A DNA stretch of 64,000 nt, from the NCBI GenBank assembly GCA_963826355.1, contig CAWGWX010000034.1, forward strand, positions 13,622-77,621, in the 5' to 3' direction. Origin of the DNA: Nitrospirota bacterium (GTDB lineage Bacteria; Nitrospirota; Thermodesulfovibrionia; Thermodesulfovibrionales; SM23-35). Under the pieces are notes generated by a model, which was given only the letters and a program-made list of their open reading frames with translations, was not told where the DNA came from and did not search any database. Every line of letters begins with the position of its first letter. The first letter of the stretch is position 1. The position numbers were made by a program, and so were the translations under genes. This document shows, piece by piece, positions 1 through 64,000 of the stretch.

Positions 1-1308
1 GGTGCCTTTGCTGTTGGAGCCGTTGATTCCTCTAAAAGGATAGCCTCATTTAGTAGTCGAGGGCCTTCTGCCTGCGACGGAGACATTTATCCTGGGGTGG
101 TTGCTCCAGGAGTGAGTATAAGGACTTCAGATCTCACCTTCGGCGGTATTTTCCCCAATTCCTATGCAACGGTTTCCGGTACGTCCTTTTCTTCCCCTCA
201 TGTAACAGGTGCCATGGCGTTACTCATGAATGCCTTCCCCAGTGTGACTGTAAACAAACTTGAATCAGCGCTGAAGCAATCTGCGTTAGATCTTGGCATC
301 CCTGGTAAGGACAATGATTACGGAAAAGGGTTGATTGATGTTATGGCGGCTTATAACCTACTCCTCAATCCTGTTCCGGATGTTGAAGCCTCGCCAGAAT
401 CTCATGAGTTCGGCGTCACAGAGATTAACACTGTTTCAACATCAAACACTTTCACTGTAAAAAATAGTGGCGTAGGTAACCTCATGATTGGCACAATATC
501 AATCACCGGTCCGAATCCTGCAGAGTTTCAGATTGTAAGTGATAACTGTTCTGAAGAGATAGTAGAACCATCTTCAACGTGCAGCATCGAGGTATTTTTC
601 TCACCATCATTATCTGGCTCTCAAAATGCAAACCTGACCATCCAATCGAATGACCCTGATACCCCGACGTTGAATATCACTCTCCATGGAACAGGAATGC
701 AGAGTTCTTATGATAAAGTTACTGTTGTCGTCCCGAATGGTGGTGAAGTCATTCCAGCAGGTTCTACTTATACGATTTGGTGGGGGGCTCCTGCAGGGGC
801 AGATAAATTTAAACTTCAATATTCCATCGATAACGGGACTACCTGGACAACAATTACAGAGAGCGCTCAAGGAAATAATTTCCACTGGAGAGTGCCAAGA
901 AATCTTGGGAACAAAAAGAAATGTCTGATAAGAGTGGCAGGATACACTCCTTCAAATGTGAGAGCAGGATATGACAGGTCAGATGCACCTTTTACGATAG
1001 AGCTCGTGAAGCTTACACTCCCCGATGGAGGAGAAACCTTTATATCAAATGATACCCGGTACATAGTATGGAAAACAAACGATACCAAAAAACAAGTGGC
1101 GAAAACAAAATTATGGTATTCAAAAGACGGGGGAGTTAACTGGATTAAGATAGCAACTCTTGCGGGCAATCCCGGAAACTACCCCTGGAAAGTGCCTATG
1201 GTAAATAATATAAAGAACAATGCAAAAGTAAAGGTTGAGCTTATTGATAAGTTTGGGAACATATTGGGGAGGGATGTGAGTGACAGCACTTTCATTATTC
1301 AGTCTTGA
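1..1308 (+). CDS. Secreted subtilisin-like (S8) serine peptidase, 3' part (5' end outside window) with C-terminal accessory domains
   Basis: Frame 1 is open from base 1 (GAFAVGAVDSSKRIASFSSRGP...). Catalytic-Ser motif SGTSFSSPHVTG is present. It is followed by a beta-rich domain (NTFTVKNSGVGNL...LTIQSNDPDTP) and a tandem ~95-aa x2 module (718-1305) that recurs at 12191-12790. Confidence 0.85.
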   Translation, partial: GAFAVGAVDSSKRIASFSSRGPSACDGDIYPGVVAPGVSIRTSDLTFGGIFPNSYATVSGTSFSSPHVTGAMALLMNAFPSVTVNKLESALKQSALDLGIPGKDNDYGKGLIDVMAAYNLLLNPVPDVEASPESHEFGVTEINTVSTSNTFTVKNSGVGNLMIGTISITGPNPAEFQIVSDNCSEEIVEPSSTCSIEVFFSPSLSGSQNANLTIQSNDPDTPTLNITLHGTGMQSSYDKVTVVVPNGGEVIPAGSTYTIWWGAPAGADKFKLQYSIDNGTTWTTITESAQGNNFHWRVPRNLGNKKKCLIRVAGYTPSNVRAGYDRSDAPFTIELVKLTLPDGGETFISNDTRYIVWKTNDTKKQVAKTKLWYSKDGGVNWIKIATLAGNPGNYPWKVPMVNNIKNNAKVKVELIDKFGNILGRDVSDSTFIIQS

Positions 1309-1379
1309 CCAAAATCCTTTTCACAATTCATTAAATGAAGCATGGACTTTGGTCACAAAGAGGCATGAGAATATTATTC

Positions 1380-1480
1380 GCTCCCCCTTTGGAAAAGGGG
1401 GATGAAGGGGGATTTTAAGAAATAATATTTTCGCATATTCATGAAATCTCCCCTGACCCCTCTTTGCCAAAGAGGGGAAT
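1380..1480. repeat. REP-like palindromic intergenic element (G/C-tract hairpins)
   Basis: Perfect hairpins TCCCCCTTT-gga-AAAGGGGGA (1382-1402) and CCCCTCTTTG-cc-AAAGAGGGG (1457-1477). The same style of element occurs at 14161-14235. ORF 1321..1533(-) is just its translation. Confidence 0.5.
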
Positions 1481-1584
1481 CTTCGGATCAATGACAAAAG
1501 AAAAAAGTGTAAAGAAGTATTACTACAGAACACTAGGATGATGCTTTACCATGGGAAACTCATCAGTCATGAAAGGAGGTAAAA

Positions 1585-1761
1585 ATGGCAAAAATACTGA
1601 AGTGCAAAGATGTTGGTGTGGATTGTGATTTTGTGGCTTCAGGCAAAACCGAAGAGGAGGTCTTAAAAAAGGCGGCTGAACATGCCAGAAAAAACCACAA
1701 CATTAAGAGGGTTACCAAAGATTACCTGAAGTCCTGGCGCAAGCACATTAAAACTGTGTAA
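1585..1761 (+). CDS. Small DUF1059-like protein (58 aa), absent from the ORF track
   Basis: ATG at 1585 preceded by GAAAGGAGG. The peptide is MAKILKCKDVGVDCDFVASGKTEEEVLKKAAEHARKNHNIKRVTKDYLKSWRKHIKTV. The pattern 'KCxDxGxDCxF...G.TeEEvl..a.eHa...H' is as I recall for DUF1059. Confidence 0.7.
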   Translation: MAKILKCKDVGVDCDFVASGKTEEEVLKKAAEHARKNHNIKRVTKDYLKSWRKHIKTV

Positions 1762-1846
1762 GTGAGAAGAAGGCTCAATCCCTTAAGGTGATTCCAGAGA
1801 TACAAAGCTGGTTAATTCTCAAGGTATGTCTGAAATCGAAAACCTT

Positions 1847-2659
1847 TCATCTGTCTATTATTCCGGTAAATACGTTCTTTACTTCTCGTACTATCTCTTG
1901 ATGGACTGATGGGGTTCCTGCAATGATGTTGCCTGTCCTTAAATAATGAGGACCTCCGCCGAAGTCAGTTACAACTCCTCCTGCCTCCTTGATGAGCAGA
2001 CTTCCCGTTGCAATATCCCAGGGACTGAGACCTAACTCAAAAAAACCATCGCATCTCCCACAGGCGAGATAGGCAAGGTCAAGGGCAGCAGAGCCAGCCC
2101 TCCTCAGGTCACTGACCTTGAGGAAGAGATTTTTGAAGAGTTTCAGGTAGGGATCTATCATCTCCTTACTGCGGAAAGGAAAGCCTGTGTTGATAAGGCT
2201 CTCCCTCAGGGTACTTACTTCAGATACCTTAATGGGATTGCCATTTAAAAAAGCACCTGCCCCTTTTTTGGCCAGGAATAGCTCATTCCTTAAGGGATCA
2301 AGAATGACCCCTGTGATTATTTCCCCTTCATATTCGAGTGCTATGGATACGGAGAAAACAGGATAGCTATGGATATAATTCGTGGTGCCATCAAGGGGGT
2401 CTATTATCCAGCGGTATCCTCCCTTCCCAAACTCTTTCAGAGATTCTTCTGCTAAAAAGTGATGATCAGGAAAATGCTCTTTTATTGTATCAATGATGAC
2501 TTTTTCTGATTCTTTGTCGACAGAGGTAACAAAGTCAGATGCTTGCTTCAGGCCAATATCCCTCTTTGAAATTTTGCCAAGGTGATTAACAATGACCTGC
2601 CCTGCGAGTCTTGCAGCTTTTATAGCGATATCAAGGAATTCTTTCGTTCCGCCGGGCAT
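1847..2659 (-). CDS. suhB: Inositol monophosphatase family protein (SuhB-like)
   Basis: 270 aa with IMPase motifs: FLAEE, WIIDPLDGTTNY and WDIATGSLLIKEAGG. Confidence 0.9.
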   Translation of the reverse strand: MPGGTKEFLDIAIKAARLAGQVIVNHLGKISKRDIGLKQASDFVTSVDKESEKVIIDTIKEHFPDHHFLAEESLKEFGKGGYRWIIDPLDGTTNYIHSYPVFSVSIALEYEGEIITGVILDPLRNELFLAKKGAGAFLNGNPIKVSEVSTLRESLINTGFPFRSKEMIDPYLKLFKNLFLKVSDLRRAGSAALDLAYLACGRCDGFFELGLSPWDIATGSLLIKEAGGVVTDFGGGPHYLRTGNIIAGTPSVHQEIVREVKNVFTGIIDR

Positions 2660-2924
2660 ATTAATTTATACCATTTCTAAAAAATTTCTGATATTGATAT
2701 CTTTTATTCTTAACTATTCACTGAATACTTGATTCAAGACGGTCAGAATAGGGCTTGCCATGATCGACAAGGGGAGATGCCTGCCCTATGCCCATGTAAC
2801 TCCCTGTATCGTATGCGAAGAGGTCTGTCATAATCCTTTTATCATAGTGTTGTAAAATAGAGCTAATCAAACCATACTGGTAAAGAAAAGATTTTTTAGT
2901 ATTACCTACAGAGAGGACGAGACG

Positions 2925-3343
2925 ATGATTTTTAACGACACTTTTACAATAAATACGAAAGGTTTCTGTGATACCGTTGACATCACTGATAAGGTTATAA
3001 AAATCGTAGAGCAGTCAGGTATCGAAAACGGGCTGCTTACCGTCTTCTGTTCTGGTTCTACAGCAGCGATCACAACAATAGAATATGAACCAGGCGTCAT
3101 TAAAGACCTGCAAAGGGTTCTGGAGAAAGATTGTCCCATCAAACATCTCCCTATGAACATGACAAACGCTGGGGGGATGGTAATGGTTTTTCTCATGTGA
3201 GGGCAGCCCTGATGAAACCTTCCCTCTCAATTCCCCTCATAGAGGGAAAACTCTCACTGGGAACGTGGCAACAGATAGTCTTTATAGACTTTGACAATAG
3301 GGAGAGGCACAGAAAAATAGTCGTACAGGTTTTAGGAGGATAA
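2925..3343 (+). pseudogene. YjbQ-family (secondary thiamine-phosphate synthase) gene split by a frameshift
   Basis: N-terminal half in ORF 2925..3200 (GLLTVFCSGSTAAITTIEYEPG). C-terminal half in ORF 3131..3343 (YEHDKRWGDGNGFSHVRAAL...GTWQQIVFIDFDNRERHRKIVV). Adding one A to GAGAAAGA (about 3124-3130) fuses them. Confidence 0.75.
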
Positions 3344-3344
3344 A

Positions 3345-3614
3345 ATGGAAATTAAAGTTGAAAAACCATCTGAGCAGATGATCAAGGAACGAAAAGTAAG
3401 AAGCTGGCCTATCTGGGAAAAGGAAGTTTCACGTTTTGACTGGCACTATGATGAAACAGAGGAATGTTACCTTGTTGAAGGAAGAGTTACCGTTGAGACA
3501 GATGGTGGGAAACAGGTAGAGTTCAAAAAAGGCGATTTCGTAACGTTCCCCAAAGGCCTTTCCTGTATTTGGGATATCAAGGAGCCAGTAAGGAAACATT
3601 ATAACTTCAAGTGA
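3345..3614 (+). CDS. Small cupin-fold protein (cupin_3/DUF861-like)
   Basis: 89 aa: WPIWEKEVSRFDWHYDETEECYLVEGRVTVETDGGKQVEFKKGDFVTFPKGLSCIWDI. Its ATG sits 1 nt after the yjbQ stop. Confidence 0.7.
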   Translation: MEIKVEKPSEQMIKERKVRSWPIWEKEVSRFDWHYDETEECYLVEGRVTVETDGGKQVEFKKGDFVTFPKGLSCIWDIKEPVRKHYNFK

Positions 3615-3718
3615 TTTTTAGGTCATTGACTCCAAAAACATATTTTCAGGTCCCATCGTATATTGAAATTAACACACCATGCATTATATGGAACATAACA
3701 GGATGAACCATTAATATA

Positions 3719-4053
3719 ATGAAACTCTTCTATCTGAATAAAACTCCCTATGAACCGGTCAGCCATGATCCCGGGCTGAAAAAGCGGGTCCTCGCAAGGA
3801 TATTCTTCCCTCTGTAAAACATATCAGCCATATTATTCTTCGGCCAGGAGACAGCGCCTCTGAACATGCACATTCTGATTATGTTGAGGTGTTCTACTGC
3901 ATCCGGGGTGATGCAGTATTCTCGATAAAAGGGGAAAGCATTTCAATCAGGAAAGGGCATTTACTTTTTGTCGAGCCTGGAGAAATACATTCTATTCAAA
4001 AAGTGAACGAAGAAACAGAGCTTCTCTACTTGCATGTGATTGAAAAGAGTTAA
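3719..4053 (+). pseudogene. Cupin_2-type protein gene with a 1-nt frameshift
   Basis: MKLFYLNKTPYEPVSHDPGLKKRVLA, then a frame change to DILPSVKHISHIILRPGDSASEHAHSDYVEVFYCIRGDAVFSIKGESISIRKGHLLFVEPGEIHSI (cupin His motifs). Adding one A at GCAAGG (about 3794-3799) restores one 111-aa ORF. Confidence 0.65.
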
Positions 4054-4347
4054 GAGTTACTGTTGTTTATCAATTAGAAAGGAGGGAGAGGGGCCTCTGG
4101 GGTATGGAAGGCCCCTCAGGGGGGTAAAAAAGCTCTATCAAAAGAATCTTCGTTATAGATATCCTGATATAACCTGCTTTAATAATATGATAGGGGAAAA
4201 AATAAAGAATGAAAATCAGAATTTGTCTGATTTTTTTGTAGGAACTTGTCTCGTTGCTCTGTAGGTTTTTGTCTTACAATTTTCCTGTACTTCTATGATT
4301 TTATGTGACTTTTTGACTCATTGAATTCTGGAAATAACTTCTTACCG

Positions 4348-5181
4348 TCATGCTTTGTAATACATGAGCTGCAGTGCATGGAACTGGACTTTTTTGATCA
4401 TGGCATTTACTCTGTCCTCTGGCATGGGGCTGAAACGCACAGCAAACTCAACATTCTCCTCAAGTTGCTGTATGCTGTCACACCCTATGACCGCCGTTGT
4501 TATAGGCTGGGAAAGGGCAAAATGGAAAAAGGGTTCCATAGTTTCAAACCACGGGAGTTTTTCTGCGAGACCTCTGAAATAGACCTTCATACCGATAATG
4601 CCCATCTCCCTTTTCTGTGCATAGGGGATTACTTTTTCTAAAAAGCTCATATAGAAAGGTTCTGCAGGATTTACAGGTAGAAGGACGGTATCAAAGTCAA
4701 ACAGCTCAAAACACCTTCTCAGGATTATGGGGTCCTGATGCCCTGTTACTCCGATGAACCTTGTTAAACCCTTTTCCTTTGCCTTGACAAAGGCCTCAAG
4801 AGCACCCTTCGGGCCGAATATTTCTCTGATATCATCTTCTGTCCTTACATCGTGCACCTGCCACAGATCGAGATGGTCTGTCTGCATATTCTTCAAGGTC
4901 TTTTGCAGATGCTCCAATGCGCCCTTTTTATCCCTGGCATGGGATTTACTTGTGAGGAATATGTCTTTTCTCCTCTCTTTTAATGCCTTGCCATAGTATG
5001 CCTCGCTTCCAGAATAGGCACGGGCAGATTCAAAATAATTGATACCGAGGTCCAGGGCCCTGTTGATTAGAGCATACGCCTCCTTCTCATAGCCATAGGT
5101 CCTCAGGATCCCTTCCCCGCCAAGGCCAAGTATGGTAACGTCGACACCAGTTTTTCCGAGTTTCCTCTTTGGAATCTCCAT
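4348..5181 (-). CDS. Aldo/keto reductase family oxidoreductase
   Basis: 277 aa. N-terminus is typical of AKRs: RKLGKTGVDVTILGLGG...INYFESARAYSGSEAYYGKALKERRKDIFLTSK. Confidence 0.85.
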   Translation of the reverse strand: MEIPKRKLGKTGVDVTILGLGGEGILRTYGYEKEAYALINRALDLGINYFESARAYSGSEAYYGKALKERRKDIFLTSKSHARDKKGALEHLQKTLKNMQTDHLDLWQVHDVRTEDDIREIFGPKGALEAFVKAKEKGLTRFIGVTGHQDPIILRRCFELFDFDTVLLPVNPAEPFYMSFLEKVIPYAQKREMGIIGMKVYFRGLAEKLPWFETMEPFFHFALSQPITTAVIGCDSIQQLEENVEFAVRFSPMPEDRVNAMIKKVQFHALQLMYYKA

Positions 5182-5209
5182 ACTGAAATTCTATCAGATG
5201 CTTTTGAAT

Positions 5210-5668
5210 CTACTGTCTCTTCGCGAACTGTAAGGCTGCTGAGTTGATACAATAGCGGAGTCTTGTCGGAGGCGGGCCATCATCGAATACGTGTCCAAGA
5301 TGGGCATCACACCTGGCACATAGCACCTCTGTCCTCTCCATGAAGAAAGAAGTATCGTGCTTGGTTTTAATGTTATGTTTTGATATGGGCTCAGAGAAAC
5401 TCGGCCAGCCTGTCCCTGATTCAAACTTTGCCTCTGAGTTGAAGAGGTCAGTGCCGCAGCCTACGCACTGATAGATACCCTTCTCCTTATGATTATAGTA
5501 TTTTCCTGTAAAGGGCCTTTCTGTCCCCTTTTTCCTTGTAATTTCATACTCCTCGGGAGAGAGGATCTTTTTCCAGTCCTCGTCAGTTTTTACTACTCTG
5601 TCTACTTCCTCCAGGACACCCTTGGAGGCATGATAAATAGTAATCTTCTGTTTCCTCTGCATTTCCAT
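5210..5668 (-). CDS. msrB: Peptide-methionine (R)-S-oxide reductase
   Basis: Motifs GIYQCVGCGTDLFNSEAKFESGTGWPSF, CARCDAHLGHVFDDGP and RYCINS. Confidence 0.9.
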   Translation of the reverse strand: MEMQRKQKITIYHASKGVLEEVDRVVKTDEDWKKILSPEEYEITRKKGTERPFTGKYYNHKEKGIYQCVGCGTDLFNSEAKFESGTGWPSFSEPISKHNIKTKHDTSFFMERTEVLCARCDAHLGHVFDDGPPPTRLRYCINSAALQFAKRQ

Positions 5669-5735
5669 CTCCTTCCCATGAGAACCAGAAACATTCGCTG
5701 CTATGACAACTGCGGAGAATAGAGGAGTTAAGCAA

Positions 5736-6305
5736 TCAGTGCTTTGAATCTTTTGCCCACATCTCCTTTAAATATTGACTTCTCCCTGAGTGAGCTTCAT
5801 AAAACTCATATCTGACTGGATTTTTCTTATAATATTTCTGATGGTATTCCTCGGCCTTATAGAATGTCGATGCTGGCCTTATTTCGGTAATAATAGGATT
5901 ATTAAATTTCCCTGATTTTCCAAGTTTTTCTTTAGAGGTTTCAGCTAATTTTTTTTGCTTTTCGTTATGATAAAAAATAGCAGTTCTGTATTGAGTTCCA
6001 AAATCAACAAACTGTCTGTTCAGCATTGTTGGTTCAATGTTTTTCCAGAAAAGGTCTAACAGTTCTGAATTTGTAACCTGGGAAGTATCGTACAGTATCT
6101 CAATGGCTTCAACATGTCCTGTTTTCTTTGAACATACTTCTTCGTATGTTGGGTGTTCCTTATGGCCGCCGCCAGTATATCCTACGGTGGTTGATACCAC
6201 TCCCTTTACTTTGTCAAAGAGGGCTTGCATACACCAGAAACAGCCTCCAGCAAAGGTGGCCTTTTCCAACTTTTGAGGAGAATTGTAAGAACTTTCAGGC
6301 CACAC
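5736..6305 (-). CDS. msrA: Peptide-methionine (S)-S-oxide reductase
   Basis: Motifs ATFAGGCFWCMQ, GYTGG, HVEAIEILYD and YHQKY. Confidence 0.9.
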   Translation of the reverse strand: MWPESSYNSPQKLEKATFAGGCFWCMQALFDKVKGVVSTTVGYTGGGHKEHPTYEEVCSKKTGHVEAIEILYDTSQVTNSELLDLFWKNIEPTMLNRQFVDFGTQYRTAIFYHNEKQKKLAETSKEKLGKSGKFNNPIITEIRPASTFYKAEEYHQKYYKKNPVRYEFYEAHSGRSQYLKEMWAKDSKH

Positions 6306-6460
6306 AAGTCACCTATCAGTTGTTTTGAATCTGAGTAATCGTGATTGCACTATGCAGTATAAAACGGAGATCTAAGGAATGATATCAGTAATAGTCTGAT
6401 AATCTTGTAGGAGTTTTACTCATTGCTCTGTAGGTATTTATCTCACCAGAGTAATTTTCT

Positions 6461-6967
6461 TTACTGGTTAGGGTTACCGAAAATCAGGGTCCAGTAACTT
6501 CTCCGATTACTGCTTTTTGCATACGAAGCCCCTGCTTCTTTAAATTCAGGATTCATGATATTTTTACAATGTATCTCGCTATTCAGCCATGCACCCACTG
6601 CATCTTGAGTAGTTCGATACCCTTGACCTACATTCTCTCCATAGGAAACCCACCGGTAACCAACTCTTGAAAGTCTTTCCCCTGGATCGCTTCTGTCAGA
6701 ACCCTTGTGACTGAGAAAACCTTTCTCAGCCATGTCCATGGAATGCTGTAATGCTGCCTGTCCAAGTGTATTATTCCAGACAACAAGCCGAGCTGGCTTA
6801 TAGTATCTATTACCACACATCATTCCTTTTGCACGTGCCTCATTAATCGGTTCCAGAATGTCCTTCACAAGTGAATTGTCTTTACCGTACCATCCCGAAG
6901 ACGAATTGAAAGTACTGACGCACCCGCAGAGAAAGACCATAATAGATATGAATGCATAAGTCTTCAT
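6461..6967 (-). CDS. CAP/SCP/PR1-like domain lipoprotein
   Basis: Lipobox MKTYAFISIMVFLCGC taken as the start (ATG 6967). CAP-type motifs: LSHKGSD, GENVGQGY, AWLNSEIHCKNIMNPEFKEAG. Confidence 0.75.
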   Translation of the reverse strand: MKTYAFISIMVFLCGCVSTFNSSSGWYGKDNSLVKDILEPINEARAKGMMCGNRYYKPARLVVWNNTLGQAALQHSMDMAEKGFLSHKGSDRSDPGERLSRVGYRWVSYGENVGQGYRTTQDAVGAWLNSEIHCKNIMNPEFKEAGASYAKSSNRRSYWTLIFGNPNQ

Positions 6968-7076
6968 GGCTATTTTCTTTTGATAAAATCTTCTCATTCT
7001 ATAAAACTCGTATTATCAGTTGATTTTTGATCCTCTATGCAAAAATGAAAAGACAAGCCGAAAAAGGACTGAAACT

Positions 7077-7874
7077 TTAACTGTTCGGTACACGTATTAC
7101 ATACGCATAGGGGGGTGTCGTATCTGTGAGGAGGGCAGGGTTTAATTGTTTTATTGCTCTGACAGTTGTATTAAAGTTTTCTGCCAGAGTTTTCAAACTG
7201 ATAACTTTATCTGTGACTATTTCTCTATAATCCATATCTACTTTTTGCATGCCCTGATATGACTCAAATCCGTATCTTTCCGGATCCTGAGCGATAGTAA
7301 ATGCAGCCACAAAAGAAGCTAAATAGCGTTTTATGATGAAGGGAAAACATTCCGATTCACATTTATTCAATATACGTTTAATCCTTCCTTCCCCAGCATT
7401 GTATGCCGCAAGGGCGATATCCCAGGCACCGAACATGGAGTGGAGATCTCTCAGGTAATGAGCTGCTGCGTACGTTGACTTGACTGGGTCCTTCCGCTCA
7501 TCCACGTATTTATCTATCCTGAGACCATATTTCCGAGCAGTGCCCTTTACAAACTGCCAAAGTCCGGCAGCATCCCCCGGACCGACGAGCAGGGGAGAGA
7601 ATTCACTCTCGATAAGGGGAAGATAGGCTATCTCGATAGGGATGCCTTTCTCCTGAAATATTTCTGTTACTAAATCTATATATTGATGAGAGTTGTTGAG
7701 TCTCTTTTCGAACATTTCCGGCATCTTCCGGGTAAAAAATTGTATTGCTCGGTCATAAAGTTGATTTGTAGACTCATGTTCTTTTATCGCATGGAGCTCT
7801 TCACTGGCAGTGATGTTAACGGGCATCCATAACAAGAAAAGCAATAACAATATTGATGTAAATAACTTTGTCAT
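7077..7874 (-). CDS. Lytic transglycosylase (SLT domain) with C-terminal LysM-like segment
   Basis: Signal peptide present. SLT motifs IESEFSP, GLWQF and AAYNAGEGRI. The C-terminal segment ISLKTLAENFNTTVRAIKQLNP is LysM-like. Confidence 0.8.
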   Translation of the reverse strand: MTKLFTSILLLLFLLWMPVNITASEELHAIKEHESTNQLYDRAIQFFTRKMPEMFEKRLNNSHQYIDLVTEIFQEKGIPIEIAYLPLIESEFSPLLVGPGDAAGLWQFVKGTARKYGLRIDKYVDERKDPVKSTYAAAHYLRDLHSMFGAWDIALAAYNAGEGRIKRILNKCESECFPFIIKRYLASFVAAFTIAQDPERYGFESYQGMQKVDMDYREIVTDKVISLKTLAENFNTTVRAIKQLNPALLTDTTPPYAYVIRVPNS

Positions 7875-8051
7875 TTCCCCCTGACCTCTATGTGAAGGAT
7901 AGAACCTTTATTTTAAAAAGAGAAAGTCTTCTTGATTGCTACTTTATGTGAGTTTTAAGTGTAAGTAGTATACCATTTTTTGCAAGTCTATGTTGTCAAG
8001 GTATTTAACTGCAACACCAGCGTCTTTTCCGTTGGCTTTCCGTTTTTCTTC

Positions 8052-8090
8052 ACTTCAGTCCTTCTGTACTTCAGCTCTTCCTCACTTCAG
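8052..8090 (-). repeat. Minus-strand CTGAAGT x3 (16-nt spacing) array overlapping or following the stop codon of the upstream gene
   Basis: ACTTCAG on the + strand at 8052-8058, 8068-8074 and 8084-8090. The stop codon lies at 8087-8089. Confidence 0.5.
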
Positions 8091-8773
8091 CCCTTCTGCA
8101 TGAGCTTTTTCTCCCATGATACAGCTTTTCCATAATCTTTGAACAGCCGCTCCAGTTTTCGAAATACAGAGGTATGTACCGATCTCCTGCCGTTTTTCCT
8201 TTCCTCTTTCACAGCACTATGAAGCATTTCATGATAAACAACATACCTGATAAAGTAACGCGGGACATTTCTCCTGTCCAGGACGGGATTTATCCTTATG
8301 GTATCGCTATGTCCGCAGTAACTTCCCAACGTTCGATTCCTTACTGCCCTCCGTGCATTCCCTTTTCCCCAGCCGATCGACGCTGTTATTCTCCCTCCGA
8401 AATACTCATCATTGAGATCATCGAAAATCTCTCTCAGATTGTGAAATCTGCCCTTTGTGTGGATGCTGAGTTGTCTGGAGTTTTGCTCTCTCTTTTTCAG
8501 ACAGGTCTGATTTTCGCTGATAAATTTCCTGATGAGTGGTGTCAGGCATTTCCTTGTTTTAATGAAACTGGCCATCTCCCTGATGACTTCATCATCAGCA
8601 TTGAGAAACATCCAGTGCATTCTGACAGAAACCAAATTGCCTTTTGTTCTTATTGAAAGTACATTGGTAGAATTGTCTGTTAGGGTCAGAGAAACAGATT
8701 TCCCGGTCATCTTCTCTAAGGAATCCTTAAGGGTATCTTTGCTGTTGGAAAACTGCAAACTTAGTTGAAACAT
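8087..8773 (-). CDS. SprT-like / HExxH zinc-metalloprotease-domain protein
   Basis: 228 aa with YVVYHEMLHSAV (HExxH) preceded by IRINPVLDRRNVPRYFIRY. Family assignment rests on motif only. Confidence 0.55.
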   Translation of the reverse strand: MFQLSLQFSNSKDTLKDSLEKMTGKSVSLTLTDNSTNVLSIRTKGNLVSVRMHWMFLNADDEVIREMASFIKTRKCLTPLIRKFISENQTCLKKREQNSRQLSIHTKGRFHNLREIFDDLNDEYFGGRITASIGWGKGNARRAVRNRTLGSYCGHSDTIRINPVLDRRNVPRYFIRYVVYHEMLHSAVKEERKNGRRSVHTSVFRKLERLFKDYGKAVSWEKKLMQKG

Positions 8774-8803
8774 AATGATTCAGGTCATTATAGACGATTC
8801 ATC

Positions 8804-9428
8804 TCATAAAACAACTCTTCCGCTGTTTGATGCCTTCACCTCTTCCCCCTCCTTTCCCCTTATATCCACTCCTCTGTGCAGACTCATCCTCTTCATGTTG
8901 AGTATCCGCTTTGTACCGTAGGGAGCTAATATCTCATGTTCGAGGGGAAGTGTAAAGCAACCATCCCAGAGTCTATCAGATACTTTCTGAAATATAGATT
9001 TCAGTCTTCTTTCTTCTTTCTTCTTTCTTTACCCTCCTCAAGTTTTCGGTGCTCAATAACACTTCATCTTCAGGCAGGGTAATCTCCCGTGTTGGAAAGC
9101 TGATGTGTTTTACGACTATATCCATACGCTTTCTCCTCTTGCCTATTTTCAGGTTAACAGGATAGACACCCGGCTGGGTTTTCATTTCTACTGCTCCGAT
9201 AGCAATAAAACAACGCTCTTCACTTCGACTGGAATAAAAATTTTTCCCCATAAATGAAGCAGGAGACATCTTCGAGACCCTTGTGTTAGTCACCTTGATG
9301 ACAAAAGCATCTCCCGGGAAGACTTCATGAGGTGAAACCATGACTTCGAGGGCAAAAGAAATGTCACACAGAAAAAACACAAGAAATACCAGGGTGATAA
9401 AAAATAAAAGTATACTATGCCTTTTCAT
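8804..9428 (-). pseudogene. M23 (LytM) peptidase gene, frameshifted and 3'-truncated
   Basis: Signal peptide MKRHSILLFFITLVFLVFF plus an N-terminal domain typical of M23 proteins (ORF ending 8976). It continues in another frame as FTLPLEHEILAPYGTKRILNMKRMSLHRGVDIRGKEGEEVKASNSGRVVL*. That frame ends before the HxH half of the domain and abuts the start of the next gene. Confidence 0.6.
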
Positions 9429-9653
9429 ATGTGCTTCCTTTCTCAATGTTTCCACTTTAAATGTACATGATCTGATTCGAATTTCTGGAAGGGATAGAAT
9501 GAACTTTTCCCTTTCCGGTTTCAGAAAGAAATGACCTATTTTTGCAGCAACATCGTCTTCATGATTTTTCATAATTTCTTCATCGGCTCTTCACAAGTTT
9601 TTCGTATCCTAATCTCATAAATAACATGAATAACATGATAAAGGAGGCATGAT

Positions 9654-9962
9654 ATGAACAAAAAAAGTTTCATAGTTCTCATAAGCCTTATCTTCCTGGG
9701 TATGGGGAGCCTTTTGTTACCGGCTAAAGGCCTATCTTATGATATCGACTTTCATATTTGAATAGGGGTTGGTGCTCCTCCGCCCGCAGTGATAATACAT
9801 GCATCACCTACTGTCTATTTAATTCCCGGAACTTATGCCTATTTCGCACCTGATGTTGGCCTCCAGCTCTTTTTCTACTCTGGATATTGGTATCGTCCGC
9901 ATAATACTAGTTCCGGGCAGCTTCTTGATACCCTCATCATCATAATTGCTGTCACCAGTTAA
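9654..9962 (+). pseudogene. Small secreted protein gene with in-frame TGA (9759-9761) and an aberrant 3' end
   Basis: AAGGAGG precedes ATG 9654. The peptide is MNKKSFIVLISLIFLGMGSLLLPAKG...DFHI*IGVGAPPPAVIIHASPTVYLIPGTYAYFAPDVGLQLFFYSGYWYRPHN.... It resembles PPP/YWYRP-type secreted proteins, but the usual W/Y-rich tail is missing. Confidence 0.3.
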
Positions 9963-10104
9963 AAATTCTGATACAGAGGTTGATAAAACCTTCAGACAAG
10001 ATGACATCATGGAGTAAATAGTTTACAGATTTCATAATAAAGTGTATATTTTGACCAATACTCTGCTAAAAACTGAGCATCATAAAAACCAAAAAGAGGT
10101 AGGT

Positions 10105-10815
10105 ATGACGAGAGTGAGAAAAGCAGTGAATGTACTAATCTGGCTGTCTGTTTTTGGATTGTTTTTTCTTTCTATCGTAGCAGAAGGGTCAGACTCGATA
10201 CTGATTGAAAAAACCGATCAAGCATATGTATTTATAGATAATGAATCAATAAAGCACATTTCTGACAACATCGTCAGAGCATGGGTTAAATATTTTCCCC
10301 ATACGGTGTTAGAACCTTTCAAGGCAAAATATCTTCATTATTATTTGAGCTATTATGAATTCGACTGTGGTGAGAAAAAGGACAGAGTCCTTCAAACAGT
10401 TTTCTATTACACGGATTATACATCTGAGCAGGATGATAGAGAACATCAATGGTCTTCTCTCGCGCCAGATAGTGTTGAGTCTGCTTTATTTGAGTACGTC
10501 TGTAAAAATAATAGCACCAATTTTTCATCTGACCATCAGGAAGTTGGTGGGAAATCTTCACAACCACCGAAACCATCAGAATCCATATTCACTATTCAGG
10601 TGGGTACTTTCAGAGACATCTCCCGCGCAGAGGATCTTAAAGACAGGCTTATTCAAAAGGGTTATAAAGCATATATAGCCATCTCAGAATCAAAAAACAA
10701 TGGAAGACTCTACAAAATCTGTATCGGGGAATTCAGCGACAGGGAAAAAGCAGAGAGTCTGTCCGCAGAAATTAAAAACACCGAAGGCCTTGAGACATTT
10801 GTAACCTCAAAGTAA
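10105..10815 (+). CDS. SPOR-domain (peptidoglycan-binding) membrane-anchored protein
   Basis: Start taken at MTRVRKAVNVLIWLSVFGLFFLSIV (TM/signal). C-terminal SPOR domain: IFTIQVGTFRDISRAEDLKDRLIQKGYKAYIAISESKNNGRLYKICIGEFSDREKAESL. Confidence 0.8.
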   Translation: MTRVRKAVNVLIWLSVFGLFFLSIVAEGSDSILIEKTDQAYVFIDNESIKHISDNIVRAWVKYFPHTVLEPFKAKYLHYYLSYYEFDCGEKKDRVLQTVFYYTDYTSEQDDREHQWSSLAPDSVESALFEYVCKNNSTNFSSDHQEVGGKSSQPPKPSESIFTIQVGTFRDISRAEDLKDRLIQKGYKAYIAISESKNNGRLYKICIGEFSDREKAESLSAEIKNTEGLETFVTSK

Positions 10816-10948
10816 AGTAATTTTTTTCTTCCCGGACTCTCCACCCGCCATATTTATGAAATATTGTATATTATATATTATAATTAATAAACTATTTCAG
10901 CCTTAACCGTGAAGAGAATTTGAAAGATAGGGCAAAGGGGATGAACGG

Positions 10949-12793
10949 TTGAAGAAGAATCTTTATCAAAAAGGCATCAGCAGACGAAGATTTCTTAAGG
11001 GTACAATTGCTGCCGGGATTTGTTGCTCCGTCTTCCATCCTTTTCATCGCTTAGGAAAAGCTGCAGTGACTTTAGAGAACCCGATCTTCTGGATCAAGGA
11101 TATTTTCAACCAACCTTTTTATGATGGAGAGACCAGTAACAATCACATTGGGGTTGATTATCTCCTTAGCCTGATGGGAGAGTATGGATTGAAATTTTAC
11201 CGCTCTGTTCAAGAGACTGCACTCAGTGGTCCTTCAGGTATCATTGAGCCAATTGATGTCGTTTTAATCAAGGTAAATGCACAATGGAAGTACCGTGGCT
11301 GCACGAATAGTGATCTCATAAGGGGGCTGATCCAGAGAATTCTTGACCATCCTGATGGTTTCGATGGTGAGGTGGTGATTTTTGAAAACGGGCAAGGACG
11401 TGGAAGTCTCAATTGTGACACCACAGGGGGAAACTATCCGGATGCCTCTGTTCACGCCAATGCCAATGATGAAAGCCATAGCTTTCGTTATCTGGTAAAT
11501 GAGATTTTTAACGATCCCCGGGTTTCATCGTATTTACTGGATCCCATCAGAAGCACCTTTATCGGGCTCAATGATCATGTTAGCAATGGGTATCGGAAAT
11601 ATGAAAATGTTTCGTATCCTTGCTTTGCCACAGCAGGAGGCCATCGAGTAGAGTTACGTGAAGGCATCTGGCAAGGGAGTGGATACAGCCAGAATCTTAA
11701 GCTGATCAACGTCCCGGTACTTAAGTATCACGACAAAGGGGGATCAGAGATTACTGCATCTCTTAAACATACGTATGGTGTTGTTTCGATGTCTGATGGA
11801 CAAAGTGACTTCCGTCATTATAGTGGCCTGGGAGAAACCTGCGGAAAGATTATGGTTTCTGTCAGAACCCCTGTCTTGAATATCATAGACGCGATATGGG
11901 TTTCTTATTCTTCTCTTTTGGGATACCCTGCGAGTACAACCTATCGGGCTAACCAGATTTTGGCCAGCCAGGATCCTGTAGCCTTGGACTATTGGGCAGC
12001 AGCCTATGTCATGTATCCCATCAGCAAAAACCCTCGCCACCTTCCTGGCTTCCCAGGTATTGATCAATGGCTGACTAGTGCCCGCGATATCATTAACGAC
12101 CGAGGTGGTCTTTACAATTCAGAGAGCGGAGTCCTCGTTGATATGGTAACAAAGAATAAAAACGAGATGGTGGTTTATACAAAGAATGTGGCAGTTACCC
12201 TCCTTTCACTGAATGGGGGTGAGGTCATCGCGTCTGGCTCAACGTTCACTATTCAATGGGAGGCATCTTCTCAGGCAACAAAATTCAGGCTTGAGTATTC
12301 GTTGGACAATGGGCTGACATGGATACAAATACCAGGTGCAGATGATTTAACAGGCAATAGTTATGACTGGAGTGTACCTAAACCATGGGGTAACAAAAAG
12401 AAATGCCTTGTGAGAGTAATAAGATATGATGCTTCTGAAGTCAAGGTAGGCTCAGACAGATCAGATGCACCCTTTACCATAGAGGTAGTGAAATTGACAT
12501 CGCCAAATGGTGGAGGCCCTCCTCTTAAATCAAGTACGGAACATCCCATTACATGGGCAACAAATAGAACAAAAAATCCGGTTGCAAAAATTAAATTGTA
12601 TTACACTATTAATGGAGGAATTACCTGGAATTTAATAAAAACACTTAAAGGCAATCCTGGAAGTTATCCTTGGTTAGTTGTAACAGTTAAAAAGCCAAGG
12701 ACCGACTGCAAGATAAAGGTTGAGTTAAACGATGTTTCTGAGAACATATTGGGGACAGATGCGAGTGATGGTTACTTTACCATTCAGCCTTGA
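10949..12793 (+). CDS. Tat-signal DUF362-domain protein with the C-terminal tandem module shared with the S8 peptidase
   Basis: Twin-arginine motif SRRRFLKGTIAAG. DUF362-like core (DVVLIKVNAQWKYRG...VVIFENG). The C-terminal 200 aa are about 50% identical to 718-1305. TTG start inferred. Confidence 0.8.
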   Translation: MKKNLYQKGISRRRFLKGTIAAGICCSVFHPFHRLGKAAVTLENPIFWIKDIFNQPFYDGETSNNHIGVDYLLSLMGEYGLKFYRSVQETALSGPSGIIEPIDVVLIKVNAQWKYRGCTNSDLIRGLIQRILDHPDGFDGEVVIFENGQGRGSLNCDTTGGNYPDASVHANANDESHSFRYLVNEIFNDPRVSSYLLDPIRSTFIGLNDHVSNGYRKYENVSYPCFATAGGHRVELREGIWQGSGYSQNLKLINVPVLKYHDKGGSEITASLKHTYGVVSMSDGQSDFRHYSGLGETCGKIMVSVRTPVLNIIDAIWVSYSSLLGYPASTTYRANQILASQDPVALDYWAAAYVMYPISKNPRHLPGFPGIDQWLTSARDIINDRGGLYNSESGVLVDMVTKNKNEMVVYTKNVAVTLLSLNGGEVIASGSTFTIQWEASSQATKFRLEYSLDNGLTWIQIPGADDLTGNSYDWSVPKPWGNKKKCLVRVIRYDASEVKVGSDRSDAPFTIEVVKLTSPNGGGPPLKSSTEHPITWATNRTKNPVAKIKLYYTINGGITWNLIKTLKGNPGSYPWLVVTVKKPRTDCKIKVELNDVSENILGTDASDGYFTIQP

Positions 12794-13024
12794 TAACGCC
12801 CCCATTTATGAGTAACTATTTTGTAACAACCGATTAAGCTCCACTATAGAGCGGAGGGTCAAATATATCCATTCTTTTCTGTTCATCTTTCTTACCTCTT
12901 AAAACGTACAAAGACTTTTAAAAGATTTGCCTGTACTGATTAATTCTACACCGGAAAGAGGCCCTGGTTCAAAGACGGAAATCCTTCAAGAATTCTCTCT
13001 TAGCTCACTCAGGATTCAAGGTCT

Positions 13025-14029
13025 TTAAAAAGGTATTTCAGCTATTTTCTCTTTCAAGGTAACGATCTCAAAGGCAAGGGAAGCCATAGAGGCGATTTTT
13101 GATAAATAGACAACTTTTGCATCCAGAACAGCATTATTGCCGTTGTCACAATAGAGCAGGGCAACGATTCTTTCCCTTACCGTAAGCGGTATTACGAGCA
13201 CATCCAAAGGTATGCCTGAGAGGATCTCTATCAAAGGCGCGTTGAACTGTGGATCATGCAGAGGTCCCCGGTAAAATATTTTTTTCTCCATGACTTCGGA
13301 AAAGATTGACGATTCTTCTTTTGCTATTTCAAATTCTTCAATACAGAGACCTTTCGCCTTCCAAAATATAATTTTACCATTCCATATTCTGAAGACGCCA
13401 ACTCTCTCTACTATTCTGTATGCCCCTCGGAGAAGAATATCGACTATTTCTTCAGGATTGTCGACACTTGAAAAGGCTTTTTTAATACTATCTGTAGTAT
13501 CAAGGGCTTCGGTCTTGGGATTGAATCGGTCCACAAAACTTATATATAATCTTTTTCCCGTCTTTTTCCCATAGTATCTCTCAAGAATGTCTAAGAATCT
13601 CATTTCTGGAATCGCATAAGGAATGATATCAAAACCCGTTATGAACCTCAGCTCATCAATTTTCTCTATATCTGGATCCAGGAATGCACAATGCAGTCTT
13701 TTACCCTCTATCAACAACGGGATAATTTTTTGTGTATCGATAAGCTCCTGGTCTATAGCATGCATTGCCTCTTCTGAAATAGAAGCTATCATTTCATTGG
13801 TAACAGCGTGTAACTTGTAATACTTGCTCAGGAAGTTCTTAAACTCTTCTTCCGTCAGAATTCTCAGTTCTATGAGATTGGTGCCAATTCTTCCACCAAA
13901 AACTACTTGTCTCTCAAGGGCGAGATTCAGTTGTTGTCTCGTGATGACGCCTTCCCTGACAAGGACTTCTCCGAGCTTAAGTTTTTTCGGAAACTTCATT
14001 TGCGTGGTATCCAATAATTCTTTCGCCAT
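13025..14029 (-). CDS. MshEN/T2SSE_N-domain protein with a GAF-like C-terminal half (candidate c-di-GMP receptor)
   Basis: KLGEVLVREGVITRQQLNLALERQ fits the 24-residue MshEN motif [RK]LGxxLLxxGLIxxxxLxxxLxxQ. A second degenerate copy follows (RIGTNLIELRILTEEEFKNFLSKY). No ATPase domain is present. Confidence 0.7.
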   Translation of the reverse strand: MAKELLDTTQMKFPKKLKLGEVLVREGVITRQQLNLALERQVVFGGRIGTNLIELRILTEEEFKNFLSKYYKLHAVTNEMIASISEEAMHAIDQELIDTQKIIPLLIEGKRLHCAFLDPDIEKIDELRFITGFDIIPYAIPEMRFLDILERYYGKKTGKRLYISFVDRFNPKTEALDTTDSIKKAFSSVDNPEEIVDILLRGAYRIVERVGVFRIWNGKIIFWKAKGLCIEEFEIAKEESSIFSEVMEKKIFYRGPLHDPQFNAPLIEILSGIPLDVLVIPLTVRERIVALLYCDNGNNAVLDAKVVYLSKIASMASLAFEIVTLKEKIAEIPF

Positions 14030-14160
14030 TTTTTGTATACCTTTCTACTGTAAATAACAAAAAATATGCCATAAGAAAGTATTGGATTTAAAAGCTAAAA
14101 TTATGAAGAAGGTTTTATGACCGTTAAATAATTGACATATTTTGTCATTTTATATATGTG

Positions 14161-14235
14161 TCAAAGGGGAAAGTAACTCCCCTAACCCTTTTTGCCAAGG
14201 GGGGGAATAAAGGGGAGGTTAGGTGTTGGGCAAAG
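14161..14235. repeat. REP-like G/C-tract palindromic element (same style as 1380-1480)
   Basis: GGGGAaagtaacTCCCC and CCCTTtttgccAAGGG hairpins, followed by GGGGAGGTTAGG. Confidence 0.4.
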
Positions 14236-14351
14236 GTAGAATGGAAATGACAAAAACCGAAAGATTGTAGAGTTTACTTTTGCTGACATTTTTGCTCTAA
14301 TATACAAGATTACATAGGCAATTGAAGCTATAACAAAATGAAGGAGGCTCC

Positions 14352-14789
14352 ATGAAACTACCGGAATACGTTACCGTAGAGGAAGTAAGAAGAGTTTGTA
14401 AAGAGCTCAAGATAAGGGACTGGACAAAATTAAAAAAACCTGAGGTATTGTTGAAGGAAGCGAAGATTATCCTCTCTCATGTCAATACTGACAAGATAAA
14501 AACCCCGCTTGAGGACTTCAGAACAGGCCTCGAGGTGGAACTCGAACATGGCACGATGTTTAAACCGCATAACGTTACGAACAACCATCCCGTCCTCACG
14601 GGAAAAATTGTGATGGCTCATTTCATGGAGACCCTCGATTATTACAAGCGGCTCGAAATAGCCGAGGTTGAGGGCGATCTTCTCAAGGCGGTTATTGCAA
14701 AGAACATGGAAAAAATCCAGAAATACTACAAAAAACTCGCCAGGGCAAAAAGTGAACTTGGCAAGGTTGAATCCGGACAGCTTAAATAA
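14352..14789 (+). CDS. Conserved hypothetical protein (LEVELEHG motif)
   Basis: 145 aa with GGAGG before the ATG and clean coding statistics. I cannot assign the family with confidence. Confidence 0.6.
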   Translation: MKLPEYVTVEEVRRVCKELKIRDWTKLKKPEVLLKEAKIILSHVNTDKIKTPLEDFRTGLEVELEHGTMFKPHNVTNNHPVLTGKIVMAHFMETLDYYKRLEIAEVEGDLLKAVIAKNMEKIQKYYKKLARAKSELGKVESGQLK

Positions 14790-15067
14790 AAGTGCAAGAC
14801 AAAGGCACCTTTTATAACATTCGCTAGGATAAAGAGATTAAAAAACATTTCTGTGCTGAATATCAAGATATTGAAAAGAATTTTCAATGCTGTGAGCATG
14901 GTATACCTTATATTATTATGGGGTTAAGACCTTATCCATCAAAATAAGGCTGATGTAGGAATAACACTTACAAAAAAATCAGATAAACACTGATATTTTT
15001 AAATATGACCAATGACTTAATATCTATTAAGTATAAGCTCTTATACTCCTAAGAAAGGAGGTATTCA

Positions 15068-15130
15068 ATGAAATTAACGAAGGTTACCAAGAAAGTTTCA
15101 ATGACATGTAAATGCAAGAACTCCTGTTAG
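15068..15130 (+). CDS. Candidate 20-aa Cys-rich micropeptide (MKLTKVTKKVSMTCKCKNSC)
   Basis: Strong SD AAAGGAGG lies 7 nt upstream of the ATG. An intrinsic terminator follows at 15183-15212. Not in the ORF track. Confidence 0.3.
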   Translation: MKLTKVTKKVSMTCKCKNSC

Positions 15131-15182
15131 TTGTTTCCCAGGGCAGTGTTTTAAGACTGTGAGAAGAATCTTTTTTGTGAAG

Positions 15183-15212
15183 GGGCGTGTTTTAAAGACA
15201 CGCTCTTTTTTA
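15183..15212 (+). terminator. Rho-independent terminator
   Basis: GGGCGTGT-tttaaag-ACACGCTC (8 bp with one G-U) followed by TTTTTTAT. Confidence 0.6.
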
Positions 15213-15385
15213 TCATTACCCACATACTCCAACAATTTCTTGTCCAATTATTTTCATACGACTTCCTCCTTGAATAGCTCAAATGAAAATATTTCTTTGC
15301 TATGTGTGATATTGAGAAATAGGCTCATTGATATGTTAAAATTTAATTAAAACATATCAGTGTAAGCTCTTCAGGTTTCAGCAAT

Positions 15386-16191
15386 ATGGAAAAAGATATA
15401 GCAAAAACAAAACAGCTTGTTGTAAAAACGTATTCAGCAATAGCCACCAATGCATCGTGTTGCATTATGTCTCCAAGCTGCTGTGCACCGAAGACCAGTA
15501 CGGTAAGCCTTCTCGAAACAGGCAGATGTCTGGGATACTCTGAAGAAGAATTGAAAATTGGGCTTGGGGAGGCAAATCTTGGCTTGGGCTGTGGGAATCC
15601 TCATGCAATAGCTGATATGAAAGCAGGAGAGACCGTACTTGACCTTGGAAGTGGTGCAGGTTTTGATGCCTTTCTTTCAACCATGAAAGTTGGAAACATG
15701 GTTACGTGATAGGGGTAGATATGACCGTTGAGATGGTCACAAAAGCAAAGGGCAATGCGCAAAAACTCGGGATAAAAAATGTTGAGTTCAGACTTGTAGA
15801 AATAGAACATCTGCCTGTGGATGATTGCTCTATTGATATCATTATATCGAACTGCGTCATTAATCTCTCCCCTGACAAACAGGCTGTCTTTCAGGAAGCC
15901 TTCCGTGTATTAAAACCTGAGGGAAGGCTTGCAATCTCAGACATACTCAAAAAAGGTGAATTCTCTGAGGCTCTTAAACAGAATGAGAGCGCTTACAGCG
16001 GTTGAATCACAGGGGCTGTTCCCGTGGAGGAACTCAGAGAGATTCTCAGAAAAGCTGGTTTTATTGATATTGTCATTCAAGACAAGGAAAACAGTGACGA
16101 GATTATCAAAAGCTGGCATTTCGGTGAAGGCGTTGAAAAAATGGTATTTTCAGCCTATATTCAAGCAAGAAAATCTTATGATGAAACATAA
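15386..16191 (+). CDS. arsM: Arsenite S-adenosylmethionine methyltransferase with an in-frame TGA (candidate Sec) and one frameshift
   Basis: Motifs [40 protein letters not shown] and [17 protein letters not shown] at 16003-16005 lies in AYSG[TGA]ITGAV, matching the conserved yaGC(V/I)xGA Cys. The reading frame continues to 16191. A frameshift lies at GGAAAC 15692-15697. Confidence 0.8.
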
Positions 16192-16565
16192 GGCAATTGG
16201 GCTCTGGTCTTTTACCGGATATCTCGTTCATAATCACTACTCAAGGGCTATTGTATTTAAGCAACATGATTAAGCTTTCTAAAACAGAAATTAGATAAGA
16301 GGATAGTTGTTACATTTTGACACAACGATTCCAAAAACGCACATGTCATTTATTAATCGCATATAGCTATACAGGCATAATGATTTCAGGGGAAAGCAAG
16401 CGTTTTTTTCTTTTACTTGAATATGCTCATGTGTTTCATAACGGTCTAATGGATTTTTAAAAGCAAAGGCAAATTTCAAAAAAACCTTATTTTCATTATG
16501 TTAGCTTTGATTTTATCATTGGCATGTTTTTAGCCTAAAGAGAAATAAGGAGAGGTTATAGAGGA

Positions 16566-16898
16566 ATGGAATTGCTTAACCCGAAAATATGTCAGGACAG
16601 AGAATCCTACGAAAAGGAGGAAGGTATGATGACTGAGAAATACATATACTGTTCGCTTTGTTACAGCCAGGTTGAGCAAATAGGAAAACCTGGTTGGGTG
16701 GGTGTTTTGCCCTATCCATGGGATGGAAAAAGCAGAACAGGCAGTATCGTTAGAAGACATACTGAAGACCTTTCAAGAGGAAAGACATTGCTGAAAAAGA
16801 CAAGTCTCTTGAAACGAGGGCATGGCTATGATTGCACTCGCTTTTTATTAATAGAAGTCCAAAAGAAGAGATCTCGGACAGTCCTTTCAAGAAGTTAA
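16566..16898 (+). CDS. Hypothetical protein (weak)
   Basis: AAGGAGAGG precedes the ATG. No motif was recognised. The antisense ORF is equally poor. Confidence 0.25.
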   Translation: MELLNPKICQDRESYEKEEGMMTEKYIYCSLCYSQVEQIGKPGWVGVLPYPWDGKSRTGSIVRRHTEDLSRGKTLLKKTSLLKRGHGYDCTRFLLIEVQKKRSRTVLSRS

Positions 16899-16937
16899 TA
16901 AACGGTTTGTTCTATTGCTTCAATGATTAAGAAATAT

Positions 16938-17243
16938 TTAGCAAGATTGTATGAGTGGGTATGCTGAACCGCTATAATCATTCAGGCTTAGATATTCTCT
17001 ATAAAGCCGTTTCTCCTTGTGAAGCAGTCTATACTCTTGATATGCTCCAGTAATGGTCAGGGTTGAGATCAGGTAAAGTACTCCGGTAAGTATCAGAGCA
17101 ATAAAAAAGACCGTAAAGAAAAGTTTAGGCTTGCGGAGAAATAGAAAACATACTACTCCTGCGAGAGCAATGGCAATGTGTATATTGTCTCGAAAGTAGT
17201 CAAAAAAAATATATTTTATCATCAGCAAAAAATCCATAGGCAC
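16938..17243 (-). CDS. Small hypothetical membrane protein (2-3 TM)
   Basis: 101 aa with hydrophobic segments IAIALAGVVCFLFL and FFTVFFIALILTGVLYLISTL. GGAG lies near the start. Confidence 0.45.
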   Translation of the reverse strand: MPMDFLLMIKYIFFDYFRDNIHIAIALAGVVCFLFLRKPKLFFTVFFIALILTGVLYLISTLTITGAYQEYRLLHKEKRLYREYLSLNDYSGSAYPLIQSC

Positions 17244-17604
17244 TCCTTTCTTACTCTTTTCATTTGTTTTTAAGATTTGAAAATTTGAAAGTAGGTTGGG
17301 CTATGGCAGTCTCAATTTGAACTTGATAGCCCAAATTGATACTGCCACAGCATAGGGGAGGGAAATGGGGTATCATGGTACTATTTAACCTACTGCAGCA
17401 TAAGGATTTCTGTGACAGGAATCACAAAAGGAGTTTTTTCTTTCCTTTTCCGGATGATATCAAGATCATCCCGGAAGGAGCTTGAATAGATAAACAGAAA
17501 AGATATCACAGTAAATGTTCTAAGGGTAACTCCCGTTGCTGATTCTTTACCCTTTAAGATTTACTAGTTTGAGATTTTCCTTTAGGACAGCTTTTAAGCT
17601 ATTA

Positions 17605-17715
17605 CTATTTTTTCTTATGCGTTGCGCAGTATTTCGTTTTTCCGGTTACAGGGTTCTTACATTTTTTCCCTTTTGTTGTCTTGGCGCTGCATGTTGCCTT
17701 TTTTGCTTGTGCCAT
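17605..17715 (-). CDS. Candidate 36-aa basic C-C-C-H peptide (MAQAKKATCSAKTTKGKKCKNPVTGKTKYCATHKKK)
   Basis: GGAGGAAAC immediately precedes ATG (17715). Spacing is Cys-x10-Cys-x10-CxxH. Not in the ORF track. The overlapping + ORF 17536..17736 looks like its shadow. Confidence 0.45.
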   Translation of the reverse strand: MAQAKKATCSAKTTKGKKCKNPVTGKTKYCATHKKK

Positions 17716-17870
17716 GTTTCCTCCTTCTGTTCTTGAAATATATTTATCTCTGTGTTCTCAATATATCATAAAACTATGAATAATGCATCCCCCATTCACA
17801 TCTCAGATGTTTCAATGTAAAATAACATCAAGTAGATAATTCATACATCGCATTCATTAAGGGAGGAGTT

Positions 17871-18359
17871 ATGCCTATTTATGAATTCTACTGCGCCGAT
17901 TGCAATACTATTTTTAACTTCTTCTCTCGTCGTATAAACACGGAAAAACGGCCTATGTGCCCAAAGTGCAATAAAGGACCTCTGGAGCGTCTCATATCCA
18001 GATTTTCATTTCTTAAAGGTACAAAAGAGCAGGATGATATGGGGATGCCTGAATTGGATGAATCGAAGGCACAAAGGGCTTTATCTTTGATAGAACGAGA
18101 GGCTCAAGATGTAAACGAAGACGATTCTAGGCAGGCTGCCCACCTTATGCGTAAACTGTTCGATACAACAGGAATGAACCTTGGATCCAGCTTAGAAGAG
18201 GCATTGAGACGCATGGAGGCTGGAGAAGACCCAGATAAAATAGAAGAAGAGATGGGAGATATCTTAAGTGAGGAGGACCTCTTTAAAGTATCTCCAAAAG
18301 GCTCTCGGAAATTTAAAAGAAAGCCCCCTGAACGAGATGAAACACTCTATTATCTATAA
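17871..18359 (+). CDS. FmdB-family zinc-ribbon protein with an acidic C-terminal tail
   Basis: MPIYEFYCADCNTIFNFF...PMCPKCNKGPLERLIS (CxxC...CxxC). Confidence 0.8.
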   Translation: MPIYEFYCADCNTIFNFFSRRINTEKRPMCPKCNKGPLERLISRFSFLKGTKEQDDMGMPELDESKAQRALSLIEREAQDVNEDDSRQAAHLMRKLFDTTGMNLGSSLEEALRRMEAGEDPDKIEEEMGDILSEEDLFKVSPKGSRKFKRKPPERDETLYYL

Positions 18360-18487
18360 ACGGGTTCTCTTTAAAGTTTTGAGAAGGTCAGTTATTGTCT
18401 GCAATAAGGAAAGAGAGTCAAACCAGCAAAGGCAGATTCCATCAGTGATTGCAACTTTAGTTTGAATAAATTAAAACCTTTTCTTGA

Positions 18488-18516
18488 TTGACAAACCCAT
18501 TCCGGGGAATTAACAT
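18488..18516 (+). promoter_or_regulatory. Sigma70-like promoter of the 6S-like RNA
   Basis: TTGACA (18488-18493), 17-nt spacer, TAACAT (18511-18516). Confidence 0.5.
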
Positions 18517-18522
18517 TTTTGT

Positions 18523-18715
18523 AGAGAGACTTTAATGGGAAGAAAGAGAACCTTGGGTGTTGAAGTCGGGAGAAAGCAGAGACAGGGAGCCCGGAGTGCA
18601 GATGTGGTGAGCAGGCCTCAAGTCAAAGTAGGGGGAAGCCTAAAGCATCTGCCAGGGCACCCACTTGATAAGTAGCCATGACAACTCAGCACCCAAGTTT
18701 AATTCTCCTGTAAAA
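18523..18715 (+). ncRNA. ssrS: 6S RNA-like regulatory RNA
   Basis: No ORF. Long closing helix GAGAA-C-CUUGGGUGUUGA (about 18546-18563) pairs with UCAGCACCCAAG...UUCUC (about 18686-18709). Inner helix GCAGAUG (18598-18604) pairs with CAUCUGC (18645-18651), flanking large unpaired segments. The apical GGUGAGCA...GAAGCCUAAAG resembles the E. coli 6S apical region as I recall it. Confidence 0.6.
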
Positions 18716-18769
18716 AACCAGTAAATTTATAAACTTCTCTTTTAGCTGCTTCTTTTATTGTTGTACGTT

Positions 18770-19119
18770 TTTGTTTTTTCTTCAAATACCAAAGGTATTT
18801 GTTTTCTGTGTCGCGACAGAGAGCGAAGTACCCTGTCCCTGGTATAGCTTTTTAGGACCAACTATTCTACCATCGAGCCTCTCAACTTTAGCTGCATATT
18901 CATCTGCAGAAGTGACATCAATATAATTGATAATTGATTATGAAGAGACCAAAAACACAACAATACTGCCCCAACAGCCTTTTTGCCACTAGTAGTAATG
19001 AGTTGATAGTTTGTTCTCTTAGGTACCTTAACAATTTACCAACCAAAAAGCTCGGAGTAAAACTTTTTTGCCCATTCAAGATCGTCTGCTGGGATTTCAA
19101 AGTGGATTACTATAGACAT
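18770..19119 (-). pseudogene. VOC/glyoxalase-family gene, degraded
   Basis: MSIVIHFEIPADDLEWAKKFYSELFGW, then in-frame TAA, then IVKVPKRTNYQLITTSGKKAVGA. Later pieces lie in other frames (INVTSADEYAAKVERLDGRIVGPKK / GYFALCRDTEN / NTFGI). That means at least one nonsense mutation and two frameshifts. Confidence 0.65.
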
Positions 19120-19164
19120 CTATTTTTGCCTCAGATTTTTTCTGAGATCCTCTACTGACCAAAT

Positions 19165-19956
19165 CTACCTTGGTCCTATACGAAAGCGGTAGGACTGGTA
19201 ACTGAAGATAACCCCATCCGGGGTAATTTCCTCTAACTTCAGGTCGGCAGTCAAATATTCCCCTTCCCGCATCATTGAACCATTGATTTTCGCCATTCGG
19301 GAATCTGGGTCATTAGAATAAAGGGAGACAGAAATCGTAATAGGGGGCACGCTCTGCCGGATTGATAGGGGTAGATCATCTAAGTTATATATTTTGTTTT
19401 CTCCTGGAGCTAAACGTTTCTTGGTGGGTTTCGGCTCTGAGGGAACTTGACGAGTTATCTGAGTTTGCTGTTGTACAGGTGGAGAAATTTCACGCAAACT
19501 CCTTTTATCAATTGATGACGTAAGTTCGTCTGAAGTTTGTTCTTGTAAATCAGTTGAGGTCTGCAAGGGCTTTTTTTGCTGGACAGTGGTTTCGGAATCA
19601 GCTTCTTTCTTCGATACAGTGCTTTCCAATTCGGACACAGGCCCCTTCTTTGTGACCATGATCCCTGAACTGGAAACCGTTGTTAGGTCAGGAGAAAGAA
19701 ACGCTCCTGCTTTTGATTCATGCTGCTGTCCTGCTGTTGAGTGTGTTACAACCCTTGGCTTTTTTGACTGCCAGGGAACCAGCCACCATGCCAATAAGGC
19801 TGCATTCAGCAGCAATGCTACCAGAAGTAAATAAGACAACAGCGAACGCCTTTTCGGCTCCTGTACCATGATATCCTGAACCGTCATAAGGTCTGGAACT
19901 GTTCCTTGCTTGCGTTCTTTCTCTGACTTTTTCAAGGCATCAAGAATATAAGACAT
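19165..19956 (-). CDS. gspB: GspB/ExeB-like type II secretion accessory protein
   Basis: MSYILDALKKSEKERKQG N-terminus, one TM segment, and a C-terminal T2SSB-like segment (LSIRQSVPPITISVSLYSNDPDSRMAKINGSMMREGEYL). Confidence 0.7.
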   Translation of the reverse strand: MSYILDALKKSEKERKQGTVPDLMTVQDIMVQEPKRRSLLSYLLLVALLLNAALLAWWLVPWQSKKPRVVTHSTAGQQHESKAGAFLSPDLTTVSSSGIMVTKKGPVSELESTVSKKEADSETTVQQKKPLQTSTDLQEQTSDELTSSIDKRSLREISPPVQQQTQITRQVPSEPKPTKKRLAPGENKIYNLDDLPLSIRQSVPPITISVSLYSNDPDSRMAKINGSMMREGEYLTADLKLEEITPDGVIFSYQSYRFRIGPR

Positions 19957-19957
19957 C

Positions 19958-21568
19958 CTATTTAACCTTCTGCTTGTTAATCAATAATGGTTCTTCACTA
20001 CCAACTTCATTATTCAGATGGATTATGGTCTGGGGTCCTACGATCCCATTAGGCACCAAGCCTTTAGCAAGTTGAAATCTTTTCACTTCTCTGACAAGGG
20101 TATCATCAAATATAAAATTTTTCTGGGATCGGGTTTCCCGGCCTTGAATTATTGATAGTTGTCTGTCTATCCACTGCACTATCCTACGTTTCTGACCCGG
20201 AAGAACAGGACTCCTGTAATCTGTTGGCATTTTCCATAGAAGGAAGTAATCACCACACCACCTCTTTTCGATCTCTTTGATATCAACTGTTTTGGTTTCA
20301 GTCCCCATTACAAAGGTTACAGTTCCTCCCTTAAGAGCTGTTAATGTGGCATAGAATTCCCAACCTTGGTCATTGTATAGCTTAAACACTGTTGGTCTAT
20401 TTAACTGTAGCAGACTGTCTAAATTGCTTTGTTCATTCAGACAACCTAACCCCTTGATCCGGACTTGCTGACAGGCACTTCCACCTTTGGGATTATAGAT
20501 AATGTCCCACTTTTTGAACAATGTTTGGTACGCAGTGTCTTTGCTGAACTGAATCTCTTGGTCTGCTGGCCAGTCTAATATTGATAAGCGGGGATGTTCC
20601 ATCATCGGTTTAGGAACAATTGTGTGTTGGACAGGCTTAGAGGTGAATATTGCCAAAGGATTTGCTTGGTAATGGTAGTAAATCGCTGAAAGCGCAACAA
20701 CACATCCCGTGATCGACAAACTGGCGAGCGCCCATCTGAGGGGATGCCTTTTGGTCTTATTCTCCCCGAATACCTCGCGTGCTGCTTTGAATAACGTAGT
20801 TTTGTCAACTCTTTCTCGTCCCTGGACATACGCTCCGAGCAAAGCCCGATCACATATCAAATTGATCAGCCGCGGAATTCCACCACTCAAGCGGAAGAGT
20901 TTGTCAATAGTCGAAGGTGGAAATAATTTACCGCGTGCCCCTGCTACTGCCAGGCGATGTTTCACGTATGCAGAAACTTCATGTTTAGATAGTGAACCTA
21001 AGTGGTAACGAGCAGTGATTCTCTGTGACAGCTGCCTCAACTCTGGTCGGGACAACATGTCCCTGAGTTCCGGCTGCCCCAGCATGATGATTTGAAGCAG
21101 TTTGTGTTGATTCGTCTCTAGATTGGTCAGTAACCGCACCTGTTCCAACACATCAATACTGAGATTTTGAGCCTCTTCAATAATGAGTACTGTCTTACGA
21201 CCTTTGGTGTGGGCATCAAGCAAATATGCATTAATATGGTCAACAAAAACCTTAATACTGGTATTACCTTTTGGATAGTCTATGCACAACTCGTCACAAA
21301 TAGTAGCTAAAAGTTCCTCGACAGTCAATTTGGGATTGAGGACCAAAGCTATGTTGAAGTTTTCCGGTATTTGCTCCAGTAGGCATCGACAGACCGTTGA
21401 TTTACCTGTTCCTACCTCACCGGTGAGCAAGATAAAACCACCGTCACTATTAATTCCATATACAAGATGAGCCAAAGCCTCTCGGTGTTGATTGCTCATA
21501 TAAAGATAACGGGGATCCGGGGCAATAGAAAAGGGGGGTTCCTTTAGCTCAAAGTATTCTCTATACAT
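19958..21568 (-). CDS. exeA: ExeA/GspA-like AAA ATPase with C-terminal peptidoglycan-binding domain
   Basis: FSIAPDPRYLYMSNQHREALAHLVYGI..GFILLTGEVGTGKST (Walker A). C-terminal PG_binding_1-like segment VREVKRFQLAKGLVPNGIVGPQT. The gene is adjacent to gspB. Confidence 0.85.
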   Translation of the reverse strand: MYREYFELKEPPFSIAPDPRYLYMSNQHREALAHLVYGINSDGGFILLTGEVGTGKSTVCRCLLEQIPENFNIALVLNPKLTVEELLATICDELCIDYPKGNTSIKVFVDHINAYLLDAHTKGRKTVLIIEEAQNLSIDVLEQVRLLTNLETNQHKLLQIIMLGQPELRDMLSRPELRQLSQRITARYHLGSLSKHEVSAYVKHRLAVAGARGKLFPPSTIDKLFRLSGGIPRLINLICDRALLGAYVQGRERVDKTTLFKAAREVFGENKTKRHPLRWALASLSITGCVVALSAIYYHYQANPLAIFTSKPVQHTIVPKPMMEHPRLSILDWPADQEIQFSKDTAYQTLFKKWDIIYNPKGGSACQQVRIKGLGCLNEQSNLDSLLQLNRPTVFKLYNDQGWEFYATLTALKGGTVTFVMGTETKTVDIKEIEKRWCGDYFLLWKMPTDYRSPVLPGQKRRIVQWIDRQLSIIQGRETRSQKNFIFDDTLVREVKRFQLAKGLVPNGIVGPQTIIHLNNEVGSEEPLLINKQKVK

Positions 21569-21794
21569 AAGTTTCCATGCTTGGGTAGCGCCGTTAGATT
21601 ATAGAAACAGTCACCATTTTTACAACATGGATGCTTTGCCCTGGTTATTTTGTTTCTTTACTACCAAGTGCCTCATATAAGTATATTAAAAGGTGCAGTG
21701 TAATTTAAAGAGCAAAACATTTGGTCTTATTATCAAATTAATAAAGGAAATAAATAATTCTTGGCATAATTTTTGTTAATAATTTTATAAACCC

Positions 21795-23489
21795 ATGGAG
21801 TCAGGTAAAGACAGAAGGCGGTTTACAAGATATAAGCAGAATTCAGAGTTAATGGCTTCTCTTGGGGGAGACTTGTTTAAGGCTCATATCAGTGAATTCT
21901 CCCTAGGTGGCCTAAGCTTTTACATCAATACAAAGCCCATTGCTCAAGGCTCAATCATTGACCTCAAGATAGAAGACCTCAACTTAGATATCCAGGGAAA
22001 GGTTGTCTGGATGAAGGAGGAAGAATCCTCTCTGAGGGTAGGAATAGAGAGGTTGTCCATCTATGGCAATCTAAAACACTTCCCCCTTTCAGATATCTTT
22101 CTGAGCCTCCAGAGGTCTGAAAAGACAGGCATCCTTGAGATGAAAAATGGCCCTATCTTGAAAAAGATATGCATTAAAAACGGGGATATGATCTTTGCCA
22201 CATCGAACCAGGAGGAGGACCGTCTTGGGGAGGTTCTGGCAAAGGCTGGGAAGCTCACCCTTGAGCAGTACTACCAATCGATTGAATCCATGAAGAAGAC
22301 AGGGAAGCGTCAGGGTGCGGTTCTTGTTGAACTTGGCTATCTCAAACCCAAAGACCTTATCTGGGCAGTGACGCATCAGGTTGAGGAGATCATCCTGAGC
22401 CTTTTTCAGTGGGAAGATGGTGAATTTGAATTTAAGGAAGTCCCTCTCCCCTCAGATGAGGTCATAACCCTGAAACTCAGTGCAGCAAACCTTATCTATC
22501 GAGGGATTAAGAGAATAGATAATTTCACCTATCTGAAAGATGGCTTTTTCCCTGTGGATGCCATACTGGACTACTCAGCAGACCCAATGGATCTTTTCCA
22601 GGATATTAGACTTGAGGAACAGGATAAAGAAATCCTCTTTCTCATAGATGGTAGTCGCACAATAGGTGAGATACTATCCTTCTCGCCTTTAGACAATTTT
22701 CAAACCTTGAAGATTCTTCATGGCCTTTTAAGTGCAAGGATAATTGAAATCAGGGAAAAAGGTCAGGTTGAAGATAAAATCAGTAAAGATACACTAAAAA
22801 GACTTGAAGTTGGATTAGACTCGGCCTTTGTAGAAAAGGTTGATGAAATCTATGACAGACTCGACTCAACAAATTACTATGATATTTTTGGCATAACAAA
22901 AAGTGCAACACTCAATGAAGTCAAAGAGGCCTATTATAAAAAGACGAAAGAGTTTCACCCTGATAGACACTTTTATCTCCCTTCAGAGACCCTGAAGAAC
23001 AAATTAAACGCTCTCTTTTCCTTTCTCACGAAGGCATACAAAACCCTTTCTGATGAAGAAATGAGGAAGGAATATGATCAGAGCTTAATAGCATCTGGGA
23101 CTAAAAGAGCCGAGAGTCGCGATGCAGAGCTGGCCAGAGATAAATTTATAGAAGGCAAGGAAGCCCTCAGGAAAAGGTATTATACTGAAGCAGCAGAATT
23201 ATTCAGACAGACTATTTATTTCGATAACACGGTAGCGGTTTACCATTTCTGCCTTGGTTTGGCGTTAGAGAAGGAGAACAAATTTCAAGAAGCAGAAGAA
23301 TCTATAACAACGGCCCTAAAGCTTGATCCCGATAACGCCGATTATATAGCAGAACTCGGCCACATCTACCTTGAATTATACTTAAACTCAAGGGCGAAGG
23401 AAACCTTTGAAAAGGCATTAGAACTCGATCCCTCTAATGAAAGGGCAACCGAAGGTTTACAGAAAATAGGGAGTCCTTCCCGAGTATGA
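21795..23489 (+). CDS. Multidomain PilZ - DUF4388 - J-domain (DnaJ) - TPR protein
   Basis: PilZ RxxxR (DRRRFTRY) plus EFSLGG. DUF4388-like segment LSDIFLSLQRSEKTGILEM. J-domain YYDIFGITKSATLNEVKEAYYKKTKEFHPDRH. C-terminal TPR repeats. Confidence 0.8.
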   Translation: MESGKDRRRFTRYKQNSELMASLGGDLFKAHISEFSLGGLSFYINTKPIAQGSIIDLKIEDLNLDIQGKVVWMKEEESSLRVGIERLSIYGNLKHFPLSDIFLSLQRSEKTGILEMKNGPILKKICIKNGDMIFATSNQEEDRLGEVLAKAGKLTLEQYYQSIESMKKTGKRQGAVLVELGYLKPKDLIWAVTHQVEEIILSLFQWEDGEFEFKEVPLPSDEVITLKLSAANLIYRGIKRIDNFTYLKDGFFPVDAILDYSADPMDLFQDIRLEEQDKEILFLIDGSRTIGEILSFSPLDNFQTLKILHGLLSARIIEIREKGQVEDKISKDTLKRLEVGLDSAFVEKVDEIYDRLDSTNYYDIFGITKSATLNEVKEAYYKKTKEFHPDRHFYLPSETLKNKLNALFSFLTKAYKTLSDEEMRKEYDQSLIASGTKRAESRDAELARDKFIEGKEALRKRYYTEAAELFRQTIYFDNTVAVYHFCLGLALEKENKFQEAEESITTALKLDPDNADYIAELGHIYLELYLNSRAKETFEKALELDPSNERATEGLQKIGSPSRV

Positions 23490-23651
23490 ATAAACTATTT
23501 ATCGCCTTTTCGTCTTAATAGCAGACAGTTTTAAATTTTCGAAAAGTGCCAAAAAAGTTCAAGGCAGTGACAATTTCTGTCAAAATAACAATAAATGAAC
23601 ATCAACCAGAAGTATCATTATGTGAAGATAGAGAATTAGTTTAAACGATCA

Positions 23652-23682
23652 GAAAAAAAGGCCCTCCTTTTTAAGGAGGGCA
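23652..23682 (-). terminator. Rho-independent terminator (minus strand) downstream of tRNA-Leu
   Basis: On the minus strand, GCCCTCCTT-aaaa-AGGAGGGC is followed by a T7 run. Confidence 0.6.
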
Positions 23683-23840
23683 GGGGGAGATGAGAGGGTA
23701 AGTTCTAAGGAGGTAGCTTATGCATTTATAAATTACCTGGATATTCAAGAAATTAAAGTGATCAAAATCACTTAAGCAAAATAAAAGAAATCTGAGGAGT
23801 GAGAGCAACAGTAGTAGCTTACCACAACTATTGGTAGTAG

Positions 23841-23922
23841 TGCGAGAGAGGGGAGTTGAACCCCTACGGAGTTACCCACTGGATCCTAAGTCCAGCGCGT
23901 CTGCCAGTTCCGCCACTCTCGC
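23841..23922 (-). tRNA. tRNA-Leu (anticodon UAG)
   Basis: Minus strand: GCGAGAGTGGCGGAACTGGCAGACGCGCTGGACTTAGGATCCAG(long variable arm)GGGGTTCAACTCCCCTCTCTCGCA. Anticodon loop is CTTAGGA. Acceptor stem GCGAGAG pairs with CTCTCGC. CCA is not encoded. Confidence 0.9.
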
Positions 23923-23925
23923 AGT

Positions 23926-24747
23926 TTACCTCTTGTATCCTATAGGGGGAATAGGGAGACCTGTTTCATAGAGCCTGTGAGGTAACGCCCCTTCCTCTGC
24001 AATTTCTGCCAGTGGAGTTGAAGTCTTATTTGACCTTGCCACCGTGATAAAAACAGCCGCATGGTCTATAATCCCGATATCTGCGATAAATGCCTTTTCA
24101 GGATCAACATCTATGTACTGGCTACCTATCCTGTTGTTTACGGCTATATCAAGATAACTCTTTGCATTCATGCCGTCAAAATCCACACCTGTAACGTCGT
24201 ATAGCCTGATATTGATGTTACCTGCATACTTTTTGAAGGTACCCTCTGTTATCTCCCAATAAATAAACAACTTTCTCGGATCGACAATCATGAGGGCAAT
24301 ACTGTCTTCGCCATATTCTTCAGGTAATATCTCAATAGGAAGAGGCGGGTACCTTTCTTCTTTTTCTGGACGCAAGACATTTTTCGGTCTCCTCAGTATA
24401 GCCTTTTTAGGGAGCGCCACCTCCTTAGCCGTGATCCTTCTTTTAGGTTTTACAGTAACTGTCTTTTCTTCAACTTTTTTCCCTATAGGAAGGGTAATTT
24501 TCTTCTCAGTCTTTTTAGTAACTTTTTTCTTCTTTGCTTTTTCCCCTTGCTTGACCTTAACCTTTTTCGTTTCTTTCTTTACAGTCTTCTTCGTCGTTTT
24601 CTTCTTTTCTATTTTAGCCTTACCTTTTACAACCCTCTTCTTTTTTGCTGGAACCTTTTTAACCTTCGCGCTTACCTTTGCCTTTTTGGTAGCTTTTTTG
24701 GCAGTCGTTTTTACACCTCTTTTCTGTTTAGATTTCTTCATCATCAT
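23926..24747 (-). CDS. DUF4912-like protein with a Lys-rich (histone-H1-like) N-terminal half
   Basis: N-terminal ~110 aa are K/V/T repeats. The C-terminal half (EDSIALMIVDPRKLFIYWEITEG...IRLYDVTGVDFDG) is DUF4912-like. The stop lies 3 nt before the tRNA-Leu 5' end. Confidence 0.65.
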   Translation of the reverse strand: MMMKKSKQKRGVKTTAKKATKKAKVSAKVKKVPAKKKRVVKGKAKIEKKKTTKKTVKKETKKVKVKQGEKAKKKKVTKKTEKKITLPIGKKVEEKTVTVKPKRRITAKEVALPKKAILRRPKNVLRPEKEERYPPLPIEILPEEYGEDSIALMIVDPRKLFIYWEITEGTFKKYAGNINIRLYDVTGVDFDGMNAKSYLDIAVNNRIGSQYIDVDPEKAFIADIGIIDHAAVFITVARSNKTSTPLAEIAEEGALPHRLYETGLPIPPIGYKR

Positions 24748-24792
24748 GGGTACCCCCTTTTTAAAGGTATATTTTAGCAGAAATTCTCCTTT

Positions 24793-27459
24793 TCAATGTG
24801 TCTCTGACCAGCTTCTCCCGTGACCAATGTCAACCTTTATAGGCACCGAAAGCTCTACTGCCTTTTCCATCTTTTCTCTGACAAAATCTTCAACTGTCCT
24901 GAGTTCATGTACGGGAAGCTCAAATAAGAGTTCATCATGAACCTGAAGAATCATCTTTGCCGTCAAGGCCCTGTCTTGAAAACCCTTCCATATCTGTATC
25001 ATAGCAATTTTAATGATATCGGCTGCCGTTCCTTGAATAGGAGAATTTATCGCGAGCCTTTCACCCTGCTGTCTTATTGTTGAGTTCTGATTCTTAAGTT
25101 CTGGAATAGAACGCTTCCTGCCAAAGAGCGTTACTACATGACCCCTATTCTTAGCACTCTCAAGGGTTTCCTCTATATATCTTTTAACTCCGGGATGTCT
25201 GTCAAAATATTGTTCTATATATTTTCTCGCATCGTCCCTTGAGATACTGAGTGTTTCTGATAATCCAAAGGGCGATATTCCATAGATAACCCCAAAGTTT
25301 ACTGTCTTTGCAATTCTCCGCATATCGGGAGTAACTTTATCTATTGGGATGCCGAAGAGTTCGGATGCTGTCCGTGCATGGATATCGAGGTCATTGCTGA
25401 AGGCCTCAAGAAGACCCACGTCCTGGCTTAGATGGGCAAGGATCCTTAATTCAACCTGTGAGTAGTCAGCTGAAAGCAGGATATTACCTTCTTCTGTAAT
25501 GAAGGACTCTCTTATACGCCTCCCCCAGTCCCCCCTGATGGGAATATTTTGTAAATTCGGATCACTGCTGCTCAGCCTCCCTGTAGCAGTTGCTGTCTGG
25601 TTGAAAGAAGTATGTATCCTCCCTGTTTTTAGATTTACTAACTGAGGCAATGCATCCACATAGGTGGTTTTAAGTTTGTTCATGCTTCTATAATTGAGCA
25701 CCTCCTGTGGGAGCTCGTGAAACTCTGCAAGTTCTTCGAGGACACTCAATTCTGTCGAGAAACCTGTTTTTGTCTTTTTCGTAGGTTGAAAACCGAGGCT
25801 TTGAAACAGAACCCTGCTAAGCTGCTTTGGTGAGTTTATATTAAACTCTTCTCCTGCAAGAAAATATATCCTCCTCTGGATCCCATCAAGCTCCCTTTCA
25901 AGTTCTTTTGAGATGTAATTCAGCATCTTCCTATCTATCTTTACCCCAACCTCTTCCATGTCAGCAAGGACATAGATAAGGGGCATATCTATATCAATAT
26001 AAACATTCTCAAGGCTTTCTTCTTTGAGCCTATTGAAAAGGATTTCTCTTAGTTCAAGGCTGAGACCTACATTATCTGCTGCATAGGAAGCTGCCTCTTC
26101 TACTGGGACCTCTGCAAAAGAACCTTTTTTCCCGAGAACTTCCGTAGAGGTCTTTTTTCTCCTTGATAAATATTCAAGGGCAACTTCTTCAAGATTATGA
26201 TTAGGCTTGTTTGGATTAAGGAGATACGATGCAATCATTGTGTCAAACAGTGTTCCCTCGACAGATATACTTTCTCCTTCAAGCATGATAATGCCATATT
26301 TGATGTTATGTCCTATCTTTGATATTTTCCCATCTCTGAAGATCGGTGAAAGCACTTTTACCAGATCTTCTTTTTTTATCTGGGGAGGAACCTCCGGATA
26401 AGTGTGGGAAACGGGGATATAGAAAAAGTGTTCTTCCTTTAGAGATAACGCAAGACCAACAAGGCTGTCTGTCATAGGATTACTGTTTCTACCAGAGGCG
26501 GATGCCTCGGTACTAAATGAAAACTCATCTTTTATGGATGCTACGATCTCTTTGAGCCTATCGAGGGAAAAGACGATTTCGTACTCTCTTTCTCTGGATA
26601 CCCCTGAAGGAATGAGCTTCATAAGGCTGCCGAATTCAAATTCCCTGAAGAGAGAAAGTAGCAGAGGCCAGTCAGGTTCTCTCAATCTGGTTTCTTCTAA
26701 TTGAATATCAAGGGGTACAGAGGTATCAATAGTTGCAAGTCTCTGACTCAACCTTACCATATCTGCGTGTCCAGAGATGAGTCTTCTTAGCTTTTCCTTT
26801 TTAATCAAGTCCGTATTACTCAACAGCTCCTCAAGACTCTTCACACCGGAAAGAAGTTCTTTTGCTGTCTTCTCGCCTATGCCTTTGATACCCGGGATAT
26901 TATCAACCGTATCTCCCGTAAGTGCCATATACTCTGTAATCCTCTCTGGACCTACACCGAATCTCTCTTCAATATATTCTTCATCAAGGATTCTATTTTT
27001 CATCGGATCGTAAATCTTTATGTCCCTGTCAACAAGCTGGAGCATATCCTTATCTGCCGTAACGATGAATACATCTACACCTTTTGATGCTAAACTCTTT
27101 GCGATAGTACCGATGAGGTCGTCTGCTTCATAGCCGGGCATCTCGAATATCTTTATATTGAAGGCCGAGATCAACTTCCTTATATGTGGCATCTGCTCTA
27201 CGAGCCCCCGAGGGGTTTCAGGCCTGTGGGCTTTGTATTCTTCAAAGATTAAGTGCCTTTTTGTTGGAACAGGTGAATCAAAAGATACGATGATACCATC
27301 TGGTTTTTTTTCTCTGATGATTTTAAGGAGCATGTTGATAAAGCCATAGATGGCATTGGTAGGAAATCCTCCTGAAGTTGAAAGCTCTTTTATCGCATAG
27401 TAAGCTCGGTAGACATAAGAGTTTCCATCAATAAGATAAACAGTCATGGTGTTTGACAA
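24793..27459 (-). CDS. polA: DNA polymerase I
   Basis: 888 aa with a 5'-nuclease N-terminus. Pol A motifs: DYSQVELRILAH, RRIAKTVNFGVIYG and QVHDELLFE. Confidence 0.95.
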   Translation of the reverse strand: MSNTMTVYLIDGNSYVYRAYYAIKELSTSGGFPTNAIYGFINMLLKIIREKKPDGIIVSFDSPVPTKRHLIFEEYKAHRPETPRGLVEQMPHIRKLISAFNIKIFEMPGYEADDLIGTIAKSLASKGVDVFIVTADKDMLQLVDRDIKIYDPMKNRILDEEYIEERFGVGPERITEYMALTGDTVDNIPGIKGIGEKTAKELLSGVKSLEELLSNTDLIKKEKLRRLISGHADMVRLSQRLATIDTSVPLDIQLEETRLREPDWPLLLSLFREFEFGSLMKLIPSGVSREREYEIVFSLDRLKEIVASIKDEFSFSTEASASGRNSNPMTDSLVGLALSLKEEHFFYIPVSHTYPEVPPQIKKEDLVKVLSPIFRDGKISKIGHNIKYGIIMLEGESISVEGTLFDTMIASYLLNPNKPNHNLEEVALEYLSRRKKTSTEVLGKKGSFAEVPVEEAASYAADNVGLSLELREILFNRLKEESLENVYIDIDMPLIYVLADMEEVGVKIDRKMLNYISKELERELDGIQRRIYFLAGEEFNINSPKQLSRVLFQSLGFQPTKKTKTGFSTELSVLEELAEFHELPQEVLNYRSMNKLKTTYVDALPQLVNLKTGRIHTSFNQTATATGRLSSSDPNLQNIPIRGDWGRRIRESFITEEGNILLSADYSQVELRILAHLSQDVGLLEAFSNDLDIHARTASELFGIPIDKVTPDMRRIAKTVNFGVIYGISPFGLSETLSISRDDARKYIEQYFDRHPGVKRYIEETLESAKNRGHVVTLFGRKRSIPELKNQNSTIRQQGERLAINSPIQGTAADIIKIAMIQIWKGFQDRALTAKMILQVHDELLFELPVHELRTVEDFVREKMEKAVELSVPIKVDIGHGRSWSETH

Positions 27460-27512
27460 AGTGTCGGTATTATTTTACATTAAAATATCAACAAATATAC
27501 GAGGAGGAGAAA

Positions 27513-28850
27513 TTGCTCCAAGCTGTAGAAGATATCAGTTCGACAAAGAAGCGCCTCAGAATAGAGATCCCGTCAGATATTATCGAAAAGGAGATAAAAG
27601 ACTCTCTCGAAAGAGTGAGACAGAAGTCGAATTTGCCGGGTTACAGGCCTGGCAAGGCTCCAATGAATCTGATAGAAAAGCGCTATGGTAAACAAGTTGA
27701 GGCAGAGGTGCTTGAAAAGGTCATCCCTGAGTTTTATAACAAGGCGTTAAAAGAAGCAGACCTTAAGCCTGTCACAATGCCTGTATTTGATGAAAAGTTA
27801 AACTTTCAGAGAAACAATCCCCTCAATCTTTCACTTACTGTTGAGGTGATGCCCAAGATTGAAAACATTGATTATACAGGAATAAAGGCGAAGGATATCC
27901 CTATAACTGTCGATGAGTCCGAAGTGGAACATTCCCTTAAAAACCTTCAGAAACAAAAGGCACTATATGAGGTTGCTGAAAAAGAGATCGAAAAGGATGA
28001 CCTTGTCACCTTTGATTGTGTTGACGGTGAAATAGTCGGGGAAGAAACTACCCCTTCTCTCAAGGAACAGATATTGAAACTGGGTAATGAGTTACTTCCT
28101 ATGGACATTGAGGGGAAATTGGTGGGAAAGAAAAAAGGGGAAACCGTAGAAATTACCACGACGTTTGGAGAGGATTTTAGAGTGAAAGAACTTGCTGGTA
28201 AGACAGTAAAAGCGAAGATTGTGATACAAGAGGTGAAAAAGAAAATTCTACCAGCAATAGATGATGAATTTGCAAAGGACATCGGGTTTGAAAATATATC
28301 GGAATTGAGAGAAAAGATAAGGGAAAATATCTATAAATACAAGGAAGAACAGGCTATGAAAATTCAGAAGGCAGAGATTCTCCATAAAATTATTGGAACC
28401 CATGATTTTGAGGTCCCGGAAACAATGCTCGGCAATGAGTTGGATTCTCTTATAATGCAATCAGGGATGTCTGATGAACAATACAAGGCAGAAGCAGAAG
28501 ATATACAAGATGCAGACATGATAAATACGACATCTGAGGAAAGCAAGCCAGAGCAAGAAAAAAAGAGCAATGAAGAAAAGCTCTCTGAACTGAAAGAGAA
28601 GGCTTTGAGAAATGTTCGTGCATCTGTCATTATTAATACCATTGGCAAGAAAGAGGGGATAATGGTAACGGAAGATGAGGTGAAGGAGCGAATCCATCTC
28701 ATAGCAAAAAAGCTCTCTGCCGAACCAGAGGCTGTCATTAACTTCTATAGGACAAAAGATGGATCTTTGGACGGCCTGAGGCAAATGATCTTTGAGGATA
28801 AAGTCCTGGATTTACTTTTGTCTAAAGCCATTTTGGCGAAAGGAGAATAG
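27513..28850 (+). CDS. tig: Trigger factor
   Basis: TTG start after GAGGAGGAG. Typical tig N-terminus: RLRIEIPSDIIEKEIKDSLERVRQKSNLPGYRPGKAP. Located upstream of clpP-clpX. Confidence 0.9.
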   Translation: MLQAVEDISSTKKRLRIEIPSDIIEKEIKDSLERVRQKSNLPGYRPGKAPMNLIEKRYGKQVEAEVLEKVIPEFYNKALKEADLKPVTMPVFDEKLNFQRNNPLNLSLTVEVMPKIENIDYTGIKAKDIPITVDESEVEHSLKNLQKQKALYEVAEKEIEKDDLVTFDCVDGEIVGEETTPSLKEQILKLGNELLPMDIEGKLVGKKKGETVEITTTFGEDFRVKELAGKTVKAKIVIQEVKKKILPAIDDEFAKDIGFENISELREKIRENIYKYKEEQAMKIQKAEILHKIIGTHDFEVPETMLGNELDSLIMQSGMSDEQYKAEAEDIQDADMINTTSEESKPEQEKKSNEEKLSELKEKALRNVRASVIINTIGKKEGIMVTEDEVKERIHLIAKKLSAEPEAVINFYRTKDGSLDGLRQMIFEDKVLDLLLSKAILAKGE

Positions 28851-29465
28851 ATGAGTATTATTCCTATTGTTATAGAGCAGACAGGTCGTTCAGAAAGGGC
28901 CTATGACATTTACTCAAGGCTTCTGAAAGACAGGATTATCTTCATTGGCACAGTTATCGATGATCATGTAGCGAATACGGTAATTGCACAACTCCTCTTT
29001 CTTCAGACAGAAGATCCTGACAAGGATATTCATCTCTATATTAATTCACCAGGTGGCATAGTATCCTCAGGCCTTGCAATATACGACACAATACAATACG
29101 TCAAGCCAAACATCGCAACGTACTGCATCGGCCAGGCAGCGAGCATGAGCGCGCTTCTCCTCGCAGCTGGTACAAAAGGCAAGAGATTTGCTCTTCCTCA
29201 TTCAAGAATTATGTTACATCAGCCCATGGGCGGTTTCCATGGACAGGCCACGGATATTGAAATCCATGCTCGGGAGATACTCAAAATGAAAGATACTCTG
29301 AACGGGATACTTTCAGACCACACAGGGCAATCTCTTGAAAAGATACAGGCAGACACAGACAGAGATTTCTTCATGTCAGGAGAGGAAGCAAAAGAATACG
29401 GGATAGTTGATGCAGTAATCCGCACCATGAAAACAGATGACAAACCAGCCCCATCACTGAAATAG
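28851..29465 (+). CDS. clpP: ATP-dependent Clp protease proteolytic subunit
   Basis: Motifs [28 protein letters not shown] and MLHQPMGG. Confidence 0.95.
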
Positions 29466-29477
29466 AGCGGAGGAGAT

Positions 29478-30719
29478 ATGGCCAAAAAGGATGAGAGCTT
29501 ACCAAAATGTTCTTTCTGCGGTAAGGGGCATGATGAGGTAAAAAAGCTTATTGCAGGGCCCTCAGTTTATATATGCAATGAGTGCGTTACGCTCTGCAAT
29601 GAAATCATTGCAGATGCCTACCATGCGGGGGTTGAAGGTCCTGTTTTTCCAAAGCTTCCCACACCAAAGGAGATCCATCATTTCCTTGATGATTATGTTA
29701 TAGGTCAGGAGAGGGCGAAGAGGATACTTTCCGTCGCGGTATATAACCACTATAAGAGAATATACAGCCCCAGTAAATCAGAAGTAGAACTACAGAAAAG
29801 TAACATACTCCTGATAGGTCCTACGGGTACGGGTAAAACTCTTTTTGCCCAGACATTAGCCAAGGTACTTGATGTGCCTTTTGCTATAGCTGATGCAACG
29901 ACCCTCACAGAGGCAGGCTACGTCGGTGAAGACGTGGAAAATATCATTTTGAAGTTGCTCCAGGCGGCAGAATATGATGTTGAAAGAGCGCAGAGGGGCA
30001 TAGTGTATATTGATGAGATAGACAAGATTAGTAGGAAATCAGAGAATCCCTCAATAACGAGAGATGTATCAGGTGAAGGTGTGCAGCAGGCTCTTCTCAA
30101 GATAATTGAAGGCACCATGGCTAATATACCACCTCAGGGCGGAAGGAAACACCCGCAGCAGGAATTTATCCAAGTTAATACAACGGATATCCTCTTCATA
30201 TGTGGTGGTGCCTTTGTTGGACTTGAGGGCATCATTGAACAGAGGACAGGACAAAAAATAGTGGGGTTTGGTCATGATAACCTGACAAGAAAGGAGAAAA
30301 AGATAGGTGAGATCCTCAGTCTCGTTGAACCTGAGGATCTGATAAAATATGGTCTCATACCGGAGTTCGTAGGGAGATTGCCTATTGTAGCAACCCTCGA
30401 CGAACTCGACGAACCAGCCATGATAAAGATACTGACAGAGCCTAAGAATGCCCTTATAAAGCAGTATCAGAAGCTCCTCTCTCTCGATAATGTCAGACTG
30501 AGATTTACAGACGGTGCGCAATCGGCCATAGCAAAGAAGGCAGCACAACGAAAAACTGGTGCACGGGGGCTCAGAGCCATACTTGAAGAAATAATGCTCG
30601 ATGTAATGTATGAGATACCCTCTCAGAAAGGCATCAAGGAATGTGTGATAAATGAGGAGACCATCGTCAAAAATGAAAAGCCTATTCTTTTATACGAAAG
30701 GCATGCTGAGTCAGCATAA
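29478..30719 (+). CDS. clpX: ATP-dependent Clp protease ATP-binding subunit ClpX
   Basis: Zinc ribbon CSFCGK...ICNEC, Walker A GPTGTGKT, and [10 protein letters not shown]. Confidence 0.95.
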
Positions 30720-30750
30720 AAAAGTTAAAAGTGAGAAGTGAGAAGTTTTC
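30720..30750 (+). repeat. Heptamer-periodic purine-rich array immediately after the clpX stop
   Basis: AAAAGTT AAAAGTG AGAAGTG AGAAGTT, with AGT every 7 nt, four times. Confidence 0.6.
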
Positions 30751-30761
30751 ATGCGGAGTTT

Positions 30762-31214
30762 CTACAACCTTACTTTTGTCCTGTTTGAGGTAATCGCCTT
30801 TTCTATTGTCTTTATAACAGTTTCTCTGAGTTCTTCGTCGTCAATTTGTGAGACTGTCTTGTCTATATAGGATAGCTCTTCAGGAGTGAGTTTTTTGATT
30901 CTCATCCCTTTGCTGCTGCCCTCAGACTCTATCCTTTTTGAAACCTTGCCAAGCTTTAATCGTATATCCCTGATACCATAAGGACTCAATTTTTCTATGA
31001 TGTCCTTTTTTAAGTAGTTCAACTCCTGGAGCCAAACAGGTGAATCAACATTCAGGAGCATTTCTCCTTCGAATAACTTACATGGCGCTATATGGTATGA
31101 AAGAGGCTCATTGAATAAATTATGCCAGTTTTTTTTGATCTCCATGAGTCTCATACTGCTTTCGATCCCGAGGTCCTTAACGAGAGGGAAAAGTAAGAAA
31201 TCTGCCCTCTTCAC
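30762..31214 (-). CDS. DUF721 (DciA-like) protein
   Basis: 150 aa. The segment LMEIKKNWHNLFNEPLSYHIAPCKLFEGEMLLNVDSPVWLQELNYLKKDIIEKL is typical of DUF721. Confidence 0.65.
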   Translation of the reverse strand: MKRADFLLFPLVKDLGIESSMRLMEIKKNWHNLFNEPLSYHIAPCKLFEGEMLLNVDSPVWLQELNYLKKDIIEKLSPYGIRDIRLKLGKVSKRIESEGSSKGMRIKKLTPEELSYIDKTVSQIDDEELRETVIKTIEKAITSNRTKVRL

Positions 31215-31402
31215 TAAACTGCCTTCTTGACTCTACCAGAGCGGAGACATCTCGTACATACAGAGAGTCTCCTGACCCCGCTCTCAGTCATGATGCGCAT
31301 CTTTTGCAGATTAGGCATTATTACCCTTTTTGTCTTATTATTAGCATGGCTGACATTATTACCGATTGTCCTTTTTTTCCCACATAAAGCACAGATTGCC
31401 AT
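31214..31402 (-). CDS. rpmB: 50S ribosomal protein L28
   Basis: [34 protein letters not shown]... Confidence 0.9.
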
Positions 31403-31480
31403 TCTCTTCCTCCTTCTCTCATTGCATTAAACAAGTTTACTATGATAAAATTTTAAATGCAATAAGTGCACCATAACCAC

Positions 31481-31526
31481 ATGAGAAGTGAGAAAAGGCA
31501 GTAGCTTTCCATGTTCCATTTCTCAT
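31481..31526. repeat. Imperfect inverted repeat built from GAGAAGT-type units, upstream of infB
   Basis: ATGAGAAGTGAGAAAAGG-cagtag-CTTTCCATGTTCCATTTCTCAT. The outer 7 bp are perfect. Confidence 0.45.
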
Positions 31527-31549
31527 AGAGAGATAGGGGTTAACAATAA

Positions 31550-33847
31550 ATGCCGAAAATAAGAATTTATGAGCTTGCCAAAAAATTAGGAGTAACAAGT
31601 AAGGTTATCATTAGCGAGCTTTCAAAACTCGGTATAGAAGGGAAAGCGCATACTTCAAGTATCGAGCCCGAGTTGGCTGGAAATATTGAGGCTACATTAC
31701 TGAAAAAAGCTGTCAAACCGATAAAAGAAACTATCCCTCAAGAGAGCTCAGTAACCGAGGAAGTTGTGAGACCCCAGGTCGAAAAAGCTCCAGAGGAGCA
31801 TGGGGGAAAAGCAGTTACAATAGAGGGAAAGGAACCCGGAAGAGAAGGACGGAAAATACTTGTAATACCTGAAGAGGAAGAAGAATTAAAGGTTCCTGAT
31901 AGGTTCAAAAAAGAGATAGAGACAGAAAAGATTGAGAAGTTCAAGGCAAAACCAGGGATGCAGAAGGCTTTTCAGACAATCAGAAAGATAGAGCCCAAAA
32001 GATGGCATGAACAAAAACCATTAAAGAAGTTAGAAAAGATAAGACCTTTTCCAAAAGAAGAGCAGAAACCTCCTATCCATCTTGTCATTCCAAGAAAGAA
32101 GACACTGAAACTTCAGGAAGGCACTACGGTAAAGGAATTTGCAGAACTCATAAGTGTCAAACTCTCTGATGTTATAAAGAAATTCATGGAATTAGGATAT
32201 ATGCCAACAATAAACCAGCCTGTTGACCCTGACGCAGCCCTGTTAGTTGCGGAGGGTTTTGGAGTTAAGCTCGAGCTTTCATCTCTTGAAGATGATGCTG
32301 TTATCACAGAGGCACCAGAAGATATTGGTACATTATTACCGCGTCCTCCTGTTATAACCATCATGGGACATGTAGACCATGGAAAGACTTCCCTCCTCGA
32401 TGCAATAAGAAAAACAAAAGTTATCGAGACCGAAGCAGGAGGGATTACCCAGCATATCGGCGCATATAAGATTAATCTGAGAGGCAAAGATATTGTATTT
32501 CTCGATACGCCAGGTCATGAGGCGTTCACTTCTATGAGAGCAAGGGGGGCAAAGGTAACGGATATCGTTGTTCTTGTTGTAGCTGCAGATGATGGCGTCA
32601 TGCCGCAGACTGTTGAGGCTATCAATCATGCAAAGGCCGCAAATGTCCCGATCGTTGTAGCCATAAACAAGATCGACAAGCCAGAGGCGAATCCATCAAA
32701 GGTAAGGAATGAACTTGCAGAACACGGGATAATACCTGAGGAGTGGAGTGGACAAAACATCTTTGTTGAGGTATCTGCCAAAAAAGCTATAGGCATAGAA
32801 AGCCTCCTTGAGATGATACTCCTTCAGTCGGAGATAATGGAGCTTAAAGCCAACCCTGAGAAAAAAGCAAGGGGTACTATAATCGAAGCGAAACTCGATA
32901 GAGGGAGGGGACCTGTTGCAACGGTACTCGTCCAATCTGGAACCCTAAGGATTGGCGATACATTCCTTGCAGGTATTCATGTAGGAAAAGTAAGGGCATT
33001 GATCGACGATACAGGTAAAAGGATTACAGAAGCAGGCCCAACAACACCAGTTGAGGTAATCGGTTTTCCAGAGGTTCCCTCGGCAGGCGACATCTTTATC
33101 GCCGTCGATGACGAAAAGAGAGCAAGACAGATAGCCCTTGCAAGACAGCAGAAACAGAGACTTACTGATATGGCAAAGACGAGGAAGCTTACCCTCGATG
33201 AATTATATGCGAAGATAAAAGAGGGGGAGATAAAAGATCTCAACATTATTATTAAGGGCGATGTTCAAGGATCTGTTGAGGCACTAAAGGATGCCCTTGA
33301 AAGTATTACCCACACACAGGTGAAGGTTAGGGTCATCCATTCTTCTGTTGGTGGTATCAATGAGTCAGACATTATGCTCGCCTCTGCCTCAAATGCAATT
33401 ATCATAGGTTTCAATGTGAGGCCCGAGCCCAAAGCGTACCAGGCAGCAGAAAAGGAAGGCGTTGATGTCAGGCTTTATAACGTGATTTATGAAGCAATAG
33501 AAGATGTTAAAAAGGCACTTGAGGGTCTTCTCGAACCCACACTCAAAGAAAAAACCCTTGGAAGAGCAGAGGTCCGTCAGGTGTTTCCGATATCGAAGAT
33601 AGGAACGGTTGCAGGATGTTACGTGCTTGATGGCTCTATCAGCCGCTCAAGTGATGGTATGAGGATTAGTAGGGATAGCATTGTTGTATATGACGGTAAA
33701 ATCGGTTCCCTTAAAAGATTCAAGGAAGATATCAGAGAGGTACAAGCAGGATATGAATGCGGCATCCTGATCGAAAACTTTAATGATATAAAAGTTGGAG
33801 ACATACTCGAAAACTACATTATTGAGAAGATAGCAACAAAACTCTAA
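31550..33847 (+). CDS. infB: Translation initiation factor IF-2
   Basis: 765 aa. G-domain motifs [20 protein letters not shown] and NKID. Located upstream of rbfA. Confidence 0.95.
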
Positions 33848-33852
33848 ATAAG

Positions 33853-33932
33853 CTAAGAGTTGAGAGAGTTATGAGTTATAAGTTTAAAAACAACAATCCA
33901 CTTTCGACTCTTCACTTTCCACTTCTAACTTT
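33853..33932. repeat. Forward AGT-heptamer array, 11-nt spacer, then an inverted ACT-heptamer array between infB and rbfA
   Basis: Forward arm 33853-33886 has AGT at 9, 7 and 7-nt spacing. Inverted arm 33898-33932 has ACT x5 every 7 nt. The arms can form an imperfect hairpin with about 70% pairing. Confidence 0.6.
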
Positions 33933-33937
33933 GGAAT

Positions 33938-34297
33938 ATGCTTCCCTATAAACGTTCTCAAAGAGTCAGTGATCTTCTCAGGAGAGAGATAGCAGATATC
34001 ATTATCTATAGACTTAAAGACCCTCGTATCGGCTTTATAACAGTCACTGGGGTTGATGTTACAGACGATATTAAGATAGCCAGGGTTTATGTAAGCATTT
34101 TCCAAGATGAGGAGAGAAAGACTACACTTGAGATATTAAATTCTGCAAAGAGCTTTATACGGTCTGAGTTATCCAAAAGACTCAGGATGAAATTCATCCC
34201 GAGCATCGAGTTCAGGCTCGATACGTCAATCGAGTATGGAAGTAGGATTGAAAAGCTCCTGAAAGAGATCGAGGGGAAAGGTGAAGGTTCCTCCTAA
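33938..34297 (+). CDS. rbfA: Ribosome-binding factor A
   Basis: RSQRVSDLLRREIADIIIYRLKDPRIGFITVTGVDVTDDIKIARVYVS. Confidence 0.9.
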   Translation: MLPYKRSQRVSDLLRREIADIIIYRLKDPRIGFITVTGVDVTDDIKIARVYVSIFQDEERKTTLEILNSAKSFIRSELSKRLRMKFIPSIEFRLDTSIEYGSRIEKLLKEIEGKGEGSS

Positions 34298-35249
34298 ACT
34301 CCTCTCATTTTTAAAGGAAGAAGAAAAGTTTTTTATAGCAACCCATATTAGTCCTGAAGCTGATGCGATTGGTTCTTCACTTGCCCTTTCAAGTGCACTT
34401 GAATCTCTTGGGAAAGTAACAGTACTCTATGACGAGGATCCTGTACCTAAGGTCTGTCGTTTTCTTCCAGCCCAAGAAAAGTTTACAAACATTATTTTAC
34501 CCTTTATTACCACGGACTTTGCACTCATTCTCTTAGATTGTAACACTCTCAAAAGGGCGGGGATTGAAGGATTGACTTTCAAGTATTCTGTTGTTATAGA
34601 CCATCATGAGACTGAAGAAGACTTTGGAGATATCAAGTGGGTAGTACCAGAGGCAGCAGCAACGGGAATGATGATCTTTTATTTGATAAAAGAACTGGGA
34701 GTAAACATAACCAGAGACATGGCTATAAACCTTTATTCAGCTATTGCCATTGATACGGGAACATTCAGATATGGTAATACAACTGCTGAAGCCTTGAGAA
34801 TTGCAGCTAAGCTTATAGAGGCAGGTGCAAGCCCAGCATATATCTCAAACAACCTTTACGAAACATGGTCTCAAGAGAGATTCGCTTTACTTATCATGTC
34901 CTTAAATACCCTCGAAGTGAGAGGTAATGTTGCAATAACCTTTGTTACAAGAGAGATGTATAGAAAAACCGGGGCAGCGCCTGAAGATACGGAGGACTTT
35001 CCTGCTTTTAGCAGGGTCATGAAGGATGTTAACGTATCTGCTTTTTTTAGAGAACTGGCCGATAATTACTGGAAAGTCAGTCTTCGTTCAAAGGGTGATA
35101 TCAATGTAGCTCTTGTTGCCTCTCGGTTCGATGGCGGTGGCCATAAAAACGCAGCAGGCTACGTCGTAAAATCTGATTTAGAATCAGCAAGGGAATTTTT
35201 ATTAAAGGCCCTTTCTTCTGCCTATCAACCTCATCATAAAGAGGGATAA
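34281..35249 (+). CDS. DHH/DHHA1 phosphoesterase (NrnA-like oligoribonuclease/pAp phosphatase)
   Basis: Motifs HISPEADAIGS, VIDHH and GGGHKNAAG. It sits in the infB-rbfA-truB context. Confidence 0.8.
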   Translation: MKVPPKLLSFLKEEEKFFIATHISPEADAIGSSLALSSALESLGKVTVLYDEDPVPKVCRFLPAQEKFTNIILPFITTDFALILLDCNTLKRAGIEGLTFKYSVVIDHHETEEDFGDIKWVVPEAAATGMMIFYLIKELGVNITRDMAINLYSAIAIDTGTFRYGNTTAEALRIAAKLIEAGASPAYISNNLYETWSQERFALLIMSLNTLEVRGNVAITFVTREMYRKTGAAPEDTEDFPAFSRVMKDVNVSAFFRELADNYWKVSLRSKGDINVALVASRFDGGGHKNAAGYVVKSDLESAREFLLKALSSAYQPHHKEG

Positions 35250-35289
35250 AACTTTTCTTTCATAGATATCTTTAATTAATGGGACTAAA

Positions 35290-35409
35290 CCACTGACAAA
35301 GTCAGTGGTGGGGTGTGGGGGCGGAGGCCCCACCCCTTATATGTCCACCAACATTGTTGGTGGTTATCAAATAACTCCTCCGCTTAAAAGCCACCGACAA
35401 GGTCGGTGG
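35290..35409. repeat. Cluster of three covarying 8-bp hairpins plus a G/C-rich hairpin
   Basis: CCACTGAC-aaa-GTCAGTGG (35290-35308). GGGGTGTGGGG-gcggagg-CCCCACCCC (35310-35336). CCACCAAC-att-GTTGGTGG (35345-35363). CCACCGAC-aag-GTCGGTGG (35391-35409). The loop GCGGAGG is complementary to CCTCCGC at 35377-35383. Confidence 0.55.
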
Positions 35410-35435
35410 TAGTTTACTTATACCTGAAGAGAATC

Positions 35436-35786
35436 TTAAGGAAGTTTGATAAGCTCACTGAACGTCTGGGTATCCTCGAACATGTAAACATTGTTAAACA
35501 TGATATAGTGTAATATCTTCTTTTGTCTTACCTTCCTTGACAGGGCTTTGAGGTCTTCCTCTTTATACCTGTATTGGTAACCATCTATTCCATTCCAAGT
35601 AGTCGAAAATAGACGATATGTCCGTAAAGGGGATCATCTTTAAAGAGGTTTACACAATGGTTAATCGACTTTATTGCTATCTCCAATCTCGGTAGTTGGT
35701 AGAATGTCTACTGTAGTTCTACAACAGAAAAGTAAATATTTCCGCTTTGCTACAGGAAATCCACGACAACCAATCTTTATATCCAT
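35436..35786 (-). pseudogene. DUF72-family gene remnant (frameshifts plus internal deletion)
   Basis: Minus strand reads MDIKIGCRGFPVAKRKY.. at the N-terminus. The C-terminal piece is ..YRLFSTTWNGIDGYQYRYKEEDLKALSRKVRQKKILHYIMFNNVYMFEDTQTFSELIKLP*. This matches the DUF72 pattern (IGcsGw...; RlHG...Y.YlYseeEL...vyvyFNN). Only about 350 nt remain of an expected ~750. Confidence 0.45.
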
Positions 35787-35894
35787 GGTAAAATTATCTT
35801 ACCATGGCGGTAGGAGGTATTCATTATGGATGAATTCCTCATGAGTTTGCGGAATGAAAGGATTCAAGGGGCATAGGATTGGTAACTCTTTAGA

Positions 35895-36779
35895 ATGAGA
35901 ACATCAATTATGGATGTAGTCATTAACCTTAACAAACCAAAGGATATATCGTCGCAGCAGGCTGTAATAAAGGTAAAAAAGCTTTTTGCTGCGAGAAAGG
36001 CCGGCCATGCTGGAACACTTGACCCAATAGCAACGGGCGTACTTATCATTTGCTTGAATCAGGCAACAAAGATAACAAGATTCTTATCAGACCTTGATAA
36101 GGAATACATGGTGAGATTGAAACTCGGTGAGAGAACAGATACGTGTGATCTAACCGGTAGGCTGTTAGAAAAGAGAAATTGTCTTTCATTGAAAGAAGGA
36201 GACATCCACAGAGTCCTGAAAAATTTTATAGGTCAGATAAAACAGATACCACCGATGTACTCCGCAATTAAAGTAAAGGGGCAGCCTCTTTACAAACTCG
36301 CAAGAATGGGTATGGAAGTAGGAAGACCAGAGAGGGTAATACATATTTATGAGATAGAGCTTATACGTTTCGACCAACCGTATCTTGATCTGAAAATATC
36401 ATGTTCAAAAGGAACCTATATCAGAACACTATGCGATGATATTGGAAAGGCCCTTGAAGTAGGTGCCCATATGATTTCTTTAGAGCGGACAAGGGTGGGT
36501 AACTTTAGAATTGAGGATTCAGCATCAATAGAAGATCTGAGATGTGGAAAAGATACTATGCATTCTGTAGATTCTGCACTTTCTCATTTGGATGAGATAA
36601 TACTCGATGAAGAATCTTATCATAAAGCAAAAAATGGTATGCCCGTGATTACGATCACAGCAAACGTTCCGATAAAGCAGATAAAACAGTATGTAAGATT
36701 AAAGAGTCCTGAAAATAATTTATTTGCTATTGGCAGAGTGGAACAGAATAGAATAACGATGGAGAGATTGTTGAACTAG
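35895..36779 (+). CDS. truB: tRNA pseudouridine(55) synthase
   Basis: Motifs NLNKPKDISSQQAV, KAGHAGTLDPIATGVLIICL and PPMYSAIKVKGQPLY. Confidence 0.9.
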   Translation: MRTSIMDVVINLNKPKDISSQQAVIKVKKLFAARKAGHAGTLDPIATGVLIICLNQATKITRFLSDLDKEYMVRLKLGERTDTCDLTGRLLEKRNCLSLKEGDIHRVLKNFIGQIKQIPPMYSAIKVKGQPLYKLARMGMEVGRPERVIHIYEIELIRFDQPYLDLKISCSKGTYIRTLCDDIGKALEVGAHMISLERTRVGNFRIEDSASIEDLRCGKDTMHSVDSALSHLDEIILDEESYHKAKNGMPVITITANVPIKQIKQYVRLKSPENNLFAIGRVEQNRITMERLLN

Positions 36780-36861
36780 TTTCTTAATGTGTTCATTAAA
36801 CTTATGATATTAAAAATAAAAAATACTTGACAAAATGGATTTTTTTTGGTATTCATTAGCT

Positions 36862-37914
36862 ATGTTTCGTGCTGGGAAAGGCACAATCGGCCTCGACATA
36901 GGCTCAAGTTATATTAAAGTCGTACAGCTGAAGGATATCAAAGGTGGTTATGAACTCGAATTATTTGACATGCTACCTCTTCCTCCGGAAATTATTGTCG
37001 ATGGTTCAATAATAGATTCCTTCCGACTCGTAGACTCCCTCAAGGAACTCATAAGAAAGTCTAAAATAAAGACAAAGAATGCAGTTATTGGTATAGCCGG
37101 CCATTCATCAGTAATAATAAAAAGGATCTCCTTGCCTGAGATGTCAGAGGAAGAACTCTCTGAATCCATAAAGTTCGAGGCAGAACAGTATGTGCCGTTC
37201 AATATCGAAGACGTGAACCTTGATTTTCAGATCCTTGGACCCAAAGATGAACCAGGCCAGATGGATGTTATTCTTGTTGCAGTGAAAAAAGATATAATAA
37301 ATGAATATGTCTCTGCTGTCAGGGAGACAGGCCTTGACCCCGTAATTGTTGATGTGAACCCTTTCGCCCTTGAAAATATGTACGAGATTAATTATGAGAT
37401 TGAGCCTGAAAAAAATATAGCTATTGTAAATATTGGGGCGAGTACCATAAATATGAATGTCCTTAAAGGAGGTATCTCTGTTTTTACGAGAGACAGTGCA
37501 GTCGGCAGCAATCTCCATACAGAGGCCCTTCAGAGGGAATTCAATCTGACATACGAGAATGCAGAAAGGCTCAAGAGGGGCGAGCCGATTGAGAATGTAT
37601 CCCCCGAAGATGCCTTTTCGGTGATAGAATCTGCGTCAGAGGAGATCATAGGGGATGTCAATCGTTCATTTGAGTTTTATAGGAGTACGGAACTACATCA
37701 GGACATTAATGAAGTGATATTGAGTGGAGGATGTGCACTCATAAAGGACTTCCCGAGACTCTTCGCAGATAAGATAGGTATAGAGACCAAGGTCATAGAG
37801 CCTTTTAAAAACATCAAAATATCTAAACGTTTTGATTTAAGCCATATAGAAGAAATTGCCCCGATAGCAGCCGTTGCTACGGGACTGGCCCTCAGAAGGC
37901 CAGGTGATAGATGA
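36862..37914 (+). CDS. pilM: Type IV pilus assembly protein PilM
   Basis: MFRAGKGTIGLDIGSSYIKVVQL (actin-like ATPase N-terminus). The ORF also opens at 36835. A TTGACA-17-TATTCA promoter-like site at 36827-36855 would place the transcription start near ATG 36862. Confidence 0.85.
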   Translation: MFRAGKGTIGLDIGSSYIKVVQLKDIKGGYELELFDMLPLPPEIIVDGSIIDSFRLVDSLKELIRKSKIKTKNAVIGIAGHSSVIIKRISLPEMSEEELSESIKFEAEQYVPFNIEDVNLDFQILGPKDEPGQMDVILVAVKKDIINEYVSAVRETGLDPVIVDVNPFALENMYEINYEIEPEKNIAIVNIGASTINMNVLKGGISVFTRDSAVGSNLHTEALQREFNLTYENAERLKRGEPIENVSPEDAFSVIESASEEIIGDVNRSFEFYRSTELHQDINEVILSGGCALIKDFPRLFADKIGIETKVIEPFKNIKISKRFDLSHIEEIAPIAAVATGLALRRPGDR

Positions 37915-38450
37915 TAAAGGTTAATCTCTTACCTATAAAGAGGAAGAAAAAACCTAAGCCAATACCTTCATTTGTTGTCACTATGGTGATAATCACCATT
38001 ATCACGATTATTGTAATGGCGAATCTTGCCTTCCTTTTCAACGCCCGCCTTTCCAAAAAGAGAACTCTTTTTACAAACAATGAAAGTAAGATAGCCGAGC
38101 TCAAGCAAAAAATAAAAGAAGTAGAGAACTTTGAACAGCTTAACAAGACTATCCTACAGAAGAATAATATTATCGAACAACTGAGAAAGAACCAGAGCAT
38201 GCCGGTGAGACTCCTTAATGAAGCGAATAACCTTCTTCCCAATGGTGTCTGGCTTGATAAGATGACAGTCTCTGGGGAGAACGTCAGTATGGAAGGTTAT
38301 GCTTTTGCGAACTCTGATATTGTTACCTATGTGGATAACATGAAGAATTCTCAGATATTTACTGAGGTGTACTTGCAGGAATCCAAAAGCACAACTATAG
38401 AAAATACTCCTCTCTATATGTTTAAACTAACATTCAAAATGAAGGTGTAA
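37911..38450 (+). CDS. pilN: Type IV pilus assembly protein PilN
   Basis: MIKVNLLP start, one TM segment and a coiled coil. It overlaps the pilM stop. Confidence 0.8.
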   Translation: MIKVNLLPIKRKKKPKPIPSFVVTMVIITIITIIVMANLAFLFNARLSKKRTLFTNNESKIAELKQKIKEVENFEQLNKTILQKNNIIEQLRKNQSMPVRLLNEANNLLPNGVWLDKMTVSGENVSMEGYAFANSDIVTYVDNMKNSQIFTEVYLQESKSTTIENTPLYMFKLTFKMKV

Positions 38451-38451
38451 T

Positions 38452-39081
38452 ATGGCTGTAAAGATTGATATTAAAACCTTACCTTCCTATGTTAAAACGG
38501 TAATCTCCATACTGCCTGCACTGGTGATCGCTGTGGCTGTTACTCTCATTGTCATTTTACCCAAAAATAAAGAGGTCAAGAATCTCGAGAACAAAATTCA
38601 GGTACAAGAAAATGAGATAGCAAAAAGTGAGGCAAAAGTAGAAAAACTTGCAGAACTCATTGCAGAGAACCAAAGGCTCAGAAAAAGGCTTAATGAGCTC
38701 AAAGAACAACTACCCGAAGAAAAAGAGGTATCAGGACTCTTAAAACAGGTTTCAGACCTCGGCATTGGATCAGGACTCCGTATATTACTCTGGAGACCGG
38801 AACAGAAAAAGACCCATGCAAGCGGTATCGTCTATGAGATACCGGTGAAGGTAGAACTTACAGGCAGCTACCATAATCTGGGCTATTTCTATAGCAGTCT
38901 CACAAGGCTGAACAGAATAGTAAATATATCTGACATAAAACTCAGCGATCCAAAACCAGGGAAAGACAGCGCTACGCTTAAGGTAACCTTCACTGCTACG
39001 ACATTCTCGGCGATCCCAGAGGAAGAAATCGCTCAACAAAAAACTGGGAAAGAGGCTGAGAAGAAGGGTAAGAAGACATGA
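38452..39081 (+). CDS. pilO: Type IV pilus assembly protein PilO
   Basis: TM segment, coiled coil, and VKVELTGSYHNLGYFYSSLTRLNRIVNISDIKL. Confidence 0.8.
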   Translation: MAVKIDIKTLPSYVKTVISILPALVIAVAVTLIVILPKNKEVKNLENKIQVQENEIAKSEAKVEKLAELIAENQRLRKRLNELKEQLPEEKEVSGLLKQVSDLGIGSGLRILLWRPEQKKTHASGIVYEIPVKVELTGSYHNLGYFYSSLTRLNRIVNISDIKLSDPKPGKDSATLKVTFTATTFSAIPEEEIAQQKTGKEAEKKGKKT

Positions 39082-39596
39082 GGAAGATAACCTGTTGCTT
39101 CATCATGCTTTTTCTTTTATTACCCTTTGCAGGCTGCAAAAAAGAACAGGCTCCTGTAAAAAAACCGATGGCCGGGCAGGTTCAACCTCCACCGGCAACA
39201 CCGGAAGTAAAGAGCCCAGAAGAGACAAAGAAGGCCGAGCAGGAAATATATGTGTATGACGCAAAAGGGAAAAGGGACCCTTTCCTTTCTCTCGTAACGA
39301 TATTAAAACAGAAGCCAGAAAGGAGGAAGGGCTCGACTCCTTTTGAAAGCTACAGTGTCGATGAAATAAATCTTTTAGCAATTGCATGGGATAATCAAAA
39401 GTATTATGCCCTCATCATGTTGCCTGATAAAAAGTCGTATACGATTACGGAAGGGATGAAATTGGGACTCTATGGAGGGAAGGTACAGAAAATAACTAAG
39501 GATATGGTGGTAATCAGGGAATACATGAAAGACTATAAAGGCGATCTTAAACCAAAGGATTCAATATTGAAACTCCGTAAAGAGGAGGGAGGATGA
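39078..39596 (+). CDS. pilP: Pilus assembly lipoprotein PilP
   Basis: Lipobox LLLPFAGC, the motif GKRDPF, and its position between pilO and pilQ. Confidence 0.7.
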   Translation: MRKITCCFIMLFLLLPFAGCKKEQAPVKKPMAGQVQPPPATPEVKSPEETKKAEQEIYVYDAKGKRDPFLSLVTILKQKPERRKGSTPFESYSVDEINLLAIAWDNQKYYALIMLPDKKSYTITEGMKLGLYGGKVQKITKDMVVIREYMKDYKGDLKPKDSILKLRKEEGG

Positions 39597-41756
39597 AACT
39601 CATAGTAAAGGAAAAGAAGCGAAAAGCTAAGAGCAAGCAAAGAGCGAAAAACAAATGGCAATACTCTAAATCAATTCTTTTATACTCCATGATGCTATGC
39701 TCTCTGCTCTTTGCTCTCTATGGTTGCGCAACAACAGGTGATGCTAAAGAAACTACACAGCCTGAAAGAACTCCTGTAATAACCGGAATAGATCTTCAGG
39801 ATTATTCAGTAACGATAAAGGTTAGTAAACCTTTTAGTTACACCATGTACAGGCCAGAGGACCCTTATAAAGTTGTCGTTGAACTTCTTGATGTTAACAT
39901 GGGTGCTTTTAATATGAAGATCATTTCTGATAAGGCAGGAATAACCGAGATCGTTCCCTACCAGATTGAGTCACCTTTTATGACAAGGCTCGAAATACTG
40001 CTTCAGACGCCTACTACAGCTGAACCAGAGTATAAAGACAATGCACTGAAAATCAGGATAAAAGAATCACCGAAAGAAGTAACAAAAGCAGAAATAATGA
40101 AAGCAAAGGAAGAGGTATCAGAAACAAAAGAACCCGAACCTGTTATGCCTGAAGAGAAACAGCTTCCAAAGGCTACAGAGATAACCAGTATCTCCTTCGA
40201 AAGGTCAGCTGACATCGTCAAAGTCCTTATTAAAGGTAATGGATCTATGAATCCAAATGTTTTACCTTTAGATAATCGCATCGTCATAGACGTTCCTGAT
40301 GTAGATATGAAAGCTCAGATTCCAGAGTCAGTGGTATCACCATTAAAAAGTATCAGATCAGGGAAACATGATAACAAGATACGATTAGTCCTCGATCTCA
40401 AAGAAAAGACAGATTTTGATGTCACAACAATCGGAGACACCCTTGTCGTAGCCCTATCAACTCTATCAGTACCAATTTCTCAGAGGTCTGAAGAAAAGAT
40501 AGAGGCTGCAGAATCCATGCCGGGTTCAGAAGGTAAATATACCGGCAAAAAGATATCTCTCGATTTTCAAGATGCTGATATCGTTCCGATATTTAGGTTA
40601 CTTTCTGATATTAGTGGTTATAACATCGTCGTGAGTCCTGAGGTCAAAGGTAAATTAACAATGAAGCTCATCAATGTGCCCTGGGATCAAGCACTCGACA
40701 TAATATTGAAGACCTTCAGCCTTGGGAAGACTGTTGAAAATAACATCATAAGGATTGCACCCTATAATGCTTTTGCTAAAGAGATGGAAGAGGCAGTAAA
40801 GTCAGTGCCCTTAGATACTAAAATATTTCACATCAGCTATGCCGATGTATCTAATATAGAGAAGTCCATAAAAGATGCAAAGATACTTTCATCAAGAGGA
40901 AGCATTAGCGTTGATAAAAGGACAAGCTCCGTGGCCATTAATGATGTAGAAGCAGTTTTCCCGCAAATCGAAAATCTCCTTTCAACCCTCGATACACCAA
41001 CACCCCAGGTAATGATAGAGGCAAGGCTTGTTGAGGTGAATACATCAGATGTCAGCGCTTTGGGAATTCAATGGGGAGTAGCCCACGAAGCGGGAAGTAA
41101 ACCATTTCAGGGGAACGTAAACCTAGGTAAAGGAGCCTTTACAGGGAAGAACTTCATGGTTGACTTCCCAGCGAGCTGGGGCGGGCCCTGGCGCTGGTGC
41201 TGGATTTGCTATCGGAATTCTGGATACTACAAGGACGATGGGGCTTGATCTGCAGCTCTCTGCACTTGAGAGACTTGAGAAGAGTAAGATAATTTCTACC
41301 CCTCGGATCGTTACTACAGATAATGAAAAAGCTTCAATAATGCAGGGAACAAGTGTACCTTTTCCCAAAGTAGACGTGCAATCGGGTCAAATATCGGTTG
41401 AATATAAAGATGTTGTTATTCTCATAGAGGTAACACCCCATATAACCCCCTCCGGAGCTGTCACTACGTTAATTTTTGTGAAAAAGGAAGATGTCATACG
41501 TGAAACCTCAATTGGCGGTAATCCGGTTCCCGTTACTTCTAAAATAGAGGGAAATACAAAAGTTCTCGTGCAGACTGGAGAGACTATCGTTATTGGTGGA
41601 CTCTTAAAGAAGACAGAGAAGGAAAACACTTCAGGTGTTCCAGGTTTGATGAATATTCCTATTCTTGGATGGTTATTTAAGACCAAAGGGACTTCTGAAG
41701 AAACAAGCGAGCTTTTGATATTCATTACGCCGAGGGTTTTGGAGAAAACAATATGA
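39593..41756 (+). pseudogene. pilQ: Type IV pilus secretin PilQ, interrupted by a +1 frameshift in the secretin domain
   Basis: AMIN-like N-terminal repeats. The secretin core is split between ORF 39593..41248 (..NFMVDFPAS) and ORF 41160..41756 (GAGPGAGAGFAIGIL...LSALERLEKSKIISTPRIVTTDNEKASIMQG...LLIFITPRV). The shift site lies between 41127 and 41248, probably near GCGAGCTGGGG (41171-41181). Confidence 0.85.
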
Positions 41757-42391
41757 TTTCTCCTGTTGTGAATGCGTTCACGTATCTTACTAGATGAACT
41801 GAACGCAAGAATAATCAATACCTGAAGGCAATTTTTTAGAGTAAAAAACAAAAATATATGTCCCACCTCCGATTTCTTACCGCTGGTGAATCCCATGGGA
41901 GGGCGCTTATAGGAATTCTTGAGGGCATTCCCTCCGGGCTTTCTATTTCTGTAGAGGATATTGACAGAGACCTCAAAAGAAGACAGTCAGGTCATGGTCG
42001 CGGTGCTCGGATGAAGATAGAGTCTGACCATGCTGAGATCCTTTCAGGAGTGAGGTGGGGAAAAACAATAGGTTCTCCCATAACTCTTTTTATTGAAAAT
42101 AAAGACTGGAAGAACTGGCAGGATGTAATGTCAACGGAGTTCGTCAGTCTGGGCCAGAAGAGTTCGGGAAGTCAAGATCCCAGAATGGAAATCGTCACCC
42201 GTCCACGCCCTGGCCATGCAGACTTAGCAGGTGCCATAAAGTATAGCCAATATGATTTAAGAAATATTCTTGAACGCTCAAGTGCCAGGGAAACGGCAAT
42301 GAGAGTTGGCCTTGGCGCACTTGCAAAAAAGTTTCTTTTGGAATTTAGGATTAAAGTTGGTAGTTATGTTATCCAGATAGGCAAAATCAAA

Positions 42392-42426
42392 GTTCAAACT
42401 TCAAACTTCAAACTTCAAAGTTCAGG
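42392..42426 (+). repeat. Heptamer tandem array (N)TTCAAA x5 inside aroC (in frame; encodes VQTSNFKLQSSG)
   Basis: GTTCAAA CTTCAAA CTTCAAA CTTCAAA GTTCAGG. Confidence 0.85.
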
Positions 42427-42741
42427 AAAAATACTATTATCTCTGTTCGAAAAGGCAGAAAGGTCACCGGTCAGGTGTCCGGATGAAGAGATTTCAGCAA
42501 AGATGACCAAGCTGATAGACAAGGTAACCAAAGATGGGAATTCCCTTGGAGGTATATTTGAGGTCTTCGTAACAGGTGTCCCCATAGGTCTTGGAAGTCA
42601 CATGCAATGGGACAAAAGGCTCGATGGAAGGCTTGCACAGGCGCTCATGGGCATCCAGGCAATAAAAGGAGTTGAGACCGGTATCGGTTTTGAGATAGCA
42701 AGACGCTTCGGCTCAGAAGTTATGGATGAAATATTTTATAC

Positions 42742-42769
42742 TCAGGAGTCAGGAGTCAGGAGTCAGGAG
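42742..42769 (+). repeat. Perfect heptamer tandem array (TCAGGAG)x4 inside aroC
   Basis: Four exact copies (28 nt). The reading frame differs on the two sides of the array. Confidence 0.9.
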
Positions 42770-43143
42770 GTTTCTATAGAAAAACTAACTATGCTGGTGG
42801 GATAGAAGGTGGTATGACGAACGGAATGCCCATAATTATGAGAGCAGCAATGAAACCCATACCTACCTTAAAGAGACCTCTTCGATCTGTTGACATCATA
42901 ACAAAAAAGCCTGTAGAAGCAGCCTATGAACGTTCGGACATCTGTGCAGTACCTGCAGCAGGAGTAATAGCAGAGGCGATGATTGCCCTGATTATTGCAG
43001 ATGCCTTCCTCGAAAAATTCGGCGGGGATAGCATAACCGAAACAAAACGTAATTACGACTCCTATATTGAGTATATAAAGAAATTTTAGGTTCTTCTCCT
43101 CATTAGTTTTACAAAGGGGATTATCGTAATTAATTTTTGGCTC

Positions 43144-43176
43144 GAACCCTTTAACCCTTAAATCCTTGAATCCCTA
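43144..43176 (-). repeat. Octamer-periodic array directly after the aspS stop (minus strand)
   Basis: Minus strand reads GGGATTCA AGGATTTA AGGGTTAA AGGGTTCG. The aspS stop is at 43181-43183. Confidence 0.55.
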
Positions 43177-43180
43177 TTTT

Positions 43181-44977
43181 CTAAGGCAGGTCTGTCTTTA
43201 TAGAAAGCTCTTTCAGTTGTTTTGGCTCGACTTGAGACGGGGTGCCGCTCATAAGGCATGATGCCTTCTGAGTCTTCGGGAAGGCAATTACATCCCTGAT
43301 GGACGTTGCATCAACCATAATCATTACAAGCCTGTCAAGACCAAGCGCTATCCCTCCATGGGGAGGTGCGCCAAATTCGAAGGCATCCAACAAAAAGCCG
43401 AACTTTATTCTCGCTTCTTCTTCTGATATCCCAAGAATCTCGAACATCTTTTTCTGGAGATCACGTATATGGATACGGATGCTCCCGCCTCCTATTTCAT
43501 AGCCATTGAGAACAATATCATATGCTTTTGCCTTTACCTTCGTTAAAAGTCTGAAATCAGAGGTTTCAGGCTTAAGGTTAGCAATACTTACCGAGGAGAG
43601 CTTATCTATGTCCTCGTCCATAGGTGAAGTAAAAGGATGGTGCATTGCTTCGAACCGGCCTTCATCTTTATTCCATTCAAAGAGCGGGAAATCTGTAATC
43701 CAGACAAACTTATATCCCGACCTTATCAGATTCAATCTCCTTCCAAGTTCAATTCTCATCCTGCCTAAAACATCATGAACGACCTTCTCTTCATCAGCAA
43801 CAAAGAGCATCAAATCCCCTTCTTCTGCCTCAAGCATCCTAGCCATTTCTTTCATTATGTCTTCATGGAAAAACTTTGCTATGGGGGATTCAAAACCATT
43901 TTTCACTTTAATCCATGCAAGTCCTTTTGCACCAAAAGACACAGCTTCTTCTGTGAGCAAGTCTATCTCTTTCCTTGAAAGGGCTGCCAAGCCCTTTCCG
44001 TTAATCGCCTTAACTCTTCCACCAGCTTGAAGGGCTTCTAGGAATACGCGGAATGAACCCTTCTCTGACAGGTCAGCCATATCCTTGAGTTCGAGGCTGA
44101 ATCTCAAATCGGGCTTATCAGTGCCAAACCTTTCCAGAGATTCGTGAAAGCTCAATCTTTCAAAAGGTGTCTCGATCTCGACCTCAAGGACATTTCTGAA
44201 GAGCCTTTTCATCATGCCTTCTATAACATCTATAACATCCTCTCTATCTGCAAAAGACATCTCAAGGTCAACCTGTGTGAATTCAGGCTGTCGGTCTGCT
44301 CGGAGATCTTCATCTCTAAAACACTTCACAATCTGGAAATACTTCTCAAAGCCAGAAACCATCAATATCTGTTTGAAAAGTTGTGGTGACTGAGGTAATG
44401 CATAAAAATATCCAGGATTCAAACGGCTTGGAACGAGATAGTCTCGTGCGCCTTCAGGGGTGGATTTCGTGAGTACAGGTGTCTCAATCTCGAGAAATCC
44501 TTTCTCATCAAGATAATCCCTGATAACCTTGGTAGCCTTATGTCGTATCATTAAATTTCTCTGCATTTCTGGTCTTCTTAAATCAAGATACCTATATTTG
44601 AGTCTCAGTGCTTCTGAGGCATCGCCGGCATCTTCTATATTGAACGGCAAAGGAGCCGCCTTATTTAAGATTTCGAGTGAAGTTGCATACATCTCGACTT
44701 TGCCTGTTGGAATATGAGGATTTTCTGTACCCTCAGGCCTTTTTCTGATCTCACCTGTTACAGAGACTACATATTCAGTTCTCAGTTCATGTGCAAGTTC
44801 GTGTGCCTTTGGTGATTTTTCAGGGCTAAAGACCACCTGAAGTATTCCGCTTCTGTCACGCAGATCCACAAATATGAGTCCTCCGTGATCTCTCCGTCTG
44901 AAAACCCATCCGCAGAGGTTCATATCTCTTCTTATATCTGATACTTTTATCTCACCGCAACCTTTATCACGAATCAT
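43181..44977 (-). CDS. aspS: Aspartate--tRNA ligase
   Basis: 598 aa with class IIb motifs: [37 protein letters not shown] and [12 protein letters not shown]. Confidence 0.95.
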
Positions 44978-44988
44978 GGGATACCCAT

Positions 44989-45756
44989 TCAGTTATCAGG
45001 TTTTGATTTTAGCTGACTTCCTTGTGTACTCTCACCTATTCCCTTTCGGATTAGCTGGAGTTCATCAAGAGTTAAGTATCTCAATTCCCCTGTCTTCAAA
45101 CACCCCAGTTTAAGCCCGTTAATGCCAATTCTTTTCAGAGTGATAACAGGATAACCGACACTTTCAAGCATTCTTCTTACCTGTCTTTTTCTCCCTTCAT
45201 AAATAGTAATCTCAATCCACGAGTTTTTCTCTGACTGCCTTACTCTTTTTACCTGAGCAGGTAAGGTTCTTCCGCCCTCAAGCCTCACACCATGCCTCAA
45301 CCTCTCAATATTATCTTCCCCTATTAAGCCCTTAACTTTAACAAGATACGTCTTTGAAATCTTCTTTGACGGATGCAAAACCGCATGGGAAAAATCTCCA
45401 TCATTTGTCAACAAGAGAAGTCCCTCAGAGGCATAATCAAGTCTTCCTACAGGAAATACTCTGTATTTTACATTTTTCAAAAAATCCTTTACAGTAGGTC
45501 TTCCCTCAGGATCGGACAAGGTCGTTACAACCCCTTTTGGTTTGTTGATCATGATATAGACTTTCTGGACATACCTTTTAAGCCCTGTAATAAGCTTTCC
45601 ATCAACCTTAATATAATCTCTTGAAGGATCTGCCTTCATCCCGATAGTTGCAACCTTCCCATTGACAGTCACCCTCCCCTTAAAGATAAGCTCCTCAGCC
45701 TTCCTCCTGGCTGCAATCCCCATCTCAGAGAGAATCTTCTGAAGCCTTTTTTCCAT
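44989..45756 (-). CDS. Pseudouridine synthase, RsuA/RluB family (S4 domain plus PSUS core)
   Basis: Start at [24 protein letters not shown] (S4 domain). Core motif [21 protein letters not shown]. Confidence 0.85.
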
Positions 45757-45985
45757 AAATACAAATAATAACATAAAATAATATACATGGGTTACTATCT
45801 CTTTTTGAGACTCCTTTTTTAACGATGGATACTGAGGTCTTCAGGACAATTAATACCTGAGGGGATGGCATAATGAGGGGAAAATGTAATGCCTGATTTT
45901 ATATAGACAGTTCTTCTAAATACCTAACTTTTGAGAAAGGGGACAGAAAAGCTCTCTCTTCTGAAGATATTTTTGAGATTTTCCC

Positions 45986-47404
45986 TTATTGTTTTTTCCA
46001 TGAGGTTACAAATGTCTGAAGGCCTTCGGTCTTTGTTATTTTTGCAGATAGAGTCTCAGCCGTTTCCCTGTTGCTGAATTTGCCCGTCCATACCTTATAG
46101 AGCCTTCCCTCCTTTTTTGATTTTGACGAGGTTATATAGGTATGATATCCCTTTTTATCAAGTCTTTTCTTGAGGGACTTTGCATAAGAGACATCGGTGA
46201 AGGCACCCACCTGGACTGTAAATATCGCCTGTGAGGGTTTCTGGGATTGTGAAAGTTTTATTTTTGTTTTTTCAGTGGTCTCTGCCTTTTCACTTTGTGG
46301 TACAGCTTCTTGAAGGGGGGTAGAGGTCTGGGCTCTAACCTCTCCAGGAGATTTTTCCGCCAAAATTGATTCTTGAGGTGGAGGAGAAGCTTGTGATTGA
46401 ACCTGTTTAGTCAATCTTTCGTTTTGAACGAAGGTCCTTAAGGATTTAATCTCAAGACTTTTATTTAATGAGCTTTTCCAAGCAAAATAACCAACTATAA
46501 GACTCGCTAAGACCGTGACGAATATGGCTGAAATGATAATGCCAATAGAGGTTGATTTATTCCTTACAATGTTTCTCTCCCCTATTGGTAAATCTGCTGT
46601 CTTTATTTCTCTTTCTATAAATAAGTCTGTTTCCAGTTGTTCTTCCTCTAGCATAGCTGATGTTTCTGGTTTCTCGCTTTCTCGCAATATCTCAGACTCC
46701 TTCCCATCCAAGGACTTTTCCCGTTCTCCATGCTTTTCTATCACTTCTTCTATAGAAAATCTCACAGGTTGTTCTGAAACCATCTCTTTATCATGGATAC
46801 CCTCTTTTATCCAGCCATGTTTGGGACAGAAAACCCAACCAGATTTCTTGAAATCCTCTTTTCTCTTTCCATATTTCTCAATCTGTTTATTGCAAATGGT
46901 GCAATACATGGTTCTATCTGTTGCTTTATTCATGTCGTCTTTTAGTTCCTTTTCTAGCATAGCTGATGTTTCTGGTTTCTCGCTTTCTCGCAATATCTCA
47001 GACTCCTTCCCATCCAAGGACTTTTCCCGTTCCCCATGCTTTTCTATCACTTCTTCTATAGAAAATCTCACAGGTTGTTCTGAAACCATCTCTTTATCAT
47101 GGATACCCTCTTTTATCCAGCCATGTTTGGGACAGAAAACCCAACCAGATTTCTTGAAATCCTCTTTTCTCTTTCCATATTTCTCAATCTGTTTATTGCA
47201 AATGGTGCAATACATGGTTCTATCCCCCGTCATACTCTTATCGTTTTGTGATGCTTTTTTCTCTATCTCCTTTTTGAATCTATCCGGACCCTTTGACTCT
47301 TCTTCCTCAGGAGTGAACGATGCTTCTGATCTCTCCATTTCGGAAAGTGTCTCCGGCTCGTTTTCTGCTAAAGGATTTTCCTGTTCTCTATGTTCTTCTT
47401 GCAC
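45986..47404 (-). CDS. SPOR-domain membrane protein with a duplicated zinc-ribbon module
   Basis: C-terminal SPOR domain (IFTVQVGAFTDVSYAKSLKKRLDKKGYHTYITSSKSKKEGRLYKVWTGKF). One TM segment. Two near-identical copies of CTICNKQIEKYGK...WVFCPKHGW units. Confidence 0.75.
   Translation of the reverse strand: MQEEHREQENPLAENEPETLSEMERSEASFTPEEEESKGPDRFKKEIEKKASQNDKSMTGDRTMYCTICNKQIEKYGKRKEDFKKSGWVFCPKHGWIKEGIHDKEMVSEQPVRFSIEEVIEKHGEREKSLDGKESEILRESEKPETSAMLEKELKDDMNKATDRTMYCTICNKQIEKYGKRKEDFKKSGWVFCPKHGWIKEGIHDKEMVSEQPVRFSIEEVIEKHGEREKSLDGKESEILRESEKPETSAMLEEEQLETDLFIEREIKTADLPIGERNIVRNKSTSIGIIISAIFVTVLASLIVGYFAWKSSLNKSLEIKSLRTFVQNERLTKQVQSQASPPPQESILAEKSPGEVRAQTSTPLQEAVPQSEKAETTEKTKIKLSQSQKPSQAIFTVQVGAFTDVSYAKSLKKRLDKKGYHTYITSSKSKKEGRLYKVWTGKFSNRETAETLSAKITKTEGLQTFVTSWKKQ
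46648..47224. repeat. Direct tandem duplication, period 306 bp, inside the SPOR gene
   Basis: 46648-46918 and 46954-47224 are identical at 270/271 positions. The only difference is T 46727 versus C 47033, which is synonymous. Confidence 0.9.
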
Positions 47405-47866
47405 TTTTTATGTCTCGACGTAACGCTTCAATAGTTATCTGTCAGTAAAATTACTGATGGATTTCTTTTCAATGTCTTCCGCAAGACTTACTGCCATGCT
47501 GTTTATTTTTGGGTAGTTTATCTCGATGTCCTGAAGGGAAGGCCTCGTACCCAATGAACTCCTCTTCCGAAATTAAAGGGCTTTCTTTCTTCTTTTTATT
47601 TAATTTCAATATACGATTTAAAATACGCACTAATAGTGTCATGATATTTAATTAACAAAATTTATGCCAATAAATTTATTTATAACACTCTGATTTTTAA
47701 TAATAAATTATATTCAGATTAGGCCTGATTGCAAAACAGTGACAAATTATGTCAGCTAAGTCTTCAAATTCATCAGAATTGTTCTTTTATTTGTTATTTG
47801 TGTGTCTACGCCAAATTGTTAAAGTGCTTCAATAAATGGGTAGGGTATTTTTATATAATTAATTCT

Positions 47867-47938
47867 ATGAAGTCATGGAAGGACAATATTACTTTCATCC
47901 TCGTCGAGCCGAAGGAGCCCGGCAACAAAGGAGGTTAA
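47867..47938 (+). pseudogene. Possible 5' remnant of a TrmJ/SpoU-type RNA methyltransferase gene
   Basis: MKSWKDNITFILVEPKEPGNKGG*. The stretch ITFILVEPKEPGN resembles the conserved SpoU/TrmJ N-terminus (..IVLVEPxxPGNIGA). The reading frame ends in the RBS of the next gene. Confidence 0.3.
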
Positions 47939-47940
47939 AG

Positions 47941-48511
47941 ATGAAAGTTGTAGCTTTTAATGGAAGTCCAAGGAAAAAAGGTAACACCTATCACGCTATC
48001 CAGACAGTATTCAAAGAGCTTAAGAAAGAAGGTATAAAGACTGAACTCATTCAGCTCGGAGGTACCAATATAAAGGGATGCAGGGCATGCTATGAGTGTT
48101 TTAAGAATAAAAATAAACGCTGCATTCAGGACGATGAACTAAATGTGTTCATTGAGAAAATGGTAGAGGCGGAAGGAATCATTATCGGGTCCCCTACATA
48201 TTTCAGTAATGTCTCTACTGAGGTAAAGGCCCTTATTGAGAGGGCTGGCCTCGTTGCCCGTGCTAATACATCTTTTTAAAAGAAAGGTTGGAGCTGCTGT
48301 TGTAGCAGTCCGGAGGGCAGGGGCGACCCATGTATATTCGAGCATAAACTTCTTTTTTGGGATTGGACACATGATTATTCCGGGCTCAAGTTACTGGAAT
48401 CTTGGAATCGGTCTTAATCCGGGTGATATACTTAAGGACAAAGAAGGCATAACAACATTCAGAGATTTAGGGCAGAACATGGCATGGCTTCTTAAAAAAC
48501 TTTATGGATGA
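47941..48511 (+). pseudogene. Flavodoxin-like fold NAD(P)H-dependent FMN reductase / iron-sulfur flavoprotein, frameshifted
   Basis: AAAGGAGG then ATG. MKVVAFNGSPRKKGNTY...CRACYEC...IIIGSPTYFSNVS..ARAN, then a frame change to [22 protein letters not shown]...[10 protein letters not shown]. The shift lies near 48262-48270 and is not in a homopolymer. Confidence 0.75.
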
Positions 48512-48517
48512 TAATAT

Positions 48518-48760
48518 TCACCTCTGAAATTCCTTAGATATGTAGACACGAAGTGGGCATTTACAAAAATATGTATCTCCAAAAGACAATGAACAAACAC
48601 ACTCTTGTGGATTTTTTCTTAAACACATAATAAATGATTCCAATCCAATATCCTCTGCTTTACAGAGATCATCGAATTTGGATTTGCAACATTTATTATC
48701 TTTTGGACATATTACTCCATTGATTATTTCTTCTATTCCAATTTTACTATCTTTGTTCAT
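48518..48760 (-). CDS. Cys-rich hypothetical protein (80 aa, 10 Cys)
   Basis: ICPKDNKCCKSKFDDLCKAEDIG...CLRKNPQECVCSLSFGDTYFCKCPLRVY. Family not recognised. Confidence 0.45.
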   Translation of the reverse strand: MNKDSKIGIEEIINGVICPKDNKCCKSKFDDLCKAEDIGLESFIMCLRKNPQECVCSLSFGDTYFCKCPLRVYISKEFQR

Positions 48761-48837
48761 CCTATCCCTTGTAGGTCAAGAAATCAGATTAAAAACCTCA
48801 CCGAAAACGTATAGATTTTACATTTTTAGGTATCTTC

Positions 48838-49119
48838 TTATTTGTTCACTTCTTCTGTTTCCGTTTCGATTCCACAACAATATCTTTCCAAAAACTTTTC
48901 CATGCTCATTTCATGACCCAAACAAAAACCAGAGGAATCCATTTTGTCACATCCTAAAGTCTGATATTTCCCGTTATTTCTTACCAATTGAGAATGAAAC
49001 ATCAAGCTGTCGTTACGACCGTCAAGGATCACAAAACGGACATGGGGAAGAATGATTGATCTACCTATGCGATATACCTTCATTTTTTGCCTTTGCCTCT
49101 TATAGATCTCCAAACCCAT
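48838..49119 (-). CDS. Hypothetical protein
   Basis: The ORF has AT-rich flanks. No motif was recognised. Confidence 0.35.
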   Translation of the reverse strand: MGLEIYKRQRQKMKVYRIGRSIILPHVRFVILDGRNDSLMFHSQLVRNNGKYQTLGCDKMDSSGFCLGHEMSMEKFLERYCCGIETETEEVNK

Positions 49120-49308
49120 ATTTCCTTACGGGGCTCAATATTTATAATTATATATAATAAAATATAATAATTATAAATAATTTGTCAAGTTGAATTACTT
49201 TGGTTTGCGCAGAAGAAGCGCAGATTTTTAAACCCCTCATTCCTTAACCATCCTGTCTCTCCTTTAACACAGGCAAGTCTTCACTATGTTCCTTTCCATA
49301 GGGTAAAA

Positions 49309-50283
49309 TTGTGCATGCATAGAAGGGGCATAGTAGTTCAGGTACCAGAGGCTGGTCAGAGGCTTGACACATTTCTTGCAAAAAAGACAGGGATTACAAG
49401 GTCACAAATACAGAGACTCATAGACAAGGGGAATGTCCTTATTCGCGGAAAAGCTGCCAGTCAACATTATAAGGTTAAGGCAGAGGATCTCATCTCCCTT
49501 CATATCCCTGAAGAAAAGATCGAGGGGCTCATCCCGGAGCCAATTCCTGTAGAGATATTTTATAAGGATGATCATATCGTTGTTGTAAATAAACCTGCTG
49601 GCATGGTTGTTTATCCTTCTGCTGGTCACAGCCATGGAACCCTCATGAATGCCCTTTTACACCATTGTAAAAAACTAGCTACGGTTGGAGGGCCATTGAG
49701 ACCGGGTGTTATTCACAGGCTTGATAAAGACACCTCGGGTGTCATGGTGATTGCCCTGAATGATGAAGCTTACTATAACCTTGTTGAACAATTTAGACAC
49801 AGGACCATAGACAAAAGATATATTGCTTTAATTCATGGGAATCTCAGAGAAGATCAGGGTGAGATAACACTCATGATTGGTCGTTCTGAGTCTGATAGAA
49901 AAAAGATGTCAACTCGTGTAAGGAGGGGTAGAGAAGCAGTTACGAGGTGGAGTGTTATAGAGAGATTCAGAAATGCTACCTTAATCGAGGTGAGACTCCG
50001 AACCGGAAGGACACACCAGATAAGGGTACATTTTGCTTCTATCGGACATCCTGTGCTTGGAGACAGGACATATGGGAAAAAGATTGAGATTGAGTATAAA
50101 GGTAAAAAGAAGATTTTCTTTCCGAGACAGATGCTCCATGCTGAATTATTAGGGTTTACTCATCCAGCAATGGGTGAGTACCTTGAATTTTCAGCACCTG
50201 TGCCAGAGGATATGGCTGGAAAAATTAAAGAACTCCAGTATCTTAACTCTGCATCTTCAATGGTAATCCAAGATCAACACTAA
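49309..50283 (+). CDS. rluD: 23S rRNA pseudouridine synthase, RluA/RluD family
   Basis: S4-like N-terminus. Motifs VVVNKPAGMVVYPS, HRLDKDTSGVMVIA and GRTHQIRVH. Confidence 0.9.
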   Translation: MCMHRRGIVVQVPEAGQRLDTFLAKKTGITRSQIQRLIDKGNVLIRGKAASQHYKVKAEDLISLHIPEEKIEGLIPEPIPVEIFYKDDHIVVVNKPAGMVVYPSAGHSHGTLMNALLHHCKKLATVGGPLRPGVIHRLDKDTSGVMVIALNDEAYYNLVEQFRHRTIDKRYIALIHGNLREDQGEITLMIGRSESDRKKMSTRVRRGREAVTRWSVIERFRNATLIEVRLRTGRTHQIRVHFASIGHPVLGDRTYGKKIEIEYKGKKKIFFPRQMLHAELLGFTHPAMGEYLEFSAPVPEDMAGKIKELQYLNSASSMVIQDQH

Positions 50284-50340
50284 AGAAAAAGACTTTTGTA
50301 TAATATATTTTCTTCATGCAGAACTTTTAAGGAGGGTCTT

Positions 50341-51699
50341 ATGGGAAAAGAAGGGCAAGACGTTGTTGAAGTCAGAGATGGTTCTGTTTATGTAAAAAAC
50401 AGAGAAGCTCTCAGGAATATTATAGATAGCCTGATTGATAAGGCTGTTTTTGAAGCAGATGAAGAAAAAAGGAAAACACTCTTTCTGCTCATTAAGGAGA
50501 TTGCAAAGGCCTGTGGCGCTGTCCCTTCATCTATTCAAGGACTCTATGAGGAGATGGGGAGAAATTATCCTGGATTTACCGTGCCTGCCATAAATATCAG
50601 AGGGCTTACCTACGATGTCGCGAGGGCGATCTTTAGAAAGGCAATGGAGATGAACGTTGGCGCCCTCATATTTGAGATTGCAAGGTCAGAGATTGGCTAT
50701 ACAAAACAGAGGCCGTTAGAATATGCTTCAGTTGTTCTTGGTGCTGCGGTTAAAGAAGGATATGAAGGTCCTGTCTTTATCCAGGGTGACCATTTCCAAC
50801 TTGTGAGAAAGAATTATTTGAGTGACCCTGATGGCGAAACAAAATACATAAAGGGTCTTATTCAAGAGTCAATAGAGGCAGAATTCTACAATATAGATAT
50901 TGATTCATCCACTCTTGTTGACCTTGAAAAACCAACGGTGAAGGAACAGCAGAGGCCTAACTTCGAAAAGACCGCTGAATTGGCGGAATATGTGAGAACC
51001 TTGCAGCCCTCAGGGATTGATGTCTCAATTGGCGGTGAGATTGGTGAGATAGGTGGCAAAAACAGTACCCCTGAAGAATTAATGGCATTTCTGGATGGCT
51101 TTAAAGAGACCTTCAGGGGAACTAAGAGTTTAAGCAAACTCAGTGTTCAAACAGGTACAGCCCATGGAGGAGTTGTTTTGCCTGATGGGAGCCTCGCAAA
51201 AGTAAAAATAGATTTTGAAACACTCAGGGTATTATCAGACCTTGCAAGGAAAAAATATGGGCTTTCAGGCTGTGTTCAACATGGTGCATCAACCCTTCCT
51301 GAAGAAGCATTCCATATGTTCCCTGAAACAGGCACATCAGAAATTCACCTCGCTACAGGATTTCAAAATATCATCTATGATAGCAAGAGCCTTCCAGCAG
51401 GATTCAGAGAGGAAGTTTATAACTTCATCAAGACGGAGTATGCAAAGGAATGGAAGGAGGGTCAGACAGAGGAACAGTTTATCTATAGTACGAGGAAGAA
51501 GGGGTTCGGGCCATTGAAGAAAAAATGGTGGGATTTACCTCTTGAAGTGAGGAACCCTATAATGAAGGAATTAGAGTCCAGATTTCAATTGCTGTTTGAG
51601 AAACTGAAAGTTGCAAACACCATTGGAATAGTGAAAAAGAGTGTTCGACCTATCGTCGTCAAAAAGGAAATCCCTGCGTTAACGGAAAATCTATCGTAA
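50341..51699 (+). CDS. fba: Class II (metal-dependent) fructose/ketose-bisphosphate aldolase family protein
   Basis: Start after AAGGAGGG. Motifs VPAINIRG, VFIQGDHFQ, GEIGEIGGKNST and VQHGASTLPEE. Confidence 0.75.
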   Translation: MGKEGQDVVEVRDGSVYVKNREALRNIIDSLIDKAVFEADEEKRKTLFLLIKEIAKACGAVPSSIQGLYEEMGRNYPGFTVPAINIRGLTYDVARAIFRKAMEMNVGALIFEIARSEIGYTKQRPLEYASVVLGAAVKEGYEGPVFIQGDHFQLVRKNYLSDPDGETKYIKGLIQESIEAEFYNIDIDSSTLVDLEKPTVKEQQRPNFEKTAELAEYVRTLQPSGIDVSIGGEIGEIGGKNSTPEELMAFLDGFKETFRGTKSLSKLSVQTGTAHGGVVLPDGSLAKVKIDFETLRVLSDLARKKYGLSGCVQHGASTLPEEAFHMFPETGTSEIHLATGFQNIIYDSKSLPAGFREEVYNFIKTEYAKEWKEGQTEEQFIYSTRKKGFGPLKKKWWDLPLEVRNPIMKELESRFQLLFEKLKVANTIGIVKKSVRPIVVKKEIPALTENLS

Positions 51700-51713
51700 G
51701 GAGGAAAGAAGGA

Positions 51714-52931
51714 ATGCTCAATATCAAGAAAATTGGCATTATAACCAGTGGTGGAGACTGTGGGGGTCTCAATGCAGTAATAAAGGGCATTGCACGGGAG
51801 GCATACTCTTTAGGAATTGAAGCGAATGTGATACCGAATGGGTATGCAGGCCTTTATAATCTTGTTGACATGGATAGCTTAGTAAGTCTTACTCCGGAGA
51901 GAATCAGCAGAATACAGGCATCTATTGCAGGGTCAGAGGCAGGCCACTCGCGCGTAAAAATCGGAAAGATACAGGACCCGGGAAAATATGAAAGGATAAA
52001 AAATGGGCTCGTGAAGTTCAAGATAGATGGTTTAATAATCAGTGGTGGAGATGATACAGGCAGTGTTGTTGTCGACCTTCTGGCACAGGGTATCCCTTGT
52101 GTTCACGTTCCGAAGACAATGGACCTTGATCTCCAGTCTTACAGCGTAGGGGGTGATTCAGCAGTTAACAGGATTGCTGTTTTAACAAGGGAATTGAAGA
52201 CAACCGGAATGAGTCATAACCGTATTCTTGCCATTGAAGTTTTCGGAAGGTATGTAGGGCACACTGCCTTCAGAGGAGGTATCGGTGCGGAGGCCGATTG
52301 TATCCTGATACCAGAGATACCTGTCGACTTTGATATTGTTTATGCGGACATGAAAAGGAGATTTTTTGACCGGATAGAAAGGAGTGACGTAAAGGCAGGT
52401 ACCTATATCATTGTTGTATCAGAGGGTATCAAAACAGCCAGTGGTGAACTCTTATATGATGAGTCTGCTGGAACTGATGCCTTCGGGCATAAAAAGCTCG
52501 CAGGTGCAGGTAGATATGTCAGACAACAACTCGAAAAGAGACTAAAAAGTGACCCTGAGGTAAAAGAATTTATGAAGAAAACAGGGATGTATGCACCAGG
52601 GGTCTATGAGATTCCAGAGGTGAGAGAAGTAACCCCTGGTCATATTGTCAGGTCTGGACACACTTCTGCTTTCGATGTCAATTTTGGAGAAAAGGCAGGG
52701 GCAGCAGCTGTCATACTCCTCATAGAGGGCAAAAGTGGGAATACCGTTGTCAATGTTACCGGGAATAAGATCTCTTATCAGCCAACAGCGGAGATCATAA
52801 AGCGCAGAGAAGTAGATTTGGATGAGGTAGCACTTTTCGAAAGTTTAGGAACATGTTTTGGGAGAAAACCTCAGGAATATAAGTATGAATTATTGCTCGA
52901 GACAAGTCAAAAGATAGAGAGGTATTTTTGA
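51714..52931 (+). CDS. 6-phosphofructokinase, PPi-type signature (GGDD)
   Basis: Motifs IGIITSGGDCGGLNAVIKG, LIISGGDDTGSV and VPKTMDLDL. Asp is at the position equivalent to E. coli PfkA Gly104, and Lys at the Gly124 equivalent. Confidence 0.8.
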   Translation: MLNIKKIGIITSGGDCGGLNAVIKGIAREAYSLGIEANVIPNGYAGLYNLVDMDSLVSLTPERISRIQASIAGSEAGHSRVKIGKIQDPGKYERIKNGLVKFKIDGLIISGGDDTGSVVVDLLAQGIPCVHVPKTMDLDLQSYSVGGDSAVNRIAVLTRELKTTGMSHNRILAIEVFGRYVGHTAFRGGIGAEADCILIPEIPVDFDIVYADMKRRFFDRIERSDVKAGTYIIVVSEGIKTASGELLYDESAGTDAFGHKKLAGAGRYVRQQLEKRLKSDPEVKEFMKKTGMYAPGVYEIPEVREVTPGHIVRSGHTSAFDVNFGEKAGAAAVILLIEGKSGNTVVNVTGNKISYQPTAEIIKRREVDLDEVALFESLGTCFGRKPQEYKYELLLETSQKIERYF

Positions 52932-52945
52932 TACGATACCTATCT

Positions 52946-54022
52946 CTAATCTCCGAAACTAATGCCGAGCGATCTGGCTGTTTGCACAATGTCACTGTCA
53001 GGAGATACCTTCTTCATTTGACCAATTGCCTCATCAATTCCTACAGCGCATATCTCTGGAGAGCGTAGGGCTACCATAGTCCCGAACTTACCAGCCTCTA
53101 TCAACCTTATCGCAGCCGTACCAAATCTCAGACAGAGAAGCCTATCAAAGGTGGTAGGAGCTCCTCCCCTTTGGAGATGCCCGAGAACAATTGCCCTCGT
53201 CTCTTTCTCCATCTTCTTTGCAATCTCATCAGCCACCTTTTGACCTATCCCGCCAAGCCTGACCTCTCCTCCTGGCTTTTTTTCTATTACCGTTACATCT
53301 CCGCCAATAGGTATGGCTCCTTCTGCTACTACAACAATTGCATAATTCTGTTCAATAAGCTCAAGTCTCTTTATTTTCTGGCATACCTTTTCGAGATCAA
53401 AGGGAATCTCTGGTATCAGGACAACATCGGCTGAACCCGATATCCCTGAATACAACGCTATCCATCCTGTATATCTACCCATTACTTCAACAACCATGAC
53501 CCTGTCATGAGATTTGGCAGTAGTATGGAGTTTATCGATAGCCTCCGTGGCTGTATTGACTGCCGTATCAAATCCAAAGGTAACATCTGTTGCACTGATG
53601 TCATTATCAATGGTTTTTGGGATTCCGATTATGGGAATACCCTTTTTCATAAACTTACTCGCAATACTAAGACTACCATCGCCTCCAATGGCGACGAGGG
53701 CATCAAACCCCAGGGCATTGAAGTTCGCAACGACTTTGTCTGAAATATCCGTTTCCACCATTTGCCCATCGGGCCCTTCTACAGAATATTTGAAGGGGTT
53801 ACCTTTCACTGCTGATCCAAGAATCGTTCCGCCGATATCGGTAATATCCCAGACATATTCAGGTGTGAGGTGGATAATCTGTTTTGTATCTATGAGGCCC
53901 TTATAGCCGTACTTGATACCATAAACCTCCCACCCCTTTTGGTGGGCGGCAAGCACTACACCGCGGATGACTGCATTAAGACCTGGGGCATCACCCCCAC
54001 CAGTGTTAACAGCTATCTTCAT
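52946..54022 (-). CDS. pfkA: 6-phosphofructokinase (GGDGS type)
   Basis: Motifs IAVNTGGGDAPGLNAVIRG, LVAIGGDGSLSIA, GIPKTIDNDI and MGRYTGW. Confidence 0.9.
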   Translation of the reverse strand: MKIAVNTGGGDAPGLNAVIRGVVLAAHQKGWEVYGIKYGYKGLIDTKQIIHLTPEYVWDITDIGGTILGSAVKGNPFKYSVEGPDGQMVETDISDKVVANFNALGFDALVAIGGDGSLSIASKFMKKGIPIIGIPKTIDNDISATDVTFGFDTAVNTATEAIDKLHTTAKSHDRVMVVEVMGRYTGWIALYSGISGSADVVLIPEIPFDLEKVCQKIKRLELIEQNYAIVVVAEGAIPIGGDVTVIEKKPGGEVRLGGIGQKVADEIAKKMEKETRAIVLGHLQRGGAPTTFDRLLCLRFGTAAIRLIEAGKFGTMVALRSPEICAVGIDEAIGQMKKVSPDSDIVQTARSLGISFGD

Positions 54023-54055
54023 GTGCAGATACCTCTTTGAATTATAAAATTTTGT

Positions 54056-54574
54056 TTATCTGATCTCTACTGCTTCTTCTTTAGACACCCTTGGAGGTGG
54101 GCTGGGGACCTTTGATGGATAGCCAACAGCTACAATAGCAACAGGCCTCAAGTACTTCGGAAGTTTCAAAATTTCGGATACAACGTCTTCATGAAAAGCC
54201 CCGACCCATACACTGCCCAGTCCATTCTCATAAGCTACAAGCATCATGCCCATAAGGCTACAGGCTACATCCTGGATTGAATACAGGTATACTCCTCTTT
54301 CTCCATATCGATAAGATATACGGCTATCGGGACACCCTACTATCACGAGGGGTGCCTCGGCAAGGAAGTTTTGCTTCAAGGCAGCTACCGCAATCTTCTT
54401 TTTTAGTCCTTCGTCTTTTATAAAATAAAATTTTCTTGCCTGAAGATTCCCGGCACTTGGCGCCCAAATAAGGGCATCAACAAGTTTGTCAACAACATCC
54501 CGTGGTATTTCTTTCTTCTGAAAATCACGAATGCTCCTGCGCTCTTTGACTGCCTTTAAAATATCCATCACCAT
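54056..54574 (-). CDS. Nitroreductase family protein
   Basis: Motifs MVMDILKAVKERRSIRDFQKKEIP and APSAGNLQ. Confidence 0.8.
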   Translation of the reverse strand: MVMDILKAVKERRSIRDFQKKEIPRDVVDKLVDALIWAPSAGNLQARKFYFIKDEGLKKKIAVAALKQNFLAEAPLVIVGCPDSRISYRYGERGVYLYSIQDVACSLMGMMLVAYENGLGSVWVGAFHEDVVSEILKLPKYLRPVAIVAVGYPSKVPSPPPRVSKEEAVEIR

Positions 54575-54578
54575 GACC

Positions 54579-55685
54579 CTACGGCTTCCGGTACTCCTCA
54601 AATTTTCCGTTTTTTGTAATCCAGACAACATAAGGTGCTACTGTCACATCACCCTTTGAGTCGAACTTTATCTTTCCAGTGGCACTGATGAATTCCATGG
54701 AATGTAGTTTATCAATAACAGCCTTACCCTCGGTTGTTTTAGCCTCCTTAATCGCGGTCAACAGGATATTTGTGGCATCGTAGGCATAAATTGAATAGGG
54801 GCCGAGCTCTCCATATTTTGACTGATATGTATCAATAAAGCCTCTTGCTGATGGGATATTCTTCGGATCAGGGCTGAAGGTAAGGTAAGTGCCCTCTGCT
54901 GCACTTACTCCAGCAATCTCAATGAACTTCGGATCTATTGAACCATCACCACTCATGAATTTAGCGGTTAACCCGAGCTCCCTCGCTTGCTTTACAAGAA
55001 GTCCTGCCTCGGGATAAATGCCTCCGAAAAAGATTAACTCAGGTTTTTTCTCCTTTATCACGGTCAAAACCGTCTTGAAGTCTTTATCTCCCTGGGCAAT
55101 TCCTCCATAATAAACAAGCTTGACTTTATCGCTGAGAGAGTTTTTGAACTCATTTGCAAGACCCTGCCCGTATGTTGTCTTGTCATGAAGGATAGCAACC
55201 TCGCTGAGCTTAAGGTGGTTTATAACAAAGTCAGCTGCGATTCTCCCTTGCTGATTATCCTTTCCACAGACCCTGAAAATACCTTTGTAGCCTTTTTCTG
55301 TAAGCTGAGGATTGGTGGAGGCTGGGGTAATCATGGGAATTCCTGCCTTGTTGTAAACATCTGATGCAGGAATAGAACAGCTTGAGTTGAAATGTCCAAT
55401 AACACCGACTACACCTTCATTAACCATCTTGTTTGCAACTGAAACTGCCTGTTTTGGGTCATGCTGGTCATCGCTGATTAGGACTTCAATCTTCTTGCCG
55501 AGGGCACCACCTCTATTATTCCATTCCTCAACTGCAAGGGAGACACCATTTTTGAAATCCGTGCCCATTTTTGCCTGGTCGCCTGTCATAGGACCAGCTA
55601 TTCCGATCTTTATTATATTTTCCTTTCTCTGGCATCCCAAAGATAATAAGCAAAAAGACAGAATAATCAATAAAATCCTCTTCAT
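54579..55685 (-). CDS. livJ: Branched-chain amino acid ABC transporter substrate-binding lipoprotein
   Basis: Lipobox MKRILLIILSFCLLSLGC taken as the start. Motifs IKIGIAGPMTGDQAKMG and GVIGHFNSS. Located upstream of livHMGF. Confidence 0.85.
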   Translation of the reverse strand: MKRILLIILSFCLLSLGCQRKENIIKIGIAGPMTGDQAKMGTDFKNGVSLAVEEWNNRGGALGKKIEVLISDDQHDPKQAVSVANKMVNEGVVGVIGHFNSSCSIPASDVYNKAGIPMITPASTNPQLTEKGYKGIFRVCGKDNQQGRIAADFVINHLKLSEVAILHDKTTYGQGLANEFKNSLSDKVKLVYYGGIAQGDKDFKTVLTVIKEKKPELIFFGGIYPEAGLLVKQARELGLTAKFMSGDGSIDPKFIEIAGVSAAEGTYLTFSPDPKNIPSARGFIDTYQSKYGELGPYSIYAYDATNILLTAIKEAKTTEGKAVIDKLHSMEFISATGKIKFDSKGDVTVAPYVVWITKNGKFEEYRKP

Positions 55686-55788
55686 GTATGAGAACCTCCT
55701 TATAACTCTTTCATCTTCTATGGGAGTATCGTATATTAACATTACTAATGCAATCATTAGTAACATCACATACAACATCTTTGTGCGT

Positions 55789-55893
55789 CATGCCCGAAGG
55801 TTCCCCGCTTACTACCTGCGGGGACAGGCTTAATCGGGCATCCAGCGTCTTTCTGTCCCGAAAGCATTCGGGACCGGTCAAGCAGGGGAATGA
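55789..55893. repeat. REP-like multi-hairpin intergenic element
   Basis: ATGCCCGA...TCGGGCAT encloses CCCCGC-ttactacct-GCGGGG. It is followed by GTCCCGAA-agca-TTCGGGAC and ...GGGGAATGAC. ORFs 55711..55896(-) and 55748..55960(+) are its translations. Confidence 0.5.
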
Positions 55894-55934
55894 CAAGAAT
55901 GTGGTCTTACTTATGAACTCCTTAGTAATAATCT

Positions 55935-56645
55935 CTACTCACCAAAATAAGCCTTCTTAACCTTTTCATTATTCAGTAACTCTTCACCTTTGCCCTGTAA
56001 CGCTACCATACCATTTTCGAGCACATAACCTCTGTTTGACAGTTTAAGTGCTGCTCGAGCATTCTGTTCGACAAGGAGAACTGTGACCCCTTCCGTGTTA
56101 ATCTCTTTTATTGTCTTGAATATCTTGCTCACAATGATAGGGGCAAGGCCAAGAGAAGGTTCATCCAGGAGGAGAAGCTTTGGACTGGACATAAGGGCTC
56201 TGCCTATTGCAAGCATCTGCTGTTCTCCACCACTAAGTGTACCGGCAAACTGTTTATGCCTTTCTTCCAGGACAGGAAATAAGTTGTATACCATTTCGAG
56301 GGAAGACTTAAAATTTCCTCTCCCAGAAAATCCTCCCATGTCAAGATTCTCTTTTACCGTCAGCTTGGGGAAGATTCTTCTCCCTTCTGGCACTTGGCTG
56401 ATACCCATTTCAACGATCCTGTGAGGGGGGACGCCCTTGATACTCTTCCCTTCAAATAGGATATCGCCTGAGAGAGGTTTCAGGATACCCGATATTGTCA
56501 TGAGTGTTGTGGATTTGCCTGCTCCATTGCTTCCGATGAGGCAGACTATTTCTCCATTTTTTACTTCAATATCGATACCTTTTAATGCCTCAATCGACCC
56601 ATAGGATGTATGAACATTCTCAAGTTCGATTATAAAATTAATCAT
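55935..56645 (-). CDS. livF: Branched-chain amino acid ABC transporter ATP-binding protein
   Basis: Motifs GSNGAGKST, LSGGEQQMLAIGRAL and LLLDEPS. Confidence 0.9.
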   Translation of the reverse strand: MINFIIELENVHTSYGSIEALKGIDIEVKNGEIVCLIGSNGAGKSTTLMTISGILKPLSGDILFEGKSIKGVPPHRIVEMGISQVPEGRRIFPKLTVKENLDMGGFSGRGNFKSSLEMVYNLFPVLEERHKQFAGTLSGGEQQMLAIGRALMSSPKLLLLDEPSLGLAPIIVSKIFKTIKEINTEGVTVLLVEQNARAALKLSNRGYVLENGMVALQGKGEELLNNEKVKKAYFGE

Positions 56646-56651
56646 TATCTT

Positions 56652-57425
56652 TCAATGTTCCCTACCAAGATAAGCCTCTATAACCATCTTATCCTTCCTT
56701 ATGTCAGCTGGGAGCCCTTCTGCGATCTTTACTCCATGGTCAAGTACAACAATCAAGTCTGATATTCTCATGACTACCTTCATATCGTGTTCTATGAGAA
56801 GTACTGTTTTTCCCAGCTGTCTTAATTTTTTGATCAAGTCCATAATCTCTAATGTCTCCTGCGGATTCATTCCAGCTGTAGGTTCATCGAGCAGTATTAA
56901 TGATGGTTCTGTTGCCAGAGCCCTGGCAATCTCCAGCCTTCTCTGTGCACCATAGGGAAGATTTTCAGAAATGGTGTCAGCATATTCTGATAGGCTCACA
57001 AATTCGAGATACTCCATGGATTTTTCCCTTATAGTTCTCTCCTCATTTTGAAACTTTTTCCATCGGATGATTGAGCCCACAAGACCCGAGCGTGTTTTAT
57101 GATGTTGACCAACCATCACATTTTCTATAACAGTCATCGCTCTGAAGAGTCTGATGTTCTGGAATGTCCTCGATATTCCGAGCCTTACAATGTTATGCGG
57201 TGAAAGGCCTGTAATCTCAGTATCAGAGAAGGAGATAGATCCTTTTGTGGGTTTTAAAAATCCGGTGAGACAGTTAAAGACCGTTGTTTTACCTGCACCA
57301 TTTGGGCCTATAATGCTCATTATGGTACTCTCTTTTACTTTAAAGCTTACCTCCTCAACAGCCTTTATGCCCTCAAAGTGTTTTGATAAGTCCCTAACTT
57401 CTAAGAGAGGCATCTTTACCTCCAA
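56652..57425 (-). CDS. livG: Branched-chain amino acid ABC transporter ATP-binding protein
   Basis: Motifs GPNGAGKTT, LPYGAQRRLEIARAL and LILLDEPTAGM. Confidence 0.9.
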   Translation of the reverse strand: MEVKMPLLEVRDLSKHFEGIKAVEEVSFKVKESTIMSIIGPNGAGKTTVFNCLTGFLKPTKGSISFSDTEITGLSPHNIVRLGISRTFQNIRLFRAMTVIENVMVGQHHKTRSGLVGSIIRWKKFQNEERTIREKSMEYLEFVSLSEYADTISENLPYGAQRRLEIARALATEPSLILLDEPTAGMNPQETLEIMDLIKKLRQLGKTVLLIEHDMKVVMRISDLIVVLDHGVKIAEGLPADIRKDKMVIEAYLGREH

Positions 57426-58539
57426 ATAATCCCTGAGGCCTGAATATCATTAGGAGTACGAGACCACTTCCGAGTGCAAGCATTCTATAAAGCTGAACCT
57501 CACGTAGAACCTCAGGTAATAAAACAAGAATAATACTGCCTAAAATGACACCTGGGATGCTCCCGAGTCCACCGAGTATGACCATGCAGAGTATAAACAC
57601 AGATTCCATAAAGGTAAAACTTTCTGGAGACACGAAATGCATCTTACCGGCAAAGAGAGTGCCTGCAAGTCCTGCCCAGAAGGCACCGAAAGCAAAAGAA
57701 TATATCTTGTACATGGTTGTGTTTACACCCATAGCAGATGAAGCAACCTCATCCTCTCTTATTGCAATCCATGCCCTTCCTATCTTTGAAGAATATACCC
57801 TCCCTGTCGTAAAAACGGTCAAGATTACAAACACAAGGACAAAGTAATAATAGTAGGAAAGTTCTCCAATAGATATTGACACAATTGAGGGAGAAGCAAT
57901 CCCTGATACCCCGTTTGGTCCCCTCGTCAGGTTGTCCCAATTATTAAGGATGAGCCGGACTATTTCACCGAAACCCAGTGTTACGATTGCAAGATAATCT
58001 CCTCTCAACCTCAATGCAGGTATTGCCAGAAGAAATCCAGCGGCTGTGGAAAACCCGAGAGAAATAGGTAGGGCTGACCAGAAATCGAGCCCAAATCTTG
58101 TATTCAGAAGAGCATAGCTATAAGCACCCATTGCATAGAATGCGACAAAACCGAGGTTCAGTAAGCCAGCGAAACCAACAACCACATTCAGACCAAGGGC
58201 GAGGATTATGTAGATTCCTGAAAGAATTGCAACATCAGTAAAGTAATCAGTAGTAATAAAAGGCAGGATAACAAGCAAAGGGAGTAAGGCATAACGCATA
58301 ACCCGCAAGGGTGGATACCTTATTGACCGTATCTTGTTGCTGATGCTCTGCAAGCTTTCTCTCAACAACTTTGTGTATCTGAGGAGAAATTTCAAGAACA
58401 CAAGAGAGAGTGAAAGAGCCAAGAAGAGGATTAATGCAGCCTTGAGCCCCTTGAAGGGAAAAAAGAGAAAGGCTAACCACAATGCTATTACTAATGGCTT
58501 TGCCCTGTAGAGTCTTTCTCTGAAACTTATAATTCGCAA
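57394..58539 (-). CDS. livM: Branched-chain amino acid ABC transporter permease
   Basis: Polytopic membrane protein. It has a LivM-type core (NLGFVAFYAMGAY, IPALRLRGDYLAIVTLGFGEI). The true start may be internal. Confidence 0.85.
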   Translation of the reverse strand: MRIISFRERLYRAKPLVIALWLAFLFFPFKGLKAALILFLALSLSLVFLKFLLRYTKLLRESLQSISNKIRSIRYPPLRVMRYALLPLLVILPFITTDYFTDVAILSGIYIILALGLNVVVGFAGLLNLGFVAFYAMGAYSYALLNTRFGLDFWSALPISLGFSTAAGFLLAIPALRLRGDYLAIVTLGFGEIVRLILNNWDNLTRGPNGVSGIASPSIVSISIGELSYYYYFVLVFVILTVFTTGRVYSSKIGRAWIAIREDEVASSAMGVNTTMYKIYSFAFGAFWAGLAGTLFAGKMHFVSPESFTFMESVFILCMVILGGLGSIPGVILGSIILVLLPEVLREVQLYRMLALGSGLVLLMIFRPQGLFGGKDASLRS

Positions 58540-58568
58540 AGCGGCCTCATCACAGTTTAAATCTTTTC

Positions 58569-59462
58569 CTATACTACTGCCTTTCCAAAAAGCCCACTCG
58601 GTCTAACGAGGAGTATTATGATCAGGATAGCAAATGCATAGGCATCCTTATATTCGTTTGATATATAGCTTGCACCGAAGCTTTCAACAAGCCCGAGCAG
58701 GATGCCTCCAAACATCGCACCCCGTATGCTACCTATCCCGCCCAGGACTGCAGCAGTAAAAGCCTTAATGCCTGCAATATACCCGATAGAATAATTGACA
58801 AGACCGTAGTACATAGCAACCATAAAACCTGCGACTGCAGCAAGACCTGAACCGATAATAAAGGTTGTTGAGATGACAGTATCAATATTAATGCCCACAA
58901 GAGAGGCCATTATTTTGTCCTGTGCAACAGCCTGCATTGCCTTTCCCATCTTCGTCTTTCTCACAAAAAAACGGAGGGATATCATCAAGATTGCTGATAT
59001 GAGTATGATAAATATCTGCAGGTATGTCATCCTCACAGATAAAAACTCAATTCCTGAGTTTTCGAAAAGAGTTGGGAAAACTTTGTCTGTAGCCCCCTGT
59101 GTGAGCATCACGTAATTCTGAAGGAATATGGATACGCCGATAGCGCTAATCAGTGGACTCAGTCTGGGAGCATTTCTCAGTGGTTTGTAGGCTATCTTTT
59201 CTATGGTAAAACCATAGGAGGAACAGAAGATTATTGACAGAAGCAAGGTGAGAATTAAGGTGAGGGTGAGGCTGTAGTATGTAAGACCTGTGGCTGTAAA
59301 AAACCCGAGAAATATAATACCGAGGTATGCTCCAAGCATATAGATCTCCCCATGAGCAAAATTGATGAGCTCGAGTATTCCGTAGACCATGGTATAACCG
59401 AGCGCGATGAGCGCATACACACTGCCGAGGGTAAGTCCATTGATCAATTGCTGTAAAAACAT
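58569..59462 (-). CDS. livH: Branched-chain amino acid ABC transporter permease
   Basis: MFLQQLINGLTLGSVYALIALGYTMVYGILELINFAHGE. Confidence 0.9.
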   Translation of the reverse strand: MFLQQLINGLTLGSVYALIALGYTMVYGILELINFAHGEIYMLGAYLGIIFLGFFTATGLTYYSLTLTLILTLLLSIIFCSSYGFTIEKIAYKPLRNAPRLSPLISAIGVSIFLQNYVMLTQGATDKVFPTLFENSGIEFLSVRMTYLQIFIILISAILMISLRFFVRKTKMGKAMQAVAQDKIMASLVGINIDTVISTTFIIGSGLAAVAGFMVAMYYGLVNYSIGYIAGIKAFTAAVLGGIGSIRGAMFGGILLGLVESFGASYISNEYKDAYAFAILIIILLVRPSGLFGKAVV

Positions 59463-59517
59463 AGAAGATTTTAGCAGAAAAAAGAAAGGAAGGACAAAGT
59501 GTTGAGATGTGGAGGTT

Positions 59518-60141
59518 TTAGGTTATGCGTTTTTCGGATAGTAATACCATAAACCGTCTCGTATTTTCTCCAATATCCCCACTGAGTATTGCCGATGCGA
59601 TTGCAACAGCATCAACACCAGTATCGAGAACTGACCTGATATTTTCGAGGTTTATCCCTCCTATTGCAACTACCGGGATTTTTGTATGATTTTTTACCTC
59701 ACGAAGTATATCAATCCCCCTCGGTTTTCCAGCATCCTTTGTCAGGGTGTGAAATACAGGCCCGAAACCGATATAATCAGCACCGTTCTTCTCTGCCTCT
59801 ATCGCCTGCTCCAAACTGTGGGTCGAGATACCGATTATCCTGTCCTTGCCTATTATCTTTCGCGCCTCTTTCAGGGGTAAATCATCCTGTCCGAGATGAA
59901 CTCCATCGGCATTTACACAGGTTGCGATATCTACGAAGTCATTTACAATAAACAGGGCGTTATAATCTTTTGTAATTCTTCTGAGCTTGACTGCTCCCTC
60001 GTAAATCTCGTGTCTCGATCTTTCCTTTTCCCTGTATTGGACCCACCGTACACCTCTCATAAGTGCCTTGAGGGTCATGTCCTCGTAGGAAAGACCGGAT
60101 ACCTTACGGTCAGTGATGAAACATAATCCGCCGCGATACAT
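59518..60141 (-). CDS. thiE: Thiamine-phosphate synthase
   Basis: Motifs VQYREK, ADGVHLGQDDL, GISTHS, DYIGFGPVFHTLTK and VAIGGI. Confidence 0.85.
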   Translation of the reverse strand: MYRGGLCFITDRKVSGLSYEDMTLKALMRGVRWVQYREKERSRHEIYEGAVKLRRITKDYNALFIVNDFVDIATCVNADGVHLGQDDLPLKEARKIIGKDRIIGISTHSLEQAIEAEKNGADYIGFGPVFHTLTKDAGKPRGIDILREVKNHTKIPVVAIGGINLENIRSVLDTGVDAVAIASAILSGDIGENTRRFMVLLSEKRIT

Positions 60142-60161
60142 AGAATGGCAAAATGTAATGT

Positions 60162-61547
60162 CTAATCCTTTGTAACTGACAGGGAAGGTTCTTCACGACC
60201 TGTGCTGTTCATCTTCTCGACAAACGTTGTATTAAAGTCACCCTTTATAAAATCAGGATTGTTCAGGACCTTCTTATGAAATGGAATGGTTGTTTTCACG
60301 CCTTCGATGATAAACTCATCGAGGGCACGCCTCATTCGGGCGATAGCCTCTTCCCTGTCTTTTCCGTGAACAATCAGTTTAGCAATCAGAGAATCATAAT
60401 GAGACGGTATAACATATCCAGTATATATTGCAGTATCTACTCTGACACCCGGTCCTCCGGGGAGAGAGAGGTATGTAATCCTTCCTGGAGAGGGGATAAA
60501 CCTTTCAGGGTCTTCTGCATTAATCCTGCATTCTATGGCATGGCCTGACGGTCTTATCCGGGCCTGCTTGTATTCTAAAGGAAACCCGGCTGACAGCTTT
60601 ATCTGCTCCTTTATGATATCAATACCTGTGACTGCCTCGGTCACAGGATGCTCAACCTGTATACGGGTATTCATCTCCATGAAATAGATATTACTGTCGT
60701 GATTGACGATAAATTCTACAGTACCTACATTTCTATATCGTATAGCACGGGCAGCCTTAACACCTAACTCTCCAATCTTTTTCCTGAACTTTTCTGATGC
60801 CGCGATAGGTGATGGAGACTCTTCTATAAGTTTTTGATGCCTCCTCTGTATTGAGCAGTCTCTTTCATTGAGGTGGATAATATTACCTTTATTGTCTGCT
60901 ATGATCTGCACCTCTATGTGCCTTGCCTCGGGTATGTATTTCTCTATATAGAGCTCACTATTGCCAAATGCAGTGAGTGCTTCTCTCTGTGCCACGTAAA
61001 GTGCTTGTTCGAGGTCTTTCTCCTCTTTTACAATCCTCATTCCATGGCCTCCTCCACCTGCAGAAGCCTTGATTACTACGGGGAATCCGATTTTCTTTGC
61101 AGCCTTCATAGCCATTTCTTCTGAAGCAACGGGTCCGTCACTTCCCGGCACAACAGGCACACCTTTCCTTTTCATTATCTGCCGAGCCTTTGCCTTGTCA
61201 CCACCGAGTCTTATATTCTCAGGTGTTGGGCCTATAAATGTGAGGCCAGAAGTGACGCAGGCCTCAGCAAAATGGTAATTCTCTGATAGAAAACCGTAAC
61301 CAGGATGAATAGCATCCGATTCTGTTATCTCAGCAGCACTCAATATAGCAGGAATATTTAGGTAACTCTGGTTTGGGTTTGCAGGTCCTATACATACAGA
61401 TTCTTCGGCAAGCCTGACATGGAGTGAGTCTTTTTCTACGTCTGAGTAAACAGCGACAGTCTTTATTCCGAGTTCTTTACAGGCACGGATGATCCTGACA
61501 GCTATTTCCCCACGGTTCGCTATTAAGATCTTCTTGAATAGTTTCAT
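60162..61547 (-). CDS. accC: Acetyl-CoA carboxylase, biotin carboxylase subunit
   Basis: Motifs [41 protein letters not shown]. Confidence 0.95.
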
Positions 61548-61697
61548 CTCAATTGGCGCGGTTATGGTTACGAAGCCCGTTTCGACTGTTGGCCACGTTT
61601 TTCGGCTCTTTTACATACCGGGTAACGTTACCCCGAAAGCTTTCGGGGGCATCGTGGCCGTGACCTTTTGACATCTCTTTTGCTAATAACTCTTTGT
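61548..61697 (-). other. 150-nt palindrome-rich insertion between accB and accC; may encode a 41-aa ORF (61549..61674)
   Basis: GGCCACG (61591-61597) pairs with CGTGGCC (61653-61659). These enclose GGTAACGTTACC and CCCCGAAAGCTTTCGGGG. A minus-strand ORF ([41 protein letters not shown]) ends 1 nt before the accC ATG. Confidence 0.4.
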
Positions 61698-62129
61698 TCA
61701 TACCGGCTCAATAAGGAAAAGAGGCTCACCATATTCAACGGGCTGACCATTCTCTACTAAGACCTTAATAACAATGCCATCAGCCTCGCTTTCTATCTCA
61801 TTCATGAGCTTCATTGCTTCAACGATACAGAGAACCTGGCCCTTCTTTACCTTCGATCCTACCTCAACAAATGGAGCAGCCTCAGGTGAAGGAGCCCTAT
61901 AGAACGTGCCGACAATCGGTGAGGTTACGGTAATAAGCCTCGTCTCTTCTTCGGCTTCCTGCGTTACCTTCTCTTGGAGACTTCCAAATTTCTGCACTGA
62001 GATCTCCATGGGTGATAACATTTTCTCCCTTTTGATCCTTACCTTTGTGCCGTTTTTTTCTAATTGTAGTTCCGTAATATCCGTCTCCTTGATAAGCTCT
62101 ATAAGTTCTTTTAAATCATCGAGTTCCAT
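61698..62129 (-). CDS. accB: Acetyl-CoA carboxylase biotin carboxyl carrier protein
   Basis: Biotinyl motif [13 protein letters not shown]. Confidence 0.9.
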
Positions 62130-62695
62130 TATTTCACCCTCTCTATATATTCCGATGTCCTGGTGTCTACCCTGATGATATCTCCCTCGTTTATATGAAA
62201 GGGGACTTTAACCACAGCCCCTGTTTCTAATGTTGCTGGCTTGCCACCACCTCCTGATGCTGTATCTCCTTTGAATCCTGCAGGGTCTGTCTTTTTGACC
62301 AAGAGTTCAACAAAGGTGGGGAGTTCTACACTCAGGGGTTCTTCTTTCCAGTAAAGAATTCCAACAACCATATTTTCCTTGAGAAATTTCTTTGCCTCGC
62401 CGAGATGGTCAGCAGTAAGGGGAACCTGCTCGTATGTCTCATCGTCCATAAAATAATACATATCCTCCTGCATATAGAGGTATTGCATCTTCTTTTCCTC
62501 AAGCTGAGGGGTTTCCAATTTTTCACCTGACCTGAAAGTCTCTTCAAGAACACTCCCGGTCTTGAGGCTCTTCAGCTTTGTCCTGACAATAGCTCCACCT
62601 CTGCCCATCTTCACGTGCTGAAAGTCTATTATCTCGCAGGGTTCGCCTTTAAATTCTACTTTGAGACCCTTTCTGAAATCACTTGTTGTAACCAA
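62129..62695 (-). CDS. efp: Elongation factor P
   Basis: Motifs [38 protein letters not shown]. Confidence 0.95.
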
Positions 62696-62908
62696 ATCAA
62701 TACCCCATTGTAATCAAAAGAGTAAACAATTTTACCATTTTTTATAAGATATTGCCTTAGATAAATTTTCCTTTTATTCTGATTTTTCAATATGAGAAAA
62801 GAACCTTTTTGGTTTCTCGAAAAATTTAACTACTCTATCACAGTCCTGAGATAATTTCTATTCCCGTCACATCCAAAACCTGAGAGAAAATTTGATTGGA
62901 AAGACAGA

Positions 62909-63997
62909 TTATCTTATGATATCAAGTTTTTTTGCAAGGGTTGTCAGGGGCTCAGAGCCATCAGGTGTAACCATTATCATATCCTCTATTCTCACTCCTC
63001 CAACTCCTGGCAGGTAGATACCTGGCTCAATGGTAAAAACCATATTCTCTTTCATAATCTCTCTTGTATTCTGTGTTATTCGTGGTAATTCATGGACCTG
63101 AAGGCCAACCCCATGGCCAGTTCCATGTCCGAAGAACTCGCCATAACCTGCCTTTTTTATAAAATCCCTTGCAGAACTGTCTACCTCTTGAGATTTTATC
63201 CCCGGGGAAACGAGAGAAATGGCCCTTTTGTTTGCCTCTAATACAATTTGATAGATATCCTTCTTTTTATTGATATCATTTCCTTTATCTATGAGCAATG
63301 TCCTTGTCATATCGGAGAAATACCCATCAGCCTCTCCACCCCAGTCCACAATGATAAGGTCACCGTTCATGAATTTCCTTTCTGTCGGCTTTGCATGAGG
63401 CATGGCTGAATTCGGACCTGATGCAACGATAATTTCAAAGGGAAGATGCCTGCAGCCTTTCTTTTTCAGTCTCTCTTCGAGTCGCAGGGCAATAGATCTT
63501 TCCCTCACCCCTTGCTTGATATATGGCCTTACTTCAAGAAAGGCAGTCTCTGCACGCCGTATCGCCTCTCTGATTGAACGCATCTCATGGGAATCCTTTA
63601 TTTCCCTCAACCTTTCAACAAGACCTTTAAAGGCTTTAAGGTTTAAATCTCTTGATAACTTTCTAAAAAAATCATAAGAAACAGAAGACTCGAAGCCGAG
63701 CTCCTTGATGCCTATCCTTCGAGAGAGGTCTTTTATGGCTTTAATCATCCTCCGTTTTTCTATAAGAATATCCCAGCCTTCTATCTCCCTTTCTGCCTGC
63801 TCTTTATATCTGAAGTCTGTTACAAAGATATTTTCTTTCTTTGTGATGAGGAGAAGAGCCGATGAGCCTGAAAAACCGGTAAGATATCGAATATTATGCA
63901 TATCGGAAACAAGGAAGCCATCAATACTTTTTCTTCTGAGAGACTTCTTTAGTTTATCGAGTCGAGAAGAATAATGAGTGATGGATGATTGAATCAT
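62909..63997 (-). CDS. pepP: Xaa-Pro aminopeptidase (M24B)
   Basis: Creatinase-like N-terminus. M24 motifs: DWGGEADGYFSDMTRT, HGTGHGVGLQVHE, EPGIY and GGVRIED. Confidence 0.85.
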   Translation of the reverse strand: MIQSSITHYSSRLDKLKKSLRRKSIDGFLVSDMHNIRYLTGFSGSSALLLITKKENIFVTDFRYKEQAEREIEGWDILIEKRRMIKAIKDLSRRIGIKELGFESSVSYDFFRKLSRDLNLKAFKGLVERLREIKDSHEMRSIREAIRRAETAFLEVRPYIKQGVRERSIALRLEERLKKKGCRHLPFEIIVASGPNSAMPHAKPTERKFMNGDLIIVDWGGEADGYFSDMTRTLLIDKGNDINKKKDIYQIVLEANKRAISLVSPGIKSQEVDSSARDFIKKAGYGEFFGHGTGHGVGLQVHELPRITQNTREIMKENMVFTIEPGIYLPGVGGVRIEDMIMVTPDGSEPLTTLAKKLDIIR

Positions 63998-64000
63998 AAT

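Follow-up and report, generated by a model that had tools for sequence, protein, structure and literature searches.

A predicted selenocysteine-containing arsenite methyltransferase gene of the Thermodesulfovibrionales, with a SECIS-type hairpin and a frameshift in the present copy

The arsM locus and its in-frame TGA

The locus at positions 15386–16191 (+) of the window (the whole stretch of DNA that was analysed, 64 kb in length) encodes ArsM, a predicted As(III) methyltransferase. For profile comparison, one missing base was restored at 15695 and an in-frame TGA was written as Cys, which gave a protein of 268 residues. The reconstructed protein matched the arsenite methyltransferase profile NF008823 of NCBIfam with 321.8 bits (cut-off 263), the match extending over residues 5–265 and profile positions 4–269 of 272, and its start, MEKDKAKTKQ, is common to the window gene and its orthologues. 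The features of the locus are as follows:

15386–15694 (+): 5' part of arsM, codons 1–103, starting with the ATG at 15386 (open reading frame list, NF008823 and PDB alignment)
15590–15592 (+): TGT, Cys69 of ArsM, equivalent to Cys72 of the algal enzyme CmArsM
15635–15661 (+): SAM-binding motif VLDLGSGAG, in the 5' part of arsM
15692–15697 (+): frameshift site, GGAAAC in the window versus GGACAAC (Gly-Gln) in the closest relative, L031
15695–16191 (+): 3' part of arsM, codons 104–268 and stop, in the shifted frame (translation, PDB alignment and orthologue translations)
15853–15855 (+): TGC, Cys157 of ArsM, equivalent to Cys174 of CmArsM
16003–16005 (+): in-frame TGA, codon 207, proposed selenocysteine (Sec), in the motif U-I-T-G (UxxG); equivalent to Cys224 of CmArsM
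16008–16026 (+): alternative hairpin CAC.GGG/CCCGUG, part of the minimum-energy fold of 16003–16050, its pairs having an ensemble probability of about 0.81
16018–16033 (+): SECIS-type hairpin, with the stem GUUCC (16018–16022) / GGAAC (16029–16033) and the loop CGUGGA (16023–16028)
16189–16191 (+): TAA, the true arsM stop; orthologues stop at this site or a few codons from it

Upstream of the gene, an inverted-repeat scan identified a near-palindrome (CATTGATATGTTAAAATT / AATTAAAACATATCAGTG) at 15326–15362, the 3' end of which lies 24 nt before the arsM start; it is kept in L031 and largely in another orthologous locus (L001), and may possibly represent an operator or promoter element. A promoter and terminator scan of 15200–16500 yielded nothing useful.

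To place the cysteines of the protein, it was aligned by phmmer with CmArsM (PDB 4fr0 and 4kw7). Residues 156–230 fall without gaps on chain residues 173–247, such that C157 is placed on Cys174 and codon 207 (the TGA) on Cys224, while C69 is placed on Cys72; the DLGxGxG motif VLDLGSGAG (residues 84–92) aligns with VLDLGCGTG of the algal enzyme. Cysteines are also present towards the N-terminus (C25, C26, C32, C33 and C48, with C32 and C33 invariant in the clade); as regards a counterpart of Cys44 of CmArsM, the PDB alignment covers the window protein only from residue 67 on. In ArsM, arsenicals are held between Cys174 and Cys224, and the first methylation needs all four conserved cysteines of the enzyme (PMC6138428). 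The third conserved cysteine (the Cys224 equivalent) is present in the window protein only if the TGA of codon 207 is read as Sec or Cys. The TGA had been described at 16003–16005, following ESAYSG and at the place of an As(III)-binding cysteine, with the ArsM frame continuing beyond it. All of the positions given were correct, the alignment to Cys224 of the crystallised CmArsM bears out the assignment to an arsenic ligand, and 61 sense codons do follow the TGA before the TAA is reached.

The aligned codon was subsequently compared between homologous loci. It is TGA in all 35 other loci in which it is readable (24 genome loci, nine metagenome loci, L024 and L031), and never TAA or TAG, while it is TGC or TGT in 70 other homologous loci; the loci with TGA are mostly from metagenome-assembled genomes (MAGs) and metagenome contigs of Nitrospirota/Thermodesulfovibrionales. 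Among species-representative genomes, the 24 Nitrospirota/Thermodesulfovibrionales loci (69–88% identity) all carry TGA and none carries TAA, TAG or TGC; four homologues from Acidobacteria carry TGC within AYVGCIAGA. A metagenome scan with the clade alignment recovered 80 loci at 52–77% identity, with TGA in nine and TGC or TGT in 66, the codon not being located by motif search in the remaining five. The TGA thus faces TGC/TGT codons in the alignment with Cys-type homologues that had been proposed as a check, which constitutes a Sec/Cys pair.

At the protein level, the best 120 search matches (clusters, 73–96% identity) are nearly all about 206 aa in length (range 200–250) and cover 77% of the query, i.e. 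the part that precedes the TGA; the five homologues of about 206 aa that were fetched all end in AYSG. The frame after the TGA, ITG[AS]VPVEEL...MVFSAYI.A.KP, is kept in every orthologue that is not frameshifted, with mostly synonymous variation, and the whole clade evidently translates beyond the TGA. Of the ordinary genes of the window, 17 of 52 end in TGA, so TGA keeps its standard meaning and recoding must be local. Additionally, the window was scanned for other selenoprotein candidates (in-frame TGAs with at least 60 codons before and at least 25 after), and arsM alone looked coding on both sides of the TGA.

The genes of the Sec machinery were also searched for. Neither the window, at 64 kb, nor 35 related loci contained a tRNA-Sec, and selA, selB and selD were absent from the approximately 60 ORFs of the window (NCBIfam and Pfam) and from the flanks of the relatives, although 64 kb is a small sample of a genome and its content in this respect says little. 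A match of the selB model TIGR00475 to 31550–33847 was rejected, being merely the GTPase domain of IF-2. In Nitrospirae, selC overlaps selB (PMC9312934).

A hairpin downstream of the UGA

Two stem-loops had been described downstream of the UGA, both of them at the position of a bacterial SECIS element. Both exist, at 16008–16026 and at 16018–16033, and since they overlap they are mutually exclusive. In the bacterial SECIS model, a loop of 3–9 nt with G in one of its first two positions is carried on a stem of 4–16 bp, the UGA-to-loop spacing is 16–37 nt and the free energy is at or below -7.5 kcal/mol (PMC13188914). The hairpin at 16018–16033 has this geometry, with a 6-nt loop (CGUGGA) that has G at position 2 and begins 17 nt past the UGA, and a 5-bp stem. 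The loop of the hairpin at 16008–16026 begins 12 nt past the UGA, a spacing that the model does not allow, and this hairpin is not conserved beyond the window, L031 and L001, its arms varying without compensation in the alignment. The claim of a SECIS position was thus upheld for the conserved hairpin at 16018–16033, the spacing of which fits, but not for the hairpin at 16008–16026, which lacks conservation and has its loop too near the UGA.

Conservation of the hairpin was assessed in 25 orthologous segments, for which RNAalifold predicted GUUCC/GGAAC as the sole stem (columns 19–23 with 30–34), all 125 of the 125 alignment cells being paired. Covariation within this main clade is thin, consisting of one compensatory change from G-C to A-U (AUUCC...GGAAU in L002) and one U-G wobble (in L029); for this reason, two independent tests were applied, namely codon usage and comparison with another clade. 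When 23 orthologues were aligned by codon, the hairpin codons 212–216 (V212–E216) had a normalised codon entropy of 0.108, the lowest of any five-codon window; the gene averages 0.743, and the non-overlapping window that ranks next has 0.42. V212 is encoded by GTT in 22 of 22 orthologues and E216 by GAA in 23 of 23, while other conserved Val columns, with the exception of the adjacent V214, use two to four codons, none of them dominant.

The second test was provided by a further Sec clade of four metagenome loci (L038, L039, L047 and L051), in which the motif is AYTG-U-VSGAISPDEV. These loci have a 7-bp hairpin (UCUCACC/GGUGAGA or UUUCACC/GGUGAAA) in the same place as that of the main clade, but of different sequence, with a 6-nt loop that starts 20 nt past the UGA. 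The inner five pairs are formed in all 34 of the 34 tabulated UGA loci, the pair type at three positions being different in the two clades, and loop position 2 is G throughout. Furthermore, local hairpins of Sec-type loci are more stable than those of Cys-type loci (median -7.9 versus -4.1 kcal/mol; Mann-Whitney p = 7.5e-5, for sequences that are not phylogenetically independent). The covariance analysis that had been called for in the preliminary description accordingly found the hairpin at 16018–16033 paired in all 34 tabulated UGA loci, with compensatory changes. These comparisons support the assignment of this hairpin as the probable SECIS element of arsM.

The support for the hairpin at 16018–16033 is comparative and does not come from the thermodynamics of the window, which, considered alone, were not significant (z = -0.43 for 16003–16050 and z = -0.76 for the 22-nt hairpin). 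In the window, L031 and L001, the putative SECIS stem is of the minimal type, with 5 bp (-5.6 kcal/mol in the window), and in relatives it is lengthened to 6–8 bp (-6.6 to -12.3 kcal/mol). A three-pair extension of the stem (columns 16–18 with 35–37), which is formed in many relatives and absent from the window, was rejected, as the 84.5% of its cells that pair are no better than shuffles. As naked RNA, the 48-nt region adopts a fold of -13.7 kcal/mol that contains the hairpin at 16008–16026, which leaves the conserved stem with an ensemble probability of only some 0.001. With the UGA in the ribosomal A site, the first 9 nt past it are assumed to lie inside the mRNA channel of the ribosome; when these 9 nt were withheld from folding, the probability of the conserved stem rose to 0.94 and the hairpin at 16008–16026 was gone. 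If the conserved stem is enforced, the 48-nt region reaches -8.9 kcal/mol through a lineage-specific and non-conserved lower stem, GAAUC/GAUUC. Searches against Rfam yielded a tRNA-Leu alone for the whole window at the gathering threshold and, in an E-value search of 15900–16200, a chance match to a snoRNA, with no family that fits the region.

The frameshift in this copy

An uninterrupted arsM reading frame does not occur in the window: the frame of the ATG at 15386 runs to a TGA at 15707–15709, and a second frame, from 15706 on, reads VIGVDMT...ESAYSG. As written, arsM cannot yield the enzyme. The closest relative, L031 (a 2.8-kb contig from run SRR22387926, with 97.1% nucleotide identity over 15026–17797), has GGACAACATGG where the window has GGA-AACATGG at 15695 (global alignment, window 15026–17797). 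VGQHG is encoded at this site by L031, L001 and P0001–P0004, the latter four being intact homologues of 206 aa (89–96% identical) that read ...MKVGQHG[YH]VIGVDM. A frameshift at 15692–15697 had been reported before and ascribed to an artefact in an A-run. The shift itself stands, as the two frames demonstrate, but the proposed cause is not established: a C was lost (GGACAAC to GGAAAC), and as this base stood in the context A-C-A-A, no ancestral A-run has been shortened.

On balance, a sequencing or assembly error appears the somewhat more probable origin of the missing base at 15695, while a genuine pseudogene of Sec-ArsM, in which the 1-nt deletion is real and the enzyme is no longer made, is a tentative alternative that deserves serious weight. 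The latter would be in keeping with the lost C being flanked by A's, without any change in homopolymer length, with the natural indels that are frequent between the window and L031, seven of them in 1.6 kb of non-coding DNA alongside, and with replacements in the window protein such as G138V, which departs from the Gly shared by 20 of 21 relatives, as well as K5I and A99T. L031 is similarly odd, however, since its R181M replaces an Arg that is found in all 21 other sequences, and with such replacements in both, a polarising test for relaxed selection is uninformative. Frameshifts are moreover not confined to arsM. In the window, pilQ is frameshifted (39593–41248 on profile positions 1–202 of 428, and 41160–41756 on 247–428, with the shift near 41175), as are aroC (41858–42805 and 42814–43089) and a flavodoxin/FMN-reductase-like gene (47875–48511, with the shift near 48265). 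The aroC lesion, a heptamer repeat expanded by 14 nt (42742–42769), looks mutational rather than like a base-calling error and thus speaks for decay, yet four frameshifted genes in 64 kb, including the housekeeping genes aroC and pilQ, form a pattern that assembly error produces more typically than does gene decay in a free-living bacterium. The arsM gene is also frameshifted, at other sites, in the assemblies of three relatives (L020, L023 and L024), and in the window its start, TGA, hairpin and stop are all intact, which likewise weighs against a pseudogene. That programmed ribosomal frameshifting restores the frame at 15692–15697 is of negligible probability; beyond the shift itself nothing favours it, the site (UUGGAAACA) is without a slippery heptamer of the kind familiar from -1 frameshift sites, and it was rejected because the frame of close relatives is uninterrupted. 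The window copy of arsM should not be counted as functional before the one-base deletion has been checked in the reads.

Interpretation and comparison with known systems

The locus is very probably a gene for a Sec-containing ArsM, belonging to a large Nitrospirota/Thermodesulfovibrionales clade in which the UGA would be recoded by means of a hairpin within the gene. The earlier reading of the TGA as a Cys-to-Sec replacement at an arsenic-binding thiol is supported by the Sec/Cys pair, the downstream frame and the conserved hairpin. In the proposed mechanism, the UGA of codon 207 would be recoded to Sec by SelB and Sec-tRNA(Sec), as directed by the in-gene hairpin GUUCC/GGAAC with its loop CGUGGA; both Sec insertion and SelB binding are predicted from sequence. 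The selenol would take the place of the thiol at the Cys224 equivalent, where selenium may confer a catalytic benefit, and Sec207 together with Cys157 (the Cys174 equivalent) would hold As(III) or methyl-As(III) beside SAM.

Other readings of the TGA have to be weighed against this. It could have arisen as a nonsense mutation or be a genuine terminator, with a product of 206 aa and a downstream frame that is a remnant, as gene callers and GenBank MAG records would have it in annotating proteins of about 206 aa, and as might be read from a window in which Sec machinery is not visible. This is extremely unlikely: across the 35 other loci and some 120 protein clusters with identities as low as 73% the codon is TGA and never TAA or TAG, the 61 downstream codons still read as ArsM, their variation being mostly synonymous, and a 206-aa product would be without the arsenic ligand equivalent to Cys224. 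It is also very improbable that the UGA is recoded to Cys, or to a mixture of residues, by a tRNA(Sec)-like tRNA-Cys (selC*). Genes for tRNA-Cys of the selC* type occur in Thermodesulfovibrio and in probable Nitrospirae contigs, and a form with the UCA anticodon inserted Cys at an opal Sec codon in E. coli; however, forms with the opal anticodon are tied to Desulfobacterales that bear cysS*, not to Thermodesulfovibrio, and those Thermodesulfovibrio genomes in which selC* is found possess the full Sec apparatus (selA, selB, selC and selD) as well (PMC5389517). A combined reading, in which the UGA and hairpin are served by both tRNA-Sec and selC* tRNA-Cys, such that the residue switches between Sec and Cys with the selenium supply and the hairpin at 16008–16026, confined to a sub-lineage, tunes the choice, must be regarded as highly unlikely.

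Sec-ArsM has been catalogued since 2007, and Sec at the Cys224 position is what the logic of Sec/Cys pairs predicts. Fomenko et al. 2007 (Science 315:387) is the reference given for the family. The arsM clade of Nitrospirota/Thermodesulfovibrionales appears in public databases cut at the putative Sec codon, at about 206 aa, and surveys of arsenic methylation that use full-length ArsM calls or the third cysteine will misjudge the organisms of this clade. Additionally, the candidate SECIS element of the clade is now defined as a minimal hairpin with a stem of 5–8 bp and a 6-nt loop, with a counterpart of different sequence in the second clade.

That Sec-containing arsenite methyltransferases were already listed in selenoproteome surveys, as had been stated in the preliminary description, was borne out by three sources. 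The arsenite methyltransferase family (NF008823, motif UxxG, one Sec, WP_011987699.1) is given as 'Experimentally verified' in Table 1 of a 2026 review (PMC13188914), it is also included in a 2022 review (PMC9312934), and 'Arsenite S-adenosylmethyltransferase, PRK11873' forms part of the GOS selenoproteome (PMC2398784). The motif U-I-T-G of the window gene fits the UxxG of the listed family, and the window arsM is thus considered a predicted member of a known selenoprotein family. It resembles that family (representative WP_011987699.1) in the NF008823 profile, the UxxG motif and the single predicted Sec, the likeness being one of profile and motif; it differs in that the window copy is frameshifted and that its Nitrospirota/Thermodesulfovibrionales clade is mostly annotated as proteins of about 206 aa.

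As compared with the bSECISearch model (Zhang and Gladyshev 2005, summarised in PMC13188914), the loop C-G-U-G-G-A fits the consensus N1-G-[G/U]-N-N2-N, whereas the isolated window hairpin, at -5.6 kcal/mol, is weaker than the -7.5 kcal/mol of the model. The fusion selenoproteins NF041537 (ArsM/AhpD, UU), NF041536 (ArsM/DUF2284, UU) and NF047649 (methyltransferase/UXPK-star) share the methyltransferase domain and UxxG with the window protein, which scored well below the cut-offs of all three models (161.4 bits against 510, 159 against 575 and 149.6 against 460, respectively); the match is confined to their methyltransferase part, and in contrast to these fusions, the window ArsM is without a fused second domain and has one predicted Sec only. 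Finally, CmArsM of Cyanidioschyzon (PDB 4fr0, 4fs8 and 4kw7) belongs to the same fold family (E = 1.9e-27 over residues 67–230). At 268 aa, as against about 380 for the algal enzyme, the window protein is the shorter of the two because it is without the algal C-terminal domain. It shares the SAM motif and the equivalents of Cys72 and Cys174 with CmArsM and with Cys-type ArsM/AS3MT enzymes, whereas its Cys224 equivalent is encoded by TGA and not by TGC or TGT.

Public annotation of the arsM clade

In the public databases, almost all gene calls of the arsM clade terminate at the Sec codon, giving products of approximately 206 aa, as was observed for the protein clusters that represent the 120 best database homologues of ArsM (P0001–P0120) and for the related loci L001–L024, L029 and L031–L036. 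GenBank records of metagenome-assembled genomes (MAGs) name some of these ~206-aa products 'arsenite methyltransferase' (e.g. P0035, P0057 and P0117). The termination of these gene calls at the Sec codon is a systematic mis-annotation. A Nitrospirota MAG locus (L006, positions 459–1619) displays a different 3' end, as its arsM frame lacks a stop codon past KARKP and runs for approximately 120 further codons, beginning with MVDEWITEVKKK and ending in EEEFF before a stop codon. This extension represents either a fusion or the loss of a stop codon.

Sequences flanking arsM

Two elements were identified upstream of arsM:

15326–15362: near-palindrome CATTGATATGTTAAAATT/AATTAAAACATATCAGTG, ending 24 nt before arsM begins
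15215–15256 (−): 13-codon ORF encoding MKIIGQEIVGVCG, preceded by GGAGGA and oriented away from arsM

The near-palindrome is retained in L031, the closest relative of the window (97.1% nucleotide identity), and largely retained in another near relative, L001. It could constitute an operator, although no arsR-like gene is located next to it. The 13-codon ORF is also preserved in L031, where it encodes MKIIGQEIVEVCGE. Downstream of arsM, approximately 1.6 kb (16200–17870) contains no ORF of more than 110 aa and produced no Pfam, NCBIfam or Rfam matches; this region displays 97% identity to L031 (with several multi-base indels) and approximately 80% identity to L001.

Frameshifted genes and tandem repeats

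In addition to arsM, the following genes of the window are interrupted by changes of reading frame:

39593–41756 (+): pilQ, type IV pilus secretin, present as two overlapping ORFs in different frames
41858–43089 (+): aroC, chorismate synthase, split into 41858–42805 and 42814–43089
47875–48511 (+): flavodoxin/NADPH-dependent FMN-reductase-like gene, with a frame change near 48262–48272

The last of these is the fourth frameshifted gene in 64 kb. Additionally, arsM is frameshifted in the assemblies of three relatives (L020, L023 and L024), at sites unlike that of the window, which suggests that indel errors are frequent in such MAG assemblies. The two pilQ ORFs match positions 1–202 (39593–41248) and 247–428 (41160–41756) of the 428 positions of TIGR02515, and the frame switch lies near 41170–41185, in the sequence ccagcgagctggggcgggccc, where the window seems to carry one surplus base.

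Repeated sequences of two kinds were also detected:

46647–47224: 306-bp repeat unit, 1.9 copies, 99% identity, inside a 472-aa ORF (45986–47404, −)
9005–9029, 10861–10886, 30720–30746, 39698–39719, 42387–42424 and 42742–42769: examples of period-7 tandem repeats (Tandem Repeats Finder)

The 472-aa ORF, the C-terminal part of which matches the RlpA and FtsN family models, appears to have gained 102 codons through a recent duplication that preserved the frame. Of the 47 Tandem Repeats Finder rows for the window, 12 are period-7 repeats, a share that may reflect the detection bias of the tool; several of these repeats are contained in genes. Two such heptamer repeats are present within aroC, of which TCAAACT (5.4 copies) is in frame, while TCAGGAG, a perfect repeat of 4.0 copies at 42742–42769, breaks the frame and constitutes the break point of the gene. 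Removal of two TCAGGAG copies yields a frame that agrees with solved chorismate synthases, from which it follows that the repeat has expanded by 14 nt in the window.

Follow-up and report, generated by a model that had tools for sequence, protein, structure and literature searches.

Fast-changing heptanucleotide repeats in spacers and tolerant coding sites of a Nitrospirota genome segment

Introduction

Several genes in a 64-kb stretch of DNA from a Thermodesulfovibrionales-like Nitrospirota lineage (hereafter the window) are followed, directly after their stop codons, by short purine-rich arrays in which a fixed trinucleotide recurs every 7 or 8 nt. The question raised by this locus is whether such arrays make up a new gene-end signal or are repeats of a type already known from prokaryotes. 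The original prediction described one organisation tied to stop codons, shared by loci whose repeat units differ, and every sequence that it quoted is present in the window where it was placed. Our results lead to the conclusion that the arrays are probably repeats of a known type and not a new gene-end signal, and that a lineage-specific excess of 7-nt tandem repeats is the real signal at this locus.

The analysis covered the 64 kb of this genome and about 130 kb from relatives, the nearest of which are Thermodesulfovibrionales/Nitrospirota MAGs (loci L081 to L095 below). A search of genome contigs with InfB, in which the universal GTPase motif swamped the scan, gave one distant relative, L001 (64% amino acid identity), which is GC-richer, carries no arrays and has a different synteny 3' of infB. 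No identical protein is on record for RbfA or for the C-terminal fragment of aroC. The identities of clpX, infB, rbfA, aspS, pilQ and the SprT-like gene are backed by Pfam; the cupin and DUF1059 genes are named from their translations only.

Results

Arrays were scored as strict when one trinucleotide occurred at least 4 times at a fixed spacing, a criterion taken from the original prediction. By this measure the window holds 6 period-7 arrays, compared with 1.0-1.2 (about 1.1) expected from local dinucleotide shuffles, none of 200 of which reached 6. TRF returned 12 period-7 rows against 2.4±1.6 in shuffles, and none of 60 reached 12. The period-7 excess is real, supported as it is by two detectors and two nulls. 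Period 8 shows no excess over shuffles in the window (2 strict arrays, 1.0 expected). Among the repeats in 127 kb of related Thermodesulfovibrionales loci, period 7 again leads (10 arrays versus 0-5 for each other period); the 78 unrelated loci examined are dominated by periods 6, 9 and 12.

A common exact motif for the arrays is ruled out, as GAAGTGAG is not enriched in the window (5 occurrences, 2.8 expected). The degenerate pattern RARAGTKRRRAGTK is enriched there, with the caveat that the pattern was derived from the same data. Runs of three AGT or ACT trinucleotides at period 7 number 10, at 7 loci of the window, compared with 0.8 expected; the same runs occur at 0.5 per 64 kb in the 78 unrelated loci, and the core was not found in 103 kb of more distant relatives. 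Arrays of different loci resemble one another far beyond what composition would give (pairwise z 6-10).

The proximity of arrays to stop codons gave a combined p=0.008 across the 64-kb window, which became p=0.35 once the two arrays overlapping a stop were left out. These two arrays, with the stop inside the repeat unit, carry the association. As a class, the 3' flanks are neither purine-rich (mean purine fraction 0.51, with about 4 of 41 strongly so) nor 7-periodic (lag-7 autocorrelation 0.289 versus a background of ~0.27), and lag-7 autocorrelation across all spacers is likewise near background. The arrays look purine-rich because coding strands of this genome consist of 55.7% purines.

Three of the 6 strict period-7 arrays lie inside coding sequence, two of them in aroC, and 6 of the 12 TRF rows fall in the non-coding DNA that makes up 18% of the window. 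Within genes, heptamer arrays sit in a variable loop of aroC, a dciA linker and a C-terminal tail. Coding DNA is depleted of such units, whose length 3 does not divide, and those present occupy tolerant sites. These in-gene arrays occur on either strand (two in aroC, the tail of ORF 8976-9572, the dciA linker of L082 and aspS of L083).

A consensus scan detected no intrinsic terminator at the array sites, with no U-run 3' of a stem, and canonical terminators are not enriched in the region (24 versus 17±4.6 expected). The arrays after clpX (z=-0.46), aspS (z=+0.63 on the minus strand, +2.03 on the plus strand) and the SprT-like gene (z=+0.43) fold no better than shuffles, and a terminator reading was rejected for them on these values, from -0.46 to +2.03, and on the lack of U-tracts. 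REP/BIME palindromes were also rejected, since a repeat search over the window detected no dispersed family matching the arrays. In both respects the original prediction, which held the arrays to be neither classical terminators nor REP elements, was correct. The window does contain, at 35277-35417, a 141-nt insertion made up of a hairpin cluster, which looks REP/MITE-like and is distinct from the arrays.

The heptamer array at 30720-30747 on the plus strand (AAAAGTT AAAAGTG AGAAGTG AGAAGTT) takes up the greater part of the 42 nt that separate the convergent genes clpX and dciA. This spacer is also 42 nt long in L081; L086-88 have 3 units in a spacer of 35 nt, and L089 and L090 have no array and a spacer of 28 nt. 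Between the window and L086, the sole indel in the spacer is one 7-nt unit, AAGTGAG. The 53-nt spacer of L082 is an exception to such unit steps, its array differing by 11 nt, neither 7 nor 14. The dciA linker of L082 itself carries an array and has the same length as the window orthologue.

After the aspS stop, at 43144-43176 on the minus strand, lies the period-8 array GGGATTCA AGGATTTA AGGGTTAA AGGGTTCG, in a 91-nt spacer shared with the convergent aroC. Its 4 units are reduced to 3 in L084, where the spacer is 67 nt long, and L085 has none, with a spacer of about 10 nt.

The best heptamer arrays of the window are within aroC and not 3' of a stop. A near-perfect array of TCAAAGT/TCAAACT (5.4 copies) at 42387-42424 on the plus strand is in frame, and a non-repetitive segment of equal length occupies this site in L085. 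The perfect array of four TCAGGAG units at 42742-42769 on the same strand (28 nt) shifts the frame and splits aroC into ORFs 41858-42805 and 42814-43089, which match positions 1-252 and 261-327, respectively, of Pfam Chorismate_synt. At the second site the array of L084, 35 nt long with 5 degenerate units, remains in frame, and L085 carries a different array, AGAGCAA/AGAGCTC, in the same loop. Relatives therefore differ in copy number by whole units, both in the clpX spacer (35 versus 42 nt) and in aroC (28 versus 35 nt).

The remaining cases are of mixed kinds: clpX and infB-rbfA carry true heptamer repeats, and the SprT-like (32 nt) and cupin (7 nt) cases are 3'-end duplications that include the stop. 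At the SprT-like gene, the tandem duplication at 8038-8100 on the minus strand (CAGAAGGGCTGAAGTG...; 32-nt unit, 16-nt sub-period, TRF score 68) starts with the last codons and the stop codon, and contains CTGAAGT three times at 16-nt spacing. L093 has a single copy, L094 and L095 have none, and L091 reads through the first copy to give a protein tail 8 aa longer. In the cupin-like ORF, the TAA stop lies within the 7-nt duplication AAGAGTT AAGAGTT at 4045-4059 (plus strand). The single unit TAAGTGAGAAGAAGG after the DUF1059 stop (1759-1773, plus strand) is at chance level. A further heptamer array, TCTTCTT on the plus strand and AAGAAGA in the coding sense, occupies 9000-9029 and codes for the C-terminal tail, rich in K and E, of ORF 8976-9572 (minus strand), 24-53 nt from its stop.

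The pair of opposed arrays proposed at the pilP/pilQ junction is protein-coding sequence. The translation of 39609-39720 on the plus strand, MKLIVKEKKRKAKSKQRAKNKWQYSKSILLYSMMLCSLLFALYGC, is the lipoprotein signal peptide of PilQ and holds no array element: a purine-rich, K/R-rich n-region supplies the charge, a pyrimidine-rich L/F/A h-region is hydrophobic, and the lipobox LYGC provides the cysteine. Relatives carry in-frame indels in this stretch (+3 nt in L082, -21 nt in L085), and its folding z is -1.19.

In the folding models, the infB leader hairpin and a 15-bp stem between infB and rbfA are the only features that look like RNA structure. The imperfect leader hairpin at 31481-31526 (plus strand; predicted -16.1 kcal/mol, z=-4.36) joins a purine-rich 5' arm, ATGAGAAGTGAGAAAAGG, to a pyrimidine-rich 3' arm, TTTCCATGTTCCATTTCTCAT, which could alternatively pair with the Shine-Dalgarno region GAGAGATAGGGG. 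The hairpin is kept, with altered sequence, in L082 and L086; in L089 and L090 the purine arm is missing, leaving the pyrimidine tract and the Shine-Dalgarno region. One base pair shows double changes among the relatives.

The infB stop is followed by a degenerate purine-rich array at 33853-33886 on the plus strand (AGT at 9-, 7- and 7-nt spacing), which supplies the 5' arm of a stem between the two genes. The 3' arm is a pyrimidine-rich array at 33898-33932 on the same strand, with ACT five times every 7 nt (33900-33930), and lies 5 nt before the ATG of rbfA, whose Shine-Dalgarno sequence is weak (GGA) in the window and missing in L081 and L082. Among the relatives compared, the array 3' of infB is confined to the window, L081, L082 and L086; the infB-rbfA spacers of L085 and L090 (62 and 80 nt) are unrelated and hold different hairpins. 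Within 33850-33917 on the plus strand, the consensus consists of the 15-bp stem, in which 33850-33866 pairs with 33901-33917, and a 5-bp inner hairpin. Across four genomes, RNAalifold finds 20 pairs; 7 changes are one-sided and wobble-compatible, 1 pair is broken, and L082 loses 2 further pairs through a 2-nt deletion. That pairing is kept through the 7 changes hints at selection on the stem; the four sequences contain no double compensatory change, and the single-sequence folding z is only -1.34. Rfam gave no match up to E=1 in 30600-34100, and only a tRNA-Leu at the gathering threshold in the whole window.

The clpX array and the reverse complement of the array before rbfA are identical at 21 of 26 positions, and a duplex of the clpX array and the rbfA initiation region is predicted to reach -24.4 kcal/mol (z=-4.8), compared with a weaker -19.4 kcal/mol for the cis partner. 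A Rho-utilisation site at the rbfA array was rejected as not distinctive, given that C-rich, G-poor segments of 40 nt are common, forming 36 merged stretches in the window.

Comparison with near relatives, which had been suggested as a check, shows arrays that are absent, shorter or replaced, which would not be expected of a conserved gene-end signal.

Discussion

The sequences and the period-7 excess of the original prediction hold up; period 8, the single units, the pilQ pair and the generality of the phenomenon do not. A single organisation tied to stop codons is likewise not borne out, as the cases are heterogeneous and the best arrays lie inside aroC. Taken together, the results favour, with a probability of roughly 0.6, the view that the arrays are mostly short, fast-changing heptanucleotide repeats of the LSSR/STRR type, made by slippage and tolerated in weakly constrained DNA.

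Slippage as the mechanism, selective neutrality and any role of the hairpins are inferred. Local tandem duplication or slipped-strand mispairing would gain or lose whole units and homogenise neighbours, and point mutation would then degrade the array until a fixed trinucleotide at strict spacing was left. Arrays with a unit length not divisible by 3 would last only at low-cost sites, such as spacers between convergent genes, 3' untranslated stretches, last codons, and variable protein loops or linkers. A duplication that includes the stop would leave the protein unchanged, since translation still ends at the first of the two stops, and this would explain why some arrays begin there. Where a purine-rich array happens to face a complementary pyrimidine tract, as in the infB leader and between infB and rbfA, the transcript would form a G-U-rich hairpin, and such hairpins may have been co-opted as intercistronic or leader structures.

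Some observations sit uneasily with this account. The AGT/ACT core weighs against independent slippage, since random seeds would not share it. The equal lengths of the first aroC array and its L085 counterpart, and of the dciA linkers of L082 and the window, require homogenisation or compensating events, and indels between relatives are not dominated overall by multiples of 7. The 11-nt difference of the L082 clpX array and the hint of selection on the infB-rbfA stem also count against it.

A role for the arrays as gene-end RNA cis-elements, whose arms would pair through many G-U pairs into hairpins serving in termination without a U-tract, attenuation, processing or stabilisation of 3' ends, draws on the infB leader hairpin with its strong z and its retention in L082 and L086, and on the intercistronic stem kept in four genomes. 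The other hairpins in the L085 and L090 spacers suggest that what is conserved may be the presence of a stem-loop. G-U pairing points to the transcribed strand, and canonical terminators are not enriched. However, the clpX, aspS and SprT arrays fold like shuffles or worse, the stem lacks double compensatory changes, close relatives have shorter arrays or none, the best ones lie within aroC, and Rfam matches none, which makes such a role unlikely. It is quite improbable, too, that the RRAGTN heptad arrays form a family of recent origin confined to this lineage, akin to cyanobacterial STRR and the TAACTGA repeats of Beggiatoaceae with their ACT/AGT core, made or recognised by a dedicated factor and serving as complementary post-transcriptional modules in cis or trans; purine arrays in 3' untranslated regions would then pair with pyrimidine arrays in leaders, for example the clpX array with the rbfA initiation region. 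The arrays could instead be multi-site platforms on which an oligomeric protein binds RNA or DNA, each subunit contacting one AGU/AGT every 7 nt, and regulates mRNA fate or translation. The recurrence of the core at 7 loci, its absence from distant relatives and rarity in unrelated genomes, the likeness of arrays from different loci, such as clpX and the reverse complement of the rbfA array, and the TAACTGA repeats, the closest published analogue and likewise proposed as a protein-binding site (PMC4679880), would fit such a platform. Yet the arrays run both with and against transcription and are also present within genes, their units and copy numbers turn over between genomes 87-98% identical, each site has just 3-5 degenerate units, and no candidate binding protein was found; we consider a platform very improbable.

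At the other extreme, there might be nothing here beyond low-complexity, purine-loaded short spacers in which periodicity was picked out by eye. The lack of enrichment of period 8 and of GAAGTGAG, the trivial explanations of the single units and the pilQ pair, the near-background lag-7 signal and the small share of strongly purine-rich 3' flanks are all as this would predict. For period 7 it is largely refuted: none of the shuffles matched the excess, aroC holds perfect and near-perfect arrays, and relatives differ by exactly one unit. As an account of the arrays it has little chance of being right.

Heptanucleotide repeats of the LSSR/STRR type thus remain our preferred reading. Between genomes of 87-98% identity, the locus set catches arrays as they arise and lengthen one unit at a time; one array breaks or varies the housekeeping gene aroC, and others build arms of mRNA hairpins. 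For annotators of Thermodesulfovibrionales MAGs, this means that split genes and odd spacers can stem from slippage of 7-nt repeats. The results also remove a false lead, the supposed new gene-end signal.

Among known systems, U-tract-less 'I-shaped' terminators and intercistronic stabiliser stem-loops occur at gene ends, and the infB-rbfA stem-loop resembles them in lying directly 3' of a stop without a U-run. In contrast to them, most arrays of the window fold like shuffles and are not conserved in close relatives. The oligomeric regulators HutP and TRAP read UAG-N4 (period 7) and GAG/UAG (period 5-6), respectively. In their sites, as in the arrays, one trinucleotide returns at strict short intervals while the sequence between is free, and the HutP period is also 7, but the triplet here is AGU/ACU, both strands and gene interiors are used, no regulated operon is linked to the arrays, and no such protein was found.

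The heptamer STRR, which the original prediction named as the nearest comparison, are indeed that. Mazel et al. (1990) reportedly described the cyanobacterial units CCCCAGT, TTGGTCA and CAACAGT; STRR units are exact and occur genome-wide in cyanobacteria, in longer arrays. Both kinds form heptanucleotide tandem arrays at many intergenic sites, and two of the three STRR units contain AGT. Unlike STRR, the window units vary by locus and the host is not a (heterocystous) cyanobacterium. Membership in the STRR is ruled out, as none of the three units is ever tandem in the window.

TAACTGA direct repeats, for which a post-transcriptional role has been proposed, occur in marine Beggiatoaceae, some Cyanobacteria and Bacteroidetes (MacGregor 2015, PMC4679880). 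Like the present arrays, they form intergenic sets of 2-6 heptamers, some over an upstream stop and a few inside ORFs near protein ends, and their unit contains ACT (PMC4679880). They differ in being one exact heptamer placed mostly a few nt before start codons; here units vary and placement is mixed, with the rbfA array the only one close upstream of a start and the others following stops or lying in coding sequence. TAACTGA occurs 6 times singly and never in tandem in the window, which excludes membership.

A literature search found no report of heptamer repeats for Nitrospirae, and the arrays differ from typical LSSR in their Thermodesulfovibrionales-like Nitrospirota host, in being short (3-5 units) and mostly degenerate, and in sharing an AGT/ACT core across loci. 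According to the summary in PMC4679880 of Mrazek, Guo and Shah (2007), heptanucleotides are the most abundant class of long simple sequence repeats (LSSR; 5-11 nt units) in most prokaryotic genomes, and polymerase slippage is their proposed cause (see also PMC4692102). The arrays share with the LSSR so described head-to-tail 7-nt units above chance, as found for period 7 in the 64-kb window, a location mostly in non-coding DNA or tolerant parts of genes, copy-number changes by whole units, and an origin that slippage would explain (PMC4679880).

Results

Direct inspection of the window confirmed that all of the sequences quoted in the original prediction are present as described. Pfam matches identified the genes at the locus as clpX (29478-30719, + strand), a convergent DciA-family gene (30762-31214, − strand), infB (31550-33847, +), rbfA (33938-34297, +), pilQ (39593-41248, +), aspS (43181-44977, −) and an SprT-like gene (8087-8773, −). 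An rpmB gene (L28) on the − strand just upstream of infB was assigned from sequence reading and from gene calls in relatives, and the cupin and DUF1059 genes were identified from their translations alone. The best InfB match among species-representative genomes is a Thermodesulfovibrio MAG (64% amino acid identity), and the nearest AspS, DciA and SprT homologues bear Thermodesulfovibrionales or Nitrospirota names. The host is a Thermodesulfovibrionales-like member of Nitrospirota.

The original prediction held that purine-rich arrays of 7-8 nt periodicity recur immediately after stop codons, sometimes paired with an inverted array. Strict arrays were defined as one trinucleotide occurring at least four times at fixed spacing. 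The whole window contains six strict arrays of period 7 compared to 1.0-1.2 in dinucleotide-preserving shuffles made inside 50- or 100-nt blocks, and none of 200 shuffles reached six. Tandem Repeats Finder (TRF) returned 12 period-7 rows from the window compared to 2.4±1.6 in shuffles (0/60). In related Thermodesulfovibrionales loci (127 kb) period 7 is the commonest, with 10 arrays compared to 0-5 for each other period; coding periods of 6, 9 and 12 dominate unrelated bacterial loci (1.33 Mb), where period 7 occurs at 2.6 per 64 kb. Given this excess over shuffles and the comparison with related and unrelated loci, we conclude that this heptamer periodicity is genuine and shows some lineage enrichment. 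Period-8 strict arrays numbered 2 compared to 1.0 in shuffles, which is not significant. Judged on frequency only, the 8-nt arrays could not be told apart from chance, and neither could the motif GAAGTGAG, found 5 times in the window where 2.8 were expected, or the single units that follow the stops of cupin and DUF1059.

The heptamers that make up the arrays are not random. Seven loci in the window have AGT or ACT at least three times with a spacing of 7 nt, compared to 0.8 expected; unrelated genomes show 0.5 such runs per 64 kb, and none were found in about 103 kb of more distant Thermodesulfovibrionales loci. The clpX array matches the rbfA 5' array, taken as its reverse complement, at 21 of 26 positions, and the likeness between arrays of different loci reaches pairwise z-scores of 6-10 against composition. 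The original observation is partly confirmed, in that the heptamer periodicity is real, lineage-specific and accompanied by a shared AGT core.

The association of arrays with stop codons is modest and does not amount to a general rule. For nine unbiased intergenic arrays of period 7, 8 or 16, closeness to a stop codon gave a combined p of 0.008, which rose to 0.35 when the two arrays overlapping the stop codon itself (cupin and SprT) were dropped. The association is therefore driven by repeat units that contain the stop codon. Furthermore, of the six strict heptamer arrays, three fall within coding sequence, two in aroC (42387-42424 and 42742-42769) and one in the C-terminal tail of the ORF at 8976-9572. 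The original reading of the arrays as a recurrent post-stop element is only partly supported. Across the window's 41 3' flanks, the purine fraction averages 0.51 and is symmetrically spread, compared to 0.557 for coding strands, and lag-7 autocorrelation in 3' flanks is 0.289 against a background near 0.27 (standard error about 0.012).

Orthologous loci at graded distances were recovered from metagenomes and MAGs, with nucleotide identities to the window of 98.4% (L081), about 92% (L086-88) and about 88% (L082), together with the more distant loci L084, L085, L089, L090, L091, L093 and L094. The clpX-dciA spacer is 28 nt without an array in L089 and L090, 35 nt with three units (AAAAGTT AAAAGAG AGAAGTT) in L086-88, 42 nt with four units in the window and L081, and 53 nt in L082; the sole indel in this spacer between the window and L086 is one of 7 nt, AAGTGAG. 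The aspS array has four units in a 91-nt spacer in the window and three in a 67-nt spacer in L084, and is absent from the spacer of about 10 nt in L085. In the window the SprT array is a 32-nt segment present twice, starting at the last codons of the gene plus TGA. L093 has one copy of this segment, L091 has lost the first stop and encodes a protein tail 8 residues longer, and L094 and L095 lack the array. The cupin case in the window is a 7-nt duplication spanning TAA. Finally, the infB-rbfA arrays are present only in the window, L081, L082 and L086; L085 and L090 have unrelated spacers (62 and 80 nt, respectively) with other small hairpins. Judged from these comparisons, the arrays are young and labile and change in whole units, which is the behavior of simple-sequence repeats (SSRs) and not that of a conserved gene-end signal.

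Differences at equal length were also seen. The first aroC array (42387-42424) differs in sequence from its L085 orthologue, and an AGT-heptad array in the L082 dciA linker (10287-10318; AGTTAGG AGTCCAA AGTCAGA AGTCGAG AGTC) is represented in the window by a degenerate version. These cases point to homogenization within arrays, not simple gain or loss. Separately, the aspS gene of L083, another related locus, contains a GTTCACT x4 array (11407-11433) inside this conserved gene.

In the window aroC (41858-43089), a perfect TCAGGAG x4 array (42742-42769, 28 nt) shifts the frame and splits the gene into two ORFs matching Pfam profile positions 1-252 and 261-327. The L084 counterpart has five degenerate units (35 nt) in frame, while the corresponding loop of the L085 protein is encoded by another heptamer array (AGAGCAA/AGAGCTC). 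A pseudogene, a phase-variable allele and an assembly collapse are all candidate explanations for the split aroC. The window pilQ is also frameshifted (ORFs 39593-41248 and 41160-41756), with one extra base relative to L081 and L082 at about 41173-41176, bordering a GCTGGC-type hexamer repeat (TRF, 41175-41203); L085 pilQ is also called as two pieces. A 1-nt frameshift near 3120-3150 apparently splits a UPF0047/YjbQ-like gene (2925-3343) into two ORFs that overlap (2925-3200 and 3131-3343). Together with aroC and pilQ, this brings the broken genes to three in 64 kb, which suggests either indels from assembly or genuine decay.

In pilQ, the stretches periodic in AGC and in GCT, originally read as an array pair, encode MKLIVKEKKRKAKSKQRAKNKWQYSKSILLYSMMLCSLLFALYGC, a lipoprotein signal peptide with a Lys/Arg-rich n-region, a Leu/Phe/Ala h-region and a lipobox Cys at its end. 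Since the n-region needs purine-rich codons and the h-region pyrimidine-rich codons, and since relatives carry in-frame indels here (+3 and −21 nt), coding constraints account for this pair.

Fold z-scores, computed against dinucleotide shuffles, were −0.46 for the clpX array with the dciA 3' end, +0.63 and +2.03 for the − and + strands of the aspS-aroC spacer, +0.43 for the SprT downstream region (7960-8092), −1.19 for the pilQ stretch, −1.34 for the infB-rbfA spacer and −4.36 for the infB leader hairpin (31481-31526). No Rfam family matched, and classical terminators were not enriched in the region. The infB leader hairpin is kept in L082 and L086 with altered sequence. Within the leader (31500-31549), the pyrimidine tract CCAUUUCUC can pair with either the upstream purine array or the Shine-Dalgarno region GAGAGAUAGGGG. 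Because L089 and L090 lack the purine arm yet retain the tract and a purine-rich Shine-Dalgarno region, the purine array looks like a recent addition that would compete for the tract. This alternative pairing may act as a translational control switch for infB.

The infB-rbfA spacer contains a consensus 15-bp stem (33850-33866 with 33901-33917) retained in four genomes. These genomes show seven one-sided wobble-compatible changes, one broken pair and zero double compensatory changes, and a 2-nt deletion in L082 removes two further pairs. This pattern suggests that the stem may be a real structure. Additionally, since arrays of different loci resemble each other, the clpX 3' array (30720-30750) could pair with the rbfA start region (33894-33945); the predicted duplex (−24.4 kcal/mol, z = −4.8 against shuffles) is stronger than that with the cis purine arm (−19.4 kcal/mol).

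Several other repeats were observed. A 141-nt insertion (35277-35417), which L081, L082 and L086 lack at the corresponding position, contains three similar hairpins (CCACTGACAAAGTCAGTGG, CCACCAACATTGTTGGTGG and CCACCGACAAGGTCGGTGG) and a G-rich palindrome, and looks like a small mobile MITE/REP-like element. A 63-nt intergenic repeat (4215-4277 and 6384-6446, 78% identical; also 14969-14997, inverted) opens with a hairpin (ATCAGA...TCTGAT) and then a T-run, and has the look of a dispersed, classical-terminator-like element. A 306-bp tandem duplication (46639-47244, copies 95-99% identical) lies inside the 472-aa ORF 45986-47404 and looks recent, since the syntenic SPOR-domain gene of L083 and L084 encodes only 370 aa. 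Finally, a 54-nt infB N-terminal stretch (31874-31927) is 85% complementary to 47255-47308 on the other strand, close to the SPOR-domain gene's 5' end, so that both genes encode a similar acidic/lysine-rich peptide; L081 and L082 have the same small match.

Discussion

We consider it probable (roughly 60%) that the arrays are slippage or tandem-duplication repeats retained under weak selection, with duplications that include the stop codon explaining the post-stop starts. Tandem duplication or slippage would create the heptamer arrays, which would survive where selection is weak. Arrays "starting" at stops would be duplications that carry the stop codon along, and two cases may have been taken into secondary use as hairpin arms. 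A protein-binding or RNA-pairing role for the arrays has a low probability; we keep it because plain slippage predicts no shared core such as AGT.

The window arrays have the defining features of heptanucleotide SSRs, and cyanobacterial STRR heptamers are repeats of a comparable kind. Membership in the STRR or TAACTGA families was rejected, as the exact units of these families never occur in tandem in the window. We found no literature linking heptamer repeats to Nitrospirae. According to Mrazek et al. (2007), as cited in PMC4679880, heptanucleotides are, for most prokaryotic genomes, the most abundant class of long SSRs with units of 5-11 nt, and slippage linked to the polymerase footprint has been put forward to explain this; their abundance is also remarked on in PMC4692102. 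Beggiatoaceae, some Cyanobacteria and Bacteroidetes have TAACTGA direct repeats, grouped in two to six copies. These sets are mostly intergenic, at times overlap the stop codon of the gene upstream and occasionally fall within ORFs close to the ends of the proteins, and a putative post-transcriptional role has been proposed for them (PMC4679880). Among known systems, these TAACTGA repeats are the closest specific analogue of the window arrays.

What the first reader, a model, noticed from the sequence alone, without database searches (positions are those of the whole stretch)
42392..42769. Two heptanucleotide tandem arrays inside aroC; (TCAGGAG)x4 sets the gene out of frame, while 2 or 5 copies would be in frame
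aroC contains GTTCAAA-(CTTCAAA)x3-GTTCAGG (42392-42426), read in frame as VQTSNFKLQSSG within a variable loop. It also contains four exact TCAGGAG copies (42742-42769). Upstream of the second array the frame reads ..[14 protein letters not shown]... Downstream, the conserved [22 protein letters not shown].. lies in frame +2. Because 7 mod 3 = 1, adding one copy gives ..[19 protein letters not shown].. and restores the ORF. Removing two copies gives ..[12 protein letters not shown].., close to normal chorismate synthase length, and also restores it. A heptamer repeat in a coding region is the classical substrate for slipped-strand ON/OFF switching, but aroC is a core biosynthetic gene. The alternatives are repeat-length heterogeneity in the population, mis-assembly of the repeat, or true inactivation. 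The two arrays belong to the same AGT/ACT-heptamer style as the post-stop arrays and are in opposite orientation, 330 bp apart.
Basis: seen in the sequence. Interest (0 to 1): 0.7.

Follow-up and report, generated by a model that had tools for sequence, protein, structure and literature searches.

The report
Slippage-prone 7-base repeat breaking aroC
A real, fast-changing 7-base repeat sits in a tolerant loop of the essential enzyme chorismate synthase; other members of the species carry 2 or 5 copies (gene intact), and only this assembly has 4 (gene broken), which looks like a one-unit slip or miscount, not a built-in switch.

Summary
(TCAGGAG)x4 lies at 42742-42769 in aroC (41858-43089). It shifts the frame by -1. 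Only 2, 5 or 8 copies give an intact ORF.

The window comes from a Thermodesulfovibrionales (Nitrospirota) genome. Contigs of the same species (about 97.5% nucleotide identity) from four other samples carry 5 copies (three contigs) or 2 copies (one contig). A sister lineage also has both lengths. Twice, a 2-copy and a 5-copy allele differ by a single residue outside the loop. The tract is therefore truly hypermutable, in 3-unit steps.

In 62 other species this loop holds inserts of 15-129 nt, all in frame, and most long ones have period 7. Heptamer arrays cluster in three AroC loops across the order.

The 4-copy allele is the only out-of-frame one among about 20 close alleles. The window also carries three other fresh frameshifts (pilQ, an FMN reductase, an ArsM-like methyltransferase).

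I conclude that this is a slippage-prone coding microsatellite. Its 4-copy state is a non-programmed one-unit slip. A consensus miscount or mixed population is about 55% likely and a genuine recent null allele about 30%. Adaptive ON/OFF switching (about 10%) and ribosomal recoding (about 3%) are not supported.

The parts
41858..43089 (+). aroC (chorismate synthase), a single copy in the window, interrupted by a frameshift
   Evidence: tblastn of the rebuilt protein hits 41858-42754 in frame 2 and 42715-43086 in frame 1, and nowhere else in the window. Pfam PF01264 is found in all relatives. The best PDB match is Aquifex chorismate synthase 1Q1L, E=1e-147.
41858..42805 (+). N-terminal ORF (315 aa) ending in a frameshifted tail, ..[13 protein letters not shown]
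   Evidence: It is identical to database protein P0122, which comes from an NCBI/ENA contig of 153,940 nt. The deposited assembly therefore carries the frameshift.
42742..42769 (+). Array 2: (TCAGGAG)x4, exact, lying in the loop between ..VMDEIFY and FYRKTN.. It encodes SGVRSQE per 3 units and has no stop codon in any of the three forward frames.
   Evidence: Conspecific contigs have 5 copies (L082, L083, L084) or 2 copies (L081) at the same place.
42770..43089 (+). C-terminal part of aroC ([22 protein letters not shown]) in the -1 frame. It is otherwise undamaged.
   Evidence: It has 0-1 amino-acid differences from the conspecific proteins P0001 and P0002.
42392..42426 (+). Array 1: GTTCAAA-(CTTCAAA)x3-GTTCAGG, in frame (VQTSNFKLQSSG), in a second variable loop of normal length
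   Evidence: There is no length difference among conspecifics. The homologous loop in relatives carries other heptamer arrays, with 13 perfect arrays at residues about 166-194.
42137..42193 (+). Third hypervariable loop of AroC (residues about 94-112, ..EFVSLGQKSSGSQDPRMEI..). The window has no perfect array here. It is listed because relatives carry heptamer arrays or palindromic inserts at this position.
   Evidence: Alignment A1. PDB homologues have a 9-residue gap here. Three perfect heptamer arrays lie at residues about 96-115 in relatives.

Best explanation
The TCAGGAG tract is a genuine, slippage-prone heptanucleotide microsatellite in an insertion-tolerant loop of chorismate synthase. 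Replication slippage adds or removes whole 7-nt units. Because 7 mod 3 = 1, only tracts of 3n+2 units keep the enzyme in frame, and selection leaves 2 and 5 copies as the working states seen in the species and its sister lineage. The 4-copy state in this window is one unit short of the common 5-copy allele. It is not a programmed state. Most likely the organism's working aroC is in frame, and the deposited consensus miscounts the tract or averages a population mixed in copy number. What is shown: the tract, the frame arithmetic, the 2/4/5 polymorphism within the species, the recurrent 2<->5 change, and frame conservation in all relatives. What is inferred: slippage as the mutational mechanism, and the 4-copy count not being the functional genotype.
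For: Contigs at about 97.5% nucleotide identity from four independent samples have 5, 5, 5 and 2 copies at the identical site. Protein alleles P0123 (2 copies) and P0124 (5 copies) differ by 1 residue outside the loop. In the sister lineage, P0126 (2) and P0007 (5) also differ by 1 residue. Tract length therefore changes much faster than point substitutions accumulate, and always by 3 units in surviving alleles. Of about 20 close alleles, 9 have 2 copies, 10 have 5, and the only out-of-frame one is the window's own. In 62 other species the loop insert is always a multiple of 3 (15-129 nt). Solved chorismate synthases (1Q1L, 1QXO, 1ZTB) have an 8-9 residue gap exactly at this loop relative to the 5-copy allele, so the 2-copy allele has the canonical length and the extra units are dispensable. 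The part of aroC after the frameshift is intact and near-identical to conspecifics, so the lesion is very recent or not real. The same window has three more lesions: +1 nt in pilQ at 41173, which is unique against conspecifics and three other species, -2 nt in an FMN reductase at 48268, and -1 nt in an A-run of an ArsM-like methyltransferase at about 15693. From established biochemistry, chorismate is the precursor of Phe/Tyr/Trp, folate and menaquinone, so a fixed null allele would be costly for a respiring anaerobe.
Against: A clean loss of exactly one 7-nt unit is what in-vivo slippage produces. It is not a typical sequencing or assembly error. Short reads would span a 28-nt tract easily. 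Over 19 kb compared with conspecifics the window shows few indels, and only one of them (intergenic) lies in a homopolymer, so it does not look like a noisy long-read assembly. I had no reads and do not know the sequencing platform. The other three lesions could equally mean that this strain really is accumulating pseudogenes.
Confidence: 0.55

Rival explanations
1. Genuine recent null allele. In the sequenced strain a one-unit slip (5 to 4) really inactivated aroC. The strain would then be auxotrophic for chorismate products and live on cross-feeding, as part of a recent burst of gene loss.
For: A whole-unit change in a tract shown to be polymorphic. Three other frameshifts that look strain-specific lie in the same 64 kb. 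The assembly is otherwise clean against conspecifics, with 0 gaps in 5.4 kb at 99% identity. The frameshift is in the deposited record, as P0122.
Against: aroC feeds the aromatic amino acid, folate and menaquinone pathways. All 66 other sequences examined are in frame. There is no secondary decay downstream of the lesion. A hypermutable tract should revert quickly under selection.
Confidence: 0.3
2. Adaptive phase variation. The heptamer tract would act as a contingency locus that reversibly switches chorismate synthesis ON and OFF in a fraction of cells, as a form of metabolic bet-hedging or cheating on aromatic compounds.
For: The unit length is not a multiple of 3, the repeats are perfect, copy number varies within the species, and change recurs on near-identical backgrounds. 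Expansion from 2 to 5 copies by single-unit steps would have to pass through 3 and 4 copies.
Against: Only 1 of about 20 close alleles is OFF, and that one is the window itself. Known contingency loci show frequent OFF alleles and affect surface or restriction-modification genes, not core biosynthesis. Observed changes are 3-unit steps that keep the frame. 5 copies appears in all sub-lineages, partly degenerate (P0004, P0010, L085), so one-step 21-nt deletions from 5 to 2 explain the pattern without OFF intermediates. The tract is short (4-5 units).
Confidence: 0.1
3. Recoding. The 4-copy gene would be expressed through a -1 ribosomal frameshift, for example tRNA-Lys slipping on the GAAAAAC run at 42779-42785, stimulated by the AGGAG (Shine-Dalgarno-like) repeats about 10 nt upstream as in dnaX. 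Alternatively it could be expressed as two polypeptides.
For: The required shift is -1. AGGAG ends at 42769 and an A5 run starts at 42780.
Against: There is no X XXY YYZ motif in the zero frame, whose codons are GAA AAA CTA. There is no stable structure downstream (z = -0.37). The frameshift is not conserved in any relative. The product would replace the conserved GFYR motif, whose Arg is invariant in alignment A1 and present in the PDB homologues, with VSIE. The downstream ATG at 42814 would drop the invariant RKTNxAGGIEGG motif.
Confidence: 0.03

Closest known systems
Simple-sequence-repeat contingency loci (slipped-strand phase variation, e.g. the CAAT tetranucleotide in Haemophilus lic1A, the CTCTT pentamer in Neisseria opa, and the 7-bp repeats at H. 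influenzae hmw; cf. PMC8262952, PMC5084427)
   Same: A perfect tandem repeat whose unit is not a multiple of 3 lies inside an ORF. Copy number differs between very close strains. Frame depends on copy number.
   Different: The gene is a core biosynthetic enzyme. Surviving alleles differ by 3 units, so the frame is kept. OFF alleles are essentially absent from public data. The tract is short. Reversible switching has not been shown.
Cyanobacterial STRR (short tandemly repeated repetitive heptanucleotide sequences of Nostoc, Anabaena and Calothrix; from my own knowledge of Mazel et al. 1990, not retrieved here)
   Same: Period 7 dominates the tandem repeats of a lineage. Several related unit variants are dispersed in the genome, many just after genes.
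   Different: The phylum differs (Nitrospirota). The units differ (RRAGTYN-like, e.g. AGGAGTC, AGAAGTT). Here the arrays also sit in frame inside a conserved enzyme.
Geobacter metallireducens heptanucleotide elements (49 sites with four tandem GGACCGG repeats, found within and between genes; PMC2700814)
   Same: About four tandem heptamers occur at many sites, including inside genes, in a non-cyanobacterial anaerobe.
   Different: Those are one GC-rich consensus proposed as regulatory RNA. Here the units vary between sites and species, are read as protein, and change in copy number.
Rickettsia palindromic elements and similar selfish repeats inserted in frame into protein-coding genes (from my own knowledge of Ogata et al. 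2000)
   Same: Repeats are tolerated in surface loops of essential proteins. Relatives of this aroC carry G/C-rich palindromic mini-inserts (peptides like PPLAKGG) in the same three loops.
   Different: The window's inserts are tandem heptamers, not palindromic elements, and they grow and shrink by slippage, not by transposition.

Membership tests
SSR contingency (phase-variable) locus | Perfect tandem repeat, with a unit not divisible by 3, inside the ORF | tested here: met
   (TCAGGAG)x4 is exact, and frame depends on copy number.
SSR contingency (phase-variable) locus | Copy number varies among very closely related genomes | tested here: met
   2, 4 and 5 copies occur at about 97.5% nucleotide identity. 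2-copy and 5-copy alleles differ by 1 residue elsewhere.
SSR contingency (phase-variable) locus | Both ON and OFF (out-of-frame) alleles are common in natural populations | tested here: not met
   1 OFF allele (the window itself) among about 20 close alleles, and 0 of 62 other species out of frame. Caveat: assemblies show only majority genotypes.
SSR contingency (phase-variable) locus | High-frequency reversible switching measured in a clonal population | not testable with these tools
   This needs reads or cultures.
Programmed -1 ribosomal frameshift (dnaX type) | Slippery X XXY YYZ heptamer in the zero frame | tested here: not met
   The zero-frame codons after the tract are GTT TCT ATA GAA AAA CTA.
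Programmed -1 ribosomal frameshift (dnaX type) | Downstream stimulatory structure, and conservation of the frameshift in relatives | tested here: not met
   The fold z-score is -0.37. All relatives are in frame.
Cyanobacterial STRR heptamers | Heptamer tandem arrays are the dominant short tandem-repeat class and are dispersed in the genome | tested here: met
   In the window, all 3 perfect arrays of 3 or more copies have period 7. In 844 kb of relatives' loci, 32 of 45 such arrays have period 7; most of the remainder have period 4, with two of period 8 and one of period 5.
Cyanobacterial STRR heptamers | Cyanobacterial host and the canonical units (STRR1-3, as I recall them) | tested here: not met
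   The host is Thermodesulfovibrionales/Nitrospirota. The units are TCAGGAG, CTTCAAA and AGAAGTG.
Chorismate synthase (AroC, PF01264) | Full-length similarity, including the invariant RPGHAD and RKTNxAGGIEGG motifs | tested here: met
   The rebuilt 405/412-aa protein is 98% identical to P0001 and 97% to P0002 (PF01264) and matches 1Q1L at E=1e-147. As encoded in the window it is split.

The most novel reading that the evidence does not exclude
The tract could be a true metabolic contingency locus. Natural populations of this Nitrospirota species would then continually generate aroC-OFF cells (3, 4, 6 copies...). These cells would live on community-supplied aromatic compounds and revert by slippage, and the 4-copy consensus here would be a sample in which OFF cells dominate. 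More broadly, heptamer arrays may have been recruited repeatedly into three loops of AroC across the Thermodesulfovibrionia. Their density in aroC is about 15-fold higher than in flanking DNA, for a reason not yet understood.
Probability: 0.1. Interest if true: 0.75.

Novelty: new member of a known kind. Interest (0 to 1): 0.4.

Why it matters
There is a practical consequence. A metabolic reconstruction from this assembly would score the shikimate pathway as broken and call the organism an aromatic-amino-acid, folate and quinone auxotroph. That call would rest on one 7-nt unit in a tract that reads 2 or 5 copies in every other member of the species. Such tracts should be checked against reads before any claim of gene loss.

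There is also a biological point. The locus shows the '3n+2' selection filter on a coding microsatellite unusually clearly. It reveals that AroC in a whole bacterial order carries fast-evolving heptamer arrays and palindromic inserts in three loops. That is a natural experiment in loop tolerance and bacterial microsatellite dynamics, in a phylum where I found no published description.

Tried and rejected
- Exact-protein look-ups of window proteins (AspS, the 315-aa ORF, and the ORF at 49309-50283) found no contigs. ClpP returned only short contigs. I therefore could not extend the conspecific comparison beyond 29.8-49.1 kb.
- The JGI metagenome pattern scan, designed to count 1-9 copies including out-of-frame ones, returned only two contigs. 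Both have 5 units, one of them degenerate. This is too few for a copy-number distribution.
- A short-query protein search using the frameshifted tail returned only four AroC fragments. The three I traced lie on ENA contigs where aroC and most neighbouring genes are shattered into several ORFs (L088-L090). I read this as assembly noise that is uninformative about the tract.
- The AlphaFold model of the 5-copy protein was poor (mean pLDDT 46) and was not used. Loop tolerance rests on the gaps in PDB homologues instead.
- Programmed frameshifting and a functional split gene were considered and rejected.
- Chance origin of the repeats was rejected.
- Literature searches for heptanucleotide repeats in Nitrospir* and for STRR found nothing directly relevant. 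One Geobacter precedent was found.
- Suspicious overlapping ORF pairs elsewhere in the window (54056/54579, 56652/57394, 33938/34281) are separate intact genes, not frameshifts.

Full report
**1. What is in the sequence**

aroC occupies 41858-43089 on the + strand. It lies between a type IV pilus cluster (pilMNOPQ) and aspS, which is on the other strand.

Four exact TCAGGAG units lie at 42742-42769. Upstream of them, the ORF from 41858 reads ..[31 protein letters not shown] and stops at 42805, giving 315 aa. The conserved remainder, [26 protein letters not shown], is in the -1 frame and runs to 43089.

I rebuilt the gene with 0-8 units. Only 2, 5 and 8 units give an intact ORF, of 405, 412 and 419 aa.

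The first array, GTTCAAA-(CTTCAAA)x3-GTTCAGG at 42392-42426, is in frame and reads VQTSNFKLQSSG.

The repeats are not a chance feature. The only perfect tandem repeats of 3 or more copies with period 4-12 in the whole window are three heptamer arrays, two of them in aroC. Order-3 Markov simulations expect 0.0.

**2. Source organism and close relatives**

The rebuilt protein finds Thermodesulfovibrionales/Nitrospirota genomes. The best species representative is 86% identical.

In the protein database the nearest hits are P0001 (405 aa, 98%) and P0002 (412 aa, 97%). Their contigs align to the window at about 97.5% nucleotide identity over 8-13 kb with the same gene order, so they belong to the same species.

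At the tract, copy numbers are as follows:

| Contig | Source | Copies |
|---|---|---|
| L082 | ENA ERZ27247709 | 5 |
| L083 | JGI 3300012964 | 5 |
| L084 | JGI Ga0315282 | 5 |
| L081 | Logan SRR18214449 | 2 |
| window | source assembly | 4 |

Cluster members add further 2-copy alleles (P0121, P0123) and a 5-copy allele (P0124). They also include a 315-aa protein, P0122, that is identical to the window's truncated ORF and comes from an NCBI/ENA contig of 153,940 nt. This is evidently the source record itself.

A sister lineage (about 86% amino-acid, 87% nucleotide identity) also has both 2-copy alleles (P0003, P0005, P0006, P0008, P0009, P0126) and 5-copy alleles (P0007, P0125, P0127). It also has degenerate 5-unit versions (P0004, P0010, P0129, P0130, L085).

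**3. The tract is hypermutable, and selection filters for frame**

Outside the loop, P0123 (2 copies) and P0124 (5 copies) differ by a single residue. The same holds for P0126 (2) and P0007 (5) in the sister lineage, which is about 52 residues away.

So the 3-unit length change happened at least twice, on backgrounds that have hardly diverged otherwise. This is the signature of a tract that mutates much faster than point substitutions accumulate.

All surviving alleles have 3n+2 units: 9 with 2 copies and 10 with 5. The only exception is the window.

5 units occur in every sub-lineage, in part already degenerate. One-step 21-nt deletions (5 to 2) therefore explain the pattern without any out-of-frame intermediate. 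That is an inference.

**4. The wider picture**

In 62 other species the DNA between ..VMDEIFY and RKTN.. ranges from 15 to 129 nt and is always a multiple of 3. The window's 38 nt is the only exception.

Of the 42 inserts of 36 nt or more, 25 have their best autocorrelation at lag 7. Units differ between species (GGTTCAC, GTCAGCA, AAGCCAG, AGCAAAG, GGGTCAG and others), and many share a GTCAG or TTCA core.

Some species instead carry octamer arrays or G/C-rich palindromic mini-elements, which are translated as ..PPLAKGG...

Perfect heptamer arrays of 3 or more copies in relatives' aroC fall in three loops:

- residues about 96-115: 3 arrays
- residues about 166-194: 13 arrays (the window's array-1 site)
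- residues about 284-307: 6 arrays (the array-2 site)

These occur in 19 of 80 species. The remainder of the protein is highly conserved.

Across 844 kb of these loci, nearly all arrays of 3 or more copies with period 5-12 have period 7. There are 21 in 97 kb of aroC against 11 in 746 kb of flanks, about a 15-fold higher density in aroC. I cannot explain this enrichment.

The same TCAGGAG unit occurs at the site-1 loop of another species (L010). It also occurs as a 14-copy array at a contig end (L046).

Solved chorismate synthases have an 8-9 residue gap exactly at the array-2 loop relative to the 5-copy allele, and a 9-residue gap at the first loop. The 2-copy allele therefore has the canonical length, and the extra units are dispensable loop material. 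My AlphaFold model was too poor to add anything.

**5. Why I do not read the 4-copy state as a switch**

(a) It is the only out-of-frame allele among about 20 close alleles and 62 species.

(b) aroC is a housekeeping gene. From established biochemistry, chorismate feeds the aromatic amino acids, folate and menaquinone.

(c) The window carries other frame-breaking lesions that have nothing to do with heptamers:

- A +1 nt insertion in pilQ at 41173 splits a 720-aa secretin into 551 + 198 aa. The insertion is unique against conspecifics and against L001, L085, L025 and L004.
- A change of GAC to A (-2 nt) at 48268 truncates an FMN reductase that is otherwise near-identical to its conspecific.
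- A one-base loss in an A-run at about 15693 splits an ArsM-like methyltransferase.

All four lesions are fresh, with no secondary decay downstream. That pattern fits either an imperfect consensus or a very recent burst of inactivation. In neither case is aroC singled out.

(d) There is no recoding signal. The zero frame has no X XXY YYZ motif, there is no downstream structure (z = -0.37), and no relative conserves the frameshift.

**6. Artefact or real allele?**

I could not settle this.

For a real allele:

- The loss is exactly one unit, in a tract proven to slip.
- The assembly is otherwise clean against conspecifics, with 0 gaps in 5.4 kb at 99% identity and only one homopolymer indel, which is intergenic, in 19 kb.
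- Short reads would span a 28-nt tract.

For an artefact or a mixed population:

- The gene is essential.
- The lesion is unique to this assembly.
- Three other fresh frameshifts lie in the same window.
- Both 2-copy and 5-copy strains are known to co-exist in the species, and a long-read consensus could average them to an intermediate count.

My estimates are:

| Explanation | Probability |
|---|---|
| Consensus miscount or mixed population | about 55% |
| True recent null allele | about 30% |
| Adaptive phase variation | about 10% |
| Recoding or other | about 5% |

Spanning reads would decide this at once.

**7. Comparison with known systems**

Mechanistically this is a coding simple-sequence repeat that changes by slipped-strand mispairing, as in contingency loci. 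It meets the structural criteria for a contingency locus: unit length, perfect repeats and variation within the species. It fails the population criterion that OFF alleles be common, and the gene class is wrong.

The genome-wide predominance of heptamers, including arrays just after stop codons (30720-30746 after clpX, 33866-33884, 4045-4059), recalls cyanobacterial STRR. It also recalls the heptanucleotide elements reported within and between genes of Geobacter metallireducens (PMC2700814).

The in-frame colonisation of enzyme loops recalls Rickettsia palindromic elements.

I found no paper describing heptamer arrays in Nitrospirota.

I therefore class this as a new member of a known kind: interesting as population genetics and as an annotation trap, but not a new mechanism.

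Noticed in passing
window 39593-41756 (lesion at about 41173): pilQ (secretin) is split into 551 + 198 aa by a +1 nt insertion in a Gly/Ala-rich loop (CCCAGCGAGCTGG). Conspecifics encode an intact 720-aa protein. The surrounding segment (41060-41290) is 92% identical to a sister species (L001) but only 78% identical to conspecifics, which suggests a recombined or hypervariable surface loop.
   Followed up: partly
window 47941-48510 (lesion at about 48268): An FMN-reductase gene (Pfam FMN_red) is truncated by GAC>A (-2 nt). It is otherwise near-identical to conspecific L082, which encodes 190 aa.
   Followed up: partly
window 15386-16192: An ArsM/UbiE-like SAM methyltransferase has a one-base loss in an A-run at about 15693. 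It also has an in-frame TGA at 16003-16005, exactly where ArsM-type enzymes have a conserved Cys (..ESAYSG[TGA]ITGAVP..). A small hairpin (CACAGGGGCUGUUCCCGUG) follows 5 nt downstream. This is a possible selenocysteine codon with SECIS. The fold is not statistically distinctive (z = -0.76).
   Followed up: partly
window 35278-35418: A 141-nt intergenic insertion is absent from conspecific L084. It is built of four hairpins (CCACTGACAAAGTCAGTGG; GGGGTGTGGGGGCGGAGGCCCCACCCC; CCACCAACATTGTTGGTGG; CCACCGACAAGGTCGGTGG) and looks like a miniature mobile element.
   Followed up: no
window 30720-30746, 33857-33884, 4045-4059, 9005-9029: The window has other heptamer arrays. AAAAGTT/AGAAGTG units start right after the clpX stop codon. 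AAGAGTT/GAGTTAT units follow the stop at 33847. AAGAGTT x2 lies at 4045. (TCTTCTT)x3.6 lies in the last 18 codons of the minus-strand ORF 8976..9572. The units resemble the aroC units (RRAGTY core).
   Followed up: partly
window 46647-47224: A 306-bp direct tandem duplication (1.9 copies, 99% identical) lies inside the SPOR-domain gene 45986..47404. It is also present in conspecific L082.
   Followed up: no
L002, L005, L009, L055, L056, L062, L070 (aroC loops); proteins P0011, P0014, P0087, P0091 and others: G/C-rich palindromic mini-elements (e.g. CCCCCCTTGCTAAGGGGGGG, translated ..PPLAKGG..) are inserted in frame in the same three AroC loops in many Thermodesulfovibrionia.
   Followed up: partly
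L046 1-99; L010 6517-6530: The same TCAGGAG/GAGTCAG unit forms a 14-copy array at a contig end upstream of aroC in another species. It also occurs as 2 or more copies in the first AroC loop of a further species.
   Followed up: no
L001-L080 (844 kb): Perfect heptamer arrays are about 15 times denser inside aroC (21 in 97 kb) than in the flanking DNA (11 in 746 kb). I have no explanation for why aroC is favoured.
   Followed up: partly
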